From Deferribacterales bacterium (GTDB lineage: Bacteria > Chrysiogenota > Deferribacteres > Deferribacterales > Geovibrionaceae): 64,000 nucleotides of DNA. Within the stretch, counting starts at the first letter, position 1. Every line of letters starts with the position of its first letter. The notes under the pieces were generated by a model that worked only from the letters and a program-made list of their open reading frames with translations, did no database searches and was not told where the DNA came from. The stretch spans positions 480,001 to 544,000 of the forward strand of contig JBFWLW010000001.1 of assembly GCA_050251945.1 (NCBI GenBank), in the 5' to 3' direction. Positions 1 to 64,000 of this stretch are shown one piece after another. The position numbers and the translations under genes were made by a program.

Positions 1-640
1 TGTCAGTTCCCTCTTTTGCAGTGGCAACGGTATCCACCTTGCCTATGAGTATTGTGCCGGAAAGGTACTTGGACGCTATGGCACGCATCGCCATATAGTT
101 GTTCGTGCGCATTGCCTTGTCAAGCTCGGCAACCTTCGTTCCATTGGCGTCTGCAATGTCCACAACCTCAAGCTGGTTCGCGGTTAATTCGCTTATGACA
201 GTCTCTGTGAGGACGTTCGTCTCCTCGACATGTTTGTCGGGGAAAACAACAGGTATCATGACCGCAACGGATGTGTTCATAGCTAATGCACCCATCGCAT
301 CTCTCGCTTTTTCGGGAGAAATGACAGCGCTTATCATGATACGGTACATCTGTCCGTCTTCCTCTTCGCCTGTGACCTTATAGCTCTGGACAACGCCTGA
401 TACTTCGTTTTTGATGGCCTCATCAACAAGAACGGCATTCTGAACTATGGTATCGGATTTAACACGTACGCCGGATGCCTCTTCCAGAGCCGCCCATTTT
501 GCACGGGCAGTCGCCTGAAGTTTTGCTGAGGATTTGTCGCCGTTTATGATATCCGCTTCGCCCACAGCTGAAACAGTCACTGCCGCAAAAGATGAAACCG
601 CTAACATAAAAAGTGTCAAACTGAGTAACAATTTTCTCAT
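1..640 (-). CDS. Secreted FlgT N-terminal-like domain protein (3' end outside window)
   Basis: Own translation from ATG at 640: MRKLLLSLTLFMLAVSSFAAVTVSAVGEADIINGDKSSAKLQATARAKWAALEEASGVRVKSDTIVQN...; signal peptide and FlgT_N-like pattern; not in the ORF track. Confidence 0.6.
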   Translation of the reverse strand, partial: MRKLLLSLTLFMLAVSSFAAVTVSAVGEADIINGDKSSAKLQATARAKWAALEEASGVRVKSDTIVQNAVLVDEAIKNEVSGVVQSYKVTGEEEDGQMYRIMISAVISPEKARDAMGALAMNTSVAVMIPVVFPDKHVEETNVLTETVISELTANQLEVVDIADANGTKVAELDKAMRTNNYMAMRAIASKYLSGTILIGKVDTVATAKEGTD

Positions 641-754
641 ACTGCGCTCCGAGTGTATTTCTTATTAGTTTATAAGAAAATACGGTCTTTACAAGGTACA
701 AATAACAAACTGGCGGGATCCCACGCCCTCAGACTGATGACAAAGTCAGAAAAA

Positions 755-841
755 TGCGAGATCGCGTCGTCGCATGTGCTCCTCGCGAAGATGTAAATTG
801 CTGTCATTGCGAGGAAGCTGTAGGCTGACGCGGCAATCTCA
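755..841. repeat. REP-like intergenic palindromic repeat (GTCATTGCGAGG...GCAATCTC family)
   Basis: gagatcgcgtcgtcgc..ctcctcgcgaaga and gtcattgcgagg...gacgcggcaatctc; related copies at ~12491, ~22434, ~26080. Confidence 0.7.
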
Positions 842-900
842 TTAACTTTTAACAAGTTTGTCAACAACCTGCGGGCGGGATACCCCGCCCTATATATCAC

Positions 901-2106
901 TTAAAAAAGTTTTTTGAACATGCTCTGTCCTTCGAGCTTTTTCCTCTGGATTATGCTTCCGACCTTTATTCTGGCAGTAACTTCCGGCTTGCCTTCAATG
1001 GCAACCCAGCTCTGTCCCGGCTGAACCTGTTCAGATACAGTAATTTCAGCGGGAATAGTTGTCATTGTGCATGAGGTTGCGTTCGTCATGGGATCGGTTA
1101 TCTCCATAAAATCGAAAGCCTCAAGTTTCTGACCGGGCTGCATGCCTTTTTCGGAACCGATGTTTATAAGAGCGACCGCTTTGTTGCCTCTGAGCTGCTG
1201 AATATAACCTTTCTGGGCAAACTTTTCAGAGAAAACGGGTTTTATATCGTCAACTGCTTCGCCCATCGCTTTTTTAGCGGCTGTAAGAGCGAGTTCAGGG
1301 TTAAAGTTGCTGGAACCGCCAGCCACTTCGCGTCCTGTAACTTTTTCCGAAACAATCACTTCGCCTGTTTCGACATCAAGAAGCTGAACGGTCATTTCAA
1401 TTGTTATATTCCATCCCGCCTGAGTGTTCGCCAGTGCGGTTCCGATTGTCAGCGCAGCGCCAAGTCCGCCGCCAACGTTATTATTGTTGTCAATTTTCTC
1501 AACATATCTTGCGTCAATATTATCAACCGAACCGGAGATAAGATATTGAACTCCTGCCAGCTTGCCAAGTTTTGAGGCTGTGGAAGGATCGCCGACTGTC
1601 ATCTGGAATTTCTGTTCTGCCATGATCTTGTCCAGTTTCTTGCGGTCATACATCTGCGTTCCGCCGACCTTGCTGATGGTGTTCTCAACAGCAGATCTGG
1701 CATATTCGCCGACTTTTGAAGATATCTGACGCTGAAAGCTGTCTATCTGCGTGTTAACCTTGATATCCGTCCTGTTTGCGCCGACATAACCCACGCCGAC
1801 AGCACCGGGACCGCCCACTATTCCGGCAGCACCGGCAGAAACTGATTTTCTGGTTCCTTTAGTGTTAACACTTGTGTTTGTTGCGGTCATATCGCCGAAT
1901 GTCGTGTTGTTATCGAATTCAACGACTGCAACTCTGGGAAACTCGATCTTGTAAGATGCTCTGCAAGCATTTGGAATTGCAATTCTCTCCGCATCTGCGG
2001 GAGTGATCTGGTATGCCATCGGATCGACTTTAGGTCCTCCTCCGGTACAGGCCGAGAGCGCAATTAACCCGGCAACAAGAACTGTTGGTTTAAAAAAACG
2101 ATTCAT
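901..2106 (-). CDS. CsgG/HfaB-family lipoprotein
   Basis: Lipobox LSAC; RVAVVEF...DRKKLDKIMAEQKF...KLGKLAGVQYLISGSV typical of CsgG family; start set at MNRFF after GGAG. Confidence 0.75.
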   Translation of the reverse strand: MNRFFKPTVLVAGLIALSACTGGGPKVDPMAYQITPADAERIAIPNACRASYKIEFPRVAVVEFDNNTTFGDMTATNTSVNTKGTRKSVSAGAAGIVGGPGAVGVGYVGANRTDIKVNTQIDSFQRQISSKVGEYARSAVENTISKVGGTQMYDRKKLDKIMAEQKFQMTVGDPSTASKLGKLAGVQYLISGSVDNIDARYVEKIDNNNNVGGGLGAALTIGTALANTQAGWNITIEMTVQLLDVETGEVIVSEKVTGREVAGGSSNFNPELALTAAKKAMGEAVDDIKPVFSEKFAQKGYIQQLRGNKAVALINIGSEKGMQPGQKLEAFDFMEITDPMTNATSCTMTTIPAEITVSEQVQPGQSWVAIEGKPEVTARIKVGSIIQRKKLEGQSMFKKLF

Positions 2107-2168
2107 AACTTCCTCCAAGCACGTTGTATTATTATATACCACGAAATGCCACCAGTATGAAATAAAAG

Positions 2169-2798
2169 TTACTTAAGCCCCAATTCTTTCATAACCGTCT
2201 GGAGGTCTTCCCAGCAGGGCTTTTTCATGTTTGGATTGCGTAAAAGGTAGGCAGGATGGTATGTGGGCATCACTTTGATACCGTTAAGATCTACAAATGA
2301 TCCGCGAAGTTTTGTGATTCCGATATTGGTTCGCAACAGATTCTGTGCCGCAACACTGCCGAGGCAAATAATTATTTTGGGTTTGATATATTCTATCTGT
2401 CTGTAAAGGTACGGGATGCAAGTCATGGACTCATTTTCAAAAGGATTTCTGTTCTCCGGCGGTCTGCATTTCACGATATTGGCGATATAGACTTTTTCGC
2501 GGTTAAGTCCCATTGCCTCTATCATCTTGGTGAGAAGCTGACCTGCTTTTCCAACAAAAGGAATACCCTGCTCATCCTCGTCCGCCCCGGGTCCTTCACC
2601 GACAAACATAAGCTCCGCTTTTGTGTTTCCGACACCGAAAACAACGTTCTTTCTGGTGGAATGAAGCGGACATTTCGTACAGGACATGGTCTCCTGACGG
2701 AGCATCTCGAAAGGATCGTTCACAGTTTCGCACCCTTCGGCTATCATTTCTGATATACCGTATACGTCTTTTATTAAGTTATTCTCAAACAGAGCCAT
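2169..2798 (-). CDS. Uracil-DNA glycosylase family 4
   Basis: Cxx[37 protein letters not shown]. Confidence 0.93.
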
Positions 2799-3987
2799 TC
2801 TTTTTTCCGTAAAGCTCAGATGCAAACATCAGCAGTTTTTCCGCCGCTGTATCTTTAGTGACCTTTCCGGTGCAGAAAGGTTCTCTGTCACATGAAAAAA
2901 TCACAATCTCATTGCTGTCCGCCTCAAAACCGATATCTTTTCTGGAGATATCGTTGGCGGCTACCATATCGAGTTTTTTCTCAGCAAGTTTTTTACGGGC
3001 GTTGGCTTCCAGATTGTCGGATTCAGCCGCAAACCCCACAAAAATCTGACCGTCTTTTTTCAACGGAGCAATCTCTTTGAGTATATCGGGATTTTTGACA
3101 AGACGAATTGTCATTTCAGCATTGTCTGTCTTCTTTATCTTCGTATCTGAATATTCCGCCGCGCGGAAATCCGCAACAGCCGCCGCCATAACAAGTATGT
3201 CGGCATCTGCAACAGCCTGCTTGACGGCATTAAGCATTTCAAGTGCAGACAGCACATTAACGGTATCAAAACCGTCCACTGCAACGCTCGTAAGCCCTGC
3301 GATAAGTTTTACATCCGCACCGAGCCTTTGTGCCTGTCTGGCAACGGCAAGCCCCATTTTTCCGCTGGAGCGGTTGGTAATGAACCGCACAGGGTCGATG
3401 GCTTCCGCCGTGGCACCTGCGGTGACAAGCACCTTAAGTCCTGCCAGCGGCTTTTCCTGACTGAAAACATATTCAAATATCTCTTCCGGTTCCGCCATGC
3501 GCCCTTTGCCCTCTGTACGGCACGCCATCTCTCCCGTATTGGGGTCTATCAGATCGTGTCCCAGAGAAGCAAGCAAAGCCAGATTCTTCTGCGTGGCAGG
3601 GTTTGCATACATATCCACATTCATGGACGGCGCAATGTGTATGGGCTTTTTATATGGAAGCACAGTGGATGTGAGGAGATCGTCCGCCATTCCGTGGGCG
3701 ATTTTCGCAATGATGTTCGCTGTGGCGGGGGCGATGATGAATTCATCCGCCCAGCCTGCGAGCCAGACATGTTCTATTATCCCCGGCTCAATTCCAGCCT
3801 CGAACTCACCTGTATAGACACGGTTTCCCGTGATAGCCTGAAATGTCAGAGGAGTGACAAAGCGGCAAGCGGTCCCGGTCATGATAACTTTGACCTCATG
3901 CCCCGCTTTCACCATCAGGCGGCAGAGATGAACAGATTTGTAACAGGCTATCCCGCCTGTTACACCGAGAAGTATCTTCTTAGTCAT
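2785..3987 (-). CDS. coaBC: Phosphopantothenoylcysteine decarboxylase/ligase
   Basis: GVTGGIACYK, APATAN, PSMN, VTAGAT.E.IDPVRFITNRSSGKMG, VGFAAES. Confidence 0.96.
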   Translation of the reverse strand: MTKKILLGVTGGIACYKSVHLCRLMVKAGHEVKVIMTGTACRFVTPLTFQAITGNRVYTGEFEAGIEPGIIEHVWLAGWADEFIIAPATANIIAKIAHGMADDLLTSTVLPYKKPIHIAPSMNVDMYANPATQKNLALLASLGHDLIDPNTGEMACRTEGKGRMAEPEEIFEYVFSQEKPLAGLKVLVTAGATAEAIDPVRFITNRSSGKMGLAVARQAQRLGADVKLIAGLTSVAVDGFDTVNVLSALEMLNAVKQAVADADILVMAAAVADFRAAEYSDTKIKKTDNAEMTIRLVKNPDILKEIAPLKKDGQIFVGFAAESDNLEANARKKLAEKKLDMVAANDISRKDIGFEADSNEIVIFSCDREPFCTGKVTKDTAAEKLLMFASELYGKKNGSV

Positions 3988-4192
3988 CCAGCTGTTCAAA
4001 ATCTATTTTACCTGTAATGATCTCATTGAGAGCATTTGTGGTATTTTTGCTGTAGTCGTCAGATCTTCTGCTGAGAGTGTCCTCTTTGGGGCTGTTCAGC
4101 TCGCGAGAGCGAAGTCCGGCAACGTGAACCAGCTTAAAGCGGCTCTTCAGATTGGGCTTGGAAATGATTTTTTCGATGTCAAGTAAAGGCAA
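3980..4192 (-). CDS. rpoZ: RNA polymerase omega subunit
   Basis: SRFKLVHVAGLRSREL...ALNEI; conserved position between gmk and coaBC. Confidence 0.85.
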   Translation of the reverse strand: MPLLDIEKIISKPNLKSRFKLVHVAGLRSRELNSPKEDTLSRRSDDYSKNTTNALNEIITGKIDFEQLDD

Positions 4193-4206
4193 TTTATTTT
4201 CCTCCG

Positions 4207-4818
4207 TTAATTCAGGTCCATTACATCTTCTATTTTGTCAACGTCACCGGCACGCAAATGCTCGGCGATATACACTGCTTCCAAATCGTTGTACGCTCTG
4301 TTTATCTCTTTATTGACTATAAGATAGTCGTATTCATGAATATGCTGTATCTCTTCGCGGGCATTTGAGAGGCGGATATTCATTATCTCTTCGCTCTCTG
4401 TTCTGCGGTTGATGAGTCTCGTGCGCAGGTCGCTCATACTGGGAGCGGTAATAAAAACGTATATGCCGTAATCCAGCGTGTTCTTAAGCTGTCTGGCGCC
4501 TTTCGGGTCGATGTCAAGAAGCACGTCCCTGCCTGATGCGAGTATCTCTTCAACTTTCGTGCGGCTGGTTCCGTAATAATTGTCGTGTACTTTTGCCCAC
4601 TCCAGAAACTCACCGCGTTCTATCATCGCCTCGAACTCTTCAACAGAGATGAAGAAATAGTCTTCCGTATCGGTTTCATCGTGTCTGGGCTTGCGCGTGG
4701 TGTAGGAAACAGAGTAGCCAACCGTTTCAAAATTGCCGAGCAGGCGGCTGCAAAGTGTCGTTTTTCCCGCGCCGCTGGGAGCGCTCACCACAAAAAGCTT
4801 TCCTTTACGCTTACTCAT
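4207..4818 (-). CDS. gmk: Guanylate kinase
   Basis: SAPSGAGKTT, TTRKPR, FLEWAKVHDNYYGT. Confidence 0.96.
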   Translation of the reverse strand: MSKRKGKLFVVSAPSGAGKTTLCSRLLGNFETVGYSVSYTTRKPRHDETDTEDYFFISVEEFEAMIERGEFLEWAKVHDNYYGTSRTKVEEILASGRDVLLDIDPKGARQLKNTLDYGIYVFITAPSMSDLRTRLINRRTESEEIMNIRLSNAREEIQHIHEYDYLIVNKEINRAYNDLEAVYIAEHLRAGDVDKIEDVMDLN

Positions 4819-5690
4819 ACCAGATTCTGCACCTGTTCGCGGATTTTTTCAATCTCGCTTTTTGCCTGAACAACATTATTAATGATAGCGGTCTTTCCGC
4901 TCTTTGAACCGATGGTGTTGAATTCGCGGTTAAGCTCCTGACACATGAAATCGAGCTTCTTACCGCTCTCCTTCTCAGTGTCGATGATGGTTCTGAACTG
5001 CTCAACGTGGGAAGAAATACGGGTTATCTCTTCGGAGATATCAGCTTTTTCCGCCATAACAGCGGCTTCCTGAACTATTTTATCTTCCGCATCCACGCCG
5101 AAATCAGCCATACGCTTTTCAAATTTCTCCCGCCAGTATTCATAGACCCCTTCGCGGTTAATGTCTATGTCGGCGGCTATGGCTGTCAGGATATCAAGGC
5201 GGGATTTTATGTCATCGGCAAGGTTTCTGCCCTCAAGCAGTCTCATGCCGTCCATCTCTGCCGCGCAAGTTTTTATACACCCGATAACGAAGTCCGAAAG
5301 CCTTTGTCCGAGGTCGTCGGTCTCTTCCGTCTCTAAAATATCGTTAAAATTGAGAAGGTGTTCAAGGCTTATTTTTCCGTGAACTCCGAATCGTTCTTTA
5401 AGCTCCGTAAGGACGTTCATATAACTTTCAACCGCATCCTGACGCAGAACCGGCTTATACTGTTGTTTTTTCAGTTTAAGGTCGATGTTGACATCCACCT
5501 TTCCGCGAACCAGGACGTCTTTCAGAACGTTCTTCAGGGTTATCTCCATGAAGTTGAAAAGTCTGGGCATCCTGACATTGCAGTCAAAATATCTGCTGTT
5601 GACAGATTTCATCTCCACTTTTAAATCGCAGAGTTCGTTACCTGTCATTATTTTACCGTAGCCGGTCATGCTTTTGGCGGTCATATTCAA
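4815..5690 (-). CDS. yicC: YicC/YloC family endoribonuclease
   Basis: SMTGYG, KSVNSRY, DISEEITR, GKKLDF..QELNREFNTIGSKS, EKIREQVQN. Confidence 0.93.
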   Translation of the reverse strand: MNMTAKSMTGYGKIMTGNELCDLKVEMKSVNSRYFDCNVRMPRLFNFMEITLKNVLKDVLVRGKVDVNIDLKLKKQQYKPVLRQDAVESYMNVLTELKERFGVHGKISLEHLLNFNDILETEETDDLGQRLSDFVIGCIKTCAAEMDGMRLLEGRNLADDIKSRLDILTAIAADIDINREGVYEYWREKFEKRMADFGVDAEDKIVQEAAVMAEKADISEEITRISSHVEQFRTIIDTEKESGKKLDFMCQELNREFNTIGSKSGKTAIINNVVQAKSEIEKIREQVQNLV

Positions 5691-5765
5691 CCTTGTAAGA
5701 AAATGATTTGCCTTTAAAGGCTTTTTGAGTTTAGAATAATAAACAAATTGTACTTGGAGGTCAAT

Positions 5766-6506
5766 ATGTTTCAGCTTCCTTTAGTGCTTCTGGTGCTGAT
5801 TGTGATACTTGCTATCAATTCAGTCAAGATTCTCAGGGAGTACGAGCGCGGAGTAATCTTCCGTCTGGGGCGCTATACAGGCGTCAGGGGACCCGGTCTC
5901 ATCATACTGGTACCCATTCTGGAAAAAATGGTGAAGGTGAACCTGCGTACATTCGTTATGGATGTCCCTCCGCAGGATGTCATCACAAAGGACAACGTTT
6001 CTGTTAAGGTGAACGCGGTGGTCTATTTCCGCGTTATGGAACCGAACAAGGCTGTTCTTGAGGTTGAGGACTTCTATTACGCCACAAGCCAGCTTGCGCA
6101 GACGACGCTGAGGAGTATTCTCGGTCAGTTCGAGCTTGACGAAATGCTTTCCAACAGAGAGAAGATCAACCACGACCTTCAGGACGTTCTGGACAGCCAG
6201 ACAGACCCTTGGGGCGTTAAGATTTCCGCTGTTGAGATGAAGCACGTTGACCTGCCCAGCGAAATGCAGAGAGCTATGGCAAAACAGGCCGAGGCGGAAA
6301 GAGAAAGAAGAGCAAAGATTATCAACGCCGACGGCGAAATGCAGTCCGCACAGAAACTGCACGAGGCGAGCGAAATCATGGCTCAAAACCCTCTTACAAT
6401 TCAGATACGCTACCTGCAAACACTGAACCAGATAGCAAACGACAAAACAAACACCATCGTGTTCCCTATGTCGCTTGATAACATCACGAATCTGTTTAAG
6501 AAGTAA
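5766..6506 (+). CDS. SPFH/stomatin (slipin) family membrane protein
   Basis: [42 protein letters not shown]. Confidence 0.92.
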
Positions 6507-6515
6507 ATTTTCTAT

Positions 6516-6540
6516 GGGGCGGCTTCAGTCGCCCCTTCTT
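6516..6540 (+). terminator. Probable intrinsic terminator
   Basis: ggggcggc-ttca-gtcgcccc followed by ttctt. Confidence 0.6.
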
Positions 6541-6552
6541 AAAGGATAATTA

Positions 6553-7188
6553 ATGCTAATATTTATATTATTTTATTTATTATTTTTGTTCATAATTCTT
6601 TTTTTAATTTATAAAATGTATTTCAATAAGACAAAAAATAAATCACTGATATTTAAACTTGAACTGGCAACTTTAGTATTGTCTTTTTTTGGCGCAATAC
6701 CATTAATTATAAACTTTAACCAAATGATCGATACAGTAAAAAGAAATAAATTAATAGCTGAATCTTACAGCAATATCCATTATGCTAATGTCATTTACGA
6801 TTCCATCAAAAACGTTAGTTGTATAAAATTCACAAAATCAGAATACAGTCCTGAGAATTTCGATGAAATACAGAATCAATACAACAATATATGCAAATGG
6901 AGTAAAATAAACAAGCTCCCAAAAGTTGAATCAAACTCATATATTTCAAAAGATATTTTAATTTCTATGCCAAAAATTACTGATGAGTCACTCAAAGAAT
7001 TCACAGATGATTTCATTTTAGCTTCTAAAGCTTATAATCAAACTCTAGATAAAATTAAAATGCATGATAAAGAAAATTCTAGCAGTGATTTGTTAAACAT
7101 CTTTTTGATTCCTTTCTACCCAATACTATTAGCACTTGCTCTTATGTTGCAATTAATAAAAATTACATACGACTATGTCACAAACTAA
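6553..7188 (+). CDS. Hypothetical membrane protein (very AT-rich)
   Basis: 211-aa ORF with N- and C-terminal hydrophobic segments; composition differs from flanks. Confidence 0.6.
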   Translation: MLIFILFYLLFLFIILFLIYKMYFNKTKNKSLIFKLELATLVLSFFGAIPLIINFNQMIDTVKRNKLIAESYSNIHYANVIYDSIKNVSCIKFTKSEYSPENFDEIQNQYNNICKWSKINKLPKVESNSYISKDILISMPKITDESLKEFTDDFILASKAYNQTLDKIKMHDKENSSSDLLNIFLIPFYPILLALALMLQLIKITYDYVTN

Positions 7189-7304
7189 GATATCATATAT
7201 ATTTTTATTTATTCAAAATCTCATATTTTAACAAATTTCTAACCAATCCCTTTTACCGATAGCGACAACAAAAACAACAAGCTCGTCTCATACTACCTGA
7301 TACA

Positions 7305-8963
7305 CTATTCTGATTTGTTTTTTATAGACATACAGTTTATAAAAACTGTTTCATTAGCAGACAATACACGCTCATCATGCGAGACATAAAAGATAATTTT
7401 TCCCTGCTGTTTCAGCTCACTAATTATTTCATGAACAACGGCAGTGTTTTCAGAATCCAGTGATGCCGTTACCTCATCCAGAATGATTATATCTGCATTT
7501 TTCGCCACCGCACGGGCAAAGCCTACCCTGCTCCGCTCGCCGCCTGAAAAGCGATTGCCGTTCTCTCCGGCTGATGTCAATGCATCCAACCCGTCCAAGT
7601 TCAGCCTGCAAATGATATCTGCACAATCAACATCACCATCTGGATATGCAACATTTTCAGCAAGGCAGACATTATGCAGAAATGCTGTCTGCGGCGCGTA
7701 GGCAAAAATATTCCTCAACTGTTTTTTCGGATACTCGTTTATATCCCTGCCGAACACGGTCAGTTTTCCGCCTCTCAGCGGATAAAAGCCCAACAGAACC
7801 CGCAGAAGTGAGCTTTTGCCGCTTCCGCTGATACCTTTCAGGTGTATCAGGTCGCCTCGCTTGCAATTGAACGACAGATTTTCAAAAATTACAGTTCCGT
7901 TCAGCGAAAGAGAAATATTTTCTGCAACAACGCAATCTCCGGTGGTATCTATAAAATTATTATTATCAGCCTCTTCCGGCAGTTCAAAATATTCGGTTAT
8001 ACGCTTTGCAGACACAAGACCTCGCTGTATCGACTGATAATACTGGCTGATATTGCGGACAGGAGCATAAAATTTATTGGAATAATCAAACACGATGGAA
8101 ACCATACCAAGCGGCATAGCTCCCGCAACAACTTTATATACGGTATATATCAGCGCCGAAGAAACGCCGAATACACGCAGACTGCCCTCCACAGGAAAGA
8201 ACATTGAAAGGCTTTTTGCGGCACTAAGCCTGTGGCAGAAGGAATCATCCGCTGTGGTGCCGAACAGGCGGTTTTCATAGCTTTCACCTCTGAAAGCCTT
8301 AATGGTTTCATAACCGCTTAAAGACTGCTCCAGAATGGATGTAAGTTTTGAATCGGATATCTGCACATTGTCAGCCGCCAGCTTCTGTTTCTTTGCAGTG
8401 CGGAGACTGAAAAACCAGATAAACGGCAAAACACAAACAAGAATCAGCATTACCGCAGGCGCAGTATAAAGTATGAAAGCAGTTATCCAGATAAGGTCGA
8501 AGATATCAGAAAACATAGTGTAAAGTGGTCTTGAAAATATGTTTTCCAGCTGCCTTGTACTGTTGATAAGCGTATAGATAGTATCGCCTTTATCTGTTTG
8601 CATCTGCCTAACAAAATCCACCCGCATACATTTGGCGAAAAGATTTACCCTTATTCTGTTGATTACGTTCTCACAGAAAATTTCTGCCAGATAACAGAAC
8701 AATATCCTGAAAAGAATGGCAATAACTGAAAAAACAAAGAACAGAACTATTCCGGCAACTGCCATGTTGTCAAATCCCATCAGGCTGACAAGCTTGCTTA
8801 CAACACCGAGACCTTCGCGACCGGACAAAGCATCCAGAGTGTACCCGAAAAACTGTATAGGTATGACTGAAAGTAATGAGGATATAACCGCCATAACCAG
8901 AAGCACGATGATGTGCCATGCAGGAACTTCTGACAGACGGATAATTTTGAATATGTACTGCAT
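7305..8963 (-). CDS. ABC exporter, fused permease/ATPase
   Basis: N-terminal TM helices; Walker A GISGSGKS, signature FSGGE, Walker B IILDE. Confidence 0.88.
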   Translation of the reverse strand: MQYIFKIIRLSEVPAWHIIVLLVMAVISSLLSVIPIQFFGYTLDALSGREGLGVVSKLVSLMGFDNMAVAGIVLFFVFSVIAILFRILFCYLAEIFCENVINRIRVNLFAKCMRVDFVRQMQTDKGDTIYTLINSTRQLENIFSRPLYTMFSDIFDLIWITAFILYTAPAVMLILVCVLPFIWFFSLRTAKKQKLAADNVQISDSKLTSILEQSLSGYETIKAFRGESYENRLFGTTADDSFCHRLSAAKSLSMFFPVEGSLRVFGVSSALIYTVYKVVAGAMPLGMVSIVFDYSNKFYAPVRNISQYYQSIQRGLVSAKRITEYFELPEEADNNNFIDTTGDCVVAENISLSLNGTVIFENLSFNCKRGDLIHLKGISGSGKSSLLRVLLGFYPLRGGKLTVFGRDINEYPKKQLRNIFAYAPQTAFLHNVCLAENVAYPDGDVDCADIICRLNLDGLDALTSAGENGNRFSGGERSRVGFARAVAKNADIIILDEVTASLDSENTAVVHEIISELKQQGKIIFYVSHDERVLSANETVFINCMSIKNKSE

Positions 8964-9045
8964 TTACGCCCCGTAAAAATATTAAGATATCATATCGGGA
9001 GCGAATTTTGAAATAAAAAGCCCCTCGCGGGGAGGGGCATAGTCC

Positions 9046-10065
9046 TTATTTTGCGTTTCTTGCTGTCTCAAGCCATTTGTTCCACGTTGCCTTGTTTTTT
9101 GCTATCCATTGGTCAACATGGCGCTCGATGTCCTTTTCAGACTTCTCGCCTGAATTCATCTTTGTGTTCTGTTCGTTGATGTCCGCCAGATTCAGCGTGA
9201 ATTCCGACAGGAAAACCTTTGCCGCCGGGTTTGCCGCAAGGAATTTCTTGTTGGCAACCGCCCTGATATCGTTAACGACGAATCCGAGCTTAACAGGGTC
9301 TGAAACTGCACCGACAACACCTTTTGCAGTCATTCTGTCTTTGAACGGCATCTGAGACTCAGAAGGTTTTATCTCCGGGACGTTGATCCAGACAACATCT
9401 TTACCGGGTTTAAGCTTAAATATCGTCCAGTTGGGCGCCCATGTGTAAAAGAAAACAGGCTTGCCCGCTTTCTGCTGTGCAAGAGCCTGTGACATACTTG
9501 CAGAATAGGAAGCTTTGATGGGGTCGATATATTTTTTAAGCCCGTAAACGTCCATATGATAGCTTATAGCCTTTTCACATCCCCACCCCGGAGGACACGC
9601 AACAAGGTCAGCTTTGCCGTCGCCGTTCATATCGAAAGCCTTTCTTACATCATCTCTTTTGAAATCATCCAGAGATTTGATGTTATATTTCTCCGCGTAG
9701 CTTTTTGAAACAAGATAACCCTGCAAGCCGCCTGCCTTAACAACATAGCCTATTATTTCTGCTTTGCTGTCAAAGTTTCTGGGAAGCTGTGCCGTGTGCA
9801 GAGGGAACCAGCCGTTAGCCCAATAGTCCACATCGCCAAGCGTAAGCGATTGATAGAACAGAGGGTTCGTAAGCTCTTTCGGTTTTTCAACCTTATATCC
9901 CAGCTCTTCCATTCCGCGCCTGATGAGCGCTTCCTGAAAATATCCTGTATCCCATGTCGCCCTTGCGGGTTTCAGCGTTTTTCCTTTGCCCGGTGTTTTG
10001 TTATACGCCGATGCCGAAACAACAAGCATAAGACCCACGAATACCGTTAAAAAAAGTCTTCTCAT
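9046..10065 (-). CDS. proX: Glycine betaine/proline ABC transporter substrate-binding protein
   Basis: Signal peptide; WFPLH, CPPGWGC, FYTWAPNW; operon with proV/proW. Confidence 0.9.
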   Translation of the reverse strand: MRRLFLTVFVGLMLVVSASAYNKTPGKGKTLKPARATWDTGYFQEALIRRGMEELGYKVEKPKELTNPLFYQSLTLGDVDYWANGWFPLHTAQLPRNFDSKAEIIGYVVKAGGLQGYLVSKSYAEKYNIKSLDDFKRDDVRKAFDMNGDGKADLVACPPGWGCEKAISYHMDVYGLKKYIDPIKASYSASMSQALAQQKAGKPVFFYTWAPNWTIFKLKPGKDVVWINVPEIKPSESQMPFKDRMTAKGVVGAVSDPVKLGFVVNDIRAVANKKFLAANPAAKVFLSEFTLNLADINEQNTKMNSGEKSEKDIERHVDQWIAKNKATWNKWLETARNAK

Positions 10066-10076
10066 AATTCCTCCTG

Positions 10077-10922
10077 TTATCTTCTATTTTTTCCCATACC
10101 CTGTGTAATGCGGTCAAAAACTATAGCGATAAGCACGATTGACAAACCGCCTATGGTCGCAAGACCGATGTCCAGAGTATTAAGTCCCATGAAAACGGGC
10201 ATGCCAAGACCGCCCGCCCCAATGAGCGCCGCTATGACCACCATAGACAGCGACATCATTATTGTCTGGTTCAGCCCTGCCATTATCGAAGGCATGGCAA
10301 GGGGTATCTGTACCCTGCGAAGAACCTGAAACGGCGTGGCACCAAAAGCCACAGCCGCCTCCACAAGCTCAGGGTGCACCTGCCGTATCCCAAGGCTGGT
10401 CAGCCTTATTATAGGCGGCAGAGCAAAAACTATCGTCGCCAGAACGCCGGAAACAGTGCCGATGCTGAAAAGCATCACAACCGGAACAAGGTAAACAAAA
10501 GCCGGAGTTGTCTGCATTGCATCCAGAAACGGTCTGATAAAAGCCTCGAACCTGTCGCTCCGTCCAGCCAGAATACCCAGCGGGACACCGGCAATGGCGC
10601 AGAAAAGTACTGAACAGATAACCATTGCAACGGTTATCATCGCCTCTTCCCAAAAGCCAAGAAGCCCGATCAGCAGCATTGTCAGAAAAGTAAATACGGC
10701 AGTCTTTTTACCGGAATATCTCCATGCCAAAAGCACAAGAACGGCTGTGAATACCAGCGGATGTGTATGCGTAAGCACCCATGAAACACCGTTAAGCGAC
10801 TTTTCCACCGGATACTTGATCATCTGGAAAAAATCTCTGTGGTATTCAACCAGCCAGTCAACGCCGTCCTGAATCCATTCATTCAAAGGGATCACGCGTT
10901 CGTCAAAATCAAAAAAACTCAT
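10077..10922 (-). CDS. proW: Glycine betaine/proline ABC transporter permease
   Basis: LDAMQTTPAFVYLVP, IRLTSLGIRQV, EAAVAFGA. Confidence 0.92.
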   Translation of the reverse strand: MSFFDFDERVIPLNEWIQDGVDWLVEYHRDFFQMIKYPVEKSLNGVSWVLTHTHPLVFTAVLVLLAWRYSGKKTAVFTFLTMLLIGLLGFWEEAMITVAMVICSVLFCAIAGVPLGILAGRSDRFEAFIRPFLDAMQTTPAFVYLVPVVMLFSIGTVSGVLATIVFALPPIIRLTSLGIRQVHPELVEAAVAFGATPFQVLRRVQIPLAMPSIMAGLNQTIMMSLSMVVIAALIGAGGLGMPVFMGLNTLDIGLATIGGLSIVLIAIVFDRITQGMGKNRR

Positions 10923-12121
10923 GCCTGACCTCCTTTGTGCAGTGTTTTAAGGAATATGTTTTTAGATATGGTACCGATGTAGGTTCCGTCCGTGTCAGTG
11001 ACAGGAATGGGGAAAGGATTATCTATCAGCAGAGGCAGAACATCCTGCATTGAATCATCGCCCAATGCGGAAGCAGCAGTTTTAAGGTGGTTATCATGTA
11101 TTTCTTTCTCACCGTTGTCTGCCATCTCAATGAGTTCGTCGCGGGAAAGAACGCCTTTAAAAACTTCATTTTCGTCAATCACATAAATATAATCACGTTC
11201 ATGTTTGATAAGCCTTTGCAGAGCTGTTCTCGGACCGTTCCCCGGTTTTATCTTGATTGTGACCTGATTTTTGACAGCTATGTCTTTGGCGGTAAGAATC
11301 ACAGTGGGATCAACGCCGCGAAAGAACGCTTTCACATAATCGTCGGCGGGGTTTTGAAGAATATCTTCCGGCGTGCCGACCTGAACAATGCGCCCGCCTT
11401 CCATAATAGCGATTCTGTCGCCGATGCGCATGGCTTCGTCGAGGTCGTGGGAGATAAATACTATTGTACGTTTAAGTTTTTTTTGAAGTTTGAGAAGTTC
11501 ATCCTGCATCTCAGCCCTGATAAGGGGATCCAGTGCCGAAAACGCTTCGTCCATAAGCAATACGTCGGGGTTTACAGCCAGTGCGCGGGCAAGTCCGACG
11601 CGCTGTTTCATTCCGCCGGAAAGCTCGTCCGGCATACTGAATGCCCACTGGTCAAGCCCAACCTGCTCCAGTGCGGAAAGAGCCAGAGCCTCCCGTTCTA
11701 TCTTCCTGAGACCTGTCATCTCAAGCCCGAATGCCGCGTTTTCTATAACGCTTAAGTGCGGCATAAGGGCAAACGACTGAAAGACCATACTTATCTTCTT
11801 TCTGCGTACGGTTTTCAGTTCATCCTTGCCCATGGCGGCAATATCCTTTCCATCAAGAAAGATGTTTCCTGCGGTCGGCTCAATCAGCCTGTTCAGCATA
11901 CGAACCAAAGTGGATTTTCCGGAGCCCGAAAGCCCCATAACCACGAATATCTCACCTTCATATATCGTAAAATTCGCATCCTGAACGCCGACATTCATTC
12001 CGGTTTCCGCCAGAACCTCTTCCTTGGAACTTCCTTTTTTCAGCATCTTCAAGGCAATATCCGGCTTATCGCTGAATATCTTGAACAATCCCTGAATAGA
12101 AATTTTTTCTTTTTTATCCAT
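10919..12121 (-). CDS. proV: Glycine betaine/proline ABC transporter ATPase with CBS domains
   Basis: GLSGSGKST, LSGGMKQRVG, MDEAFSALDPLIR; C-terminal CBS-like region. Confidence 0.93.
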   Translation of the reverse strand: MDKKEKISIQGLFKIFSDKPDIALKMLKKGSSKEEVLAETGMNVGVQDANFTIYEGEIFVVMGLSGSGKSTLVRMLNRLIEPTAGNIFLDGKDIAAMGKDELKTVRRKKISMVFQSFALMPHLSVIENAAFGLEMTGLRKIEREALALSALEQVGLDQWAFSMPDELSGGMKQRVGLARALAVNPDVLLMDEAFSALDPLIRAEMQDELLKLQKKLKRTIVFISHDLDEAMRIGDRIAIMEGGRIVQVGTPEDILQNPADDYVKAFFRGVDPTVILTAKDIAVKNQVTIKIKPGNGPRTALQRLIKHERDYIYVIDENEVFKGVLSRDELIEMADNGEKEIHDNHLKTAASALGDDSMQDVLPLLIDNPFPIPVTDTDGTYIGTISKNIFLKTLHKGGQA

Positions 12122-12490
12122 CAACACCTCTTTTTTTAAATCAAATAAAGACAAAAATAAAATAAACAATTGTAATTTAAGAATAATATTATCAATAAAA
12201 AATAAACATACCATAATGATATTTTGATATAAAAAGAGACATATACCGATATTAATTTTTGACTATATTTAAGATTATTAATTTTTTCAGTTCTGTTACT
12301 TCATATAAATTATCATTTTTGAGCATTTTTTGCAACCCAAATATTACATGCATGTAATTTGCAAACAGCAAAACAGCTAATATGAATAATAAAAATGGAT
12401 TTGGTCAGCGCTGATTTTTGTTTGAATTTTCATGTAATAAACCGAGGAGAGGCGCTGGAACAATTGGCGAAGTAAAGCAAAAAACCAAAT

Positions 12491-12568
12491 AGACTGCCGC
12501 GGGCTAAAGCCCTCGCAGTGACAGGAAGTTAGTCATTGCGAAACTGCGCAGCAGTTGTGGTAATCTCG
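12491..12568. repeat. REP-like palindromic repeat pair
   Basis: agactgccgcg...cctcgcagtgac / gtcattgcga...gtggtaatctc. Confidence 0.6.
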
Positions 12569-12677
12569 CCCAACTTAATTTAAATTATAGTGATTCTTAA
12601 GCAGAAAATGATGAGTATTGTTTTTTCTGGTATTATATGAAATATAGCATTTATGTACATTTTATAATGGTGAATAT

Positions 12678-13574
12678 ATGAAAGTTTTTATTGATGCTAA
12701 TGTGTTCATAACAGTTGCAATATCTTTCAATCCTGTTTACCCTTCATGGTCTCAACAATTATTATTTTCTAAAGATAATATTATTCTTGTTACTTCTCAA
12801 AGTGTAATTAATGAAGTAGTCGATGTATTAAAGGTTAAGGGGTATTCAGCTAAACTACAGAATTACTTTTTAGATAATTTTAAATATATTATGACTGTCT
12901 GCAATATTGAAGTCTGTGATAATTTTGAAGTTAAAGAATATGATTGTGTTGATGATAAGCGAGATTATCATGTCTTTGCAGGAGCACTTCATTCTAATTC
13001 AGATATAATTGCTACATATAATATGAAAGATTTTTCTAATAAAAACATATATAATATTAAGGTATGTAGCCCGTTTATCGTTCTCAAAGAGTTAAATACT
13101 CATAAACTAAGCAATTATATACAAAAGTATGGCTCTATTAGTGAAGAAGGGACGGTGTTTTTTAAAGGACAAGTATTGCATGAGTCTAGTTTTGGATGTT
13201 TATTCACAACAGATACGTATTATGTTCAATTCAATTCTTCTGGAAAATTGCAGATTAATGATAAAATAATTGAAAAACTTCAGCTAATACCTAATGAGGA
13301 ATTTTCTTTTGTAATAAGGTATAATAAAGAAAGTGTTGATTTTACTTTATTTAAGAAAAATTCTAAAAGAGAGTATTTTCAGATGATGTTATCATTAGGT
13401 ATACCTACATTTGAATTATGTCATATAAACATCGAAGGGTTTAAACGAAAGTCACCTTATTCTTTTTATGGTCATGTTAAGATGTTGGAATTTATACCAT
13501 CTTATATAAAAGGCAAGAGCTTGAAAGCTATGGTTGAGAATGGTAGTTATGAATCTTTAATAGGCTCAATCTAA
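12678..13574 (+). CDS. PIN-domain protein with C-terminal extension
   Basis: MKVFIDANV, INEV, DKRDYHVFAGA, IATYNMKDF are PIN_3-type acidic motifs; very AT-rich. Confidence 0.75.
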   Translation: MKVFIDANVFITVAISFNPVYPSWSQQLLFSKDNIILVTSQSVINEVVDVLKVKGYSAKLQNYFLDNFKYIMTVCNIEVCDNFEVKEYDCVDDKRDYHVFAGALHSNSDIIATYNMKDFSNKNIYNIKVCSPFIVLKELNTHKLSNYIQKYGSISEEGTVFFKGQVLHESSFGCLFTTDTYYVQFNSSGKLQINDKIIEKLQLIPNEEFSFVIRYNKESVDFTLFKKNSKREYFQMMLSLGIPTFELCHINIEGFKRKSPYSFYGHVKMLEFIPSYIKGKSLKAMVENGSYESLIGSI

Positions 13575-13847
13575 TTACAACATTTTTACAACACCATAGA
13601 TGAAATGCAAAAGCTGAGTAAAACACTCGGCTTTCTAACTTACTGATACATAAAGTGCGGAAGAGGAATCGCTTTTTGGGCGCTTTCTTCCTGAAAGCTG
13701 CAAAAAGCCAGCCGGTTCGCTGCCGCCGACGTCCTGTCGGCTTGTCCTCCCTTTCGGTTGGCGCTCTCCGTTCAACAAGTTCGGTGCAGAAACCACTCCA
13801 TAAGATAATGTCGTGGTTTTCGTTCGATTCCCTCTGATTCAGGTAAA

Positions 13848-13886
13848 TAAAAAGAGGATATGGGGTAAGTCCATATCCTCTTTTTA
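13848..13886 (-). terminator. Terminator downstream of tRNA-Leu
   Basis: Inverted repeat aaaaagaggatatgg / ccatatcctcttttt. Confidence 0.75.
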
Positions 13887-13888
13887 TA

Positions 13889-13972
13889 TGCCGGAAGGGG
13901 GAATCGAACCCCCACGCCATTGCTGGCACCGGATTTTGAGTCCAGCGCGTCTACCAGTTCCACCATTCCGGC
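13889..13972 (-). tRNA. tRNA-Leu (CAA)
   Basis: GCCGGAATGGTGGAACTGGTAGACGCGCTGGACTCAAAATCCGG...GGTTCGATTCCCCCTTCCGGCA; long variable arm; CCA not encoded. Confidence 0.96.
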
Positions 13973-14120
13973 ATCAATATATAAAAAACGAACAACATAC
14001 TATTTTAACCTGCGGTTTTTGTCAATCAAAACAAAAATTTATACATATAAAACGCCGATTTACTTGTGAAATAAACTTTTATTTGATAAAATCCCATATA
14101 ATTAAATATGGAGTTTTGTC

Positions 14121-16283
14121 TTGCGCAAAACATTAATATCTATTTTCATTTTTTTGCTTTTAGCAGCAATGCCCGCTCTGGCTCAGAATATCCGTGTCGG
14201 AATTTATCAGAACTATCCGCTGGTCTTCAAAAATGAAAACGGCAGGATGGAAGGTTTCTGTTATGACATCCTTAAAGATATAGCAGCTAAAGAGAACTGG
14301 CACCTGACGTATGTTTACGACACATGGCCAAACACGCTGAAGATGCTCAAAGAGGGCAAAATAGACATCCTTGTTCCGATAGGTTTCAATCTGGAACGCA
14401 CAAAATATATGACGTTCAGCAATGAGAACATCATCAGCAACTGGGGACAGATTTCCGTCCGCAAGGGTGTAACTGCAGACTCAATACTTGATCTTGACAA
14501 CAAGACCATATCTGTTCTGAAAGACGATATATATTTCACAAGTGACAACGGAATACAGGAAATCGCTAAACGTTTCGGCATAAAAATCAACTATCTTTTC
14601 GCTGAAACCTACGATGAAGCGATGCAGAAAGTTAAAGACGGCAAGGCTGACGGATGTCTGGCAAACCGTTTTTTCACCATGGCTAACGGCGAAAAATATA
14701 ACCTTCAGCGCACCACCATTCTGATGAACCCTGTGGAGGTACGCTTCGGACTTGTTAAAGACTCTCCTCTGACGCCGATGCTGGTACGAAAACTGGATAT
14801 GCGCCTCACAGAGATGAAACACGCAGAAGGCTCCGTATATCAGCAAAGTTATGAAAAATGGCTCGCATTCGCATCAAAACCCGATTTCATGGCAAATACA
14901 AAACTTATTTTTGCAATCCTTTTGCTTCCAGTACTCTTCATAATATCCGTTGTGCTGATTCTCCGTGCGGAGGTCAACCGCAAAACACGTGAAATAACAA
15001 ACAAGAACATTGAGCTTCAGCAGGAGATAGAAGAGCGTATCCGCATGGAAGAACGGCTGAAAGAGAACGAAGAAAAATACAGCACACTGTTCAACACATC
15101 ATACAACCCTATCGCAATAATCAGCGAGGACGGAGCGCTCGCCGACGTCAACGGTGAGATGGTGGCACAGTTCGGATACGAACGCGGCGAACTTTTGCAG
15201 ATGTTTTTGGAAATGCTTGTCGTTAAAGAACATATATCCAAAGTCGAAGAAATTCTGAATAAGATGAACAAGACCAAAAAATGGTCCTTCGAGCTTGATT
15301 TCGTGAAATCATGGGGTGACGTGTTCAACGCGGAAATATCCGCAAGCCGGCTTGAAATAGGCGGCAGAACCTTCATACAGCTTGTTATCATGGACGTTAC
15401 ATCACGCAAAAAAGCCAGCGAACTGCTGAACCGCCGACAGGAATATCTTGAGAAAAAGGTTGAGCAGGAGGTTCAGAAGCGCCGTCAGAACGAAAGGCTC
15501 ATGATGCAGCAGTCAAAGATGGCGGCAATGGGACAGATGATGAGTGCCATAGCCCACCAGTGGCGGCAGCCGCTTAACACAATAGCCATCTTCGTTCAGG
15601 ATTTTGAAGATTCTTTCAAACACGGTGAACTGGACGAAGCTTATGTCCGCGATCTTGTTCAGCAGTCGATGAAACAGATAAATTTTATGTCCAAGACAAT
15701 AGACGACTTCAAAAATTTCTTCAAACCGGACAAGGACGAGGTTGTCTTTGAACTCTGTAAGGAAACTGCAAATTCCACCTCACTTCTGGGCGTACAGCTC
15801 ACCAGAAGCGGAATTGAACTTATCATTGAGTTCAACGGCAAACGGGTTCAGTATACGGATTTTGAATCATTTGAAACTGAGATTGATACAAAAATATACG
15901 TAAAAGGTTTCCCGAACGAGTTCAAGCAGGTACTTTTAAACCTGGTTCAAAATGCACGCGATGCGGTTACGGACTGCATGGAAGAAGATCATTCAGTGAA
16001 GGGTATCATAGAGGTCAGCGTGAAAGAGCGCGACGGGCTTGCGACCGTCAGCGTAACAGACAATGGCACCGGTATTCAGAAAGAAATTGCCGAAAGAATA
16101 TTTGAACCCTATTTTTCCACCAAAGAGGAGGGAAAAGGGACGGGCGTCGGGCTGTATATGTCCAAGATAATCATTGAACAGAACATGCGCGGCAGGCTCT
16201 ATTTTGAGAATTTGAATCCCGGAACAAGGTTTATTGTTGAACTGCGTAGCCTTCCGGCACCGGAAAGCTACGATATGCTGTAA
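14121..16283 (+). CDS. Sensor histidine kinase (periplasmic SBP_bac_3 domain, PAS, HisKA, HATPase)
   Basis: IAHQWRQPL H-box, NLVQNARDA, DNGTGI, FSTKEEGKGTGVGL. Confidence 0.92.
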   Translation: MRKTLISIFIFLLLAAMPALAQNIRVGIYQNYPLVFKNENGRMEGFCYDILKDIAAKENWHLTYVYDTWPNTLKMLKEGKIDILVPIGFNLERTKYMTFSNENIISNWGQISVRKGVTADSILDLDNKTISVLKDDIYFTSDNGIQEIAKRFGIKINYLFAETYDEAMQKVKDGKADGCLANRFFTMANGEKYNLQRTTILMNPVEVRFGLVKDSPLTPMLVRKLDMRLTEMKHAEGSVYQQSYEKWLAFASKPDFMANTKLIFAILLLPVLFIISVVLILRAEVNRKTREITNKNIELQQEIEERIRMEERLKENEEKYSTLFNTSYNPIAIISEDGALADVNGEMVAQFGYERGELLQMFLEMLVVKEHISKVEEILNKMNKTKKWSFELDFVKSWGDVFNAEISASRLEIGGRTFIQLVIMDVTSRKKASELLNRRQEYLEKKVEQEVQKRRQNERLMMQQSKMAAMGQMMSAIAHQWRQPLNTIAIFVQDFEDSFKHGELDEAYVRDLVQQSMKQINFMSKTIDDFKNFFKPDKDEVVFELCKETANSTSLLGVQLTRSGIELIIEFNGKRVQYTDFESFETEIDTKIYVKGFPNEFKQVLLNLVQNARDAVTDCMEEDHSVKGIIEVSVKERDGLATVSVTDNGTGIQKEIAERIFEPYFSTKEEGKGTGVGLYMSKIIIEQNMRGRLYFENLNPGTRFIVELRSLPAPESYDML

Positions 16284-17773
16284 ATGAATATAGTCTGAAC
16301 AAGTCCGAACAGAAACCCAAGCACAAAGCCGAGGATGTTTATCCATCGGAAGCTGTCTTTCATAAACGAGAACAGCAGGTTTTCAACTTCGTAAAGGTCG
16401 AGCGAATTTATGCGGTTTTCAGTTATCTTCGGCAAATTCACCGATTCCACGATTCTGTCCAGATTCTTCTCGACAACCTTGTTTATCTGACCTATCAGAG
16501 CGGATTTTACCCGTCCGAACATCTTTTTTGGAATAAATCTGTATACGTTATTAATGTGTATATTCTCGCAGAAGCCGCAGAGCATGGAAACCAGCTTGCG
16601 GTCTGCTGGGCGCGCCAGTTTGCGGACATTCCCCTCGACAACATCAGAAAGTCCGGCTGATTCAATCACTTCACCAAGAGTCTTTTCCGGGTTGTTCCTG
16701 ACAAATGTAATGAGCTTTCCTGTTATCTTTTCGGCTATATCCTCCGAGGCAACAGCCCGCTGAATCGCGCTGACAAGGGAGCTTTTCAGGCTGAACACAG
16801 TCTCAAGCCCTATACTGTCGGCATGTTTGTAAAGCGGTTTTTCGTTTATCTCGCGGATATATCCGGTGAGTGCCTTTTCAATGCGGCGCTTCACGTCGTC
16901 GCTCTGCTTAACGGATGCTATAAGCTTCGGCAGATATTTGCCCACAAGGTCGCGAATGGAGTCCTCGTTAAGAAACATATTCAGAAAACCAAGCTTCATC
17001 TGGTCCACGGTGCCTTCAGAGAAGTGGTTATTCTTCATCTCGATCAGTTTATCGGCTGTTTTTTCACGAACTGCCGGATCGTCGAACGCATTTTCAAGCG
17101 AATCAAGTATTTTTGACGTTACAAAAGCGGAGAACGCAGGAATCTTATCCGACAAGGTTTTCGGGATGATATCGTTCAGAGACTTGCCCGACAGTACGAA
17201 ATTATTTATATACGCTGAAACTGCACTTCCCGCCTCTTCCTGTATCTTCTGCGATGACATAAAGCTTTCAACCGCAGTTTTCAGATTATCGTGATATTTT
17301 TCAAGCTCACCGATCTTAAACCCGTAAACAGCGTTCAAAACGTCTTCTGCCGCCGCGTCAAAGACCTTGTCCAGAAATCCGCCGGAGTTCAATGCCGAAA
17401 GCGCCGCCGAAATCACGGTCGCAGGCTGATAACCGGACTTTGATATGATGTCCGCAAGGGTGCCGTAGTCCTTTTCAAGAAAAGCTATGAGTTCATGCTC
17501 AACAGCTTTTTCCATGCGTTCCTGCACAGCGCCGTTGAAAAACGCGTTTTTTATATCTTCTCTGCGCAGAAGTTTATCACCGACAAGATGTCCGATCTCG
17601 CGTGCGAGTTTAGCCCTGTTTTTGGGAATCACACCCTGCCACCCGAAAGACAGCACGGAAGCCTTATGCGGGCGAAACAGCATTTTGATGGCAAGCCAGT
17701 TCGTGCCGTATCCCACAAGCCCCATAGCGACAGGTGTTAAAAGAAAATTAAGCGTTTGCGACAGCAACGACAA
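16268..17773 (-). CDS. DUF445 family membrane protein
   Basis: GYGTNWLAIKMLFRP, QGVIPK; C-terminal INILGFVLGFLFGLVQ. Confidence 0.85.
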   Translation of the reverse strand: MSLLSQTLNFLLTPVAMGLVGYGTNWLAIKMLFRPHKASVLSFGWQGVIPKNRAKLAREIGHLVGDKLLRREDIKNAFFNGAVQERMEKAVEHELIAFLEKDYGTLADIISKSGYQPATVISAALSALNSGGFLDKVFDAAAEDVLNAVYGFKIGELEKYHDNLKTAVESFMSSQKIQEEAGSAVSAYINNFVLSGKSLNDIIPKTLSDKIPAFSAFVTSKILDSLENAFDDPAVREKTADKLIEMKNNHFSEGTVDQMKLGFLNMFLNEDSIRDLVGKYLPKLIASVKQSDDVKRRIEKALTGYIREINEKPLYKHADSIGLETVFSLKSSLVSAIQRAVASEDIAEKITGKLITFVRNNPEKTLGEVIESAGLSDVVEGNVRKLARPADRKLVSMLCGFCENIHINNVYRFIPKKMFGRVKSALIGQINKVVEKNLDRIVESVNLPKITENRINSLDLYEVENLLFSFMKDSFRWINILGFVLGFLFGLVQTIFIYSIS

Positions 17774-18662
17774 GTCCCTCCCTCAATCCGAAATCCGAAA
17801 CTGTGAGCTTGTCCATACCCAATATACTCATAAGCTCAAGGGTAATGAGTATCCCGGGGATAAGCACTTCCTGCCTGCCCACTTCCATCCCGGGGATAAG
17901 CAGACGTTTTTCCGCAGTCATAGAGCAGAGTTTTTTAAGTATCTCCTCTATCTGCGGTTTCGCTATCTCGAAACCGTTAACCTTTATCTGGTTATAGTTT
18001 TCCATGTGCATTTCAATAGCGGCAAGTGTCGTTGGCGTACCTGCGGAACCGATGAGCATGTCCGGTTTGCACTCAAGGAATTTCACAACCTCCTGCAAAA
18101 CGCTGAACATGGGGATGCGTATTCTGTCCATCTGTTCCATTTCAAGCGCTCCGCCGAAATCGTATCGTTCCGCGAGCTTGACCACGCCCATAGGGACGCT
18201 TATTTTCTTCTGGTCTTTACCCGGTTCGGCATATATGAACTCTGTGGAGCCGCCGCCGATGTCAAACACAAGAACTTTTTTGTCTGTTGTGTCCACAGCG
18301 GAGCATACACCGTTAAAGATCAGTCCTGCCTCTGTGGTACCGTCTATCACCTGAATGTTGATACCGAGCTTGCCTGCCGCTTCGATGAGAACGCTTGAAT
18401 TGCGTGCCTCACGAACTGCGCTTGTCGCAACTGCGTGGAAGCGTTCTGATTTATGAAAAGCCATCGCCTCAGCAAAAAGTCTCAGCGCATTCATCGTTCT
18501 CTCTATGGATGCGTTGCTGAGGATGCCTTTTGTGCTCAGAACCTCTGCAAGTTTTGTAACGTGCCTGTCTTTATGTACAATATTAACTATCTTTCCGTCT
18601 TCAACATCCGCGATCATAAGTCTCACTGCATTGGAGCCAATATCTATTGCCGCTGCTCTCAT
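17748..18662 (-). CDS. ppx: Ppx/GppA family phosphatase
   Basis: AIDIGSNAVRL, ATSAVREARN, DIGGGSTE, GLREG. Confidence 0.92.
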   Translation of the reverse strand: MRAAAIDIGSNAVRLMIADVEDGKIVNIVHKDRHVTKLAEVLSTKGILSNASIERTMNALRLFAEAMAFHKSERFHAVATSAVREARNSSVLIEAAGKLGINIQVIDGTTEAGLIFNGVCSAVDTTDKKVLVFDIGGGSTEFIYAEPGKDQKKISVPMGVVKLAERYDFGGALEMEQMDRIRIPMFSVLQEVVKFLECKPDMLIGSAGTPTTLAAIEMHMENYNQIKVNGFEIAKPQIEEILKKLCSMTAEKRLLIPGMEVGRQEVLIPGILITLELMSILGMDKLTVSDFGLREGLVVAVANA

Positions 18663-18665
18663 TAA

Positions 18666-20012
18666 TCAATCCATCCTGAATCTTTTTATTCCTCTCGCCG
18701 AAACGGTGAGAACCCCACGGATGACAGCCTCCCCGTCTTTTCCGGCAACACGAAGTATGATATTCATATCGTAGGTCTTTTCCACATATTTCTTTTCGAG
18801 GTTAGTATCGGAAACAGAGTACACCAGTGTGAGAGGTTCTTCAAGCCCCGATATAAAACGCCGTACATTCAGCCGCATGATGTCTGTAACGCCGTCAATC
18901 TCGCCGTCAATGACCTCTTTTATCTTCCTGTGATTTATCCTGACCTTTTTAGAAAACCTGATTATGTTGTCAGCCGGATCATAACCGTTCACTGCGTATG
19001 CGGGCAGGTCTTTAACGGTTATAAACGCTGATTTTTCGTATGTTTTACCCATAGCATGCTTTTTACTGCTTTCATATATGCGCGTTTCAAAATCATAAAT
19101 ATGCGCGGAAAACTTCTTCCGCAGATACGCTCTGGAACTCTCCTTAATCCTGTCTTTGAACATATATCCAAGAACAAGTGCGGCGAAGAACGGCATAGTA
19201 AAATTCCCGTATCTCTGCTGCGCCCAGAAGGCTATCACGGTTGCAAACACCATTGAAAGCCCCGCCGCAGCCGCATAAACAAAAACTGTTGTGGCGGTGT
19301 CTGCTTTCTTCCTTTTCGCCGTCAGATGAAGAATTGTATAAAAATAGTTTTTCAGCCACTCATAACGGTTTATAAGCTTTTCGTTCTGCTCGTCGTCGCC
19401 CGCTGTGGACTGCGGATAATGCTCCTGTCTGTAATGCAGTTCCTCTCTGATGGTGTCGGCTATCATCTCCCTGTGGGATGCCGAAAGTCTGTCATACAGC
19501 CTGACAAGATATATATTCGTGACCACGCTGGTGAACTCGTCGCCGAGGGTGAACATCTCTATCCCGTCATGTTTTTTTCTTAGCTTGCGAAAGATATTGC
19601 GGTTCTTCTCCACATGTTCAAGAAGCAGACCGACCTCGTCTTGCGTACTGGCGTCAGTAATATTTAAGGTGTGATTGCGCAGCATGGCTCTGTAGCCGCA
19701 GACAAATTTTTTGTACATGTATTCGCAGCTTGGCGAGCGCATCGCAACGTTGCTTGTATCGTCGAAATGTTTCAGTCTTTTGTAATAGTTATTCAGATAG
19801 AAATCAGGTGTTTTCAGGCGGATATTGCGCGATAGATCCTGATAGAAATGCTTCTTTTCATATGTGGATTCATTTACGCCCATATTATTAGGAAAGAACA
19901 GAAAAAGATCAATCTGATAATCAGACCTGTCCGGCGCTCCGGCAGGAACGTATTCCAGTTTCATTTCAATGGATTTGCTGTTGTGGACACGAATATTAAC
20001 GTTGTTCCGCAT
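18666..20012 (-). CDS. Conserved hypothetical membrane protein
   Basis: 448-aa ORF in operon; two TM segments; LGYMFKDRIKE. Confidence 0.7.
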   Translation of the reverse strand: MRNNVNIRVHNSKSIEMKLEYVPAGAPDRSDYQIDLFLFFPNNMGVNESTYEKKHFYQDLSRNIRLKTPDFYLNNYYKRLKHFDDTSNVAMRSPSCEYMYKKFVCGYRAMLRNHTLNITDASTQDEVGLLLEHVEKNRNIFRKLRKKHDGIEMFTLGDEFTSVVTNIYLVRLYDRLSASHREMIADTIREELHYRQEHYPQSTAGDDEQNEKLINRYEWLKNYFYTILHLTAKRKKADTATTVFVYAAAAGLSMVFATVIAFWAQQRYGNFTMPFFAALVLGYMFKDRIKESSRAYLRKKFSAHIYDFETRIYESSKKHAMGKTYEKSAFITVKDLPAYAVNGYDPADNIIRFSKKVRINHRKIKEVIDGEIDGVTDIMRLNVRRFISGLEEPLTLVYSVSDTNLEKKYVEKTYDMNIILRVAGKDGEAVIRGVLTVSARGIKRFRMD

Positions 20013-20056
20013 ACTGATATAATAGCGGTCAAGTTGCTATAATGAAAGTGTTTTTA

Positions 20057-21052
20057 TTATTGCTTCTGGTTGATGTTCACTTTCTCCCTGTGTTCGTCAT
20101 AGTTCACGCTGAATGTGTGTTTATGGTTCTTATCTGCGACGAAATACAGGTAGTCGGTGTCCGCAGGATTCAAAGCCGCATCAATAGCCATTCTGCTGGG
20201 GTTGCATATCGGAGTGGGCGGAAGACCGCCGTGTCTGTATGTATTATAAGGGTTAGCGGGGTTCTGCAGGTCGTGTTTGCGCAGGTTGCCGTCGAACTCC
20301 GGCATAAGCCCGTAAATAACCGTAGGGTCCGCCTGAAGGCGCATCCCTTTTCTCAGACGGTTGTGGTAAACGGAAGATATCACAGGCGCTTCCGATGGGT
20401 CATAGGTCTCTTTCTGTATTATGGAAGCCAGAATAACTATATCGTTGACCGACATGCCAAGTGCAGCAGCACGACTTTCAATATCGGCAGGAAGCTGTTT
20501 TCTGAAATACCAGTAAAGGGTTTTGATTACCTTCCTGGGTCTGGTCATGGGTTCAAACGTGTATGTGCTCGGGTACAGATAACCCTCAAGACTGTCAAGA
20601 TGCTGTCCTGTAAGCTCGAAGATGTAGTCTTTATCACGCGTCAGGCTGAAAAACTCCTCCCCGTCGTCAACTACAAAGCGCCCCACTCTTGCTGACATAT
20701 CATAGGTGTTGAACCCTTCGGGGAAAGTGATTTTCATCGTCGACTGTTTACCCTGAATTATGAGATTCAGGAAATCTTTCAGCGGAGTATCTTCGACCTT
20801 GTAATAACCGTATTTCATATTAACGTCTATCTCTTTCATACGAATGAGATATTCCCTGAACATAAGGGGCGGGTTCAGCTCCGTTATCACACTTTCATAC
20901 ATCACGTTGAAGCCGTTCTTTTTCGGAACGGTTATTTCAGCGGTGACGCGGGTATTGTCGAGAAAATCCTCGCATTTCACCGTCCAAAGCCCGAACGATG
21001 CAGTGGCAAGGAACATCACAACTGCAAATGCGATAACTGCTATTCTTAACAT
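20057..21052 (-). CDS. mltG: Endolytic transglycosylase MltG
   Basis: ITFPEG, LEGYLYPSTY, LASIIQKE, LQADPTV, PYNTY..GLPPTPICNP. Confidence 0.94.
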   Translation of the reverse strand: MLRIAVIAFAVVMFLATASFGLWTVKCEDFLDNTRVTAEITVPKKNGFNVMYESVITELNPPLMFREYLIRMKEIDVNMKYGYYKVEDTPLKDFLNLIIQGKQSTMKITFPEGFNTYDMSARVGRFVVDDGEEFFSLTRDKDYIFELTGQHLDSLEGYLYPSTYTFEPMTRPRKVIKTLYWYFRKQLPADIESRAAALGMSVNDIVILASIIQKETYDPSEAPVISSVYHNRLRKGMRLQADPTVIYGLMPEFDGNLRKHDLQNPANPYNTYRHGGLPPTPICNPSRMAIDAALNPADTDYLYFVADKNHKHTFSVNYDEHREKVNINQKQ

Positions 21053-22176
21053 TATGCACTTTTATGTTTATCTATCATATTAATAAAACGCTCGAAAAGA
21101 TATGTGGCATCCTGCGGTCCGGGTCCGTTTTCGGGGTGGTACTGCACGGAAAACATCGGGTACGTTTTATGTTTCAGCCCTTCCACTGTCTTGTCGTTCA
21201 GGTTTATGTGAGTGACCTCAACCTGATCGCCGAGGCTGTCCACGTCAACCGCGAAGCAGTGATTCTGAGCGGTGATCTCAACTTTGCCTGTCTCAAAGTC
21301 TTTAACGGGCTGATTGCCGCCATGGTGACCGAATTTCAGCTTATAAGTCTTTCCGCCCATGGCTAAACCAAGGATTTGGTTTCCGAGGCAAATTCCAAAT
21401 ACAGGGTATTTGCCGATAAGCTTTTTCGCAAGCTCAATGGCATATTTAACGGGTTCGGGGTCGCCGGGTCCGTTTGAAAGGAAGACTCCGTCCGGTTTAA
21501 GGGCGTCTATCTCCTCAAACGTTGTATTTGCGGGTACAACAGTCACTTCACAGCCCATATCCGCAAAATATCTGAGTATGTTCTTTTTTATGCCGAAATC
21601 CACAGCAACTATATGTTTCGTGGGGTTAACAACGTCAGTGTAGCCCTCTTCCAGCGTCCATGTTTTCTGTGTCCATTTATAAGCTTTTTTGCATGTTACA
21701 CTCTGAACGTAGTCCTGACCCTCGATGCTTTTGATAGCCGCCGCCATCTGTTTCAGCTTTTCAACGTCGTCAATCTCCGTGCTGATTATGGCGTTCATGG
21801 AACCCTGTTCGCGGATGTGGCGAACAAGCATCCGTGTGTCTATGCCTTCGATACCGATGACACCCTGTTCTTTCAGAAAATCGCCGAGAGACTTATTAGC
21901 TCTGTAGTTTGAGTAGATCTGGCTGCATTCTTTAACGATGAAGGCGGAGAGCCATACCTTGTCGGACTCGAAATCTTCGCTGTTGATGCCGTAGTTGCCT
22001 ATGAGCGGATATGTCATGGCGACCATCTGCCCGAAGTATGACGGATCGGTAAGTATCTCCTGATAACCTGTTATGGATGTATTAAAAACAACCTCGCCTT
22101 CGCAGGTGCCGTCTGCGCCGAATGACGTCCCTTCAAAGACAGTGCCGTCTGAAAGTACCAGAAATGCTTTTTTCAT
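21052..22176 (-). CDS. carA: Carbamoyl-phosphate synthase small subunit
   Basis: GEVVFNT, TDPSY, SNGPGDP, GICLG, QYHPE. Confidence 0.97.
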   Translation of the reverse strand: MKKAFLVLSDGTVFEGTSFGADGTCEGEVVFNTSITGYQEILTDPSYFGQMVAMTYPLIGNYGINSEDFESDKVWLSAFIVKECSQIYSNYRANKSLGDFLKEQGVIGIEGIDTRMLVRHIREQGSMNAIISTEIDDVEKLKQMAAAIKSIEGQDYVQSVTCKKAYKWTQKTWTLEEGYTDVVNPTKHIVAVDFGIKKNILRYFADMGCEVTVVPANTTFEEIDALKPDGVFLSNGPGDPEPVKYAIELAKKLIGKYPVFGICLGNQILGLAMGGKTYKLKFGHHGGNQPVKDFETGKVEITAQNHCFAVDVDSLGDQVEVTHINLNDKTVEGLKHKTYPMFSVQYHPENGPGPQDATYLFERFINMIDKHKSA

Positions 22177-22284
22177 TTAAATCTATACCTCGTTATTTAC
22201 TGATTAGGATTCTATGTTTTTTTTCCAAAAGTGCAAGCCTATTTCAAGTCATTTGTTACAAAACTTTCTGTTCCTTTTCTCCTG

Positions 22285-22371
22285 TCTCCCCCTTTACAAA
22301 AGGGGGACTAAGGGGGATTTAAATTAAATATTAATCAAATCCACCCCAACCCTCCTTTGCTAAAGGAGGAA
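22285..22371. repeat. Palindromic repeat pair (ctccccctttacaaaaggggga / ctcctttgctaaaggag)
   Basis: Two related hairpins in inverted arrangement in intergenic DNA. Confidence 0.5.
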
Positions 22372-22433
22372 GTTACACGGAGGGCAGAAAAAAACCGGAA
22401 GCAAAACTTCCGGTTAGTTTTTGAGTCTGCAAT

Positions 22434-22502
22434 GAGACTGCTTCGTCCTTTTCAGTCCTCGCAGAGACGTCTTCGCGAGGGGTGTAACGACGCGGCGATC
22501 TC
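22434..22502. repeat. REP-like palindromic repeat pair
   Basis: gagactgcttcg...cctcgcagagac / gtcttcgcgagg...gacgcggcgatctc. Confidence 0.65.
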
Positions 22503-22515
22503 ATTAGACATAAAT

Positions 22516-23967
22516 TTAATATGTCTGGGGATAGGTCTTAAGCCTGAGCCCGCAAATGTATTCTGCAATACGGTTAACCTGACGGCTGTATCCGTATTCG
22601 TTGTCATACCATACATAAAGAACAACGCGGTTCCCGTCGGTGATTGTGGCGAGACCGTCAACAATACCCGTGGACTTGTTGCCCACGAAGTCTGATGAAA
22701 CAACCTCTGCGCTGTTTACAAACTGAATCTGGTCTGTAAGGCTTGATGTCAGCGACATATCGCGGATATAGTCATTCACTTCATCCAGCGTCACCTGCTT
22801 CTCAAGAGTAAGATTGAGTATCGCCAGAGAAACGTTAGGTGTGGGGACACGTATAGCGTTCCCTGTCAGCTTGCCTTTAAGCTCCGGCAGCGCTTTCGCC
22901 ACAGCTTTTGCCGCGCCTGTTTCAGTGATAACCATGTTAAGGGGAGCGCCTCTGCCCCTTCTGGATTTTTTATGATAGTTGTCTATCAGGTTCTGGTCGT
23001 TTGTATATGAGTGGCAAGTCTCAACGTGACCGTTGACTATGCCGAATTTGTCCTGAACGATTTTCAGCACGGGGACGATAGCGTTTGTGGTACAGCTTGC
23101 CGCTGTTATTATTCTGTCTTCGGGTTTGATATCCTTATGGTTGATGCCGTAAACGATATTGGGCAGAGTGCCTTTGCCGGGAGCGGTAAGGATGACCTTA
23201 TCCACGCCTTTTGACTGGAGGTGCAGAGCAAGTCCCTCTTCCGTCGCCCATTTGCCCGTATTGTCTATAACAAGGGCGTTGTCTATGCCATATTGGGTAT
23301 AGTCGACCTTGTCGGGACCGTCGGAGGCGATGAACTTGACATAGTTGCCGTTAACGATGATAGCGTCCTCATCCTCAACAACGATGATAGTACCTTCAAA
23401 AGCACCGTGAACGGAGTCTCTGCGAAGCAGGCTCGCACGTTTTGCGATGTCCATCTTCTCACCTTTGCGGATGACCACCGCGCGCAGGCGAAGACCTGTG
23501 CCGACCCTTGAGCGTCCAACCATGATGCGCGCCAGAAGACGCCCGATACGTCCGAAACCGTAAAGTACGACGTCTTTCGCCTCAGGTTCTTCAAAATCGC
23601 CTGTAGTAATCTCCGCCAGTTCCGCCTTAACGAAATCCGCTACGGAGAGTTTTTTATCGGTTTTTTCATATTTGGCATAGAGTTTGCCGATATCTATTGT
23701 CGCAGGGCTGGTTTCCAGAGACGCAACAGCATCGAGAAAGGGTTCTGTGTCCCTAACTGATAGCTCTTTGTCCAGAATAAGCCTTGCAAATCTGTGTCCT
23801 TTCATAACCTGTATGGGATTTTTCCTGACCAGAGACTGACCGAAGAGTCTGATAACAACGCCTTTCTGTTTATAAAGCTTTGTTATAACCGGAACCATCT
23901 CGGTTGCAATCTCTTCGCGTTCTGTCCAGTCTTTCATGTAGGCATCAATAGCTGTCTTCACGATCAA
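22516..23967 (-). CDS. gap: Glyceraldehyde-3-phosphate dehydrogenase (long form with N-terminal extension)
   Basis: GFGRIGR, ASCTTN, TGAAKAV, RVPTPNVS, WYDNEYGYS. Confidence 0.95.
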   Translation of the reverse strand: MIVKTAIDAYMKDWTEREEIATEMVPVITKLYKQKGVVIRLFGQSLVRKNPIQVMKGHRFARLILDKELSVRDTEPFLDAVASLETSPATIDIGKLYAKYEKTDKKLSVADFVKAELAEITTGDFEEPEAKDVVLYGFGRIGRLLARIMVGRSRVGTGLRLRAVVIRKGEKMDIAKRASLLRRDSVHGAFEGTIIVVEDEDAIIVNGNYVKFIASDGPDKVDYTQYGIDNALVIDNTGKWATEEGLALHLQSKGVDKVILTAPGKGTLPNIVYGINHKDIKPEDRIITAASCTTNAIVPVLKIVQDKFGIVNGHVETCHSYTNDQNLIDNYHKKSRRGRGAPLNMVITETGAAKAVAKALPELKGKLTGNAIRVPTPNVSLAILNLTLEKQVTLDEVNDYIRDMSLTSSLTDQIQFVNSAEVVSSDFVGNKSTGIVDGLATITDGNRVVLYVWYDNEYGYSRQVNRIAEYICGLRLKTYPQTY

Positions 23968-24121
23968 CTCCTTAATTAATAATTAGAACATCCGAACAAT
24001 GTTTCGCCGTATTAAATATTATTTTTGCAAAAAACTGAACTAAAAAAACGCCTGTGCGCAAAAAAGATGAATTTTTATCTATTTTCATGTAATATTGATA
24101 AATTTATTAAATGAGGGAGCT

Positions 24122-24547
24122 ATGAAAAAGACTGCACTTATTATAGCCGCGGTGGTGTTTATGCTGGGGGTGTTCTATTTTGCAATGCAAAACCCCACAG
24201 GTTCGGCGGGCGACCAGCCCCTAAGCCAAAACCTTGTTGATTCGGGGGTTAAAATCATCGACATCCGTACAAAGGGTGAGTGGATGCAGACAGGGATAAT
24301 TCAGAGCGCGTATACGCTTACTTATTTTGACGAAAAAGGGAATTACAACAATCAGGAATTTCTTTCGGAACTCGAAAAAATAATTCCGGATAAATCGGAA
24401 AAATTCGGCATCGTCTGCCGCTCCGGCAACAGAACATCGAAACTGCTGCCTGTTCTGCACGGCAACGGTTATGTCAATGCGTTCGATATCCTTGGCGGTG
24501 TGAAAACCGCAAAACAGGCGGGCGTTGCACTTGTCCCTTACAAATAA
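24122..24547 (+). CDS. Rhodanese-like domain protein, membrane-anchored
   Basis: IIDIRT..EW..TGII, VCRSGNRT. Confidence 0.85.
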   Translation: MKKTALIIAAVVFMLGVFYFAMQNPTGSAGDQPLSQNLVDSGVKIIDIRTKGEWMQTGIIQSAYTLTYFDEKGNYNNQEFLSELEKIIPDKSEKFGIVCRSGNRTSKLLPVLHGNGYVNAFDILGGVKTAKQAGVALVPYK

Positions 24548-24584
24548 ATCATTTGACAAGCGCGCCGTAATTATTTAAAAGAGA

Positions 24585-24700
24585 CCAGAACCCCATGACT
24601 GACGCAGATTAAGAAGGGTTACCTTCGGGAAGTGGGGAACATATCTAAAAGCCGTGCGTCTGGGCTGTTCACAATGATGAACCGTTCGGACGCTTTTTTC
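24585..24700 (+). promoter_or_regulatory. ZMP/ZTP (pfl) riboswitch with overlapping terminator
   Basis: CCATGACTGACG...GTGGGG...AGCCGTGCGTCTGGGC matches the pfl motif with GACG/CGTC pseudoknot; alternative hairpin GCGTCTG...CGGACGC-TTTTTT; upstream of glyA; TTGACA at 24553. Confidence 0.85.
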
Positions 24701-24730
24701 GTTTCCGGACACTTTAGGAGGCTTTTTCAA

Positions 24731-25975
24731 ATGGAAGATCTCAAAAAATTTGACCCCGAACTTTACGACCTGATCAAACACGAAGAAGAGAGACAGATCG
24801 ACAAAATACGTATGATCGCATCAGAAAACTACGTCTCTCAGGCAGTTCTGGACGCCACAGGCACAGTTCTGACAAACAAATATTCCGAAGGCTACCCCGG
24901 TAAAAGATATTATGAAGGTCAGCAGTTCATCGACCCCATCGAAGTGATGGCTATCGAACGCGCGAAAGAACTTTTCGGCGCAGAACACGCAAACGTTCAA
25001 CCCTATTCCGGTTCGCCCGCTAACCTTGCGGTTTACCTTGCATTCGTTAAACCCGGCGAAACCGTTATGGGTATGGCTCTGCCCCACGGCGGACACCTTA
25101 CGCACGGTTCACCCGTGAGCATCTCCGGTAAATTTTTCAACATAGTTTCCTATGAACTGGACAAAGAAACAGGTCTTCTGAACTATGACACCATCAGAAA
25201 ACTTGCTGTCGAAAGCCAGCCTAAAATGATAATCGCTGGTCACTCCGCATATCCCCGTCAGATAGACTTTGCAAAATTCAGAGAGATAGCTGACGAAGTC
25301 GGCGCGATACTCTTTGTTGACATGGCTCACTTCGCAGGTCTCGTCGCAGGCGGCGCGCACCCCAACCCTGTTCCCTATGCGGACGTTGTAAGCACCACAA
25401 CTCATAAAACACTCAGAGGACCCAGAGGCGGCATGCTCCTTTGCAAAGAGAAGCACGCAGCGGCAATAGACAAAGCAGTTTTCCCCGGAATTCAGGGCGG
25501 ACCCCACAACCACACAACAGCAGGTATCGCGGTTGCCCTTAAAGAAGCTATGCTTCCCGAATTCAAAACATACGCAGCCAACATCTGCAAAAACGCAAAA
25601 ACAATGGCAGAAGCGCTTAAAGGTTACGGATTTACCCTCGTTACAGGCGGAACCGACAACCACCTTCTGCTCATCGACCTCACCAACAAGAACATCACTG
25701 GAAAACAGGCGGCTAAAGCCCTTGATAAAGCCGGTATCGTCCTTAACTACAACGCAGTGCCCTATGACACCCGCAAACCTTTCGACCCGTCAGGCATCAG
25801 GCTGGGGCTTGCAGCTCTGACATCCAGAGGTTTCGGCGAAGCTGAAGTTAAAAAGACTGCAGAATGGATGAACAAAGTAGTTGATAATTTCGAGAACGAA
25901 ACCCTTCTTGAAGAGACCGCCAAAGAGGTCAAAGAACTTTGCAGAAAGTTCCCCCCTCCCGGTCTCAAATACTGA
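24731..25975 (+). CDS. glyA: Serine hydroxymethyltransferase
   Basis: IASEN, NKYSEGYPGKRYY, GGHLTHG, STTTHKTLRGPRGG; start at MEDLKK after AGGAG. Confidence 0.97.
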   Translation: MEDLKKFDPELYDLIKHEEERQIDKIRMIASENYVSQAVLDATGTVLTNKYSEGYPGKRYYEGQQFIDPIEVMAIERAKELFGAEHANVQPYSGSPANLAVYLAFVKPGETVMGMALPHGGHLTHGSPVSISGKFFNIVSYELDKETGLLNYDTIRKLAVESQPKMIIAGHSAYPRQIDFAKFREIADEVGAILFVDMAHFAGLVAGGAHPNPVPYADVVSTTTHKTLRGPRGGMLLCKEKHAAAIDKAVFPGIQGGPHNHTTAGIAVALKEAMLPEFKTYAANICKNAKTMAEALKGYGFTLVTGGTDNHLLLIDLTNKNITGKQAAKALDKAGIVLNYNAVPYDTRKPFDPSGIRLGLAALTSRGFGEAEVKKTAEWMNKVVDNFENETLLEETAKEVKELCRKFPPPGLKY

Positions 25976-25998
25976 TACCGAACTACAATCCTGACATC

Positions 25999-26039
25999 AA
26001 AAAAGGCGGAGCCCCAAAGGGTTTCCGCCTTTATTTTTT
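25999..26039 (+). terminator. Intrinsic terminator after glyA
   Basis: aaaggcggagccc-caaa-gggtttccgccttt followed by T-run. Confidence 0.7.
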
Positions 26040-26079
26040 ATAGAGCACTTAACGTAAGTTATGACGTATACCGAAAGAC

Positions 26080-26161
26080 GAGATTGCTTCACCCCCTAAA
26101 GGGGTTCGCAAAGACGAATAGAAAACCCGTCTTCGCGAGGAGTACAGCGACGACGCGATCT
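26080..26161. repeat. REP-like palindromic repeat pair
   Basis: gagattgcttc...ttcgcaaagacg / cgtcttcgcgagg...gacgcgatct. Confidence 0.65.
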
Positions 26162-26226
26162 GGCATTTATCTTATTACACGGCATATGACATCTATTTCG
26201 TTAAATGCTCTAATCAGAAGAAAAGC

Positions 26227-26880
26227 TTATTTAACGGGATTTATCCAGAGAACATACAGTATCATTGTCATGAAGTGGCAGAAACTGCCGCCCAGAACGA
26301 AGAAGTGCCATATCTCGTGGAACCCGACATGTTTTGAGAGGTTAGGCTTCTTGGTGGCGTACACGACCGCACCGATGGTATAGCAAAGCCCTCCGGCAAC
26401 GAGCCATATAACCCCGCCTGTCGGTATGTTCTTAACAATGGGATATATCGCGACAACGCTGATCCAGCCCATGATGATGTATATCACAGTGGATATAACT
26501 CTGGGCGCGTGAATAAAGAACAGCTTAAAGAAAATGCCCAGAACCGCAATGCCCCAAACAACACCGAATATGCTCCATCCCCAGCCTCCGCGCAGAGGTA
26601 TCAGACAGAAAGGCGTATAGGTTCCCGCTATCATCATAAAGATCATAACGTGGTCAACCTTTTTCAGCCTTCTGGTACCCTTTTCGCCAAGGTTGAAAAT
26701 GTGGTACGCGGCGCTTGCCAGATAAAGCAGAGTCATACTGGCACCGTATATAGAAAATGACACTATGTGCCAAGTAGTTGCATAATAGGAAGAAAGCACG
26801 ACCAGCACAGTCAGTGCGGCGATTGATAAAAGCGCCCCGACAAGATGTGATATGCCGCTTACAGGATCCTTAACAGTCAT
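26227..26880 (-). CDS. Hemolysin III / PAQR (TrhA) family membrane protein
   Basis: SH.VG, SAAYH, DHVMIF..IAGTYTP, HEIWHFFVLGG. Confidence 0.92.
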   Translation of the reverse strand: MTVKDPVSGISHLVGALLSIAALTVLVVLSSYYATTWHIVSFSIYGASMTLLYLASAAYHIFNLGEKGTRRLKKVDHVMIFMMIAGTYTPFCLIPLRGGWGWSIFGVVWGIAVLGIFFKLFFIHAPRVISTVIYIIMGWISVVAIYPIVKNIPTGGVIWLVAGGLCYTIGAVVYATKKPNLSKHVGFHEIWHFFVLGGSFCHFMTMILYVLWINPVK

Positions 26881-27053
26881 TATAACCTCCGATATTGAGA
26901 ATCAATCCTCACTCTTCTTCTTATTAATATGTTCGCTTGCTAACAGATTTGTCAATACAAAAATTAGACAAGTACAACCTTTTAGATAAATTAACAAAAG
27001 TTCATTAAGAAAGAACCGCCGCCAGAGCTGACGACGGTGTTTTATCATAAATA

Positions 27054-27983
27054 TCAGCCGTCGGCGTTTATTTTTCTGACAATCTCAGCAAGTTTTTGTT
27101 CGGCATCTTCGTTTGCAATCTGACAGGTTCCGGCGTTCATATGACCGCCTCCGCCGTATTGAAGCATCAGTTCGCCGATATTAGTTTCAGATGTCTTATT
27201 AAAGATGGATTTGCCCGTGGCAAACACCGTGTTCTGTTTTTTCAGTCCCCACATAACATGGATTGATATATTCTGTTCAGGAAACAGCGCATATATCATG
27301 AAGCGGTTCCCCGCATAAATGGTCTCCTCATCGCGGAGGTCAAGCACCACAAGGTTGCCGTGAATCTTTGCACATCTTTTCACCTGATCTTTGAAAAGCT
27401 CCTGCTGTTCGGCATAAAGTTCCGCACGCTCCCGAACGTCCTCATCCTGCATTATGTCGTCAATGGAATGGTCTTTGCAAAGGTCTATCAGTTTCATCAT
27501 AAGCTGATAGTTTGAAATGCGGAAATCACGGAATCTGCCAAGACCTGTTCTGGCATCCATCAGGAAATTCATCAGATCCCAGCCATTGGGGTTCAGCACC
27601 TGCTCAAGCGTGAAATTTGCAGAATCGCCTCTGTCCACCGCTTCCATTATATCGTCACCGATATTCTGAAATTTAGCTTTCCCGCCGTAGTAGTTATAAA
27701 CAACGCGGGCAGCAGATGGAGCTTCGGGGTCTATTATATGGTTCTCTTTTTTGCCCACACGGATGGTTTCGCTCAGGTGATGGTCAAATGCGAGATACAC
27801 CCCGTTGACATAAGGCAGGTTGGTCGTTATGTCGTTCTCAGTTATCTCAATAAGCCCGTCCTGCATGTCTTTCGGGTGAACAAACTTAATGTCGTTAATG
27901 ATATCCATATCTTTGAGAAGGACGGCACAAACAAGTCCGTCAAAATCGCTTCTTGTCACCAGTCTGAATTTTTTCTCTGTCAT
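27054..27983 (-). CDS. DHH-family phosphoesterase (exopolyphosphatase-like)
   Basis: TRSDFDG, FDHH, GGGGH. Confidence 0.85.
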   Translation of the reverse strand: MTEKKFRLVTRSDFDGLVCAVLLKDMDIINDIKFVHPKDMQDGLIEITENDITTNLPYVNGVYLAFDHHLSETIRVGKKENHIIDPEAPSAARVVYNYYGGKAKFQNIGDDIMEAVDRGDSANFTLEQVLNPNGWDLMNFLMDARTGLGRFRDFRISNYQLMMKLIDLCKDHSIDDIMQDEDVRERAELYAEQQELFKDQVKRCAKIHGNLVVLDLRDEETIYAGNRFMIYALFPEQNISIHVMWGLKKQNTVFATGKSIFNKTSETNIGELMLQYGGGGHMNAGTCQIANEDAEQKLAEIVRKINADG

Positions 27984-27985
27984 CC

Positions 27986-28579
27986 TTACTCTCCTTGCAT
28001 AAAATCAACAGCCGTCTCAAGATCGTCTTTTGTATTTATATTTATAAACGATTTTTTCTCGTTTTCCGAGGCTAATATCTCATTTTCGGTCAGATATACC
28101 ACATCTGAGAGGTCAAAAGCCGCTGTCAGACGATAGTTCTCTTCAGCTATCTGCTTCTCAAGTATAGGTATCAGGCTCGGCGCATATACAGAATAAAGCG
28201 GATGCATCTTACCTTCGATAACAGGTACTGCGGCGTCATGCCCCTGACATGCGATCATAAGTTTTTCCGCATGTGCGCTGTTCACCAGCGGGGTATCCGC
28301 CGCAACAACGAAAACATGAGTGTCATAATATTTCAAAGCGGTCAATATGCCAACCATAGGGCATTGCTGATCATAAAGATCACCGGTGCATGGAATATTC
28401 AGAAATAAATATTTCCCGCAGTCCTTGGCGACAACCACCAGCTTCTGAGACCAGTCTGAGATAGCGTCAACAGTATGCTGTATAAGTTTTTTTCCGAAAA
28501 CCTTCTCCAGCGTTTTGTCGGCATTGAATCTGCGGCTCTGCCCGCCCGCCATAATTGCAGTGTTTCTAATCATTTTCAC
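27986..28579 (-). CDS. mobA: Molybdenum cofactor guanylyltransferase
   Basis: MAGGQSRRF..DK, AADTP, FININT. Confidence 0.88.
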   Translation of the reverse strand: MKMIRNTAIMAGGQSRRFNADKTLEKVFGKKLIQHTVDAISDWSQKLVVVAKDCGKYLFLNIPCTGDLYDQQCPMVGILTALKYYDTHVFVVAADTPLVNSAHAEKLMIACQGHDAAVPVIEGKMHPLYSVYAPSLIPILEKQIAEENYRLTAAFDLSDVVYLTENEILASENEKKSFININTKDDLETAVDFMQGE

Positions 28580-28644
28580 AACCTTTCTTGCATTTTATCA
28601 TTTTTCATCCTACATTCAGTAATATACACACACGGAGGTATATT

Positions 28645-29142
28645 TTGAAACCCTTAGTATCTTTTGTGGGGACATCGGGCTGCGGAAAAACAACTCTTAT
28701 AGAAAAAGTCATACCGCTGCTCACAGCCAAAGGTTACAACGTGTCCACCGTAAAACACGACGCCCACGATTTCCAGATGGACAAAGAGGGCAAGGACACA
28801 TGGAGGCACAAAAAAGCCGGAGCCAGAGCTATCTTAATATCAAACAAAGACAAATATGCTATGATCTGCGATGTTGAAAAAGAAAAATCCATCGAGGAAC
28901 TCACGGCTTTGCTGCCCGACTATACGGATATCATTATAGCAGAAGGATTCAAAAAAGAACTTCAAAAAAAAATTGAGGTTTTCAGAAGCGGATATTCAAC
29001 AAAACTTCAATGCGCGGAAGATGAAAACCTTATAGCGATCGCAACGGATATGCCTGATAATCCGCAGATTCAGGGCAGAATTCTTTTAGACCTCAACAAT
29101 CCGCAGGAAATAACGGATTTCATCATTAAGAACATTCTTTAA
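28645..29142 (+). CDS. mobB: Molybdopterin-guanine dinucleotide biosynthesis protein B
   Basis: GTSGCGKTT, VKHDAH, GKDTWRH, AEGFK; TTG start after GGAGG. Confidence 0.9.
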   Translation: MKPLVSFVGTSGCGKTTLIEKVIPLLTAKGYNVSTVKHDAHDFQMDKEGKDTWRHKKAGARAILISNKDKYAMICDVEKEKSIEELTALLPDYTDIIIAEGFKKELQKKIEVFRSGYSTKLQCAEDENLIAIATDMPDNPQIQGRILLDLNNPQEITDFIIKNIL

Positions 29143-29222
29143 AAACAGTTTTTTTATTTACAACGAAAAAAGGCGAACCGTTTGGTCCGCCTTTTTTAAT
29201 ATGTTTTGCTTTAAACTGAGGC

Positions 29223-30524
29223 TTATTTAATGCCTGCAACGTCTTCAAGCATTTGTGTTGTAACTGATTTGGGACGCTCAATAGCGTAGCCGAGAGCTCT
29301 GTCCCAAGTGATGTTCGCAAGAACACCAAGTGCACGACCGACACCGAAAAGAACAGTGTAGAAGTCATAATCAGTAAGTCCGTAATACCACTGGATAACG
29401 CCGGACTGTGCATCAACGTTGGGCCAGGGGTTTTTAGCTTTTCCGTGCTCCTGAAGGATGCCGGGGGCAACTTCATAGATCATGGAAACGACTTTGAACA
29501 GTTCGTCTTCGGGCAGATATTTCTGGCAGTATTCACGCTGAGAAGTGTATCTGGGGTCGGTTTTTCTGAGAACCGCGTGTCCGTATCCGGGGATAACCGC
29601 ACCGCTTTTCAGAGTGTCCCAAAGGAATTTAACAAGGTCTTCCTTAGTGGGAACTTTTCCGCCGAGTTTCTGATAAACATCCTGAATCCAGCCGAGAACT
29701 TCCTGGTTAGCAAGACCGTGAAGAGGACCTGCAAGACCGTTGATACCGGCAGACAGTGAATAGTAAGCATCGGAAAGAGCAGACGCAACAAGGTGAGTTG
29801 TGTGTGCTGAAACGTTGCCTGATTCGTGATCTGAGTGAAGGATGAAATACATTCTTGCAACATCGTCATAGGGGGGGTTGATGCCCATCATGTGAGCGAA
29901 GTTGCCGCCGAAGTCGAGAGATTTGTCAGAAGCGATGGGGGTATCGCCTTTGTATTTCATTCTGTAAATATATGCAGCTATTTCGGGCAGTTTTGCCAGA
30001 AGGTCAGTTGAATCTTCATACATGGGTTCCCAAGCTGTCATTTTGTTAAAGCCTGAGTTGTAAAATTTCGCGAATTTAGATTCGCGCTGCATAACAAGGA
30101 TAGCAGCAGAGAACATTACCATGGGGTGTTCGTCTCTGGGCATTGCTCTGAGGATGTCGAAAACGTACTGGGGAACCTGAGCGCGGGCTTTGAAGTCTTC
30201 AACAACTTCTTCTGCCTCTGCTTTTGTGGGGACATCGCCTGTCAGAAGGAAATACCAGAAACCCTCAACATAAGGGTAGTCTTTGCCGTTGGGTTTGGGG
30301 AGTTTTTCCATAACTTCGGGGATGGTAAGACCTCTGAAACGTATGCCTTCCATCGGATCAAGGTAGGAGATATCTGTTACGAGAGATTTAATACCTCTGC
30401 CGCCGCCTATACACTGTTCGATTGTGTATTCGCCAAGCTTAACATTGCCGAACTCTTTAAGGAGTTTGGTTGTTCTGGGGCGATGAGCATCGATTTTCTG
30501 TTTGAGTACTTCTTTAAGTCCCAT
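29223..30524 (-). CDS. gltA: Citrate synthase, eukaryote-like type
   Basis: HSDHESGNVSAH, GLAGPLHGLANQEV, PGYGHAVLRKTDPRY, PWPNVDA. Confidence 0.93.
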   Translation of the reverse strand: MGLKEVLKQKIDAHRPRTTKLLKEFGNVKLGEYTIEQCIGGGRGIKSLVTDISYLDPMEGIRFRGLTIPEVMEKLPKPNGKDYPYVEGFWYFLLTGDVPTKAEAEEVVEDFKARAQVPQYVFDILRAMPRDEHPMVMFSAAILVMQRESKFAKFYNSGFNKMTAWEPMYEDSTDLLAKLPEIAAYIYRMKYKGDTPIASDKSLDFGGNFAHMMGINPPYDDVARMYFILHSDHESGNVSAHTTHLVASALSDAYYSLSAGINGLAGPLHGLANQEVLGWIQDVYQKLGGKVPTKEDLVKFLWDTLKSGAVIPGYGHAVLRKTDPRYTSQREYCQKYLPEDELFKVVSMIYEVAPGILQEHGKAKNPWPNVDAQSGVIQWYYGLTDYDFYTVLFGVGRALGVLANITWDRALGYAIERPKSVTTQMLEDVAGIK

Positions 30525-30806
30525 TGAAATGCCTCCACTTTTATTGTCGTCAGATTTAAACAGTGTTTATTTTTAGCATTGATGATAGCCTATGTCAACA
30601 CCCAAATTGTATACAGTGTGCATTAATGCATAGAAAAAGCCAATAGCGCAACACCACTAAAATTGCAGTTTTATACTTGTCTGACAATTATTTATTATTG
30701 ACGCAGATGTCAGAGCTATGTCATAATCAAAAAAATAAAGAGATAAAAAAGACGCCATTTCAAATATTGAAATTCGTTTACTCAATCTAATTTTAAACGG
30801 TTAAAA

Positions 30807-31646
30807 ATGTTAGGATTTTTGTTCATAATTTTCAGTGCCTTCACACATTCATTATGGAATGTACTGCTTAAAAGATCAGAAAATAAGTATGCATTCAACT
30901 TTTACATGCATTTTGCAAATATTTCCTTCTTCACTGTGATCTATCCGGTGGTTTTCAGAGACTATTTATATTTTGATAAAGGTGTGGTTATAACCGCCTT
31001 TATAGCTGCTATTTTTTTCTCAATTTACCACCTTTCTGTTTCAACCGCATATAAATACTCTGATGTATCACTTGTTTACCCGCTCACAACTGCTTCGCCT
31101 TTTTTTATTCTGATATGGGCTGTAATTTTTCTTAAAGAACATCTGACAGTTATGGGTCTCTCAGGTGTGATATTGACCGTTTTGGGAACGGCTGTTCTAA
31201 ACCGCGTAAAGGGTAAGTGGGGTGAATTTGGGAAAGGAGCTGTTTTCGCACTTGCCGGGGCGTTCTTCTATTCCTTCGGTGCGCTGCTGGATAAGAAAGG
31301 TGTTTCAGGCGGCAATTTCATACTGTATGTCTATTCGATGTCATTGTTTATGACAATGTTCATATTTGGATATTCTATACGCCGTGGTGAAATCATGTTT
31401 AATTATATTAAAAAAGACAGATGGTGGGTTCTTTTTGCCGGACTTGTTGTGTTTGCGTCATTTATTTCCTACCGATACGGTCTGAACATGGTAAACCTTT
31501 CCTATGCGTCGGCGATAAGACAGGTCAGCACGCTGTTCGGAGTTATCATGGGCATCATCTTTTTCAAAGAAAAGTTCACTCTTTACAAGATCTTAGGCAC
31601 AATCATCATTATGGCGGGAATAGTTCTGATCAAAATTGGCATGTAA
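30807..31646 (+). CDS. EamA/DMT family transporter
   Basis: ~10 TM segments; DVSLVYPL, SYASAIRQVS, FKEK. Confidence 0.85.
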   Translation: MLGFLFIIFSAFTHSLWNVLLKRSENKYAFNFYMHFANISFFTVIYPVVFRDYLYFDKGVVITAFIAAIFFSIYHLSVSTAYKYSDVSLVYPLTTASPFFILIWAVIFLKEHLTVMGLSGVILTVLGTAVLNRVKGKWGEFGKGAVFALAGAFFYSFGALLDKKGVSGGNFILYVYSMSLFMTMFIFGYSIRRGEIMFNYIKKDRWWVLFAGLVVFASFISYRYGLNMVNLSYASAIRQVSTLFGVIMGIIFFKEKFTLYKILGTIIIMAGIVLIKIGM

Positions 31647-31733
31647 CTTGATATTACCCTTATCGGTAGCGGAACAACCGCGCCACTGAGACGGAGCTCA
31701 CTGTGAGTGCCGGCAGGAGGCCGGCCTTCCTTC

Positions 31734-32918
31734 TTAAGATTCTTCTACTATATCATTTATTTGATTATTAGACGCATCTTCAAGTGACCATTTAGTGACC
31801 ATATTTGAAAATTGAGATGTGACTTTTTTTCTGTTTTTGATAAACCTTGCGTAGTGAGTAAATAACATTTTGAGAGATGTGTGACCCAACTGTTTAGCCA
31901 CATCTTCCGGATCGTCACCTTCCTTAAGAGACAAAACAGCAAAAGTGTGTCGGCATTGATAAGGGATGCGGTATTCAATTCCAAGTTTTTTCAGTACCGG
32001 CTTCCAGTATAACTTTATAATGTTCCCACTACTTGTATATGGCTGGCCTTGACGATTAACAAATATAAACTCAGACCGCAAAAATGAAACAGCCTTTTGC
32101 CTTTTAAGAATCTGTTGTATCATCGGGGAAAGATCAATATATCTGTCAGATCCTTCTGTTTTTGTCCGCGAGAGCTTACGTTTCGAGAAAGATTCCTTAA
32201 TATGATATGACCAATTATTTGTATCCAGATTTTCCCACTTCATAGCTAGAACTTCACCGGTACGCATACCTGTAAAAAATAGAGTTGCTATTATAGGATA
32301 AATCTTTTCATGGTCGTGCTGCATTTGAGAAAGAATCTTGAACATTTCTTCTTTTTCAAAAGGCTGAATATCTGGCTTATCAACACGAAGCTTAGAAATG
32401 CGCTCAAACGGACTCTTATCAATATATTCCTTATCAACTGCATATATAAAAACCTGCTTGAGCGTAGTTATTGTGTTATTAACTGATTTTGCTTTTCTGC
32501 CAATTGAATAATCGGCAATGAAATCATCAATATCTGCTTTAGTGATTGTATGAACTAAGCAATTATTAAAACGTTGAACAAAGTTTCTTATTTCGTTTTT
32601 ATAATTATTGAATGTACTGAGAGCTATATTGCCGGAAAGATAGCGTTTCTCAGCATTTTCCATCCAGCGACCAAAGAGTTCTTCAACACACACATTAACC
32701 CTAACTCTCCCACCAAATAAAATACATTTTTTTGATTCTGGAAAATACTCACTGTAATTAAAAGCATTTCTCTCTATCTTGTTCTCTATCTCTCCTAAAA
32801 GACGTTCTGCATACTTGATATTAGTCTTATTGTAAGGAGCCTTGAGAGATTCACGGCAACGAACTCCTTTATATCTGAAATCAATCCAAACTTTATTATT
32901 TTTTTCAAAAACACCCAT
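31734..32918 (-). CDS. int: Tyrosine recombinase/integrase with N-terminal arm-binding domain
   Basis: IDFRYKGVRCRE N-terminus; TGMRTGEV, YQCRHTFA, LGH, HY catalytic residues. Confidence 0.95.
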   Translation of the reverse strand: MGVFEKNNKVWIDFRYKGVRCRESLKAPYNKTNIKYAERLLGEIENKIERNAFNYSEYFPESKKCILFGGRVRVNVCVEELFGRWMENAEKRYLSGNIALSTFNNYKNEIRNFVQRFNNCLVHTITKADIDDFIADYSIGRKAKSVNNTITTLKQVFIYAVDKEYIDKSPFERISKLRVDKPDIQPFEKEEMFKILSQMQHDHEKIYPIIATLFFTGMRTGEVLAMKWENLDTNNWSYHIKESFSKRKLSRTKTEGSDRYIDLSPMIQQILKRQKAVSFLRSEFIFVNRQGQPYTSSGNIIKLYWKPVLKKLGIEYRIPYQCRHTFAVLSLKEGDDPEDVAKQLGHTSLKMLFTHYARFIKNRKKVTSQFSNMVTKWSLEDASNNQINDIVEES

Positions 32919-32926
32919 ACGACAGA

Positions 32927-33214
32927 TTACTCGATACCAAGCATCTTTAAAAGAGGTTTTCTGTAAAAAAGTACTTTTCTACTTGAAAGCCTTTTATAAT
33001 GTGTGTCTTCAAGAAAATCTCCGCGACATAATTTTGATTGAATAGTGCTTTTTTTCATACGAAATAAATCTGCAACCTCTTCAACCGTCATCGTTTCATT
33101 TTGATTCTTGAAAGCAAGCTCTTTTTTTAAGCGAGAAACTTCTGTTGTCGCGTCAGCAATACTTACAGTTCCATCATCAAAAACAACAGTTTTAGTATAG
33201 ATCTCTCTTCTCAT
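32927..33214 (-). CDS. Excisionase-like HTH protein
   Basis: MTVEEVADLFRMKKSTIQ HTH_17-like; directly upstream of integrase. Confidence 0.7.
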   Translation of the reverse strand: MRREIYTKTVVFDDGTVSIADATTEVSRLKKELAFKNQNETMTVEEVADLFRMKKSTIQSKLCRGDFLEDTHYKRLSSRKVLFYRKPLLKMLGIE

Positions 33215-33228
33215 ACCATTGCTCCTGG

Positions 33229-33654
33229 CTAAAAAGAATCACGACTCTGCGAGTGTTCTCTTATTAAGTTTGAAACAAGACTGCTTCGGACAGAGAAACG
33301 CCTGCGACCTAAATCAGTTATAATCTCAATGCTCACTCTCTGATTGATATCTGACAGATATTCTGCATAACGCTTTATTGACTCGCGAACATCTCCGGTA
33401 TTACTTCTACAGTCAGCAAGACTAAAGTAATCCAAAGAAACATTGTAATGTAAGGCAAATCGAGAAAGGGTTTCAAGATCCGGCTCCCTATAACCTTGCA
33501 GATAATTTGAAAGTCTTGATACTGTCAGACCAAGCTCACGAGCAACATCAGACTTTTTGGATCCTGATTCCTCTATTAGATTACGCATCCTGTCGCCAAG
33601 CTCCACTAATTTTTGATTTCTGCTATCTTTACTCATCAACCTAACCTTCGTCAT
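33229..33654 (-). CDS. XRE-family HTH regulator
   Basis: VARELGLTVSRLSNYLQGYREPD; start may be 33636. Confidence 0.8.
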   Translation of the reverse strand: MTKVRLMSKDSRNQKLVELGDRMRNLIEESGSKKSDVARELGLTVSRLSNYLQGYREPDLETLSRFALHYNVSLDYFSLADCRSNTGDVRESIKRYAEYLSDINQRVSIEIITDLGRRRFSVRSSLVSNLIREHSQSRDSF

Positions 33655-34537
33655 CTTGTATACATGCGGCGTCTATGTCGTCCAGATGAAGCTGGTATGC
33701 TTCATAAAGCGTTGCCTTTGCCTCGTCCGGTGAGATATGGGTTCCCGCTATGACTATCTCAGTCTTATGCTTTAATCGGGCATTATAGAGGTCAAGTTCA
33801 GCAGTTTGCTGTTCCTCGAAACTTTTACCCATTATTTTGAGCTTTCCTGCATAATTTTCTTCCATTACGGAGCGGATAAAGTTCTTTACTGCATCCTTGT
33901 GCAGAGTTCCCTTTCCATGCCCCATTGATACGGAGATATCTATCTTAAGCCCTGAAAGGGTTTCAAGCATCTTGAAGTTTTCGCCTATTTCGCTGTCAAG
34001 CACATTGCCTACAAAATCCGATGCGGGTGCCTCTATCGAGAGGTTCAGCTTGCGGAATATTTCCCAGTTAGTCACCTGATCGTAAGCGCTGTTGATAAAT
34101 ATGGGGCTTGCTCCTGCGGCGCTGTCTCCTGTGAGCCAGCGTGCGAAGTCTGAGAAAGCAGATGCGGATGGACCGAACCCGCCGGAAAGTGTCAGAAGTG
34201 CCTGTTTTTCCGGGTCAACGAGAGCATAGCTTACGTCTCCGAGACTGCCGCCCTCTGTGGGAGCTTCCTGAACAACACCTTCGCGGTTGAACCACACAGG
34301 AAGAAAAACCTTTCCTTTTATTAGACCAACTATAAACAGTTTCTTGTTAGAAAAAGTGATGGGTTCAAAAATCTTAAACATGAGCTCGCAGCTTTTTCCG
34401 TCGAAAAAGCCGAAGTCCATACCGCCTGCAGGCAGAGCTTCCAGCTTGAAATCCATATCTTGATAAAAGGTGTCCACTGCGGATTCCAGCCTGTAAAAAT
34501 TTACCGTTACGTTTTTTCTTTCTGCCATAATATTCAC
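33641..34537 (-). CDS. Hypothetical protein
   Basis: 298-aa ORF co-oriented with the xre/xis/int genes. Confidence 0.7.
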   Translation of the reverse strand: MNIMAERKNVTVNFYRLESAVDTFYQDMDFKLEALPAGGMDFGFFDGKSCELMFKIFEPITFSNKKLFIVGLIKGKVFLPVWFNREGVVQEAPTEGGSLGDVSYALVDPEKQALLTLSGGFGPSASAFSDFARWLTGDSAAGASPIFINSAYDQVTNWEIFRKLNLSIEAPASDFVGNVLDSEIGENFKMLETLSGLKIDISVSMGHGKGTLHKDAVKNFIRSVMEENYAGKLKIMGKSFEEQQTAELDLYNARLKHKTEIVIAGTHISPDEAKATLYEAYQLHLDDIDAACIQDDEG

Positions 34538-34725
34538 CTGATTTTCTGATCTTCTAAATCACTTACTTTTGAGTAATCTTTTTTTATCATTTCTGCTAAG
34601 AAAGCATCACAATCATCAAATGAATCAAAACTGAGCAGATTACCGTTCAAAACACATAAGTGCTTGATTTTGTTTATTTCAACACACAGATTGTATTTCC
34701 CATTTGCATTTCTTACGATCAACAT
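34534..34725 (-). CDS. Small hypothetical protein (possibly leaderless)
   Basis: Stop overlaps the next start; ATG at 34725 lies just after a TTGACA/TATCCT promoter. Confidence 0.45.
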   Translation of the reverse strand: MLIVRNANGKYNLCVEINKIKHLCVLNGNLLSFDSFDDCDAFLAEMIKKDYSKVSDLEDQKIR

Positions 34726-34730
34726 GTGTA

Positions 34731-34760
34731 AGGATAACATTACTATTCGTAATGTGTCAA
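34731..34760 (-). promoter_or_regulatory. Sigma70 promoter with palindromic operator in spacer
   Basis: TTGACA-18nt-TATCCT; inverted repeat ACATTAC-tattc-GTAATGT at 34737-34755. Confidence 0.6.
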
Positions 34761-34889
34761 GCTCATGAAAGAAAATAAATCAAATAAGAATTTACAAAAT
34801 CAGATATATTGTATTGACAATATGGAGGAATATTATAAATTAACTATAATTACAAAAGATACACGTTGTTTGAATTTTAAATAAAAAAA

Positions 34890-35516
34890 TTAGGAAGATT
34901 TTTTTGAAGGGGGAATTATTTTTTTATAATCCTGAAGGCTTTTCTCCTTTTCTGCCTGTTTTATTATTTCGTCCATTCCATTATTGTCCAAATCTTTGAT
35001 TATCTCAAGAAGCCTTGATATCTGCTTCAACTTATCCGGATCTAGTTCGGATTTCTTTAAAGCATCATCCAAAGAAATCTCATTAAAAAAGTAGGCAACA
35101 GGAACACATAGCTTTTCAGCTATTGTTTGTAAAACATCAAGACTAGGAAAATTCCTGCCTCTAACATAATGACCAATCTGTATTGCCTTGACACCAATTT
35201 CCATCTTTGCGAGATCTTCATGTGTCATATGCTTTGCATGGAGTAAATCTTTAAGCAACTGACCAAAGGATTTTTCTGAAAGGACCATGCGAAAAGCACC
35301 GGTATCATAATACTCCGTATCAAGGTTAAAAAGATCATCATACGAAATATTTAAAAATTTAATCAATTTTGAAACCTTGTGAGCATCTATATTGCCCGTT
35401 CTCTCATAATACTGATATGTCTGATAAGTGACACCAAGCTCAGCGGCAATCTGCGGCTGCGTGAACCCTTTCTTATTCCTGATTGATTTTAGTTTATGTC
35501 CAACGTGTTGATACAT
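34890..35516 (-). CDS. CI-like repressor with two XRE HTH domains
   Basis: TQPQIAAELGVTYQTYQYYERTG and THEDLAK..IGHYVRGRNFPSL; divergent from a cro-like gene. Confidence 0.8.
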   Translation of the reverse strand: MYQHVGHKLKSIRNKKGFTQPQIAAELGVTYQTYQYYERTGNIDAHKVSKLIKFLNISYDDLFNLDTEYYDTGAFRMVLSEKSFGQLLKDLLHAKHMTHEDLAKMEIGVKAIQIGHYVRGRNFPSLDVLQTIAEKLCVPVAYFFNEISLDDALKKSELDPDKLKQISRLLEIIKDLDNNGMDEIIKQAEKEKSLQDYKKIIPPSKKSS

Positions 35517-35564
35517 TCTTTAAAATACCATACACTGACAATTCAGCTTAAATGAAAATATCAG

Positions 35565-35593
35565 TTGACACCAAATATTCACAGATATAACCT
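35565..35593 (+). promoter_or_regulatory. PR-like sigma70 promoter
   Basis: TTGACA-17nt-TAACCT upstream of the cro-like ORF. Confidence 0.55.
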
Positions 35594-35632
35594 GTGTATA
35601 TGGTTTTTAACTTTAAAACTTTGAGGTGAAAA

Positions 35633-35857
35633 ATGCCAACATGGAGAGCATATATAAGAGAAACTGGTATTAAAATAATATCCGATGAAATTGAATGCTC
35701 ATACGAAGCAGTCCGGGCATGGGCTAACGATGATCTGGTTCCATGCAAAAAAAATACTGCAAAACTTTGCAGTATTATGCAAACCAGGCTTAAACCCGAT
35801 GAATTTGAAATTTTCAAAAAAAGCCTCGTGTCTGATATCATAACACCGGCAATTTAA
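35633..35857 (+). CDS. Cro-like small HTH protein
   Basis: ISDEIECSYEAVRAWAN..VP; GAGGTG RBS; divergent from repressor. Confidence 0.65.
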   Translation: MPTWRAYIRETGIKIISDEIECSYEAVRAWANDDLVPCKKNTAKLCSIMQTRLKPDEFEIFKKSLVSDIITPAI

Positions 35858-35858
35858 A

Positions 35859-38495
35859 ATGAGTAGACTGCTCATCAACGAACCGCCTTTGCTTGTGCTC
35901 CCGTTGTTAGCCAAAACAATTGGTCTCAATGAAGCTATCCTGCTTCAACAGCTCCATTACTGGCTTAAACGATCTAAGCATGAAGCAGGTGGCGAAAGAT
36001 GGGTTTACAACACATATGCAGATTGGTTAGAACAACTCCCTTTCTGGAGCGACAAAACGCTCCGAAGAATTGTAAAAAATCTTGAAGACTCACAAATCTT
36101 AATTTCAACGTATGAATTCAATCTTAGTATCAATAAGACGAAATGGTATCGAATTGATTATACTAAGCTGAATGCCCAAATCGGAACACCCAGTAAAACT
36201 GAACTAATCATTGACGACTACCCGCTTATGTTCCAGCCTACTCTCGCAGTAAATTACGGTCTCAATGAAGCCATCTTCCTTCAGCAGCTTCACTATTGGC
36301 TTAAATACGGGAATCCTAAACAGCAAGATTCACATATCTGGGTTGTCAGCAGCTATAAAAACTGGCTTAAACAATTCTCATTCTGGAGTGAAGACACTCT
36401 CTATCGAACAATAAAGAAATTATCTGATATGAATCTTGTCATAGCTACAGGAAAATACAATAGTTCCGCCATGGATAAGACCAAATGGCTTACAATCCGG
36501 TATGATATGTTCCCAGCCGCAACGATACCGCAATCTGACCAGACGACACCGCAATCTGACCAGACGATACCGCAACTTGACCAGACGATACCGCAACTTG
36601 ACCAGACGATACCGCAACTTGACCAGACGATACCGCAACTTGACCAGACGATACCGCAACTTGACCAGACGATACCGCAACTTGACCAGACGATACCGCA
36701 ATCTGACCAGATTACACCGCAATTTGACCACATACGACACCGCAATCTGACCAGTCCACATTATTATATAGACTATAATACAGAGACTATAACAAAGACT
36801 GAAAGAAAGATCGGCAAGAGCCAAAGCCAAACAACTACAAATGAAGTTTTAACATCTGTTCATGAAAATTCAGTTCAGATTCAAAAATTGCCTGACTTTT
36901 TCAACAATGTTGATAACTTTGAGGCGCACAACACGTCTCAAACGCAAGAAAGCGAACCAAACAATACCATGACATCGAAAACACCAAAAACTCTCACCAG
37001 AGACGAAATACTCGCTCATTACGATACAGCGTTCAGCTTGTTCAAGCTGTTGATAAATGAAAACGCAATTAAAAAGCCGACAGCTATCCTAGAAGGTCTG
37101 ATTGAAGACGGAATTAACAAGTATGGAAATAACTTCATTGAAATAATTTTTGAGAACGTCAAAAAATCTGATTTTTTGCTAGGGATAAAATCTTTCAATG
37201 TTAAATTATCTTGGATTATAAAAAACGCAGAAAATATAATATCCGGTAAATACGAAAATGAAGACTGTAAATCTTTGTACGAACTTGCGCAGGAGTGTTG
37301 TTCAGAAAATCAGATATGTCCTTTGATCAAAACAAATAAAACACTGCTTCAAAAATGTAAATTCTGCAACAAATACCCCAATAGACAGAACAAAGTAGGA
37401 GTAGTTGAAAAAACTCCAAAACAACAAGCAGAAGAATGTTCTGTAAAAGGCTTCTGTCCCATGGAACGTTTTAATTTAAAGCATTTAAAATCTTCCCCTG
37501 CATGTACTGTTTGCAGATTCGGGCCAAAACCAGAAGAGACAACAGTTACGGATACAGATCCTCAAACTCAAGCTAAAAAATGCTATGAAAAATGCAAAGG
37601 CATGTGTTCGCACCGTATAATGAAAACACCAGCACTTGAATATTGTATATTTTGTCCGGGAACTGTAGACACCACACCTAAAAGAAAAAAGCAAAAATCA
37701 TCAAAAAGTCGGAATCAATTAGAACAATCATGCAAAAAACCAAACGATATGATCGTTAACTATAAAAATTCAGACGAGGTCTGGATTGCCGCATATGAAT
37801 TTATCAACAGCATTGATGAACATAGAAAAATCTCAAAACTTATAGAGGAAGTTGCCGTATTTTCTGTCTATAGCGTAAGCGATTTGCACTCTGAAAGCCT
37901 GATTATCGCATATAACACGTTAATGGAATTTGCTGCTACAGATCAACACATTACTCTTTCAAAACTACAAAGTCACTTCTACATGAATTTAAAGAATTTT
38001 TTTATCAGGAAATGCTCTAATATTCCAGCTCTGAGGGACGTTCTGAAGACTGATAACAAAAGTGCATGTTCATTTTTCGATATTTCGGAGATAGAAGGAG
38101 TATTGCAGACTGAAATTGATAATTCAAACTCAGTTTTCATTGACGATGAACTGGACAACGATTTAATCACAAATTCAGACGAAACCATACGCATTCTTTT
38201 AGGCATACTTGAACCGAAAGAAGAACAGGTTTTTCGTTACAGATTCGGTTTAACACAGCGCGGGAAACTGACACAAAAAGAATGTGGTGAGATATTTAAC
38301 TGTACGGATAAAAACGTTCTCAAGATAGAAAAAGAGGCTGTAAATAAGATTAAAGAATTCATAAAAGAAGAAAAAATTAATAAAGACATGTCTATCAGTC
38401 TGCTTAAAGAAAAAGTCGCTCAATACCAAAAGAAATTAAAACCGATTAAATTTGATGGTTATTTTGAACTTGGAAATCTCGCTAATGCTATCTAA
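35859..38495 (+). CDS. Multidomain replication-initiator-like protein (2x wHTH, heptad repeats, 3 Cys-rich repeats, sigma70 region-4-like C-terminus)
   Basis: Duplicated GLNEAI.LQQLHYWL...W..QL.FWS..TL.R...KW..I.Y domain; LEPKEEQVFRYRFGL..KLTQKECGEIFNCT..NV.KIEKEA. Confidence 0.7.
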   Translation: MSRLLINEPPLLVLPLLAKTIGLNEAILLQQLHYWLKRSKHEAGGERWVYNTYADWLEQLPFWSDKTLRRIVKNLEDSQILISTYEFNLSINKTKWYRIDYTKLNAQIGTPSKTELIIDDYPLMFQPTLAVNYGLNEAIFLQQLHYWLKYGNPKQQDSHIWVVSSYKNWLKQFSFWSEDTLYRTIKKLSDMNLVIATGKYNSSAMDKTKWLTIRYDMFPAATIPQSDQTTPQSDQTIPQLDQTIPQLDQTIPQLDQTIPQLDQTIPQLDQTIPQLDQTIPQSDQITPQFDHIRHRNLTSPHYYIDYNTETITKTERKIGKSQSQTTTNEVLTSVHENSVQIQKLPDFFNNVDNFEAHNTSQTQESEPNNTMTSKTPKTLTRDEILAHYDTAFSLFKLLINENAIKKPTAILEGLIEDGINKYGNNFIEIIFENVKKSDFLLGIKSFNVKLSWIIKNAENIISGKYENEDCKSLYELAQECCSENQICPLIKTNKTLLQKCKFCNKYPNRQNKVGVVEKTPKQQAEECSVKGFCPMERFNLKHLKSSPACTVCRFGPKPEETTVTDTDPQTQAKKCYEKCKGMCSHRIMKTPALEYCIFCPGTVDTTPKRKKQKSSKSRNQLEQSCKKPNDMIVNYKNSDEVWIAAYEFINSIDEHRKISKLIEEVAVFSVYSVSDLHSESLIIAYNTLMEFAATDQHITLSKLQSHFYMNLKNFFIRKCSNIPALRDVLKTDNKSACSFFDISEIEGVLQTEIDNSNSVFIDDELDNDLITNSDETIRILLGILEPKEEQVFRYRFGLTQRGKLTQKECGEIFNCTDKNVLKIEKEAVNKIKEFIKEEKINKDMSISLLKEKVAQYQKKLKPIKFDGYFELGNLANAI
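36522..36754 (+). repeat. 21-bp tandem repeat (iteron-like), 10 in-phase copies plus 1 offset copy
   Basis: Consensus ACGATACCGCAACTTGACCAG. Confidence 0.95.
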
Positions 38496-38521
38496 AAAAG
38501 GGGAAGCCGAAGCTTCCCCTA
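38494..38521 (-). terminator. Intrinsic terminator of the minus-strand ncRNA
   Basis: AGGGGAAGC-TTCG-GCTTCCCCT-TTTTT on the minus strand. Confidence 0.85.
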
Positions 38522-39745
38522 ATGAGACAGACAAGTTGAACTTGTCCGGTATCTTAAAAGCATTTACTTCCATAGAAGATTTGAACCTAGATCCCTTCGG
38601 CCAGCACCTTTTCTTCAGTGCTCATCTGTCCTTCGCTTACCACTTTCCGGTGCCACCCGGATAATGTGCCGCAGGCTCTTAACCTGTACGGTCGGACGCA
38701 GACGTGGAGCTTGCGCTCCGGGCTTACTACGAATCCTCTGTGCCCTGCCGGATATCCGACAGGTTACATCCCCGATTCAGATAATGCACCAACAGCCTAA
38801 GCTGTCCCGATGCCGTGAGCTTCTACCTCACCTACCCCATGTAATACCTTAGACGGCTCCTGTACTTTAATTTTCGGCGTCGGCACTTATGCCGGCTTTA
38901 ATGCAGTTTTCAGCTTACGAAGTGTCACAGATCAGCTTACTCGCACTTACTTATCAAAGTTTTAAACGGAGCTTCCTCTCGTCGTCATAGTATTTCGTGT
39001 CGCCCTCACGGGCTTTAAACCGACTGCTCTAATTGCAAGGACTTCAGGATGACCAATCCGTTATCTCCCGCAACCGCCGGTTCACTTGCGGGTTAGCAGA
39101 GCTTCAGCTCATGCTCCCCCGACCAAAAGGGTATCTATCCTATCCAGGCGCACCGCTTCGCGCGCTTAAAACGAAACATGAACTCAACCTTTAGTCACAC
39201 CCTGCTTTGGCAAAGCAGGTAGCTCCTGAAGGCTGGTTCCCGAACCATGCGGACGAGTTTCCTTCGTACATGGCTCTCCGGTTCATCCCTTATTCCGTAA
39301 AATGGCTTGAAGTTTCATCGGAGCTGGTCAGGCTCTGGAAATACGGACTTCGGGACTCTCCTACAGTTGAAATGCTTTTAAAAAACCAGGCATCAATCTA
39401 TATCATCAGCTAAAAAGCTGTTGGCTGGGGAAAGTGCCGCTGATTTCGTTCGTTTCTACATACTGCCTCCAAACGGCTACTCGCCGTAACTCAGAGAAAC
39501 GAATCTCATCTTGTGCACTTGCTTATTTTGGTTTGCATCTGCAGACAGAAACACAACCTCACTCAGTCGGGGTCCCTTTCCGGGACTAATGCGTACCTGC
39601 TGTATAGCAGTAAGAAGTGTAACCATGGAATTTAATCACAATATTGCTGTCCTGAGTTTCAGGGTTCCTTTCCGGAACAACACAGCTTTGCCCACGTTGG
39701 CGGACTAACCGGGAGCAATCAAGCTCTATTTATTTCACAATATAT
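38495..39745 (-). ncRNA. Circularly permuted group II intron RNA (DV-DVI, 24-nt exon, DI-DIII)
   Basis: DV GAGCCAUGUACGAAGGAAACUCGUCCGCAUGGUUC (39276-39242); DVI with bulged A at 39184 ending AU at 39178; exon 39177-39154; GUGCG at 39153; EBS2/EBS1 complementary to the exon. Confidence 0.85.
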
Positions 39746-39751
39746 GTCTGG

Positions 39752-39781
39752 AATTTAGTCCGTTATCAGCGTAGATGTCAA
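39752..39781 (-). promoter_or_regulatory. Putative sigma70 promoter for the permuted intron RNA
   Basis: TTGACA (39781-39776)-18nt-TAAATT. Confidence 0.55.
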
Positions 39782-40012
39782 CGCTTTTGCCGTTCGTTAT
39801 ATCCACTTCTGTAATAAACGATAACATTTTGATGTTATTCGTTTATTACTTTTCGATGATGGAACGAAGGATTGTGGAAAAGTCTTACTCCGAAGCTCGT
39901 CTCAACGCCTGCGGGGGTTTCTGCCTTACCCCCGCCCACCGGCGTAGCCTTCGAGCATCTACGGCGACTTTACCACAATCCTTCTCTTTACCATCCATGA
40001 CATTATAAGAGT

Positions 40013-41038
40013 ATGAAAATCGAAAATAACTACTATAACTTACGTCGCTCACAACTGAAAATTCTCATGCGCTCATATTTCCAAAACGGTGAGCTTTATG
40101 AAATCATGAATCGCAAAACAACAAATGAAATGGCGGTCAAGCTGGCTGATAAATATTTTCACAAAGCAGGACCTACTATCTACGATGAAGTGGTCGGCAT
40201 GTACAAAGTGTTCCTCTGCCTTGCACCGATCCTTCAAAAGCAAAAGAACAGCTTCAAGCTGGACTGGACAAAAGGGAATGCCCTCAGCTGGCTCCGGAGG
40301 CTTTTCAACGGAAGAAACAAGAAATGGTACTGCTCGGTATCTGTTCTGCCTCGACAGCACGATCCGGAGCTCTTCAAGCGTGTGTTTCGCAACTTAGGAA
40401 TATCAGATAACGCTTTTATCGAATATGCCCTTGAGAGATATCTCTGCTTTTGGGGAGCCACTGGGCGAAAAGGATCTCTGGCAAACTGCATCTTCGACCC
40501 ACTCTTTTTCAGAACTGATTCCGGACTCAGAATAGAAAACTGCGTAATAAATGTCTCATCAGCCAAAAAAGACGGTTACTCTCATATCTTTCAACAACCG
40601 CTTGAAATCATGTGCTATTCAGTAACAGGATACGAATTATACAATCGTACTCACATAGAAGTACGTCTCTCCGCAGACTATTTAAAATCTATCCGACAAA
40701 GACTTGGGATTGTAGTTGAAGACCGGACAAGCGTTGAACATAAACTAAGACTGATAAACGCACAGATTAATTCGTTTATCGAAAATGCCAGGTATGCAAA
40801 AGATGCATTCGAGCAAGTGAGAGAGGTGCAGCAGTATTTTTCCGGTAAAACAAAACGTCTTGCAGGCGTTAATCCGGAATTCAGACATATCACAGCAGCA
40901 ATAACAACACAGTATCTTGAACGAGTATCGAACCGCTTCACATACCAGCGAAATAACTTTTTCTGGGATAAGGACCACAACTCAATTCCTGAAAAAACAT
41001 TCATGATATATTTCAGTCCATATCGGGAAAAAATATGA
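40013..41038 (+). CDS. Degenerate group II intron RT/maturase-like protein lacking YADD
   Basis: PTIYDEVV..LAPIL (RT2-like), GSLANCIFDPL (RT4-like), RIENCVI at the RYADDFVI position, C-terminal thumb/X-like LRLINAQINSFIENARYA. Confidence 0.7.
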   Translation: MKIENNYYNLRRSQLKILMRSYFQNGELYEIMNRKTTNEMAVKLADKYFHKAGPTIYDEVVGMYKVFLCLAPILQKQKNSFKLDWTKGNALSWLRRLFNGRNKKWYCSVSVLPRQHDPELFKRVFRNLGISDNAFIEYALERYLCFWGATGRKGSLANCIFDPLFFRTDSGLRIENCVINVSSAKKDGYSHIFQQPLEIMCYSVTGYELYNRTHIEVRLSADYLKSIRQRLGIVVEDRTSVEHKLRLINAQINSFIENARYAKDAFEQVREVQQYFSGKTKRLAGVNPEFRHITAAITTQYLERVSNRFTYQRNNFFWDKDHNSIPEKTFMIYFSPYREKI

Positions 41039-41472
41039 AAATTAAAAGAAAAGCGCAGCCGCCAAAACCATACAGATATCGCCGCGATCTGACAGAAGAT
41101 CATTTTTCTATACGCCATGCATTCAGGAAAGGATTCCGTAAGCTGAAAGTTGAAGTCTTGTATTCAGGTCCAGTTTTCAGGAATTTATATTTTCCTATCT
41201 GGGAACGTTACGCTCCCGGAGAGTTCCGATTTCTGAAAACAGAGTTCAGAGAGTGCAACATCACAGTTATCAGCAATACTGACGTGAAACGAATTTGTAA
41301 CTATATCGACATTGACAAATCTGCCATTCTTCAAGTTTTTTTTGATTTTGCAGCCTTACCTGTACTCTCCGCAGAGGCTCGCGATAATGAGTATTCATTC
41401 CTTGCGAGATTCAGATATGAGGGAGTCAATAGCTACGCATTTGCAACAGAAAGATTGATTAAAAAATTTTAA
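41035..41472 (+). CDS. Hypothetical basic protein coupled to the maturase-like gene
   Basis: ATGA overlap with the upstream stop; 145 aa. Confidence 0.65.
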   Translation: MKIKRKAQPPKPYRYRRDLTEDHFSIRHAFRKGFRKLKVEVLYSGPVFRNLYFPIWERYAPGEFRFLKTEFRECNITVISNTDVKRICNYIDIDKSAILQVFFDFAALPVLSAEARDNEYSFLARFRYEGVNSYAFATERLIKKF

Positions 41473-41550
41473 ATAAACTCTTAATCATTGATACATTTGT
41501 AATCATTTCTGAAAAATTTATAAAACATTTCAAAAAGAATCTTAAAACAG

Positions 41551-41569
41551 TTACCCTCTCTGACATTTA
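41551..41569 (+). promoter_or_regulatory. ICE operon-upstream motif TTACCCTCNCTGACATTTA (copy 1)
   Basis: Near-identical to copies at 48698 and 57831. Confidence 0.7.
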
Positions 41570-41596
41570 CTCTTTAGAAAAACTAAGGAGGCATCA

Positions 41597-42529
41597 ATGA
41601 TTGGTATTGATGTAGGATTCGGCGATGTGAAAGCCGCATACCTTGAAAAAGACGAAATTAAGTATCTCAAAATCCCCACGGCAGTAAAATACGCCGGAGC
41701 AAACTCAGCAGGAATAAACGAATCAGGTGTTTATTCTTTCCAGGGTAAAGACTATATAGTCGGCGAAAATGCCCGTTTCGGCGCATTCAGCACCCGCAGC
41801 TATGATTTCCTCAAAAGATACTCCGGTCTGTTCGTATTCCACGTTCTTAAAACACTGAGCATCGAAGATGAGAAAATAGGCATAGGACTGCCTCTGAACT
41901 GGTATTCCAAAAAAGATGACTTTTTCAAAGAATTGACCGCAACAGTGGTAAACGGCGAACTTCTCAAATTTGAACCTAAGCTGTTCCCGCAAGCTGTGGG
42001 TGTTCTGCTTGATTATCGGTACAACATTAAAGGCGAGCTTAAAACTGATACAGACAGAGACGGCATCGTTCTGGATATCGGATACAACACCGTTGATGTC
42101 CTTTGTTTTGAAAAAGGCGCCGCAGTTCGCTCCGATGCAGCAACAATCGAAAAATTCGGTATCTCTCGCATAATCGTCGAACTCACAGACATCATTCAGA
42201 AAGAATACTCTTTCCAGCTTTCAGAACAGGAAACCAAAGAAATCTTCATCTCCGGCAAAATGAAACTTTACGGAGATGAAAAAGATATGTCGGAAACTGT
42301 CAGGTCATTAATCGAAAAATATTTTGAAGAACTCATGCACACAATAGAGGCTCGCTGGGAAAGCAGACTTCAGCGCGCTGAGGTAATGCTGCTTGCCGGC
42401 GGCGGCGCAGTTACCCTCAGAGAGTATATGCCCTCTTCTCTTTCAAAGATCATGGCAGTTCCAGTGCATCCTGAATTCAGCAATGCCCGCGGATATCTCA
42501 AAGGACTGATTAACTCGGAGATAAAGTGA
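41597..42529 (+). CDS. ParM/StbA family actin-like partition ATPase
   Basis: IGIDVGFGDVK, PQAVG, LDIGYNTVD, LAGGGA, FSNARGY. Confidence 0.88.
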   Translation: MIGIDVGFGDVKAAYLEKDEIKYLKIPTAVKYAGANSAGINESGVYSFQGKDYIVGENARFGAFSTRSYDFLKRYSGLFVFHVLKTLSIEDEKIGIGLPLNWYSKKDDFFKELTATVVNGELLKFEPKLFPQAVGVLLDYRYNIKGELKTDTDRDGIVLDIGYNTVDVLCFEKGAAVRSDAATIEKFGISRIIVELTDIIQKEYSFQLSEQETKEIFISGKMKLYGDEKDMSETVRSLIEKYFEELMHTIEARWESRLQRAEVMLLAGGGAVTLREYMPSSLSKIMAVPVHPEFSNARGYLKGLINSEIK

Positions 42530-42729
42530 TGGAAGCATACTTTCAGGTGGCATGTTTTAACTGCTGTAAAGCCGGAAATTGCGGCACAAAGGGCGAATTC
42601 TCACCGGATGAAGACCTTATCCCTTGTTATGAGTTTTCGCCTAAAACAGACGTTCTGACAAGTGCAGTAAAGGCAGCTCGTTCAGGCGTGTACAAAGAAG
42701 AAGCAGAGGTTCAGGCAAATGGCATGTAA
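42526..42729 (+). CDS. Small Cys-rich hypothetical protein
   Basis: Overlapping operon ORF; CFNCCKAGNC. Confidence 0.5.
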   Translation: MMEAYFQVACFNCCKAGNCGTKGEFSPDEDLIPCYEFSPKTDVLTSAVKAARSGVYKEEAEVQANGM

Positions 42730-42970
42730 AAAGAAAACGGGACAAAGCTATTTCAGGGAGTGGTGCATGGAGTGTAAACGCAAAAGTGCAGAACCTAAAC
42801 TACACGGAGACAAGAACGGCGGCACATTTGAGTGCAATGACCTTACATGTCCCGCACAGAGGCACGTTAACGGCATTTATCTCGATGCAAAAGCAATCAA
42901 GACCTATGTGGTCGGTGGTGAGACTGGCAAAAACAACGTTGTCAAACTTGTTAAAAGGAGCGGGATATGA
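42719..42970 (+). CDS. Small Cys-rich hypothetical protein
   Basis: CMEC...CNDLTCP; overlapping operon ORF. Confidence 0.55.
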   Translation: MACKKKTGQSYFREWCMECKRKSAEPKLHGDKNGGTFECNDLTCPAQRHVNGIYLDAKAIKTYVVGGETGKNNVVKLVKRSGI

Positions 42971-43236
42971 CGCACAAACTCCAGATCACAATTAACAACG
43001 ATGAACTCTACAAGACAATCATGTCAATCAGCAAGACCCAGCGCGGACAGTTTGTGACTATGGCTCTCGCGGCCTTCATCGCTACAGATGAAGGTCAGAG
43101 ACTTGTGAACTCATTCGCAAAGCACAAACCAGCACAAGAAACAATCAACGAGGAGCTGAAGAAAACTAGCGAAGCGATGAAAGAAACTAACAGTAAACAA
43201 GGCGGGATCTCCGTCATGGGCGATTTCGGGGAGTAA
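42967..43236 (+). CDS. Possible ParR-like ribbon-helix-helix adaptor
   Basis: HKLQITINNDELYKTI...RGQFVTMAL resembles an RHH; downstream of parM. Confidence 0.5.
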   Translation: MTHKLQITINNDELYKTIMSISKTQRGQFVTMALAAFIATDEGQRLVNSFAKHKPAQETINEELKKTSEAMKETNSKQGGISVMGDFGE

Positions 43237-43246
43237 GGAGTAGCTA

Positions 43247-43534
43247 ATGAAGAAAAAAGCGTTAAGCAAAGAAGAGATAGAAGATAGAGAGTTGGGAAAA
43301 AACTTTGTTCTCGTGATCTTCGGCATACTGTTACTGTTCACTAGTATTAGCCTTGTTCTCGGAAAGAAGGATCCTGTTGTCAGACATACAAGCTATGCAC
43401 CGTGGCATTTTTACTGCGGCGTAGCCATGGCATTTCCTACGTTTGGAAAAATTGTATGCCTTGAAACATCGCTAATCATCATGGAAATGGAAGAGGCTTA
43501 CAAAAGGCAGGGAAAAGACAATGCAAATCAATAA
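43247..43534 (+). CDS. Small membrane protein
   Basis: AAGGAG RBS; hydrophobic segment. Confidence 0.5.
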   Translation: MKKKALSKEEIEDRELGKNFVLVIFGILLLFTSISLVLGKKDPVVRHTSYAPWHFYCGVAMAFPTFGKIVCLETSLIIMEMEEAYKRQGKDNANQ

Positions 43535-44792
43535 ATTTCTTAAAAACAAGCAGAAAAGGGCGTTTAAAGTTAAGCGTATTGTCTGGAAGCACGACAAGAA
43601 AGTGGACTTTGGTTACTTCTATAATGTTGATGATATGTTTGATGGCTACTACCATCATGCCGATGGCATCGTATCAATTTGCGCAGCAAAGCTGAACAAA
43701 AAAGATATCTTTGCAGTATGCTTCACAAAAGACGGTAAATTATGGATACCGGTTCTGAACCTTTCCAACGATTATTGCGAAGTCATAAACCTTCTTCATG
43801 AGTTTGCACGGGCTTTAAAACTTAGAAGAGCAGACTGCGGCTGTTGCTTTCATAAGCGGGACAAAGTCTGTTCAAAATTCGGAAGACTTTCTTCTCTTTG
43901 TGGTTTGATTCTCCGGAATCATCAGTGTGGCGAACACGAAAAGCCGAAGCCATTCTATGAATGTAAAGTCTATGAGTATGAGCTTGTTCGTCCGAGAAGT
44001 GCGGAGAGACTTGCTCAGTTGATGAATGAATTCTATCCGGTTGGCAGCTTCGTTTACATCCCTGATTTTGCGAGAGACTATAAGTTTAAAGTCATTGAGC
44101 ATGATGCTGATACACCTAGCATGATGAAAGTTCAGATTTCCCTTTACCGCTTTGTAGCCGTTAATGTTGAGGTCAATGTCAAGGAACACTATGTGTGCCC
44201 TCATAAAGACATTGGGGATGTTTTTGATTTAAGAACTCGAGATCGGAAGTTTGAACCAAGATGCGAGATTAATATGCTCGCAGATGTAGAATTAGAAAAC
44301 AAAAAGTTATCAATACATCTTGCTCAGATTGACAATTCAACGACATACCAAGTTTCAGATGGGGTTATCACTCCAATTAATCGGAAACCAATTATAGCCG
44401 GAGCTGTTTGTGTTGGCTGTGGTTGTGATGATCTCCACGCATGTATCTCAGAAACGGGAGATGCATGTTACTGGTTGAAAGTTAATTATGACACGAAACA
44501 AGGGGTGTGCTCAGAGTGTGAGAGTCTCATAGACGCTGACATAGATCAGCTACCAACAAAGGTTCAAGAAGACAAAAAATACCATATCAAGCTCGCAGGT
44601 TTTGAACAAGCTGATTATCTCGTTATTGATAACAGGGAAGTTATACAAGCATGTATGACTTCACAGCAAGGGCTTTCTGTGGGACAGCCGATTTATAATT
44701 CGGAACTCAAAATCGGCGATAAACTCCTGACTTTAGTGAATGGAGAGGCAGAAGAAGTTGAATATCCCATAATCTCCTTTAAAGAGGTGTGA
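43521..44792 (+). CDS. Hypothetical protein with Cys-rich zinc-finger-like segments
   Basis: CVGCGCDDLHAC...CYW...CSEC. Confidence 0.65.
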   Translation: MQINKFLKNKQKRAFKVKRIVWKHDKKVDFGYFYNVDDMFDGYYHHADGIVSICAAKLNKKDIFAVCFTKDGKLWIPVLNLSNDYCEVINLLHEFARALKLRRADCGCCFHKRDKVCSKFGRLSSLCGLILRNHQCGEHEKPKPFYECKVYEYELVRPRSAERLAQLMNEFYPVGSFVYIPDFARDYKFKVIEHDADTPSMMKVQISLYRFVAVNVEVNVKEHYVCPHKDIGDVFDLRTRDRKFEPRCEINMLADVELENKKLSIHLAQIDNSTTYQVSDGVITPINRKPIIAGAVCVGCGCDDLHACISETGDACYWLKVNYDTKQGVCSECESLIDADIDQLPTKVQEDKKYHIKLAGFEQADYLVIDNREVIQACMTSQQGLSVGQPIYNSELKIGDKLLTLVNGEAEEVEYPIISFKEV

Positions 44793-45475
44793 AAATGAAA
44801 AAAAACAGCTTTTATACAAAACTAGAAAATACGCTGTTCGAAAAAATTGATCCACAGCTAACGTTAACGATTACTTCGGTTATGGGTCTTGCTCCCGTAG
44901 TGTATTATATGCCAGAACACAATAATATCCCCTTAATTGCATACTCTTTTGTAATGCTAGGTCTCACCATGGCTGGAGTTACACTTGGCATTGCCAAAGA
45001 CAATAAAGAAATCGACAAGCTCTGGTCGGAACACAGAAGAAAACGAGGCAAAGTTCAAGGCAAATATGGTGATCGGATTAAAGAGCTTATTCACAACACA
45101 AATTCTGCGGGTGTGAGAGACCATAAAATAGGAGCCGAAGATATTGCATGGCAACTCGAAACAAGGACTTTTAGAACAGAAGATATACTGGAGAACTATG
45201 AACTGCCATCGCTCGTTGAAATTCATAAATTGTCTGAGCTTTTCTTTTGGAGAACATTCAAACTTGATGCCAATATTTCCGAATTTCCAGAAGAAGAAGG
45301 CAACCGTATTATTCTTTGTAACATGCTTTTCATCATCACAGGTGACGAGCGGTATCTGTCAGAAGATTGTAGACCGGAAAGCTCCGTTGTACGCAAAGTA
45401 TTTGAAGATTACGAAGCAGTTTACAACGCAGAATGTTATGAACTTCTTGAAAGTTACGAACGGAGCCTGACATGA
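44789..45475 (+). CDS. Hypothetical membrane protein
   Basis: Two N-terminal hydrophobic segments; operon overlap. Confidence 0.6.
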   Translation: MKMKKNSFYTKLENTLFEKIDPQLTLTITSVMGLAPVVYYMPEHNNIPLIAYSFVMLGLTMAGVTLGIAKDNKEIDKLWSEHRRKRGKVQGKYGDRIKELIHNTNSAGVRDHKIGAEDIAWQLETRTFRTEDILENYELPSLVEIHKLSELFFWRTFKLDANISEFPEEEGNRIILCNMLFIITGDERYLSEDCRPESSVVRKVFEDYEAVYNAECYELLESYERSLT

Positions 45476-46671
45476 ACTACATAAGCCTTGAAATCAATAA
45501 AGACGGGAAAAACGTTGAGATCCTTCTGGGGGGCACTGTACTGGAAGGCAGCGACATGCAAGGCGGTATCAGGCTGCTTATTAACAACATAGAAGCCAGC
45601 TTACTTAATTCATCTTTACTCGACAAAACTGAAAGAGAGAGCGCTCATCATGACAAACAAGATGAGCTTGAAGAGCAACCGACAACGACAGCACCTGTTG
45701 TTCCCCAGGAGGTGAAGCCCGAAGAACCAGAAAAATCTTTAAAACAGCCGGCTGATAAAAAAGCTGTTCCTGCTAAAGGATCCGCAGCTATTCTCAGCCG
45801 AGCAGTCATTGATTTGATAAACGCTGAATGTTCAGCAAAGGGTTTGAGCATGTTGGGATTCAACGATGTTATCGGAAAATTGTGTGGCAGAAAACCAGCA
45901 ACAATAGGGTTTTACTATTATCAAAGAGCCAATACCCCTGTTGATGTTGCACACATCATTGGTGAAGTGATTGGCTACCAGCTTGAAGTCAAAAAAGATG
46001 AATTTGGTGAAAAAAATTGGTTTCCGGTTAAGCAATGCGATAAAACCAGAGATCTACCGGTTAAACAGAAAAATGTAAAAAAAGTACATAAATCTGTACA
46101 AAAAAACAGTAAGTCCGATGATGTCAGATGTCATCTAAGTACAGAACTTCTTGCCAAAATTGATGAATATTTAAAAATTACGAAATTTTCAAAAGCAAAA
46201 CTGGCGAAGCTGTTAGCTGCAAAATCAGATAAAGCACATCCAACAATACTGAACATGTTTTACGGAGCATTAAGGATGCCGGAGTCTTTGGCACTGAGTC
46301 TTGCTGAAATTCTTGGTATTTCGATAAGTCGTTCACCAAATATGCTCGGTGAAGAGAAGTGGACTATTGCATCGACAGATAAGGGTGACAACGATCTGAG
46401 TGAAAAATCTGAAGCTGGAAACAATGCCGTAACACGTCTATCGACAGGAGTACTCAAACGCATCAAAGAGTACAGAACCGCAATGGCAATAGATGAAATG
46501 CTATTCGCTTACAGGATTGCAAATAATTCAGGGCTCCCGCGCGAAGCATTTATGGATGCTCTTCAGAGTGGAGATGTTTCTGATGAAGTTGCAACCGCAA
46601 TTGGAGATGTTCTTCAGGCAAAACTGCATAAAGTGATGTTCGCTGATGGTGGCGGCGAGTGGAGTTGTTGA
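45472..46671 (+). CDS. Hypothetical protein with three repeated HTH-like modules
   Basis: Repeated LS..vl..I...A..IG.V(L/I)...GE..W pattern. Confidence 0.6.
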   Translation: MNYISLEINKDGKNVEILLGGTVLEGSDMQGGIRLLINNIEASLLNSSLLDKTERESAHHDKQDELEEQPTTTAPVVPQEVKPEEPEKSLKQPADKKAVPAKGSAAILSRAVIDLINAECSAKGLSMLGFNDVIGKLCGRKPATIGFYYYQRANTPVDVAHIIGEVIGYQLEVKKDEFGEKNWFPVKQCDKTRDLPVKQKNVKKVHKSVQKNSKSDDVRCHLSTELLAKIDEYLKITKFSKAKLAKLLAAKSDKAHPTILNMFYGALRMPESLALSLAEILGISISRSPNMLGEEKWTIASTDKGDNDLSEKSEAGNNAVTRLSTGVLKRIKEYRTAMAIDEMLFAYRIANNSGLPREAFMDALQSGDVSDEVATAIGDVLQAKLHKVMFADGGGEWSC

Positions 46672-46729
46672 GTTATCAATATGTTCCTTACCCCTCCGGT
46701 CATTTCAAAAGAAATAACTGGAGGGGATT

Positions 46730-48691
46730 ATGCCCGTCATCATTATCGAATCACCAAACAAAGTTAAAAAGCTGGCTGCCATATCGCATATGCGTGTTCT
46801 ACCCACAGTTGGACACTTTAAGGACCTGCCACAAACAGGACTCGGTATTGACACTCAGAACAACTACTCACCGACATTCGTTGTTTCCCCGGATAAAAAA
46901 GACATACTCGACAAAATCAAAACGGCTTGCCGCGGAGAAACCGTTTATATTGCATCCGACCCGGATCGTGAAGGGTTTGCAATCGGCACGATGGTATATG
47001 AAGAAATTAAAAAGACAGCGCAGGATATCTGGCGGCTTGAAATACACGAAATAACCGAAACAGGTTTCAAACAGGCCATGGAGTCCAAAGTCCTATTCGA
47101 AAGAACAAACGCTGGACTGTTCAATGCATTTCTCGGCCGCAGAGTCTCTGACAGAATTGTCGGGTATACACTCTCCCCTATTACCTCGAACGCGATAGGC
47201 GCAACATACTCGGTGGGACGAGTTCAGTCTCCAGCAGTGCGGCTTGTTGCTGACAGAGAGAATGAGATAGCCAACTTTCAGTCTCATCCATTCTGGACAA
47301 TTAATATAATTCTGGAAAAGGACGGCACCACTTTCACAGCGACAGACGTGGAAGGTCATTACGACTACAAACAAGAAGCCGAAGAAGCTCTTCAGCTGAT
47401 ACAAGCTGATCACGCCATCTGCATCAAAGCTGAAAAAAAGGAAACACAGTCAAAGCCTAAAGCACCCTTCACAACCGTAGACCTACAGGCCGCTGCCGGC
47501 ACTCAACTGAAGATAAGTCCGGAACGTACCATGCAACTTGCCCAACAGCTCTTCGAGGCAGGACTCATTACCTACCACAGAACAGACAGTGTTCGGATAT
47601 CTTCTGAATTCATCACTGAAATCCGAGATCTCATCACTCAGGAATATGGACAAAAATATCTGCCGGCATCACCACATCAACACAAATCCAAAAACTCTCA
47701 GGCTGATGCGCACGAGGGTATCCGCCCCACTCACATTCATGCGGCGTCAGAGTGCAACTCTGTTGTTTGCTCTGAAGGACTTGGTGATGAACACCTGAAG
47801 CTGTATGAGCTGATCTTTAAAAGAACTGTTTCATCACAGATGAGTGCTGCTATCTACTACAGAACAGATTACATTTTCAAAGTACCTCACAAAGGCTTGA
47901 GCGGCGGAGGTTACGATTTTAAAGCATCCGGTAAGACTTTAGTATTTGACGGATATCTCAGACTCTGGAGAGAACAGGAAGAGAGTGAGGAAGAAAATAA
48001 CCAGCTTCCGGATATCGCACTCAATGAAACGGTCAAAAAGCTCAATACGGAGCTGAAAGAAGGCTCTACAAAACCACCGAGCCGGTTCACTGAACCGACA
48101 CTGATTAAAAAGTTGGAAGAACTCGGAATAGGTAGACCCAGCACATATGCCTCAATCATCGGAACCATCAAAAAAAGGAAATATGTGAAAATTGAAAAAG
48201 GCAAACTTGTTGCAACCCCTGAAGGGATAAAACTCTCAGAGTTTCTCAAAGCAAATCATCCGTGGGTTACTGACTACTCGATGACAAAGCAGATGGAAGC
48301 GTATCTTGACGAAGTAGAAGCTGGCAAAAAAGAGTGGCAGCCCATGGTCAGAGATATCCACAGCAAAGTTGGTTTTCATGTATCAGAAAACCGTACCGCA
48401 GGAAAACCTTCAGAGAAGCAGCTTGAGTACGCTCACAAACTGTCAGAAAGAACCGGAATAAATATTCCTCAAGAAGCGTTAGAAAATTCATACCTGTTGA
48501 CAAAATACATAGACAACGCAAAAAAGGTTGTAGACAAAGAATATAGAGACCAAAAGCACTCAAAACCTCTTTCAGAAAAACAACTTGCAATAATTCAGAA
48601 AAATGCACCTGACATCTTTAAAAAGGTGCAAACAGGTGACCTGAAAGCCGGACACACCTTCCTCGATAAATTTTTCAAAAAGAAGCACTGA
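46730..48691 (+). CDS. Type IA DNA topoisomerase (mobile-element type)
   Basis: IIESPNK, ASDPDREG, SVGRVQS, ITYHRTDS, AHEGIRPT, GIGRPSTYA. Confidence 0.95.
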   Translation: MPVIIIESPNKVKKLAAISHMRVLPTVGHFKDLPQTGLGIDTQNNYSPTFVVSPDKKDILDKIKTACRGETVYIASDPDREGFAIGTMVYEEIKKTAQDIWRLEIHEITETGFKQAMESKVLFERTNAGLFNAFLGRRVSDRIVGYTLSPITSNAIGATYSVGRVQSPAVRLVADRENEIANFQSHPFWTINIILEKDGTTFTATDVEGHYDYKQEAEEALQLIQADHAICIKAEKKETQSKPKAPFTTVDLQAAAGTQLKISPERTMQLAQQLFEAGLITYHRTDSVRISSEFITEIRDLITQEYGQKYLPASPHQHKSKNSQADAHEGIRPTHIHAASECNSVVCSEGLGDEHLKLYELIFKRTVSSQMSAAIYYRTDYIFKVPHKGLSGGGYDFKASGKTLVFDGYLRLWREQEESEEENNQLPDIALNETVKKLNTELKEGSTKPPSRFTEPTLIKKLEELGIGRPSTYASIIGTIKKRKYVKIEKGKLVATPEGIKLSEFLKANHPWVTDYSMTKQMEAYLDEVEAGKKEWQPMVRDIHSKVGFHVSENRTAGKPSEKQLEYAHKLSERTGINIPQEALENSYLLTKYIDNAKKVVDKEYRDQKHSKPLSEKQLAIIQKNAPDIFKKVQTGDLKAGHTFLDKFFKKKH

Positions 48692-48697
48692 AGGTAT

Positions 48698-48716
48698 TTA
48701 CCCTCGCTGACATTTA
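48698..48716 (+). promoter_or_regulatory. ICE operon-upstream motif (copy 2)
   Basis: TTACCCTCGCTGACATTTA, 31 nt before the pilin ATG. Confidence 0.7.
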
Positions 48717-48747
48717 TAAGGCAGAAAATTTTCTGTGGAGGTATCTC

Positions 48748-49047
48748 ATGTTCAAGAAAATCACAGTCATAGGTCTTCTGCTGCTCATCGCAGGTTCCGC
48801 ATCCGCTTACACCGTTCCGGTTTCCGGCGCTCTTGCATATACCGTGTACGATATCGTGATAAACAAAATCATCGGCGGTCCCATTGGCTACACTGCGGCA
48901 GGAGGACTTGTCACGTATGGTGCGTATGCATTCGGCACTGGTGCGCAAGGCGGCACTGGCACTGCGATCAAAGCAATTACGGCGGGGGGAACTATAGGTG
49001 CACTTGCGCTTATAGTCGCGTCTCTCGGAGCTGTTTATTATTTATGA
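48748..49047 (+). CDS. traA: Conjugative pilin
   Basis: Signal peptide plus two hydrophobic helices; first gene of the tra operon; GGAGG RBS. Confidence 0.7.
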   Translation: MFKKITVIGLLLLIAGSASAYTVPVSGALAYTVYDIVINKIIGGPIGYTAAGGLVTYGAYAFGTGAQGGTGTAIKAITAGGTIGALALIVASLGAVYYL

Positions 49048-49313
49048 AAGCCATAATTCCGCAATACATGCACAAGCCTAACAAGATTAAATTCCTGGAT
49101 ACCGATGAATTTATGTTCATCCTGAACGCTATATTCTTAGGAATTTTCTTGCGCAGCGTAATCATGTTTTTTGCAGGACTCGGTATATTTTGGTTTTACA
49201 GAAAGGGTAAATCAAAATATCCGCGCGGCTTTTTCAAGCATTTGCCACACATCATGGGCATCAGGAATTTCCAGTATTTTTCTGATATTTTCGTAAAGCA
49301 TTTTAAGGAATAA
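49044..49313 (+). CDS. traL: Conjugal transfer protein TraL
   Basis: MKAIIPQYMHKPNKIKFLDTDEF...YRKGKSKYPRGFFKH; between pilin and traE. Confidence 0.8.
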   Translation: MKAIIPQYMHKPNKIKFLDTDEFMFILNAIFLGIFLRSVIMFFAGLGIFWFYRKGKSKYPRGFFKHLPHIMGIRNFQYFSDIFVKHFKE

Positions 49314-49316
49314 CAA

Positions 49317-49877
49317 ATGATATTCAGGAAATATGTAAGCAGCGCTTCAAACCTGTTCGCTGAAAACCGTTTAGCTAAATTCATAATTATAGTCCTCATA
49401 GCGGTTATAGTGAGTCAGCAGTATATGCTACGGACGGCATTCAGCGAACATCCGGTGTTTTTGATACCCGCAGGGGGGTGGGTCAAGGGTAAAGTGTCTG
49501 TTTCAGCCACAACACTTGACCCTCTTTACCTGAACGGGTTTGGAACATATGTTGTCTCTTTGCTCTATTCTTTCACCCCAGCTGACGTACAAGGCAAATA
49601 TAAAGAACTGACAACATTGCTCGCTCCGGATGCATACGCTTCATTATCCGCCATTCTGTTGAAAAAAGCGGAAAACTACAAAGACAACGACGTATCCAAT
49701 ACAGCAAATATCGTCGGTATCACATTGCTTTCAAAACCGGATGTGATTGAAATTAAGACTGAAGTTACCAAATTCATCACATCAGAAAGAATCGAATCAA
49801 AACAAATCAAAATCAGGATTGCATACGCCGTCGATAACGGTCTCCCAAAAATAACAAAAATCGAAGAGGTAAAATAG
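49317..49877 (+). CDS. traE: Conjugal transfer protein TraE
   Basis: N-terminal TM, LIP, YL..F..Y, FTP; synteny. Confidence 0.8.
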   Translation: MIFRKYVSSASNLFAENRLAKFIIIVLIAVIVSQQYMLRTAFSEHPVFLIPAGGWVKGKVSVSATTLDPLYLNGFGTYVVSLLYSFTPADVQGKYKELTTLLAPDAYASLSAILLKKAENYKDNDVSNTANIVGITLLSKPDVIEIKTEVTKFITSERIESKQIKIRIAYAVDNGLPKITKIEEVK

Positions 49878-50593
49878 TGCGATTTATCATATTAACACTC
49901 CTCTTATCGTCTGCCACAGCCTTTGCGGCTGTTACGGGAATAGAGCCGGAAATACCTGCGAAGGTCGAGTTATCATCTATAGATCTGAATCGTATAGTTT
50001 GCCCGAACCAAACATCGGTAACAAATATTGCTGATTCGGCAGAAAAAGGTCTGCAACTCAAAGCATCCGGCGAAAACTTGTTTGTTAAGTTCCCGGTAAT
50101 TGAAACTGAAAACGGATTCAAGAAGGAACGTGTCTATTACAACGGAGTGGCTGAGATTTTCATGACATGCGGAAACTCTGTCTATTCGCTGATACTTTCC
50201 GCAAAAAAGATTCCGGGGCAAACCGTATACTTGTCTGGTACTGCTTCAGATATGAAAAAGGCAAACGAATATGTTACAGCTAAAAGCGATGACGATCTCA
50301 TGCTGGATCTCATCGACGCAATAATCAACAACAGAATACCGAAAGGATTCAGACTAAAAGAAACTGAGCTCATCGAAGAATACAAAGGCATTTCAATTTC
50401 ATCAACAAAAGAACTCGTTGGCGGCGGATACCGCGTTCGCGAACTTGTACTGAAATCTGATAAACAGGTCAGTATCACGGATCTCGAACTCATCAAGTTG
50501 AAAATACTTAAAAACGTTAAGGCGGTTGCGATAACCTCTCCGGTATTCGTAGGTGTCACAACCGGCTATGTGGTTGAAGGCGTAGTGAAATGA
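49877..50593 (+). CDS. traK: Conjugal transfer protein TraK
   Basis: Signal peptide, LSSIDLNRI, YSLIL...IPGQTV.L; synteny. Confidence 0.78.
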   Translation: MRFIILTLLLSSATAFAAVTGIEPEIPAKVELSSIDLNRIVCPNQTSVTNIADSAEKGLQLKASGENLFVKFPVIETENGFKKERVYYNGVAEIFMTCGNSVYSLILSAKKIPGQTVYLSGTASDMKKANEYVTAKSDDDLMLDLIDAIINNRIPKGFRLKETELIEEYKGISISSTKELVGGGYRVRELVLKSDKQVSITDLELIKLKILKNVKAVAITSPVFVGVTTGYVVEGVVK

Positions 50594-51828
50594 AACTAAA
50601 AGAACGTTTTGATGCGCTTGATAAGAAGCATAAGAAAACTATTGTCAAAATAATCATTGGCATTGTGATTGTTATTATTCTTGCAATGATGTGGCAGGCA
50701 TCCGGTATAAAAAAAGATGCGAAGGTCATACAGGAACAGGAGACTGTAGAAAACACTGATTTCAGTGCTGACGATAAAGAAAACAGCATTCGTATCGCCA
50801 TTGATAAAAAGATCAACAAGTCTGAGAAAATGAATGAAGACCGCTGGACGGATATCGTTAAACGTGTCCAAGCCATAGAATCCAACAGTCAAAATGCGCC
50901 TCAAAGCCCTGAAACACAAAACGAAGCATTACCTAAAGGAAGTATTGAGAATGTGAATAACGGACAAGAAAGACCTCCGCTGTTCAATGACCTCAAAGAT
51001 GTACCTAAGCCTGAGACCAAACAGGCGTACCCTACATCGCCGGAACAATATCAGCAGAATAATATCGGGCAAGCTCCCAAAAAGCCCACAGAAACTATGA
51101 TATCAAAAATCGGATTTACCGAAATATCAGTTCCGGAAGAAAAGAAAACCGCCGAAACAGAGGTCAAAAAGAAAAAGAACTGGATACCGTCAAACAGTAT
51201 ATTCAAAGCGATGCTTGTAACAGGCGTGTATGCACCAACGATGGCCGCCGGGAAACAATCTCCATACCCAGTCATTTTACGTTTGACAGAGGAGTCTTTT
51301 CTGCCTTCAGGCGTGAGCAAAAATCTCAAAGGATGCTATGTAGGCGGTGAAGCATACGGAACTCTGTCAGACGAACGAGTACATATCCGTCTTCTCAACC
51401 TGTCATGCATAAGTTCAGACAACCAAAAAATAGTAGATGTCCCCATAGATGGTTATGTTCAGGGAGAGGATAACATAGTCGGTCTGGCAGGTCGTGTTGT
51501 AACTAAGCAGGGACAGGTTATGACAGCCGCTTTTGTTGCCTCATTTCTGCAAGGCATGGGACAAGCATTTTCACTCGCAAATCAGACGACAACAGTATCA
51601 GCTCTTGGCGGAACGACAACAGCAATATCAGGATCTGACATAGCCAAATATGGCGCCGGTTCCGGATTTGCCGAAAGTTTTAAAATGCTCTCTGAATACT
51701 ACATGGATCTATTAAAAGAGGCTAAGCCCGTTATCGAGGTACTGGGCGGCAGGGATGAAGTCGAAGTTGTAATAAAAAAAGGTGTTGAAATCACGACAGA
51801 GGGTTGGGAATGGGAAGATATCTATTAA
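50590..51828 (+). CDS. traB: Conjugal transfer protein TraB (VirB10-like)
   Basis: GC...GEAYGTLSDERVHIRL..LSC, DNIVGLAGRVVTKQG, PVIEV. Confidence 0.88.
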   Translation: MKLKERFDALDKKHKKTIVKIIIGIVIVIILAMMWQASGIKKDAKVIQEQETVENTDFSADDKENSIRIAIDKKINKSEKMNEDRWTDIVKRVQAIESNSQNAPQSPETQNEALPKGSIENVNNGQERPPLFNDLKDVPKPETKQAYPTSPEQYQQNNIGQAPKKPTETMISKIGFTEISVPEEKKTAETEVKKKKNWIPSNSIFKAMLVTGVYAPTMAAGKQSPYPVILRLTEESFLPSGVSKNLKGCYVGGEAYGTLSDERVHIRLLNLSCISSDNQKIVDVPIDGYVQGEDNIVGLAGRVVTKQGQVMTAAFVASFLQGMGQAFSLANQTTTVSALGGTTTAISGSDIAKYGAGSGFAESFKMLSEYYMDLLKEAKPVIEVLGGRDEVEVVIKKGVEITTEGWEWEDIY

Positions 51829-52364
51829 TTATCATAGTATTAGTTACAGGCATATTAACATCCGGCTGTGTTTACGAATCAAACTTCAGCTGCGAAAAAT
51901 ACAGAAACGCCGGGAAAGCGTGTACTCCGGCATCAAAGAACATCGAGTACGCTATTGCCAACGACGGAAAAGAAAAAAAAGATATTGATACTGCACCAGA
52001 GAAAGTTAAGGAAATTCTCGATAAAGAGCTTTTTGTCAAATGCGAACAGGATGAGCCGTGTTCATATAAACCGGCTCCTCAGAAGTACGTTTTCGTTGAT
52101 GAAGAGGCAAAAAACTATATCGAATACAAAACCAACGAAAACAGCATTAAAGCCGATGAATTGACAAGTTACAGCATCAAGATCAATGCGGACAATACAC
52201 CAGTTACGACAAAACCGAAAACACTACGGGTTACAATCCTCCCGTACCAGGATAAAAAAGGACGTCTGAACATGATAAAGCGTGTCCACATGATCATTCA
52301 GAAGCCTGAATGGATCATTGGAGACTATCTCATAGTCGATGAAACTATAAAGCTGAAGGATTAA
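51804..52364 (+). CDS. traV: Conjugal transfer lipoprotein TraV
   Basis: Lipobox LTSGC, FSC..C, LRVTILPYQD..G.L...W. Confidence 0.8.
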   Translation: MGMGRYLLIIIVLVTGILTSGCVYESNFSCEKYRNAGKACTPASKNIEYAIANDGKEKKDIDTAPEKVKEILDKELFVKCEQDEPCSYKPAPQKYVFVDEEAKNYIEYKTNENSIKADELTSYSIKINADNTPVTTKPKTLRVTILPYQDKKGRLNMIKRVHMIIQKPEWIIGDYLIVDETIKLKD

Positions 52365-52366
52365 GG

Positions 52367-55147
52367 ATGTTTGGGTTAATCAATAAAGCTCTGTTCGGAG
52401 AACACGGCGGATTAAAACGATCAGACATAGACATAACACGGGACAAGTTTTCAACGTTGTTTCCTTGGGTGTCATACGATCCGGACGACAAATTCTATTT
52501 TCTTCGAGATAACTCAGTGGGTTGGATATGGGAATGCTCGCCCATGTTATTTGCTGATGACAATACGTTTAATATGATTAAAGGCATAATGAGAAATAAG
52601 TTTCCCAGCCAGTCAGTTATTCAATTCAGTCTGTACGCTGATCCATTTATTGCTCCAATTCTCGATAGGTATAAAAAGCTCAGATACGCAAATAAAAATA
52701 TTTCAGACATCCATATGGCATCCACAGACAACTATGCTAACTTTCTGGAAAAAAGCACAGAAGGCATGTGGCAACTCTCTGGAACACCCGTAAGAAATTA
52801 CCGGCTATTCTTATCAGTCAAAATACCAATCAAGGTTGATGTAACATCATCCCCTGATTCTTTTATAAAAGAGGTAAAAAGCTATACCGACATAATCTCA
52901 AATATCCAGGAGAGCCTGAAGATTTTGAGCCCGCACAACATGGCTCCCTCTGACCTTATCACTCTTATGTACAGAATCACAAATCCGGATCTTGATCCTC
53001 ATAAATATGTTGAATGGAACGAAGATAAACCAATTCATAAACAGATTATTTTTGCAGATACGGAAATCGAAAGAAGAAAGGATTCTATCAGATTCGGCAA
53101 CACATATGCGGGAGTATTGACACCTAAAAACCTTCCCCGCCAGATTGATAACTTATTTTCAAACGATATGATAGGCTTTATCAGCAAAGGTTCGACTGCC
53201 ATTGAAAACGATATAAATCAGATTCAGTGCCCGTTCATCTACACAGTCAATATAACTTATGATCACGGACTTAAAACAAAATTCAACGCAAAAGCGTTAC
53301 ATAACAGTAAATTGCAACAGGGAGCTGCAAGAGAAAACTCTATGGGCAGCATGGTGGAGACATCCAATAGACAACAGGAAAACTTTTGGGTCACACAGCA
53401 ATATGCAGATGGTAACATGTTTCTTCGAGTCATTCCTCAGCTCATTCTTTTTGAAAACTCTGAAGAAGAGCTAATGACATCTATGAACAGAGTAAAATCA
53501 GTATGGGATGTTTGCGGAGTGGACAGCCAGAGAGAACGTGATTATCTAGCTCATGTGATGTTTGTTGCCGGACTCCCGTTGGGATTATATGCATCCAACG
53601 TTCAGGAACTTGATAGAGATTTTCCTGTCGAAACAACGGGCGCTGCGCTTTTGTCACCGATTCAGGCATCGTTTGCAGGAGTAGGCGAACCGAACCTGCT
53701 TTATATAGACCGCCGCGGGCAACTTGTTTCTCTTGATATCTTCAGAACCGGCAGCAATAAGAACTTCTTTGTTACAGGCGGAACCGGAGCGGGCAAATCG
53801 TTTTTCATGAACGACTTCGTTAACAGCTACATGGGTGTCGGAGCAAAATTCAGGATAGTCACTGTTTGCGACAGCTATCGCAAATCAGCATATCTGAATG
53901 ACGGACAGTATATCGAGCACGAAGAAAAAGGGATGGTAGTTAATTTCTTCGAGGAAGCGGGAACTAAAACCGGAGTGCTGACACAGGATGTAGTTACTAA
54001 CGAAATCAGTTTGTCAGCCGGTGATGTAGTTGATATTGCCGATGAAAATGAGCAATTCTGTAAGATTATCATAGATAAAGGAGACACAGACGAAATATAT
54101 ATAATTCCGCCTCAGGAATTTACAAATATAACCTACAGCCTTGATGGCGACTCCTTGAATATGCTCACCGGAATTCTGGCATCTATGGCAACATCCAGAT
54201 CTGGGGAAAAACTGGATGAAGATGAACTCACTATACTTGAAACGGCAATCGAACACGCTTTTGCGAAAAAAAACAGAACAAGCAAAATTGATGACGTAAT
54301 TGAGTATCTTGAAAATATTGAACAGCATATCGGAGAAGATCCTCGTAGCCAATTCCACATAAACACCGCTTTTAAACTCGCCATCCGGCTCATAAAATAT
54401 TCGTCTATCGGGCAATATGGAAAATATTTCAACGGCAAAAGCACAATATCGTTTAAGTCTGATCTCGTCGTAGTAGACCTTACAAAAACACCGGAAGATC
54501 TTAGAAAAGTCTTCGTGCTGGCATTCGCAAACATCATAGAAAGAGAAATATACAAAGGGGATAGAAAGACACCCATTTTCGTTGTACTTGACGAAAGCTG
54601 GCAGACGCTTTCAGAAAACCCATATGCGCGGAAGTTTGTCGAAGGATTATACCGCAAGGCAAGGAAGTATAACGCATCTATCGGTATCGTCACTCAGTCT
54701 CTCCATGACTTGTACGAAAAAGGGAAACTTGGTCTGCTAGGCGACGTAATCAGAAGCCAAAGTGATTTCAGCTTCGCGCTGAAAGACAAAAACTTTGCCT
54801 TTGCATATGAAAACGGCATTCTTGATATCTCAGAATTTGAATATCAGATGCTCGTTGCAAAAATTCCGGCAAGATCACAGCCGAAGTATTCCGAAATATA
54901 TCTCAGAACCCCCTACGGGGATACTATAGTAAGGTTGATTGTTGATGAATATAAATACTTTGTAAACACATCTGATCCTGACGATTTCCTTTTTATCAAA
55001 AAAATATCCGAGCAGTATCAGGCTGAAGGTATGGCTAGAAAGGATGCCATGAAAAAAGCTGTAAACAGATGTGTTGAGATTGCAAAAGGAAAAGGCGGAA
55101 TAGGCGGATATCGTGAATATTTAAATACCTTGCTTAAAGCAAGTTAA
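52367..55147 (+). CDS. traC: Conjugal transfer ATPase TraC (VirB4-like)
   Basis: GGTGAGKSF, VLDESW, YRKARKYNA, VTQS. Confidence 0.92.
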   Translation: MFGLINKALFGEHGGLKRSDIDITRDKFSTLFPWVSYDPDDKFYFLRDNSVGWIWECSPMLFADDNTFNMIKGIMRNKFPSQSVIQFSLYADPFIAPILDRYKKLRYANKNISDIHMASTDNYANFLEKSTEGMWQLSGTPVRNYRLFLSVKIPIKVDVTSSPDSFIKEVKSYTDIISNIQESLKILSPHNMAPSDLITLMYRITNPDLDPHKYVEWNEDKPIHKQIIFADTEIERRKDSIRFGNTYAGVLTPKNLPRQIDNLFSNDMIGFISKGSTAIENDINQIQCPFIYTVNITYDHGLKTKFNAKALHNSKLQQGAARENSMGSMVETSNRQQENFWVTQQYADGNMFLRVIPQLILFENSEEELMTSMNRVKSVWDVCGVDSQRERDYLAHVMFVAGLPLGLYASNVQELDRDFPVETTGAALLSPIQASFAGVGEPNLLYIDRRGQLVSLDIFRTGSNKNFFVTGGTGAGKSFFMNDFVNSYMGVGAKFRIVTVCDSYRKSAYLNDGQYIEHEEKGMVVNFFEEAGTKTGVLTQDVVTNEISLSAGDVVDIADENEQFCKIIIDKGDTDEIYIIPPQEFTNITYSLDGDSLNMLTGILASMATSRSGEKLDEDELTILETAIEHAFAKKNRTSKIDDVIEYLENIEQHIGEDPRSQFHINTAFKLAIRLIKYSSIGQYGKYFNGKSTISFKSDLVVVDLTKTPEDLRKVFVLAFANIIEREIYKGDRKTPIFVVLDESWQTLSENPYARKFVEGLYRKARKYNASIGIVTQSLHDLYEKGKLGLLGDVIRSQSDFSFALKDKNFAFAYENGILDISEFEYQMLVAKIPARSQPKYSEIYLRTPYGDTIVRLIVDEYKYFVNTSDPDDFLFIKKISEQYQAEGMARKDAMKKAVNRCVEIAKGKGGIGGYREYLNTLLKAS

Positions 55148-55157
55148 GGGAAAACAG

Positions 55158-55481
55158 ATGAGTATCAAATCAATAGTAACATTTATCGTATTCTCATTAT
55201 TGGTCTCGTTATCAACTCTTTATATTTATGACAAATACTATGTCAAAAAAAGATACATAGCATTTGCAGACATCTCAACAATACAGGCAGATATGCTGAT
55301 AGAGTCGCTTTCTAACAGCGTCTACAGAAAAGAGATAACCATTGAAGATTTTGAAAATAAAATCAGAAATATGCGCGAAAGAGTAAACCAGAAGCCAGGA
55401 ATAATCCTTGAGCAGAGAGCCGTTATAAAAGGTTTTGGGAAAGATATAACTCCTGAATTTGAGGACATAATCAGAAAATGA
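55158..55481 (+). CDS. TrbI-like small bitopic protein
   Basis: N-terminal TM; position between traC and traW; AVI...DIT. Confidence 0.55.
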   Translation: MSIKSIVTFIVFSLLVSLSTLYIYDKYYVKKRYIAFADISTIQADMLIESLSNSVYRKEITIEDFENKIRNMRERVNQKPGIILEQRAVIKGFGKDITPEFEDIIRK

Positions 55482-56134
55482 AAACGGTAGCAATCTGCTT
55501 TTTATTTTTAATGTTTAATGCTGCATATGCTAAAGATCTGGGCACTGTAGGCACAACATATCCCATTGCGGAAAAAGATATGATGTCAGAAATAGAGGCA
55601 AGGGCTGCCAGCGTTGACTGGAAATCAATTATTGCCAAAGAAAAAGAAAACGTAAAAAAAACAGCTGCAAAAGCAGACACAAATATTCAGGCAGCAGACA
55701 TGAACAAAACATACTATCTCGATATGACATATATGCTCGATCACGATATCTATTCATATAACACTGCCGGAGAAATTACAGGTGTTTTATATCCAAAAGG
55801 TTTCATTTATAACCCTCTCGATTACATTCAAACCAAAGAAATCTACGTTATACTCAACGGCAAACGAAAAAGTGAAGTTGAGTGGTTTAAGAAAAAATAT
55901 GCATTATCGCCACTTGTATACCCACTGATAACTGAAGGTAATGCAAGAGAGATTGCAGAGGACATAGGACGCCCAGTTTCCGTTCTCCGAGATAATATGA
56001 AAGAACTTTTTAAAATAGAAAAAACTATCAGCGTTGTTTATCCGGAAGGGAGACAGTTGAGAGTTGATGAAATTATGGTGAAAGATGAGAAAAATCCTTC
56101 TAAGTCTGCTGTTAGTAATAATCAGCACAAATAA
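55478..56134 (+). CDS. traW: Conjugal transfer protein TraW
   Basis: DLGTVGTTYPIAEKD, G.LYPKG..YNPLD. Confidence 0.85.
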   Translation: MKTVAICFLFLMFNAAYAKDLGTVGTTYPIAEKDMMSEIEARAASVDWKSIIAKEKENVKKTAAKADTNIQAADMNKTYYLDMTYMLDHDIYSYNTAGEITGVLYPKGFIYNPLDYIQTKEIYVILNGKRKSEVEWFKKKYALSPLVYPLITEGNAREIAEDIGRPVSVLRDNMKELFKIEKTISVVYPEGRQLRVDEIMVKDEKNPSKSAVSNNQHK

Positions 56135-57080
56135 TGCTTTGGCTGTATGCGCAGGTCCACCTCTTGACCCGATATCACGTGTCAGGTGGAACTGTGTACT
56201 TCCAATCTCAATTGCAGGGATTCCATGGGGAACATCAGGAAATCCATTAGCAGACTCTGCAGATAAAAATGCCGGCGTAGGAACGCAATTGCCTGTATGT
56301 ATTTGCAAGGATCCCCTTCCTCGTATAGGTATAACTCTCGGCTACAGAGAACCGATCCGTCTGATAGAGTCTGTAAAGGATCCGTGGTGCTTTCCCAGTC
56401 TAGGATTTGGCATGAGCCAGACCGTATGGGGTGGCGGTTCAAAAGGACCGACCTCCGGTCCAAAAGGCGACTTTACAAACACTCATATGTTTGTTTTCGT
56501 CCCATGGTCGTTTATGGAGTTATTTACCGACCTTATATGCCTGCAGGGTGATTTTAAAGGCTGGTCTCTGGCATATACATCGGAAGTTGACATAACTTCA
56601 AGATCGGACACAGCAGCTCTGCTGCTTAATCCTGAAGCCGTTTTGTTTGCAAACCCTATCGCTATTATGGCCTGTGAAATACCTGATGCTATTGCGACAG
56701 TAGCTGAATACACCATCCCGCCTCTTTACTGGTGCGCAGGGAACCATGCAATCTTCCCTTTGAGTAATAATCAGGTGAGTAAAACAAATTTTACCGAAGC
56801 GGCTGAAGTAAATGCATCTAAAACTATTTTTAAAATGCATCGGGAGTTACAGCTCTGGGGGAGTATTGGCAACCAGGGACTCTGTGGCATGTATCCTATG
56901 CCTATCTGGAACAAAATGCAGTATCGGCTTCAAACTGCCATGCCGGTTCCTGATTACTACTGCCGGCGTCTCGGACAGCCGTCTCTTATTTGGAACAGGT
57001 TTCTAAATCCACCGACTGCTCCTGGACAGGATAATATGGTATTTCTACTTTGGAGGAAAAGAGATTGCTGCGCATTTTAA
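56085..57080 (+). CDS. traU: Conjugal transfer protein TraU
   Basis: WNCVLPISIAG, CIC, EPIRLIE..PWCFP, LYWCAG, LWRKRDCC. Confidence 0.92.
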   Translation: MRKILLSLLLVIISTNNALAVCAGPPLDPISRVRWNCVLPISIAGIPWGTSGNPLADSADKNAGVGTQLPVCICKDPLPRIGITLGYREPIRLIESVKDPWCFPSLGFGMSQTVWGGGSKGPTSGPKGDFTNTHMFVFVPWSFMELFTDLICLQGDFKGWSLAYTSEVDITSRSDTAALLLNPEAVLFANPIAIMACEIPDAIATVAEYTIPPLYWCAGNHAIFPLSNNQVSKTNFTEAAEVNASKTIFKMHRELQLWGSIGNQGLCGMYPMPIWNKMQYRLQTAMPVPDYYCRRLGQPSLIWNRFLNPPTAPGQDNMVFLLWRKRDCCAF

Positions 57081-57814
57081 TTTTCATAGCATTTTGCATA
57101 TCATCGTCAACTATTGCCGGAGAGCTTGCGGAGAATAAAAAAGACTTCTATTCAGATCGCGAACGCGGCTGGTATTTTTATGAAAAAGAACCTGTAAAAG
57201 ATGAGAAAAAAGAAGTTAAGAAAGATAAGTTTGAAAAGCCTGTCGTTGATTGGAAAGCTCTTGAAAACATGCACCCGAAAGAGTTTGAAAAACTCTTTTC
57301 TGATGTGAGGGCTTATGCGCTGATGTACCCGACTGTGGAAAACATGGTTGAGTACTATCGTTTCAACGATGTTTACCTGAACCGCGCCCGTAAATTTCAG
57401 GAAGTTTTCACATACGTTGCTCAAACTCATCCGGAATTGTCAAAAGAAGACCGATACCCTGTCAGCAAAATCGGTCAGGACGAACTTTTCAGGGAAAAAC
57501 GTGAACACATAGACAACGTTTTACGTGAAAATTCAGACACATATGCCCTGCTGTATTTCTATTCCCCGGAATGCGGATATTGTGTTAAACAGACACCAAT
57601 TCTGCAATATTTCATTGAAGAAACTGGTTGGACAATCAAACCCGTTGATATCACAGCAGATCAGCACGCAGCAGCACGTTTTAACATCCAAGCCACACCG
57701 TCCCTTGTTATGATAAAGAAAAACTCTAAAGACTGGATATATATAAGCTCAGGCATTATATCATTGACGGATATAAAAGAGCGTATTTACAGAACAATAA
57801 CTATTCAGAAATAA
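57050..57814 (+). CDS. traF: Conjugal transfer protein TraF (thioredoxin-like)
   Basis: RGWYFYE, FYSPECGYC, TPSL. Confidence 0.88.
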   Translation: MEEKRLLRILIFIAFCISSSTIAGELAENKKDFYSDRERGWYFYEKEPVKDEKKEVKKDKFEKPVVDWKALENMHPKEFEKLFSDVRAYALMYPTVENMVEYYRFNDVYLNRARKFQEVFTYVAQTHPELSKEDRYPVSKIGQDELFREKREHIDNVLRENSDTYALLYFYSPECGYCVKQTPILQYFIEETGWTIKPVDITADQHAAARFNIQATPSLVMIKKNSKDWIYISSGIISLTDIKERIYRTITIQK

Positions 57815-57830
57815 GCAATCATAGTCACTT

Positions 57831-57849
57831 TTACCCTCGCTGACATTTA
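57831..57849 (+). promoter_or_regulatory. ICE operon-upstream motif (copy 3)
   Basis: TTACCCTCGCTGACATTTA, 34 nt before the traH ATG. Confidence 0.7.
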
Positions 57850-57883
57850 TACCTCAAAGACTACAGTCTCGCGAGGTAAAGGC

Positions 57884-59236
57884 ATGTCCAGATTTCTGAT
57901 CGTTTCAATGATTGTTATTTCCGCCTTTTTTAAGGCAAGCGCGGCAAACTGGGTTGATGACTGGTTTGATACCGCAGTCGTAACAAAACCAGGAGTATTT
58001 GAATCCCAGCAAAGATCCTACGCAACGTTTGGCTCATTCAACGGACGTATAAAAACGTCCACTGATAACCTGATGACAATCTCGTCTCCGCGAATATCTG
58101 CCGGATGTGGCGGCATTGACATTTTTATGGGGGGTTTCTCGTTTCTTAATCCTGATTATATGGTTGAGAAAGCTGAAAAAATGATCCGAGTGGCACCGTA
58201 TGTCGCCTTTGATATGGCACTGCAAGAATTATCTTCAACAGTCGCAACCGTAAAAGACAGGGCAGAAAACATCATAAATGCGCTCAATGGACTTCAGATG
58301 GATGAATGCCAGTCTGCAAAAGCTGTTGTAATGGCTGGTCGGCAACTTTTCAATGGTCAGGAAGATCAGGCAATGGAAACAATCAAAAGTGGTCTGGTGC
58401 AGGGAGCAGATTCGCTTTTTACAGAAGCCAAAAAAGCATTTAACGATTCCCCCGGTACTTCATTCCAAAAGGCAGTGGACAAAAGTGATAACACATCCGA
58501 TGTTAAAGCCGACCTTAAAAAAAGCGGTTATCTGCTCGATGCCATAGGTCAGAAGATGAATGTCTCCAGTGCCAGACTCCGGCAGTTCCGCGCACTCATC
58601 GGCGACGTGTACATTTCAACAGAAGGCACTGAAATGACATTTAAGGAGATACCAGGCTGTAAGGATGCTACATATGAAAACCTTGTTAATGACAAGCCAT
58701 GGGTGAAAACGGCTTCAACAGCGGCATGTAGTCAGGAATCCGGTAAAACGATTTATGAGTACGTCGGCAACAATCTTAACTCAATATCGGGAAAGCTGAT
58801 ATCATCCCGCTCATCGTCAATGAGTGCAACAGAAAAAGAGTTTGTCTCCAGAACACCTATTCCAGTGGTTTATATCCTCAACAATGCCAGCAAATACGGC
58901 GAAGCACAGCTTAGCGTGGTTAAAGATGCTCTGGTCGAACCAGCCGCATATGGCTATGCATATGCGATGTTCGTATCAATGGTAAAAAACACGGAAGATA
59001 TCCTGAACGATTATCAGCTCTATCTCAACTCCAGAGACTCATCAGTTACTAAAGTACATACAGAAGCTATTGAGAAGCTGATAGAAAATGCAGAACAGAT
59101 AAGGCAGAAAGCATACGAGGCATACAACACCAAGATTGGCGACAGTGGAGCAATTTACAAACTACTAGACAACTTCAATCAGGATAAAATGCGTATAGAC
59201 AAGGTTCTTGCCGATGCAAAAATCGGGCGGTGGTAG
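57884..59236 (+). CDS. traH: Conjugal transfer protein TraH
   Basis: PRISAGCGGIDIFMGGFSFLN. Confidence 0.92.
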   Translation: MSRFLIVSMIVISAFFKASAANWVDDWFDTAVVTKPGVFESQQRSYATFGSFNGRIKTSTDNLMTISSPRISAGCGGIDIFMGGFSFLNPDYMVEKAEKMIRVAPYVAFDMALQELSSTVATVKDRAENIINALNGLQMDECQSAKAVVMAGRQLFNGQEDQAMETIKSGLVQGADSLFTEAKKAFNDSPGTSFQKAVDKSDNTSDVKADLKKSGYLLDAIGQKMNVSSARLRQFRALIGDVYISTEGTEMTFKEIPGCKDATYENLVNDKPWVKTASTAACSQESGKTIYEYVGNNLNSISGKLISSRSSSMSATEKEFVSRTPIPVVYILNNASKYGEAQLSVVKDALVEPAAYGYAYAMFVSMVKNTEDILNDYQLYLNSRDSSVTKVHTEAIEKLIENAEQIRQKAYEAYNTKIGDSGAIYKLLDNFNQDKMRIDKVLADAKIGRW

Positions 59237-59938
59237 ATGAAAAACTACATAGATAACATCAAATCAGATACTCCCTCCCATATGAAAATGACCATAGAGG
59301 ATGCCTCCAACCTTGAGCAGCACGCAGAACTCTTCGCGCTGGAAAAGCGATGGGCGGACAACAGTTCCGTCAATGTTTTCGATGTAACGGGGTCTTGCCA
59401 CCCTGATTATATAGGGTTGTCGTGGCTGGAAATGCTTGATAAGGGCAAACGTATGCCTCTCAACATAAAACTTCTGATGGAAAATCCCGGATACTACTTT
59501 CAGGATACCCAGAAAAGCCCGACCATGTACTATGCAAAAATCGGTAAGGATCTGTTCGTAACGAGCGACGGTAACCACCGCACATGTCTTGCAAAGGTGC
59601 TTTTCTATTACGAGCAGCGAACGGATATTCAAGGTGTCGTCATGGAAGAAATAATCAAAGATTACGAACTTGAACGCGCTTTCAAACTGCTTTCAGAAAC
59701 TCCTGAGATGCAAAGAGCCGGAGTGCGGATTGAAGTTCAGTCTAAGCATATCAGCAGAACGGACGCTTCAGGGTGGAAATCGGACAGGTACGTTCCTGTT
59801 ATATCAGCACGAAACAAAAACTTTCATAAAATTGAACTCAATGCTCATGAATCTCTGGATTTTCTCGCAGAGCTTAAATCAGGGCATTTCACACGGCTTT
59901 TTCGTCACAACAGATACGCGAAATTCATAAAAGGGTAA
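59237..59938 (+). CDS. Hypothetical protein with ParB/Srx-like DGNHR motif
   Basis: FVTSDGNHRTC; abuts traH and traG. Confidence 0.6.
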   Translation: MKNYIDNIKSDTPSHMKMTIEDASNLEQHAELFALEKRWADNSSVNVFDVTGSCHPDYIGLSWLEMLDKGKRMPLNIKLLMENPGYYFQDTQKSPTMYYAKIGKDLFVTSDGNHRTCLAKVLFYYEQRTDIQGVVMEEIIKDYELERAFKLLSETPEMQRAGVRIEVQSKHISRTDASGWKSDRYVPVISARNKNFHKIELNAHESLDFLAELKSGHFTRLFRHNRYAKFIKG

Positions 59939-59942
59939 TATC

Positions 59943-62900
59943 ATGGCACTGAATCTTGAATACTATGTTTACGGAGATTTTGAAACAGTCGTAACAGCCT
60001 TCAAGCTGGTTGCCAGCATATTCCACAGCAATCTGTACCTGAGCTGGTTCACGGTTGTGATACTTTACAGCACAATAATCATCTTCTTTCACGGTGCGGC
60101 GGAAAATGCGCTAGGCGGTAAATTCTCCGACACGCTATGGGCAAAAAACATCATATACGGGGTGGTTTTATACTCAATTTTCATCGTTCCGACGGTAACG
60201 ATGCACATATATGATCCGGTAAAAAACAGGTATGAAGCTGTTGGAAATGTTCCTGTAGGTGTAGGTCTTGTCGCCGGCATGACATCAATGGCAATTCGGG
60301 AAGTGAACGAAATTATAGAGACAGCAGGCAGTCCCATCGTCAGAACAGATTTTATAGGCTTCGGCGACGGTTTTGAGATGCTGGCAACGACGGGGATTAT
60401 AGGAAACCTCGGAGCGATACAAGATCCTTTCCTCGCAAAAAGCATCTACAAATACATTGAGAACTGTTTTGATCAGGCGTATGCGTCCGGAGAAATAACT
60501 GATGCCGACATGTACAATTCAAACAATCTAATGAAGACAATTGAACTTGACTATAGGATGTTTTATTCGGACGTATTCGATGATGCACACCCCGGCGGGC
60601 AGCTTCTTGAGTGTGCCGATGCGTACGCAAACATAAAAACACGGCTTGTCGCACCGGCTTTCACAGAGAAGGTCATGACATCATTTTGCAGTAAGCTGGG
60701 TTATGATACGAGCAATGCGCAGGAATATATCTCATGCAAAAACAAATTCAGCGGAATGATAAACGCTTTCGGAAATAAGACAGGCTCAACGACAATCGCT
60801 GATTATGTTGCATCCAGTTTTATTGCCAGACAGTACCTGCAAGGACCGTTGAACGCCGGAGTTGAAACAGCCAAAGAAATCGCAAAGGGAATGGCAACGG
60901 CTTCCGATCTTATAGGCAGTAGCCTTGCCACTCAGTACATCCCAAAATTACAGGGGATGGTGGCAACCATTCTGATAAGCATTTTTATCATAGTCGCCCT
61001 ATTCTACAACGTTGCTCCGGCAGAGTCCTTCAAGTTTTATATCGGTCTCTGGCTGTGGCTTATGCTTTGGACGATATGCGACACAATCAGCAACGTAACG
61101 GTGCAGAATCTGGCATACAAAACGTTTCTGGATATCCGAGAAAGCAATTTGGGACTGAATGCCATGTTCATCACAGGCAAAGAGTCGGTCAAGGTTCTTG
61201 GCATGTTCGGTCAGGCACGGTGGATGAGCATGAGCCTTGCAAGCCTGCTCGCGGTGGGACTGTTCAAAGTAACGGGCGGCTCGGTCTTCGCCGGATTCAC
61301 ACGACAGATAGGCGCGAGCTATCAGCAGGCAGCAAGCTCCATGGGGGCGCAGATTGGAACCCCCGGAGATCAGGCGGCACTGCATAACAAGCTATACGAC
61401 CAGGCAGCCAACGATATACCCACATCCTTAACAAAGAACATGGCAAATTTAAATACAGACCGATTTGGGTACGAATCCAAACAGCACGCTCTGCAATCCT
61501 ATAACAGATCTATGTCGCAGGAATTTGGCGGAAGCAGCACAACGGCAGGCGGCGCTTTGGGCGATGCGGCGTCTGTGAAAAATCTCATGGATATTGGTTA
61601 TTCTCAACAAGCGATACAAGCTCTTGCAGGTTCAGGATACAACATACGAGACATTGGTGCGATGGGTGCACTGAAAGATACTCTCGGCAAAGTTGGTATG
61701 CTTGATGCGATGAATCAGGGAAAAGTTTCCAGAGACGACCTCCGCCAGATGGGTGAGTATGGGCTCCTCACGGATAAAGGGCGCACAGACGCGGCGAAAG
61801 AAATGTCAGAAACTCTGGGGATGGATTACAACGATGTTGTTAAAGCTATGCAGACCCAGACAGGGATGCAGAGCTATTTTCAGTTTAAAGGAGCAGAAAG
61901 AGCCGCAAAAGCCCTCAATATGGAAACAAAGGATGTATACCAAGCTGCGAACTCTAACGCCAATGTATCTCTGTCTGATGAGCAGGCAAAGGCGGCAGGA
62001 TTGTCAGCCGGTGCCGGAGCATACTCAATGTCATTCGATGAGAAAGGGGACGTTGTTTCAAGCCATATAGACCGAGGAAGCACGATGTCCGGAAATTTTG
62101 AAACACTCATGGTTCAAAACGGCAAAGAGCTTATGCCCCTCAAAAATGCCACCATAGAAGGCAAAGGAAAAGAAATGCTCATTACCGGCACGGATCAACA
62201 CGGCAACAAAGTAACCATGCTCGGTTACGGCAACCTTACCGGAAAAGACGGAAATAAGGGGCTTGCAGATTACGATGTTCTCAATTCAATGACAGCTGAA
62301 AGTAGCAAAGATAAGCTGTCTGTCAAGACAGACGACGGAAAAACTATCAACCTCACCGGAGCAAAACTCCGATATGATGGCGGAGCCGGCGGTGGAGTCT
62401 GGACTGCCGAAGGACATGAACAGGGATCAAAACAGTGGAAGACGTTCCGGGGTATCGGTGATTTCGACCAAAACGGTAACCTTGTCTTCAGCTCAATGGA
62501 TACCGGAAAAGGTACACAAGATAAGTCTACAACGGTAGACACCTCTGTAACTAACGATTCATCAGTTACCAATGATTCATCGGTAACAAACGATTCATCA
62601 GTAAATAACATCTCCGGAATAAAAAATAATTCTGTAGATAAAAATGAGTCCGGTCAACAGACTATTGTGTATGATGAAAATAAAATAGTTTATAACCACG
62701 GCTCAAACTACGGTAACGTCTTCCAAGGCGGTTTGGATAAAAAAGAGTCTAAAAACCTTGCAGAGGCAGCATGGGATACCGCATGGAGCAAGGAATCGTC
62801 ATGGGTTACAGGGCAAGGTGGTAAAAAGTATCTTAACAAAGAAGCATTTGGAAAGAACCTTGGTATCGAAATCAGGCAGCAAACCGCAGATATGAACAAT

Positions 62901-63443
62901 ACCATTGGTTCGTTCCTCAAAAATGAATCAACAGTTGACCACAAAGTCTATGATACTTTAGTTGGTAAAGTAACTGGTTCTGTGAGTGCAGGTACTCCGA
63001 AAGCGTTTACAGCAGCGACTGGCTTTGGAATTCAAGTTGACGCATCTGTATCACAGGATTGGGCAAAACAAAACTCATCAACCCAAAGTCATACTGCTAA
63101 TGATGTATATAAAACTATTCAAACAGACCATCTTAAAGCCATTGATGTTGCTAAAACAGAAAATGGTTACAACAAAAATACGTTTATCAGCGACTATTCG
63201 AGAAGGCTTAATGAAACTGCTACAAACTATGATGAAGCCAGTAAAGGAATTTCATCCTCTCCGGCACCAAAGGTTGAAACTCCTCCAACACCAGTGAAAA
63301 ATACTGCCCAAGAATCTGTTAAAATACCGGAGGCACCAAAGGTTTCTATGCCAACAATGAGCCTCTACAACCTGACAGGAGATGATAGCTCCAATACCCC
63401 AAGTACAGAAAAGCCTATGCCAAAGAAAGGTCAGGAAAAATAA
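59943..63443 (+). CDS. traG: Conjugal transfer protein TraG
   Basis: YYVYGD N-terminus, VGNVPVG, multiple TM segments, long polar C-terminus; follows traH. Confidence 0.88.
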   Translation: MALNLEYYVYGDFETVVTAFKLVASIFHSNLYLSWFTVVILYSTIIIFFHGAAENALGGKFSDTLWAKNIIYGVVLYSIFIVPTVTMHIYDPVKNRYEAVGNVPVGVGLVAGMTSMAIREVNEIIETAGSPIVRTDFIGFGDGFEMLATTGIIGNLGAIQDPFLAKSIYKYIENCFDQAYASGEITDADMYNSNNLMKTIELDYRMFYSDVFDDAHPGGQLLECADAYANIKTRLVAPAFTEKVMTSFCSKLGYDTSNAQEYISCKNKFSGMINAFGNKTGSTTIADYVASSFIARQYLQGPLNAGVETAKEIAKGMATASDLIGSSLATQYIPKLQGMVATILISIFIIVALFYNVAPAESFKFYIGLWLWLMLWTICDTISNVTVQNLAYKTFLDIRESNLGLNAMFITGKESVKVLGMFGQARWMSMSLASLLAVGLFKVTGGSVFAGFTRQIGASYQQAASSMGAQIGTPGDQAALHNKLYDQAANDIPTSLTKNMANLNTDRFGYESKQHALQSYNRSMSQEFGGSSTTAGGALGDAASVKNLMDIGYSQQAIQALAGSGYNIRDIGAMGALKDTLGKVGMLDAMNQGKVSRDDLRQMGEYGLLTDKGRTDAAKEMSETLGMDYNDVVKAMQTQTGMQSYFQFKGAERAAKALNMETKDVYQAANSNANVSLSDEQAKAAGLSAGAGAYSMSFDEKGDVVSSHIDRGSTMSGNFETLMVQNGKELMPLKNATIEGKGKEMLITGTDQHGNKVTMLGYGNLTGKDGNKGLADYDVLNSMTAESSKDKLSVKTDDGKTINLTGAKLRYDGGAGGGVWTAEGHEQGSKQWKTFRGIGDFDQNGNLVFSSMDTGKGTQDKSTTVDTSVTNDSSVTNDSSVTNDSSVNNISGIKNNSVDKNESGQQTIVYDENKIVYNHGSNYGNVFQGGLDKKESKNLAEAAWDTAWSKESSWVTGQGGKKYLNKEAFGKNLGIEIRQQTADMNNTIGSFLKNESTVDHKVYDTLVGKVTGSVSAGTPKAFTAATGFGIQVDASVSQDWAKQNSSTQSHTANDVYKTIQTDHLKAIDVAKTENGYNKNTFISDYSRRLNETATNYDEASKGISSSPAPKVETPPTPVKNTAQESVKIPEAPKVSMPTMSLYNLTGDDSSNTPSTEKPMPKKGQEK

Positions 63444-63467
63444 TAGGTGGAATGAGGTAGAAACAGG

Positions 63468-63499
63468 AAAGCCCGTTGGCTGAACACTAACGGGCTTTT
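63468..63499. terminator. Bidirectional terminator between traG and the convergent ORF
   Basis: aaagcccgtt...aacgggcttt. Confidence 0.7.
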
Positions 63500-63701
63500 A
63501 GTTGTTTATCGGGTGGCATGGGTTAGCTCTATCAGAAGCTCCATCATCAATGGGACTGCTCCTATCAAACTCAAGCCCATAATCAGTAATGCCGTTTTTT
63601 CTTGCTTCATCCATTGCTCTGTTCATTAAGAAACGTACAACAAGAGCAACAGCCAGAAGAACCACTATAAAAACTATGTGAAAAGTTTCAAGTCCGAACA
63701 T
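63498..63701 (-). CDS. Small membrane protein, candidate entry-exclusion protein
   Basis: One TM helix; GGAGG RBS; own TTGACT-16-TATACT promoter (63750-63723); convergent with traG. Confidence 0.55.
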   Translation of the reverse strand: MFGLETFHIVFIVVLLAVALVVRFLMNRAMDEARKNGITDYGLEFDRSSPIDDGASDRANPCHPINN

Positions 63702-64000
63702 CTTCAACCTCCTTCATAGTTAAGTATAGTCCTTTCCAGAAAGAAGTCAATAGTAAATTACTTTTAAATTCCAGATAGTTACCTGATTTTTACCTAAAAA
63801 AATCAGGTAAAATTTCCACCTCGAAAAACTTTTAAAACATTTTTTCAACTTGCCATATATTTCTTATGCGTATAAAAATACACGCATACGCAATTATTAT
63901 ATTGAATTAATCATTTATTTATAAATTGCAAAATAGGTAAAAAAATGAATGACGAGAAATTATACTATGATAACAAAGATTTAAAGCTCAAATATGGTAT

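Follow-up and report, generated by a model that had tools for sequence, protein, structure and literature searches.

The window analysed here, a stretch of 64,000 nt of Deferribacterales DNA, contains part of an ICE that carries a circularly permuted group II ribozyme, a divergent gene for a catalytically dead maturase, and a DNA site that is a perfect complement of the EBS1 loop of the RNA. We lean towards the reading that splicing arms a branched RNP, which would nick the DNA of its own element as an RNA relaxase.

Domain layout of the ribozyme

The RNA at this locus is a back-splicing permuted group II ribozyme, with splicing predicted from its sequence. Across the whole genome, the window included, the Rfam Intron_gpII model matched only at positions 39278-39178 of the minus strand, which carries the whole RNA (43.3 bits, cut-off 40), and thus there is no second D5/D6. 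The match comprises domain 5 (39242-39278; RF00029), with the AGC triad at 39275-39273, and domain 6 (39178-39241), in which the branch A is bulged at 39184 and the 3' splice site follows the AU at 39178. Next come an internal exon of 24 nt (39154-39177), the predicted circle, and domain 1 (38770-39153), which starts at the 5' splice site GUGCG (39153) and was delimited by alignment and fold; its basal stem is presumably as assigned, partly by analogy with IIA introns. The EBS1 loop CACUUC is located at 38919-38924, in a frame that is invariant across loci. It is followed by the domain 2 hairpin and J2/3 (38737-38762; AGA at 38739-38737, with the gamma A at 38739), by domain 3 (38630-38736; alignment and fold) and by an intrinsic terminator hairpin with a U run (38494-38520; sequence and fold), which homologues also have. 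In the MFE fold, 39390-39370 pairs with 38565-38546 to give the leading and trailing strands of a split domain 4, the latter also placed by alignment, and compensatory changes in this stem were observed among five Deferribacterales loci. In the fold, a local hairpin is in competition with a candidate pairing between 39427-39418 and 38797-38789. The putative -35 box of the RNA promoter, TTGACA (39776-39781), is a consensus match kept in five Deferribacterales loci.

Sequence, alignment and fold thus give the order D5-D6-exon-D1-D2-D3-D4, with the internal splice sites reversed. The earlier note had read domains 5 and 6, the exon, GUGCG, domains 1 to 3 with J2/3, the terminator and the permuted order, 3' half before 5' half, from the letters, and each of them was located again. 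The permuted order is common to 51 distinct loci, and D1-D3 are 72-78% conserved in the same order in 4 of 60 related genomes. The gamma-gamma' pair co-varies over 38 loci (24 A-U, 12 G-C and 2 A-C, one of the latter, in L075, being a mis-pick where a closer look shows G), in support of the domain 6 and J2/3 assignments. One pattern match, L051, was due to chance.

The same data bear on whether the locus represents two ordinary fragments of tandem introns, a relic without a role, or a source of small circles as the functional product. The Rfam check proposed in the earlier note was borne out for Intron_gpII, which matched upstream of D1, but the Rfam D1-D4 models stayed below cut-off at the RNA locus, as might be expected of fragments or a relic. 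In a cross-partner control, moreover, the split-D4 duplex with its own partner was the best in only 6 of 10 loci. Against this stand the single D5/D6 in the genome, the shared order, the co-variation of both the gamma pair and the EBS1 site, a constant partner gene, and an exon conserved in neither length (13-267 nt over 51 loci) nor sequence. We regard these readings as very improbable and largely excluded.

The earlier note had also laid weight on the 24-nt circle, an emphasis that is not supported. The IBS1 of the exon is a perfect match to EBS1 in only 3 of 40 loci, and at this locus IBS1 GAAGCG (39159-39154) has one mismatch. Since exon length varies and IBS1 is rarely perfect, the circle has the look of a by-product shed on activation, with the branched RNA as the apparent working species. 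The splice joint was not found in the assembled contigs of four runs, three of them probably DNA; one metatranscriptome contig runs unspliced through D6-exon-D1.

The host ICE

Repeats and gene content delimit an ICE of 63 kb, extending from window position 31711 to 64000 and on to position 574591 of contig C1, in agreement with the placement of the RNA in the earlier note. The element is bounded by a 22-bp direct repeat (window 31711-31732 and contig C1 574570-574591) and encodes an integrase (31734-32918), a replication-initiator-like ORF of 878 aa that converges on the RNA (35859-38495), an actin-like protein, a topoisomerase, F-type tra genes and TraD. A profile search of the ICE found neither TraI_2 nor MobH. 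HD relaxases (MOBH) are known, and an HD-domain protein is encoded beside TraD. Homologues of this protein were observed in three genomes in which a search found no maturase, suggesting that the ICE may have an ordinary relaxase of its own; the idea that it plainly lacks one is thereby weakened.

A catalytically dead maturase as partner

The divergent partner gene (40013-41038, plus strand) encodes a protein of 341 aa with the fingers, palm and thumb of a group II RT/maturase. Family libraries and the protein atlas gave no identification, and the partner was identified by its fold alone. The top Foldseek matches of its AF2 model (pLDDT 96.3) were group II IEPs, and VIA aligned 287 residues with 6ME0 chain C (Z 19.3, rmsd 3.2). 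A weak GIIM Pfam match was found in one of 78 family members (E 2e-4). The YADD motif is absent: the hairpin at residues 172-182, equated with it from the order of elements, reads LRIENCVINVS, with RIEN here and RxGN across the family. With the catalytic residues missing, the partner cannot copy the RNA.

The partner gene was present alongside the RNA in 17/17 and 5/5 protein-first loci, and it lies upstream on the opposite strand in every locus where it was found. More distant members of the family (89 clusters) are known as proteins, without genomic context, and one weak protein match (G069:C27), which had no RNA, was rejected. A 145-aa ORF overlapping the maturase stop (41035-41472, plus strand) is kept in the Deferribacterales loci and has no family match.

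Desulfovibrionales genomes hold as many as three divergent copies, in varying surroundings, as would be expected if site, RNA and maturase formed a selfish cassette that moves or recombines via the nick, or that uses an active RT in trans. However, where the context was long enough, the copies occupy small islands with a serine or tyrosine recombinase nearby, the partner has no catalytic residues, and reverse splicing cannot rebuild the permuted order (PMC8637638). Such a cassette is in our view improbable.

A DNA site matching EBS1 upstream of the RNA

A perfect complement of EBS1, GAAGTG, is located at 39804-39809 on the minus strand, approximately 22 bp ahead of the RNA's putative -35 box. 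Such a perfect complement lies upstream in 38 of 40 loci and in 15 of 16 lineages (mean chance 0.145), and the two remaining loci pair through G-U. Loop and site co-vary in three versions (CACCUC/GAGGTG, CACUUC/GAAGTG and CGCUUC/GAAGCG). By analogy with group II IBS1 geometry, the cut is predicted between 39804 and 39803. In Roth-type plasmids, a perfect 7-nt site for delta plus EBS1 was found upstream in 11 of 12 parsed loci and a site with one G-T pair in the twelfth (chance 0.03-0.10 per locus), and these sites occur in four versions. We consider it very probable that the module targets DNA in some way.

A match of 6-7 nt alone gives little specificity, which the protein would have to add. 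The earlier note mentions neither the partner gene nor EBS1 and its target upstream. Judged by eye, the site does not serve any evident ORF as a ribosome-binding site. A literature search, thin on subscription journals, returned no earlier report of the site or of a relaxase role, and the text of PMC8637638 mentions neither nicking, mobilization nor a promoter.

The site lies between two divergent genes and adjoins an AT-rich stretch that, read on the strand of the partner, resembles a -10 box (putative). This position would suit RNA-guided binding or cutting for regulation or exclusion, in which the divergent promoters are repressed or incoming copies of the element attacked. That reading leaves the absence of a relaxase and the position beside coupling proteins unexplained, and we think it rather unlikely. 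Regions of oriT also overlap divergent promoters.

Relaxase gap in Roth-type plasmids

PLSDB typing, by MOB-suite, which is blind to unknown protein relaxases, classified 14 of 14 RNA-bearing plasmids as non-mobilizable. The same was true of 30/30 and 32/32 AcpG-bearing plasmids, which have no recognised relaxase. These plasmids do not count as independent cases (10 similar E. coli and 4 Ralstonia plasmids). Among the controls, 434 of 5000 VirB4 plasmids (9%) and 1367 of 4353 Rep plasmids (31%) were non-mobilizable. All these counts concern the Roth family; the present lineage has no match in PLSDB or in viral contigs.

In three Roth-type plasmids with a T4SS, acpG and the RNA lie directly beside the coupling protein, and a relaxase was neither annotated nor found; all three carry their own Rep or a typed replicon. 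No coupling protein could be recognised on the E. coli plasmid, and in a Gluconobacter AcpG plasmid (L119) the RNA was not found by pattern search.

Frequent replication-gene neighbours suggest another use of the nick, which could prime the replication of a plasmid or an excised ICE, the ribozyme standing in for a rolling-circle Rep or making a primer. Here the neighbour is the initiator-like ORF, and in L059, L075 and L080 a Rep and repeats lie downstream; the RNA is also near the origin of pPNAP05 (PMC8637638). Most carriers, however, own a protein Rep. On pMtBL, the site, RNA and acpG are outside the sufficient origin (1918-2759), and PMC6848147 and PMC10033558 report that vectors with OriR alone replicate in a cured strain. 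This weakens the idea that the RNA replaces Rep, and a replication role appears quite unlikely.

Proposed mechanism

In the RNA relaxase reading, a single back-splicing event in vivo would discard the short exon, freeing the EBS1 loop and leaving D6 of the branched RNA with a reactive terminal 3'-OH. The dead maturase would bind this RNA, EBS1 would pair with its perfect complement ahead of the RNA's own promoter, and the first step of reverse splicing would attack the DNA at that point. The new DNA 5' end would then be covalently joined to the RNA and the DNA 3'-OH left free, the same products as those of a protein relaxase at oriT. The RNP would bring the strand to the coupling protein and afterwards reseal it by forward splicing chemistry. 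The results support the suggestion in the earlier note that the ribozyme is domesticated for the conjugative element.

For the class as a whole, the chances seem to us about even that circularly permuted group II introns act as ribozyme relaxases and start conjugative transfer from an oriT whose sequence could be deduced from the EBS1 loop and reprogrammed through it. On this view, a group II intron and its dead maturase became an RNA-guided machine for nicking and resealing, by a domestication that took place either at least twice or a single time in the very distant past. Starting conjugative transfer by nicking DNA is a job so far known for proteins alone. If the relaxase reading is true, conjugation begins with a reaction catalysed by RNA, mobility typing of plasmids overlooks a group of plasmids and islands that are mobile although classed as "non-mobilizable", and bacteria offer an independent case of the domestication of an intron into a machine, comparable to the spliceosome.

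Comparison with known systems

Circularly permuted group II ribozymes with AcpG were described by Roth et al. 2021 (PMC8637638), the paper that the earlier note had named for permuted introns, and structures are available (PMC13717195; bioRxiv 10.64898/2025.12.30.696962); according to PMC13717195, the split D4 pairs the 5' leader with the 3' tail. The RNA here is a separate and apparently unlisted lineage of this class. Shared features are D5-D6-exon-D1-D2-D3, the split D4, the branch A 7 nt from the end, a single EBS, the lack of an internal ORF, a divergent partner gene, location on mobile DNA and the upstream EBS target, detected here in both families. The Roth class has P1/P2 hairpins and P2-D2, P1-3' and D3-D1 pseudoknots. 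It combines GGGCG with a GUAAUG-type loop, whereas the present lineage has the canonical GUGCG and a GAAA-loop D5, although one environmental row with GUGCG was seen in the part of the published Roth alignment consulted. D1 is larger here, and the exons span 13-267 nt as compared to 15-86 nt. No blastn match was found between the present lineage and three Roth-type loci, and Deferribacterales, Desulfovibrionales and others are not among the named taxa in part 1 of Roth Data S1.

The partner of 341 aa, with its full RT/thumb fold, has no profile match to AcpG (probability 0.3%), and hhalign profile comparison did not detect homology (probability 0.1-0.6%). The best match of the AcpG model was the same maturase, at a Z of 7.9 within the unspecific range of the tool, and 6 of its first 11 match rows were RTs. 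New to the class are the dead-maturase partner, the EBS1-matched site, and the site and relaxase gap in Roth-type plasmids. The locus gives a clear maturase-fold partner and, for both families, a prediction of the DNA substrate and, to the exact base, of the cut site.

With canonical group II introns (6ME0, 7UIM and 8T2R), the RNA shares the catalytic domains, splice-site motifs and EBS1-IBS1 recognition, and the partner shares the fingers-palm and X/thumb fold of the IEPs. Unlike these introns, it is permuted, the gene for its protein lies on the opposite strand, beyond the RNA rather than in D4, the protein is without the YADD aspartates, and the best EBS1 target is upstream DNA rather than the flanking exon. 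Relaxase-oriT modules (MOB families) give the products proposed for the branched RNA, a covalent link to the 5' end and a free 3'-OH. Unlike them, the module of site, RNA and partner contains no HUH or HD relaxase domain, and catalysis would be the RNA's; like them, it has a site between divergent promoters, a position beside a coupling protein and small accessory operon genes.

The permuted RNA and its distribution

A group II RNA in circularly permuted (CP) order, carried on an ICE, had been proposed in the earlier note, and this layout was confirmed. Rfam matches D5/D6 at 39278-39178 (-), the sole copy genome-wide, so that no second D5/D6 is present. Read from the sequence, this match is followed by 24 nt, GUGCG at 39153, D1-D3 and a terminator. 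The host is a 63-kb ICE with a 22-bp repeat at both ends, an integrase, an F-type T4SS and TraD. RNA copies with 72–78% identity and unchanged order were found in 4 of 60 related genomes. Folding and comparison of related loci indicate a split D4 in which leader and tail of the RNA are paired, as the available text of PMC13717195 describes for one known CP intron; of 15 loci tried in a cross-partner control 10 parsed, and in 6 of these 10 the own partner ranked first. Covariation links the gamma base to the last base of the intron (A-U in 24 of 38 loci, G-C in 12, A-C in 2). The contigs of four sequencing runs showed no splice joint; one of these contigs, from a metatranscriptome, contains D6-exon-D1 unspliced.

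We conclude that the RNA is real and conserved and represents a lineage new to a ribozyme class already described, in agreement with the previous suspicion that the class was not new (Roth et al. 2021). No match to three published CP loci was obtained with blastn. The window RNA differs in that it retains the canonical GUGCG. Its D2/D3 and branch position are presumably like those of IIA introns.

A D5/D6 pattern search had no hits in viral contigs, 42 in metagenomes and 7 in contigs from genomes, the last labelled as Deferribacterales, Desulfocurvus, Humidesulfovibrio, Methyloversatilis and a proteobacterial bin. After removal of duplicates, 51 loci could be read through from D6 as far as a GUGCG 5' splice site; their exons measure 13–267 nt, mostly 13–35 nt. 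Loci L014/L017 (genomes G006 and G001), L061 and L070 have exons of 126–267 nt with internal hairpins, which exceed the 15–86 nt range in the available published text. About 4 kb downstream of its first D1-D4, locus L024 contains a second, partial copy (L024:44-708).

The partner protein

According to the available text of Roth et al. 2021 (PMC8637638), ORFs for group II intron-encoded RT/maturases (IEPs) never occur near CP RNAs. Upstream of the window RNA and on the opposite strand is a 341-aa partner ORF (40013-41038). Within the phylum, the partner is present in 5 of 68 genomes, the same five that carry the RNA. It was found in 9 of 401 genomes of the order Desulfovibrionales, where all 17 strong matches have a permuted RNA alongside. 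Among the 42 metagenome loci the partner is visible in 30 and another 11 stop within 891 nt upstream; the remaining one was discarded as a chance hit of the pattern. A profile search returned 89 clusters.

The partner structure model (pLDDT 96.3) had group II maturases as best matches, with Foldseek E-values of 3e-4 to 7e-4 against three IEPs and, by VIA, a Z of 19.3 against a group II maturase (rmsd 3.2, 287 residues). The expected YADD hairpin reads RIEN in the partner and RxGN across the family, a position that we infer to be equivalent. Judged from the model, the window lineage is a clear case of a dead-maturase partner. Profile comparison of the partner with AcpG, the partner of Roth-type RNAs, gave no match. 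The top match of the AcpG model was the same maturase, yet with a Z of only 7.9. Both CP families thus probably combine the RNA with a dead maturase.

A predicted target site upstream of the RNA

The EBS1 loop CACUUC (38924-38919, (-)) lies in a D1 stem-loop. The exon 3' end GAAGCG has one mismatch to it, whereas a perfect complement, GAAGTG, is located at 39809-39804 (-), upstream of a putative -35 box and within the sole conserved block of that region in the alignment of related loci. If transcription begins at the predicted promoter, the site would be outside the RNA. We searched up to 600 nt in the 40 loci that had at least 450 nt upstream and a loop, for which the search pattern left three letters free. 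A perfect complement was present in 38 of these, against a mean chance of 0.145 (permuted hexamers), and the other two pair via G-U; the own exon was perfect in 3 of 40. The 40 loci represent 16 lineages (80% D1 identity), 15 of which have a perfect site. Loop and site co-vary in counts made with an AT-rich-flank filter: loop CACCUC has GAGGTG in 22 of 23 loci and GAAGTG in none, of the 16 loci with CACUUC, 10 have GAAGTG and 2 have GAGGTG, and the single CGCUUC locus has GAAGCG.

We also examined 13 Roth-type plasmids, picked from AcpG matches and the Roth paper, and parsed the RNA in 12. A perfect 7-nt delta+EBS1 complement, following an A-rich stretch, was found in 11 of 12, 260–1210 nt upstream of the 5' splice site, and pMtBL, the twelfth, has a complement with one G-T pair; own exons were perfect in 2 of 12. 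Since the upstream site is matched and the own exon mostly is not, the sequence comparisons indicate that selection keeps EBS1 matched to upstream DNA and not to the exon.

The relaxase gap

The available text of Roth et al. 2021 (PMC8637638) gives the role of CP RNAs as unknown. In PLSDB, all plasmids matching a CP RNA (14/14) or either of two AcpG queries (30/30 and 32/32) were typed as non-mobilizable, as compared to 434 of 5000 among the matches listed for VirB4 and 1367 of 4353 for a Rep, a contrast that is overstated because the plasmids are related in groups. On the T4SS plasmids pRP6297_1, pBN5 and pGDIPal5I, acpG and the RNA directly adjoin the coupling protein. No relaxase was found on them in annotation, typing or 42 selected ORFs scanned, covering the first 50,000 of 51,411 bases of pRP6297_1 and 9.4 of 38.8 kb of pGDIPal5I.

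By established group II chemistry, the first step of reverse splicing joins the RNA covalently to the 5' end of the DNA and leaves a 3'-OH free, and the forward step closes the break again. The CP RNA would thus cut its site by the former and reseal it by the latter, which are the reactions of a relaxase. That the cut serves as such is a reading we favor slightly. Regulation, exclusion, replication or self-mobility may instead be served, and all would use the same site. Counting against the relaxase reading, no coupling protein was recognised on the E. coli T4SS plasmid with AcpG (L116). On the ICE itself, a protein relaxase is possible: an HD protein adjoining TraD occurs in 4 of 5 RNA-bearing genomes and also in 3 genomes that yielded no maturase match. 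This fusion of a YdjM-like membrane domain and an HD domain (ICE part L099:12015-13733; contig C1 570014-571732) is a candidate unusual relaxase; it had no TraI_2 or MobH match, and the protein atlas gave a weak lead (score 0.87, 15% TraI_2). In the literature searched we found no earlier account of the upstream site or of the missing relaxases, and these two make the function of the class directly testable.

Genomic surroundings

The E. coli plasmid, on which no relaxase was recognised either, has a 621-aa ORF directly after acpG (L116:23095-24960) that gave no Pfam match. The well-used cryptic plasmid pMtBL (L113) carries an unannotated CP group II RNA at about 3100-3950 (+), and its orf1 matches AcpG. 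The site (about 2990), the RNA (5' splice site 3244) and acpG (110-817) are all outside OriR (1918-2759), which alone sustains replication in a cured strain according to the available text (PMC6848147, PMC10033558). In Desulfovibrionales, small islands with recombinases nearby carry the module, which shares an operon with a 134-aa ORF and a small ORF upstream. After the RNA terminator, loci L059, L075 and L080, probably plasmids, have iteron-like direct repeats of ~22 bp and an ORF resembling Rep.

At window 31646-31733 and contig C1 574570-574591, the 22-bp att repeat of the ICE lies in a GC-rich intergenic stretch with neither a tRNA nor an Rfam match, which may be a structured RNA or riboswitch, not annotated so far, that serves as insertion site. 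An 878-aa ORF (window 35859-38495, (+)), homologues of which adjoin the RNA in related ICEs, has a 7-residue tandem repeat, a C-terminal sigma-70 region 4 and a duplicated N-terminal motif, which we take to be replication-initiator-like. Outside the ICE are a ZMP/ZTP riboswitch (window 24585-24672, (+); Rfam) and a tRNA-Leu (window 13889-13972, (-)). The cargo of the ICE in part L098 (L098:946-12008) comprises a helicase/DUF2726, a pPIWI-associated nuclease, an Xre-RES pair and DUF4238, and these are likely defence genes.

Follow-up and report, generated by a model that had tools for sequence, protein, structure and literature searches.

The window analysed here, i.e. the whole stretch of 64,000 nt to which all unprefixed positions refer, contains the left half (31711..64000, delimited by att repeats and Pfam matches) of a 63-kb integrative conjugative element (ICE; C1:511711-574591) with 22-bp att repeats at C1:511711 and 574570. 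The element encodes an integrase, a rep-like ORF, a ParM-like ORF, a topoisomerase and F-type tra genes. Between the rep-like and ParM-like genes, in a conserved position approximately 50 kb from the ICE coupling protein, it carries a module composed of a structured RNA and a divergent partner gene. In the rep-like ORF (35859-38495, plus strand, 878 aa) an N-terminal motif is duplicated, a stretch of 21 nt is repeated in tandem, and the C-terminus carries a sigma70 region-4 domain; the ORF is kept beside the RNA in 4 related loci (excluding G026, whose contig starts there). The ICE cargo (G000:C1:543945-555007, L027) encodes a helicase/DUF2726 protein, a pPIWI-associated nuclease, and RES and DUF4238 proteins, and looks like a defence island. 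The window also contains a ZMP/ZTP riboswitch (24585-24672, plus strand) and a tRNA (13972-13889, minus strand), both ordinary.

No ORF of at least 80 aa was found between 38500 and 40010, and the partner gene begins at 40013. The minus strand of this interval holds the only match to Rfam RF00029 in the whole genome (39278-39178, D5-D6), which is followed by a 24-nt spacer (39177-39154) and then by GUGCG, 3' of which approximately 600 nt of structured RNA extend to a terminator-like hairpin. Read in the direction of the RNA (all features on the minus strand), a 5' part with hairpins preceding D5 (39279..39750, read from alignments) leads to Domain 5 (39242..39278; RF00029 score of 43.3 bits, fold and alignment), with its AGC triad at 39275-39273, a GAAA loop and a 2-nt bulge that is CC in the window RNA and AC in its 6 aligned homologues. 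Domain 6 (39178..39240, from the fold) has a bulged branch A at 39184 and the 3' end AU, and its motif GTTGAGTTCAY is invariant in the alignment of 7/7 homologues. The internal exon is followed by Domain 1 (38836..39153, starting with GUGCG and supported by pair counts in the Id helices), by Domains 2, 3 and the rest of 4 (38560..38835, with approximate borders, from covariation and gamma-gamma'; gamma A at 38739) and by an intrinsic-terminator-like hairpin with a U run (38493..38519, from the sequence). Two loops of the 5' part (39427-39417 and 39329-39324) are complementary to 38796-38789 and 39056-39050 and probably form stapling pseudoknots, as judged by eye from the alignments, and a sigma70-type promoter (TTGACA ... 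TAAATT, 39752..39781) was predicted by eye. With the AGC triad, the 2-nt bulge and the bulged branch A all present, and with the order D5-D6-exon-D1-D2-D3-D4 and reversed internal splice sites, this RNA is a circularly permuted (CP) group II ribozyme of a divergent lineage of that known class. The letters and coordinates in a preliminary description of the locus all proved correct when checked against the sequence. The permuted arrangement proposed there is upheld. Selection on the ribozyme is indicated by two-sided change in 70 of 169 RNAalifold consensus pairs (7 sequences) and by the covarying gamma-gamma' pair (A-U in the window, G-C in 6/7).

Among 68 genomes of the phylum, five carry the ribozyme RNA, and the gene of the divergent 341-aa partner is found in the same five. 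Together with two metagenome loci (L020 and L021) these form the set of 7 homologues used here; a genome scan gave 2 loci and a metagenome scan 3, two of them being new and having the RNA (L020, L021), and L019 starting inside the partner gene. No homologue was found among viral contigs, no homologue of the window's lineage on plasmids searched by DNA and protein, and no match of the Rfam D1-D4 models to the window RNA even at an E value of 1. The Id structure was hand-named from the window sequence, because the RNAalifold consensus mispairs the EBS loop; in its named helices 92% of cells are paired and 10/32 pairs show two-sided change, which was reached by 0-1 of 500 shuffles, the 7 related rows being few. 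On the evidence of sequence comparison, the ribozyme structure is under selection. Contigs of 4 runs, which are unable to show absence, contained no splice or reverse-splice joint, and a metatranscriptome contig of 268 nt covers the unspliced exon at a depth of 2.2, from which neither transcription nor its absence follows. A CRISPR spacer of G036 (L015:7058-7089, C2; RF01317 repeats) is identical over 32/32 nt to D5-D6 of the window (39258-39227, minus strand); its target has a CC PAM-like flank and the spacer differs from G036's own D5. This match to the window ribozyme is a sign that the element is mobile and has been met by a relative.

The internal exon (39154..39177, minus strand; defined by pairing and homologues) is predicted to be released as a 24-nt RNA circle and ends in the IBS1 GAAGCG (39159-39154), which has one mismatch. 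A single EBS, complementary to the 3' end of the exon with 5/6 pairs in the window, lies in an 18-nt terminal loop of D1 (38916..38933, minus strand; identified by alignment and closing stem), with EBS1 CACUUC at 38924-38919. The pairing of EBS1 with the internal exon, as first described, is confirmed: CACUUCGU (38924-38917) pairs with 39161-39154, with a C-A mismatch at -2. The stem closing the loop shows compensatory changes (helix 7) and CACUUC is invariant in 7/7 homologues; EBS1 is therefore real and exceeds chance. The frame of its loop, GAKCU-N4-EBS-GUA, resembles that of the Thermus CP loop, GAGCU-N3-EBS-GUA. Across the homologues the exon varies in length from 21 to 267 nt and its IBS1 is imperfect in 7/7 (GAAGCG 4x, GAAAUG 2x, AACGUG 1x), EBS1 being constant. 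The base before the EBS makes no delta-delta' pair, which is widespread though not universal among CP ribozymes, as an A faces G, A or U as the first exon base; an EBS3 of IIB/IIC type in the Id loop is possible. The exon does fold into the hairpin that had been proposed to bring the splice sites together (-6.7 kcal/mol), but such a fold would bury IBS1 and is absent from the other six exons; the splice-site clamp was rejected on these grounds.

A second pairing, EBS2-IBS2, had been described between CGUUUAAAAC (38968-38959) and 39172-39163. It does form 10 bp in the window, with p = 0.02 (one G-U allowed) or 0.13 (three) after correction for the whole D1 search space, and on this basis one could read the RNA as having EBS1 and EBS2 of IIA/IIB type, with an exon substrate attenuated by the mismatch or a 19-nt target in trans. 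We regard this reading as highly improbable. The pairing with the own exon exists in only 1/7 homologues (shuffle p of 0.32-1.0 in the other 6), and G035 and G036 carry the identical ten 'EBS2' letters without it. The first base of the segment (38959..38968, minus strand) belongs, paired, to the end of Id(ii), the middle makes up the 5' strand of an internal (coordination-type) loop of Id, and the two final bases are paired at the start of Id(iii), so that the helix overlaps conserved Id stems. When covariation was checked in an approximately 97% identical contig (run X2), which has 17 differences over 38620-39207, 8 fell in the exon, 4 of them among the ten 'IBS2' letters, and none in 'EBS2'. 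A conserved and covarying EBS2-IBS2 in the Id2 subdomain, as in IIA/IIB introns, was not found, and EBS2-IBS2 was rejected for want of conservation and covariation and for its overlap with the Id stems. Nor is the classical IBS2/IBS1 spacing kept, since 'IBS2' lies at -10..-19 behind an 8-nt IBS1. In IIA/IIB introns IBS2 lies near -8..-13. A genome search for the 19-nt IBS2-IBS1 target (0-1 mismatch, gaps of 0-2 nt) returned the exon itself only, and a target of this kind in trans was rejected as well. The 10-bp helix could, on sequence grounds, represent a local alternative fold of the window RNA alone. For CP introns only one IBS-EBS pairing has been described, supplemented by delta and an AUX element (available part of PMC13717195).

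The partner gene (40013..41038, plus strand) encodes a divergent 341-aa protein, whose predicted model (pLDDT 88) has the RT palm-fingers-thumb fold of a group II intron RT/maturase. The top 5 Foldseek matches are intron RNP proteins, and the VIA comparison with 6me0_C gave Z 19.1 and an rmsd of 3.2 over 287 residues. The catalytic YxDD is lacking, there being no DD in the 341-aa sequence, and members of the family show RIENC or RRANE at the alignment position that we take to be the place of YADD. The partner is probably a catalytically dead maturase, as far as the predicted model and the motif indicate. The partner profile matches 89 representatives, with named members in Hippea and Geobacteraceae. 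Comparisons with AcpG proteins were negative (AcpG TTHC007: BLASTP E 26, hhalign probability 0.2; profile against 5 AcpG-type proteins: best E 0.098), and the protein atlas searched with the partner gave no match. A 145-aa ORF (41035..41472, plus strand), with no Pfam or NCBIfam match, overlaps the partner stop codon and follows the partner gene in the 5 related loci whose sequence reaches that far. It is translationally coupled to the dead-RT gene, and in published-type loci acpG, too, is accompanied by a second small ORF or by an RHH gene. RHH genes adjoin 5/7 of the fetched Thermus CP loci, and the RHH fold is known from relaxosome accessory proteins. In the 628-aa protein P0079, the N-terminal part of a dead-RT partner is apparently fused (by eye) to a coupling-protein-like C-terminal domain; such a fusion would tie the partner family to the coupling protein.

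The constancy of EBS1 beside an exon IBS1 that is imperfect in 7/7 homologues led to a search for another target, and thereby to a conserved DNA site. A perfect match to EBS1 alone, GAAGTG^GAT (39801..39809, minus strand), is present in cis, at a distance of 650 nt upstream from the exon and also upstream of the predicted promoter, with the predicted scissile bond at 39804/39803. The suggestion that the mismatch betrays a better-matched target elsewhere is therefore right in so far as a perfect EBS1 site exists, but this site is in cis and is not the 19-nt IBS2-IBS1 expected in trans. Among the intervals from partner ATG to D5, GAAGTGGAT is the only 9-mer common to all 7; it starts with the exact complement of EBS1, and it represents the only family of at least 7-mers that all 7 upstream intervals share. 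GAAGTG occurs once per locus on the RNA-sense strand in the 7 homologues, and AGAAGTGGAT once in the ICE. A point against is that in this lineage the +1 G finds no partner in the A preceding EBS1, so that such pairing does not account for recognition of the 3' side. An inverted repeat (39811..39849; dG -12.9, 0/500 shuffles as stable) able to form a DNA hairpin ends 1 nt before the site. A hairpin precedes the site with p<0.06 in 6/7 own-family loci and with p<0.02 in only 3/8 published-type loci. A second, long hairpin element (39866..39984, approximately 110 nt, 72% identity) is present once in the genome and has no Rfam match; in the window it stands upstream of the target, in G036 and G035 inside the exon (L013:7976-8084 and L014:8613-8507). 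The exons of G036 (165 nt) and G035 (267 nt) exceed the range of 15-86 nt given in print.

Both here and, by eye, in Thermus the site stands ahead of TTGAC promoters, so it is probably DNA lying outside the transcript. Its spacing to TTGAC is fixed at 28-30 nt in 6/7 homologues, on the opposite strand it follows a -10-like hexamer, abutting a possible -10 of a divergent promoter, and published-type proteobacterial sites follow TTATAA or TATTAA. Such features would suit a regulatory function, in which the overlapping divergent promoters would be controlled through binding or cutting of the site by the RNP, or the 5' leader of a longer transcript containing the site would be processed by cutting. 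We nevertheless consider it unlikely, as a pure promoter element would not covary with the EBS and as regulation leaves the absence of relaxases and the linkage to coupling proteins, both considered below, unexplained.

Covariation between EBS and site was followed in CP loci, comprising, besides the 7 own-family loci, 8 of 14 proteobacterial plasmid matches, 8 of 19 Thermus matches and 2 more of 30 AcpG-type protein matches, the EBS loops of published-type loci being located by inspection. In 21/23 loci the 700 nt upstream of D5 contain a perfect cognate 7-mer, against an expectation of 0.015-0.06 each (the seventh base of the own-family 7-mer was chosen after seeing the data; the 6-mer expectation is 0.09-0.24). 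Non-cognate EBS types, tested 92 times, gave 5 matches. A perfect own exon is present in 1/23 loci (2/25 in the full set). In the full set, 24/25 CP loci have a cognate perfect upstream site, for six EBS sequences; as the loci are related, these counts are not independent. The covarying EBS/site pairs are CACUUC/GAAGTG, AAUCUC/GAGATT, AAUCUU/AAGATT, AACCUC/GAGGTT, GAUGUC/GACATC and AACUUC/GAAGTT. The two misses are L038, in which only CGGATT^CC and no perfect site was found, and L033 (pPO70-4), whose site lies beyond an IS256. In this plasmid (L033/L060) the IS256 splits the CP ribozyme at D5 and parts it from the upstream site, which amounts to a natural knockout. An E. coli plasmid locus has GAGATT^CC upstream and an exon mismatch at -2, as in the window. 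Two predictions made in advance were borne out: for L049/L050 the site foretold the EBS, with three compensatory changes relative to other Thermus loci, and for Gdi-1 the site was predicted from the EBS (AACUUC, with GAAGTT^CC between partner and RNA; 2/200 shuffles). In published-type loci a G before the EBS faces a first exon C, in agreement with the published delta pair.

It is very likely that the upstream DNA site is the true substrate of the ribozyme, and the internal exon is best explained as a disposable, imperfect mimic of it. Group II RNPs normally reverse-splice into IBS sites, and one may ask whether the site serves selfish mobility, or is a relic of it, i.e. a homing or re-insertion target or the memory of an ancestral insertion, with an RT acting in trans. 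Since the long hairpin element sits in the exon of G035 and G036 and upstream of the target here, an exchange of upstream and exon sequences is indeed suggested. However, the partner is without a DD motif, the genome has one RF00029 match, no copy was inserted at the target site in 25 loci, and a relic site would not follow changes of the EBS better than the exon does; that the permuted order cannot insert as one unit is argued in the available text of PMC8637638. Mobility is thus quite unlikely to account for the site.

Nicking and rejoining of the element's own DNA at this site accords better with these findings and may be envisaged in the following steps. The transcript would back-splice and expel the 24-nt circle, leaving a branched RNA with a free D6 3'-OH; back-splicing has been shown in vitro for other CP introns. 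EBS1, assisted by the dead-RT partner, would then, as the covariation suggests, pair with single-stranded GAAGTG beside the DNA hairpin, in a manner similar to the recognition of a stem-loop and IBS1 by group IIC RNPs. In the first reverse step of group II introns the D6 3'-OH is joined to the downstream 5' phosphate of the target, a 3'-OH is freed, and the forward step reseals. By this established chemistry, an attack of the D6 3'-OH on the bond after GAAGTG would produce a nick at which the 5' end of the DNA is covalently attached to RNA and its 3'-OH is free, and the forward reaction would reseal it. The imperfect exon would favour arming of the RNA and steer the armed RNA to DNA instead of the circle. 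We hold these three steps, i.e. back-splicing, pairing with the site and nicking-rejoining of own DNA, with considerable confidence. The last and most speculative step is that nicking-closing would replace a relaxase at an origin of transfer, with the RNP being handed to the coupling protein.

This step is suggested by the plasmids that carry CP ribozymes. MOB-suite typed as non-mobilizable 14/14 and 19/19 plasmids matched by CP RNA queries, and 30/30 plasmids with an AcpG-type protein compared with 137/1305 with a homologous coupling protein, bearing in mind that the program can miss divergent relaxases and that the baseline is one of plasmids with such coupling proteins and not one for Thermus. 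In plasmids pRP6297_1 and pBN5, which encode VirB proteins and a Rep3 initiator, the RNA is directly followed by a coupling protein; no relaxase is annotated in them and none was found by Pfam in 40 chosen ORFs (picked from 105 with a length of 170 aa or more and two that are shorter, in the case of pRP6297_1 from the first 50 of 51.4 kb). Read in the direction predicted for transfer, the coupling protein is followed by genes for DUF932, ParB-like and DUF3560 proteins, which are typical of leading regions. By annotation pSCU-171-2 resembles both plasmids. This E. coli plasmid (L061) and 9 similar E. coli plasmids of approximately 30 kb have VirB genes, a coupling-protein homologue and an AcpG-type gene and are typed non-mobilizable; pSCU-171-2, the only one of them that was read, has a CP ribozyme with a perfect upstream site.

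The same nicking at the same site might instead serve replication or maintenance, the 3'-OH priming rolling-circle or strand-displacement synthesis of the plasmid or of the excised ICE and, in the ICE, an HD protein acting as the relaxase. The conserved place of the module between rep-like and ParM-like genes speaks for a replication role in this ICE, in which the HD protein is linked to the coupling protein. Small CP plasmids (4-16 kb) have no transfer genes in the stretches read, and CP RNA lies near the origin on pPNAP05 (available part of PMC8637638). We rate replication as rather unlikely overall, as pRP6297_1, pBN5 and pSCU-171-2 encode their own initiator proteins, and as it predicts neither the exclusion of relaxases (30/30 vs 137/1305) nor the adjacency of coupling proteins.

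The HD protein (YdjM + HD; G000:C1:570017-571732, L043) adjoins the ICE coupling protein, and both occur together in 4/4 genomes having either, i.e. in 4/5 genomes overall; G035 lacks both by these queries and is therefore no test of the link. The HD motif is present and the 3H motif (HHH) absent in 4/4 homologues of this protein, and Pfam gave no TraI_2 match at its gene. In the protein atlas it falls in generic HD clusters, mostly from Thermodesulfobacteriota. Predicted alone it gave an unusable model (pLDDT 31), and a PDB sequence search was uninformative. Judged from its motifs it could be a divergent MOBH-like relaxase or belong to an unrecognised relaxase family, and owing to it the description of the element as an ICE without a relaxase candidate was dropped. 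MOBH relaxases have a TraI_2 domain with HD and 3H motifs, and no covalent intermediate is reported for a MOBH enzyme in the available part of PMC6736028; for the latter reason a division of labour between HD protein and ribozyme is conceivable, if speculative.

We therefore lean, if only slightly, towards a relaxase-like role of these ribozymes in conjugation, with more assurance for the plasmids without a relaxase than for this ICE. The full form of this reading, to which we assign a probability of roughly one half, is that CP group II ribozymes are RNA relaxases, which, once back-spliced and together with the dead-RT partner, nick a cognate nic site next to their gene, bind the DNA 5' end covalently, pilot the strand through type IV secretion and recircularise it by ligation. 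It would explain why some plasmids encode a coupling protein and VirB proteins without a relaxase. Should an RNA indeed stand in for the relaxase, we know of no earlier RNA catalyst of conjugation, and the mechanism would be categorically new. Transmissible plasmids would then include ones now called 'non-mobilizable' in several phyla, among them those of E. coli. The ribozyme would also be a programmable, reversible DNA nicking-joining catalyst, and an example of a retroelement domesticated for horizontal transfer. Owing to the covarying DNA target beside the gene, a precise candidate substrate and a predicted bond can be named. No upstream target or relaxase role of CP introns was reported in the literature searched, in which subscription journals were sparsely covered.

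Among known systems, the closest are the published CP ribozymes, of which Cte-1 and Gdi-1 have reportedly been studied by cryo-EM. The window RNA shares with them the D5-D6-exon-D1-D4 order, the reversed internal splice sites, the single EBS, the short variable exon, a divergent partner gene, the location on mobile elements and a similar EBS-loop frame. It differs from them in its canonical GAGAGCC D5, its GUGCG/AY ends and the lack of a delta pairing to the first exon base; its sequence has no BLASTN match to published-type CP RNAs on plasmids, and its 341-aa partner no sequence match to AcpG. Pairing of the EBS with the internal exon was described for CP ribozymes ('T-large' RNA), their function being called unknown, and it was noted that DNA might be cleaved by a reversal of splicing, of which mobile elements might make use; an upstream DNA site and a link to relaxases are absent from the available text of that paper (Roth et al. 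2021, PMC8637638).

Group IIC RNPs lack EBS2 and recognise a DNA stem-loop, a spacer and a short IBS1, with the maturase supporting the EBS loops (Chung et al. 2022, available part of PMC10190682). The window RNA likewise has a hairpin before a short IBS1-type site and no EBS2. IIC introns, however, insert themselves and have an active RT inside D4, whereas here the RT-fold protein is separate and without DD, and one fixed site is found. HYERs are group II ribozymes without an active RT that cut DNA via EBS-type pairing; they are unpermuted and hydrolytic, whereas the window RNA keeps its branch A and is predicted to make a covalent, reversible nick. DNA-cleaving ORF-less IIC ribozymes of the HYER type are named in bioRxiv 10.64898/2025.12.30.696962, the available part of which does not mention an upstream DNA target. 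As in oriT systems, an inverted repeat stands beside the candidate nic site next to mobilisation genes. HUH relaxases likewise act by reversible transesterification, with a 5'-linked catalyst and a free 3'-OH. These use a tyrosine for this purpose, whereas the catalyst proposed here would be an RNA and the nucleophile its 3'-OH.
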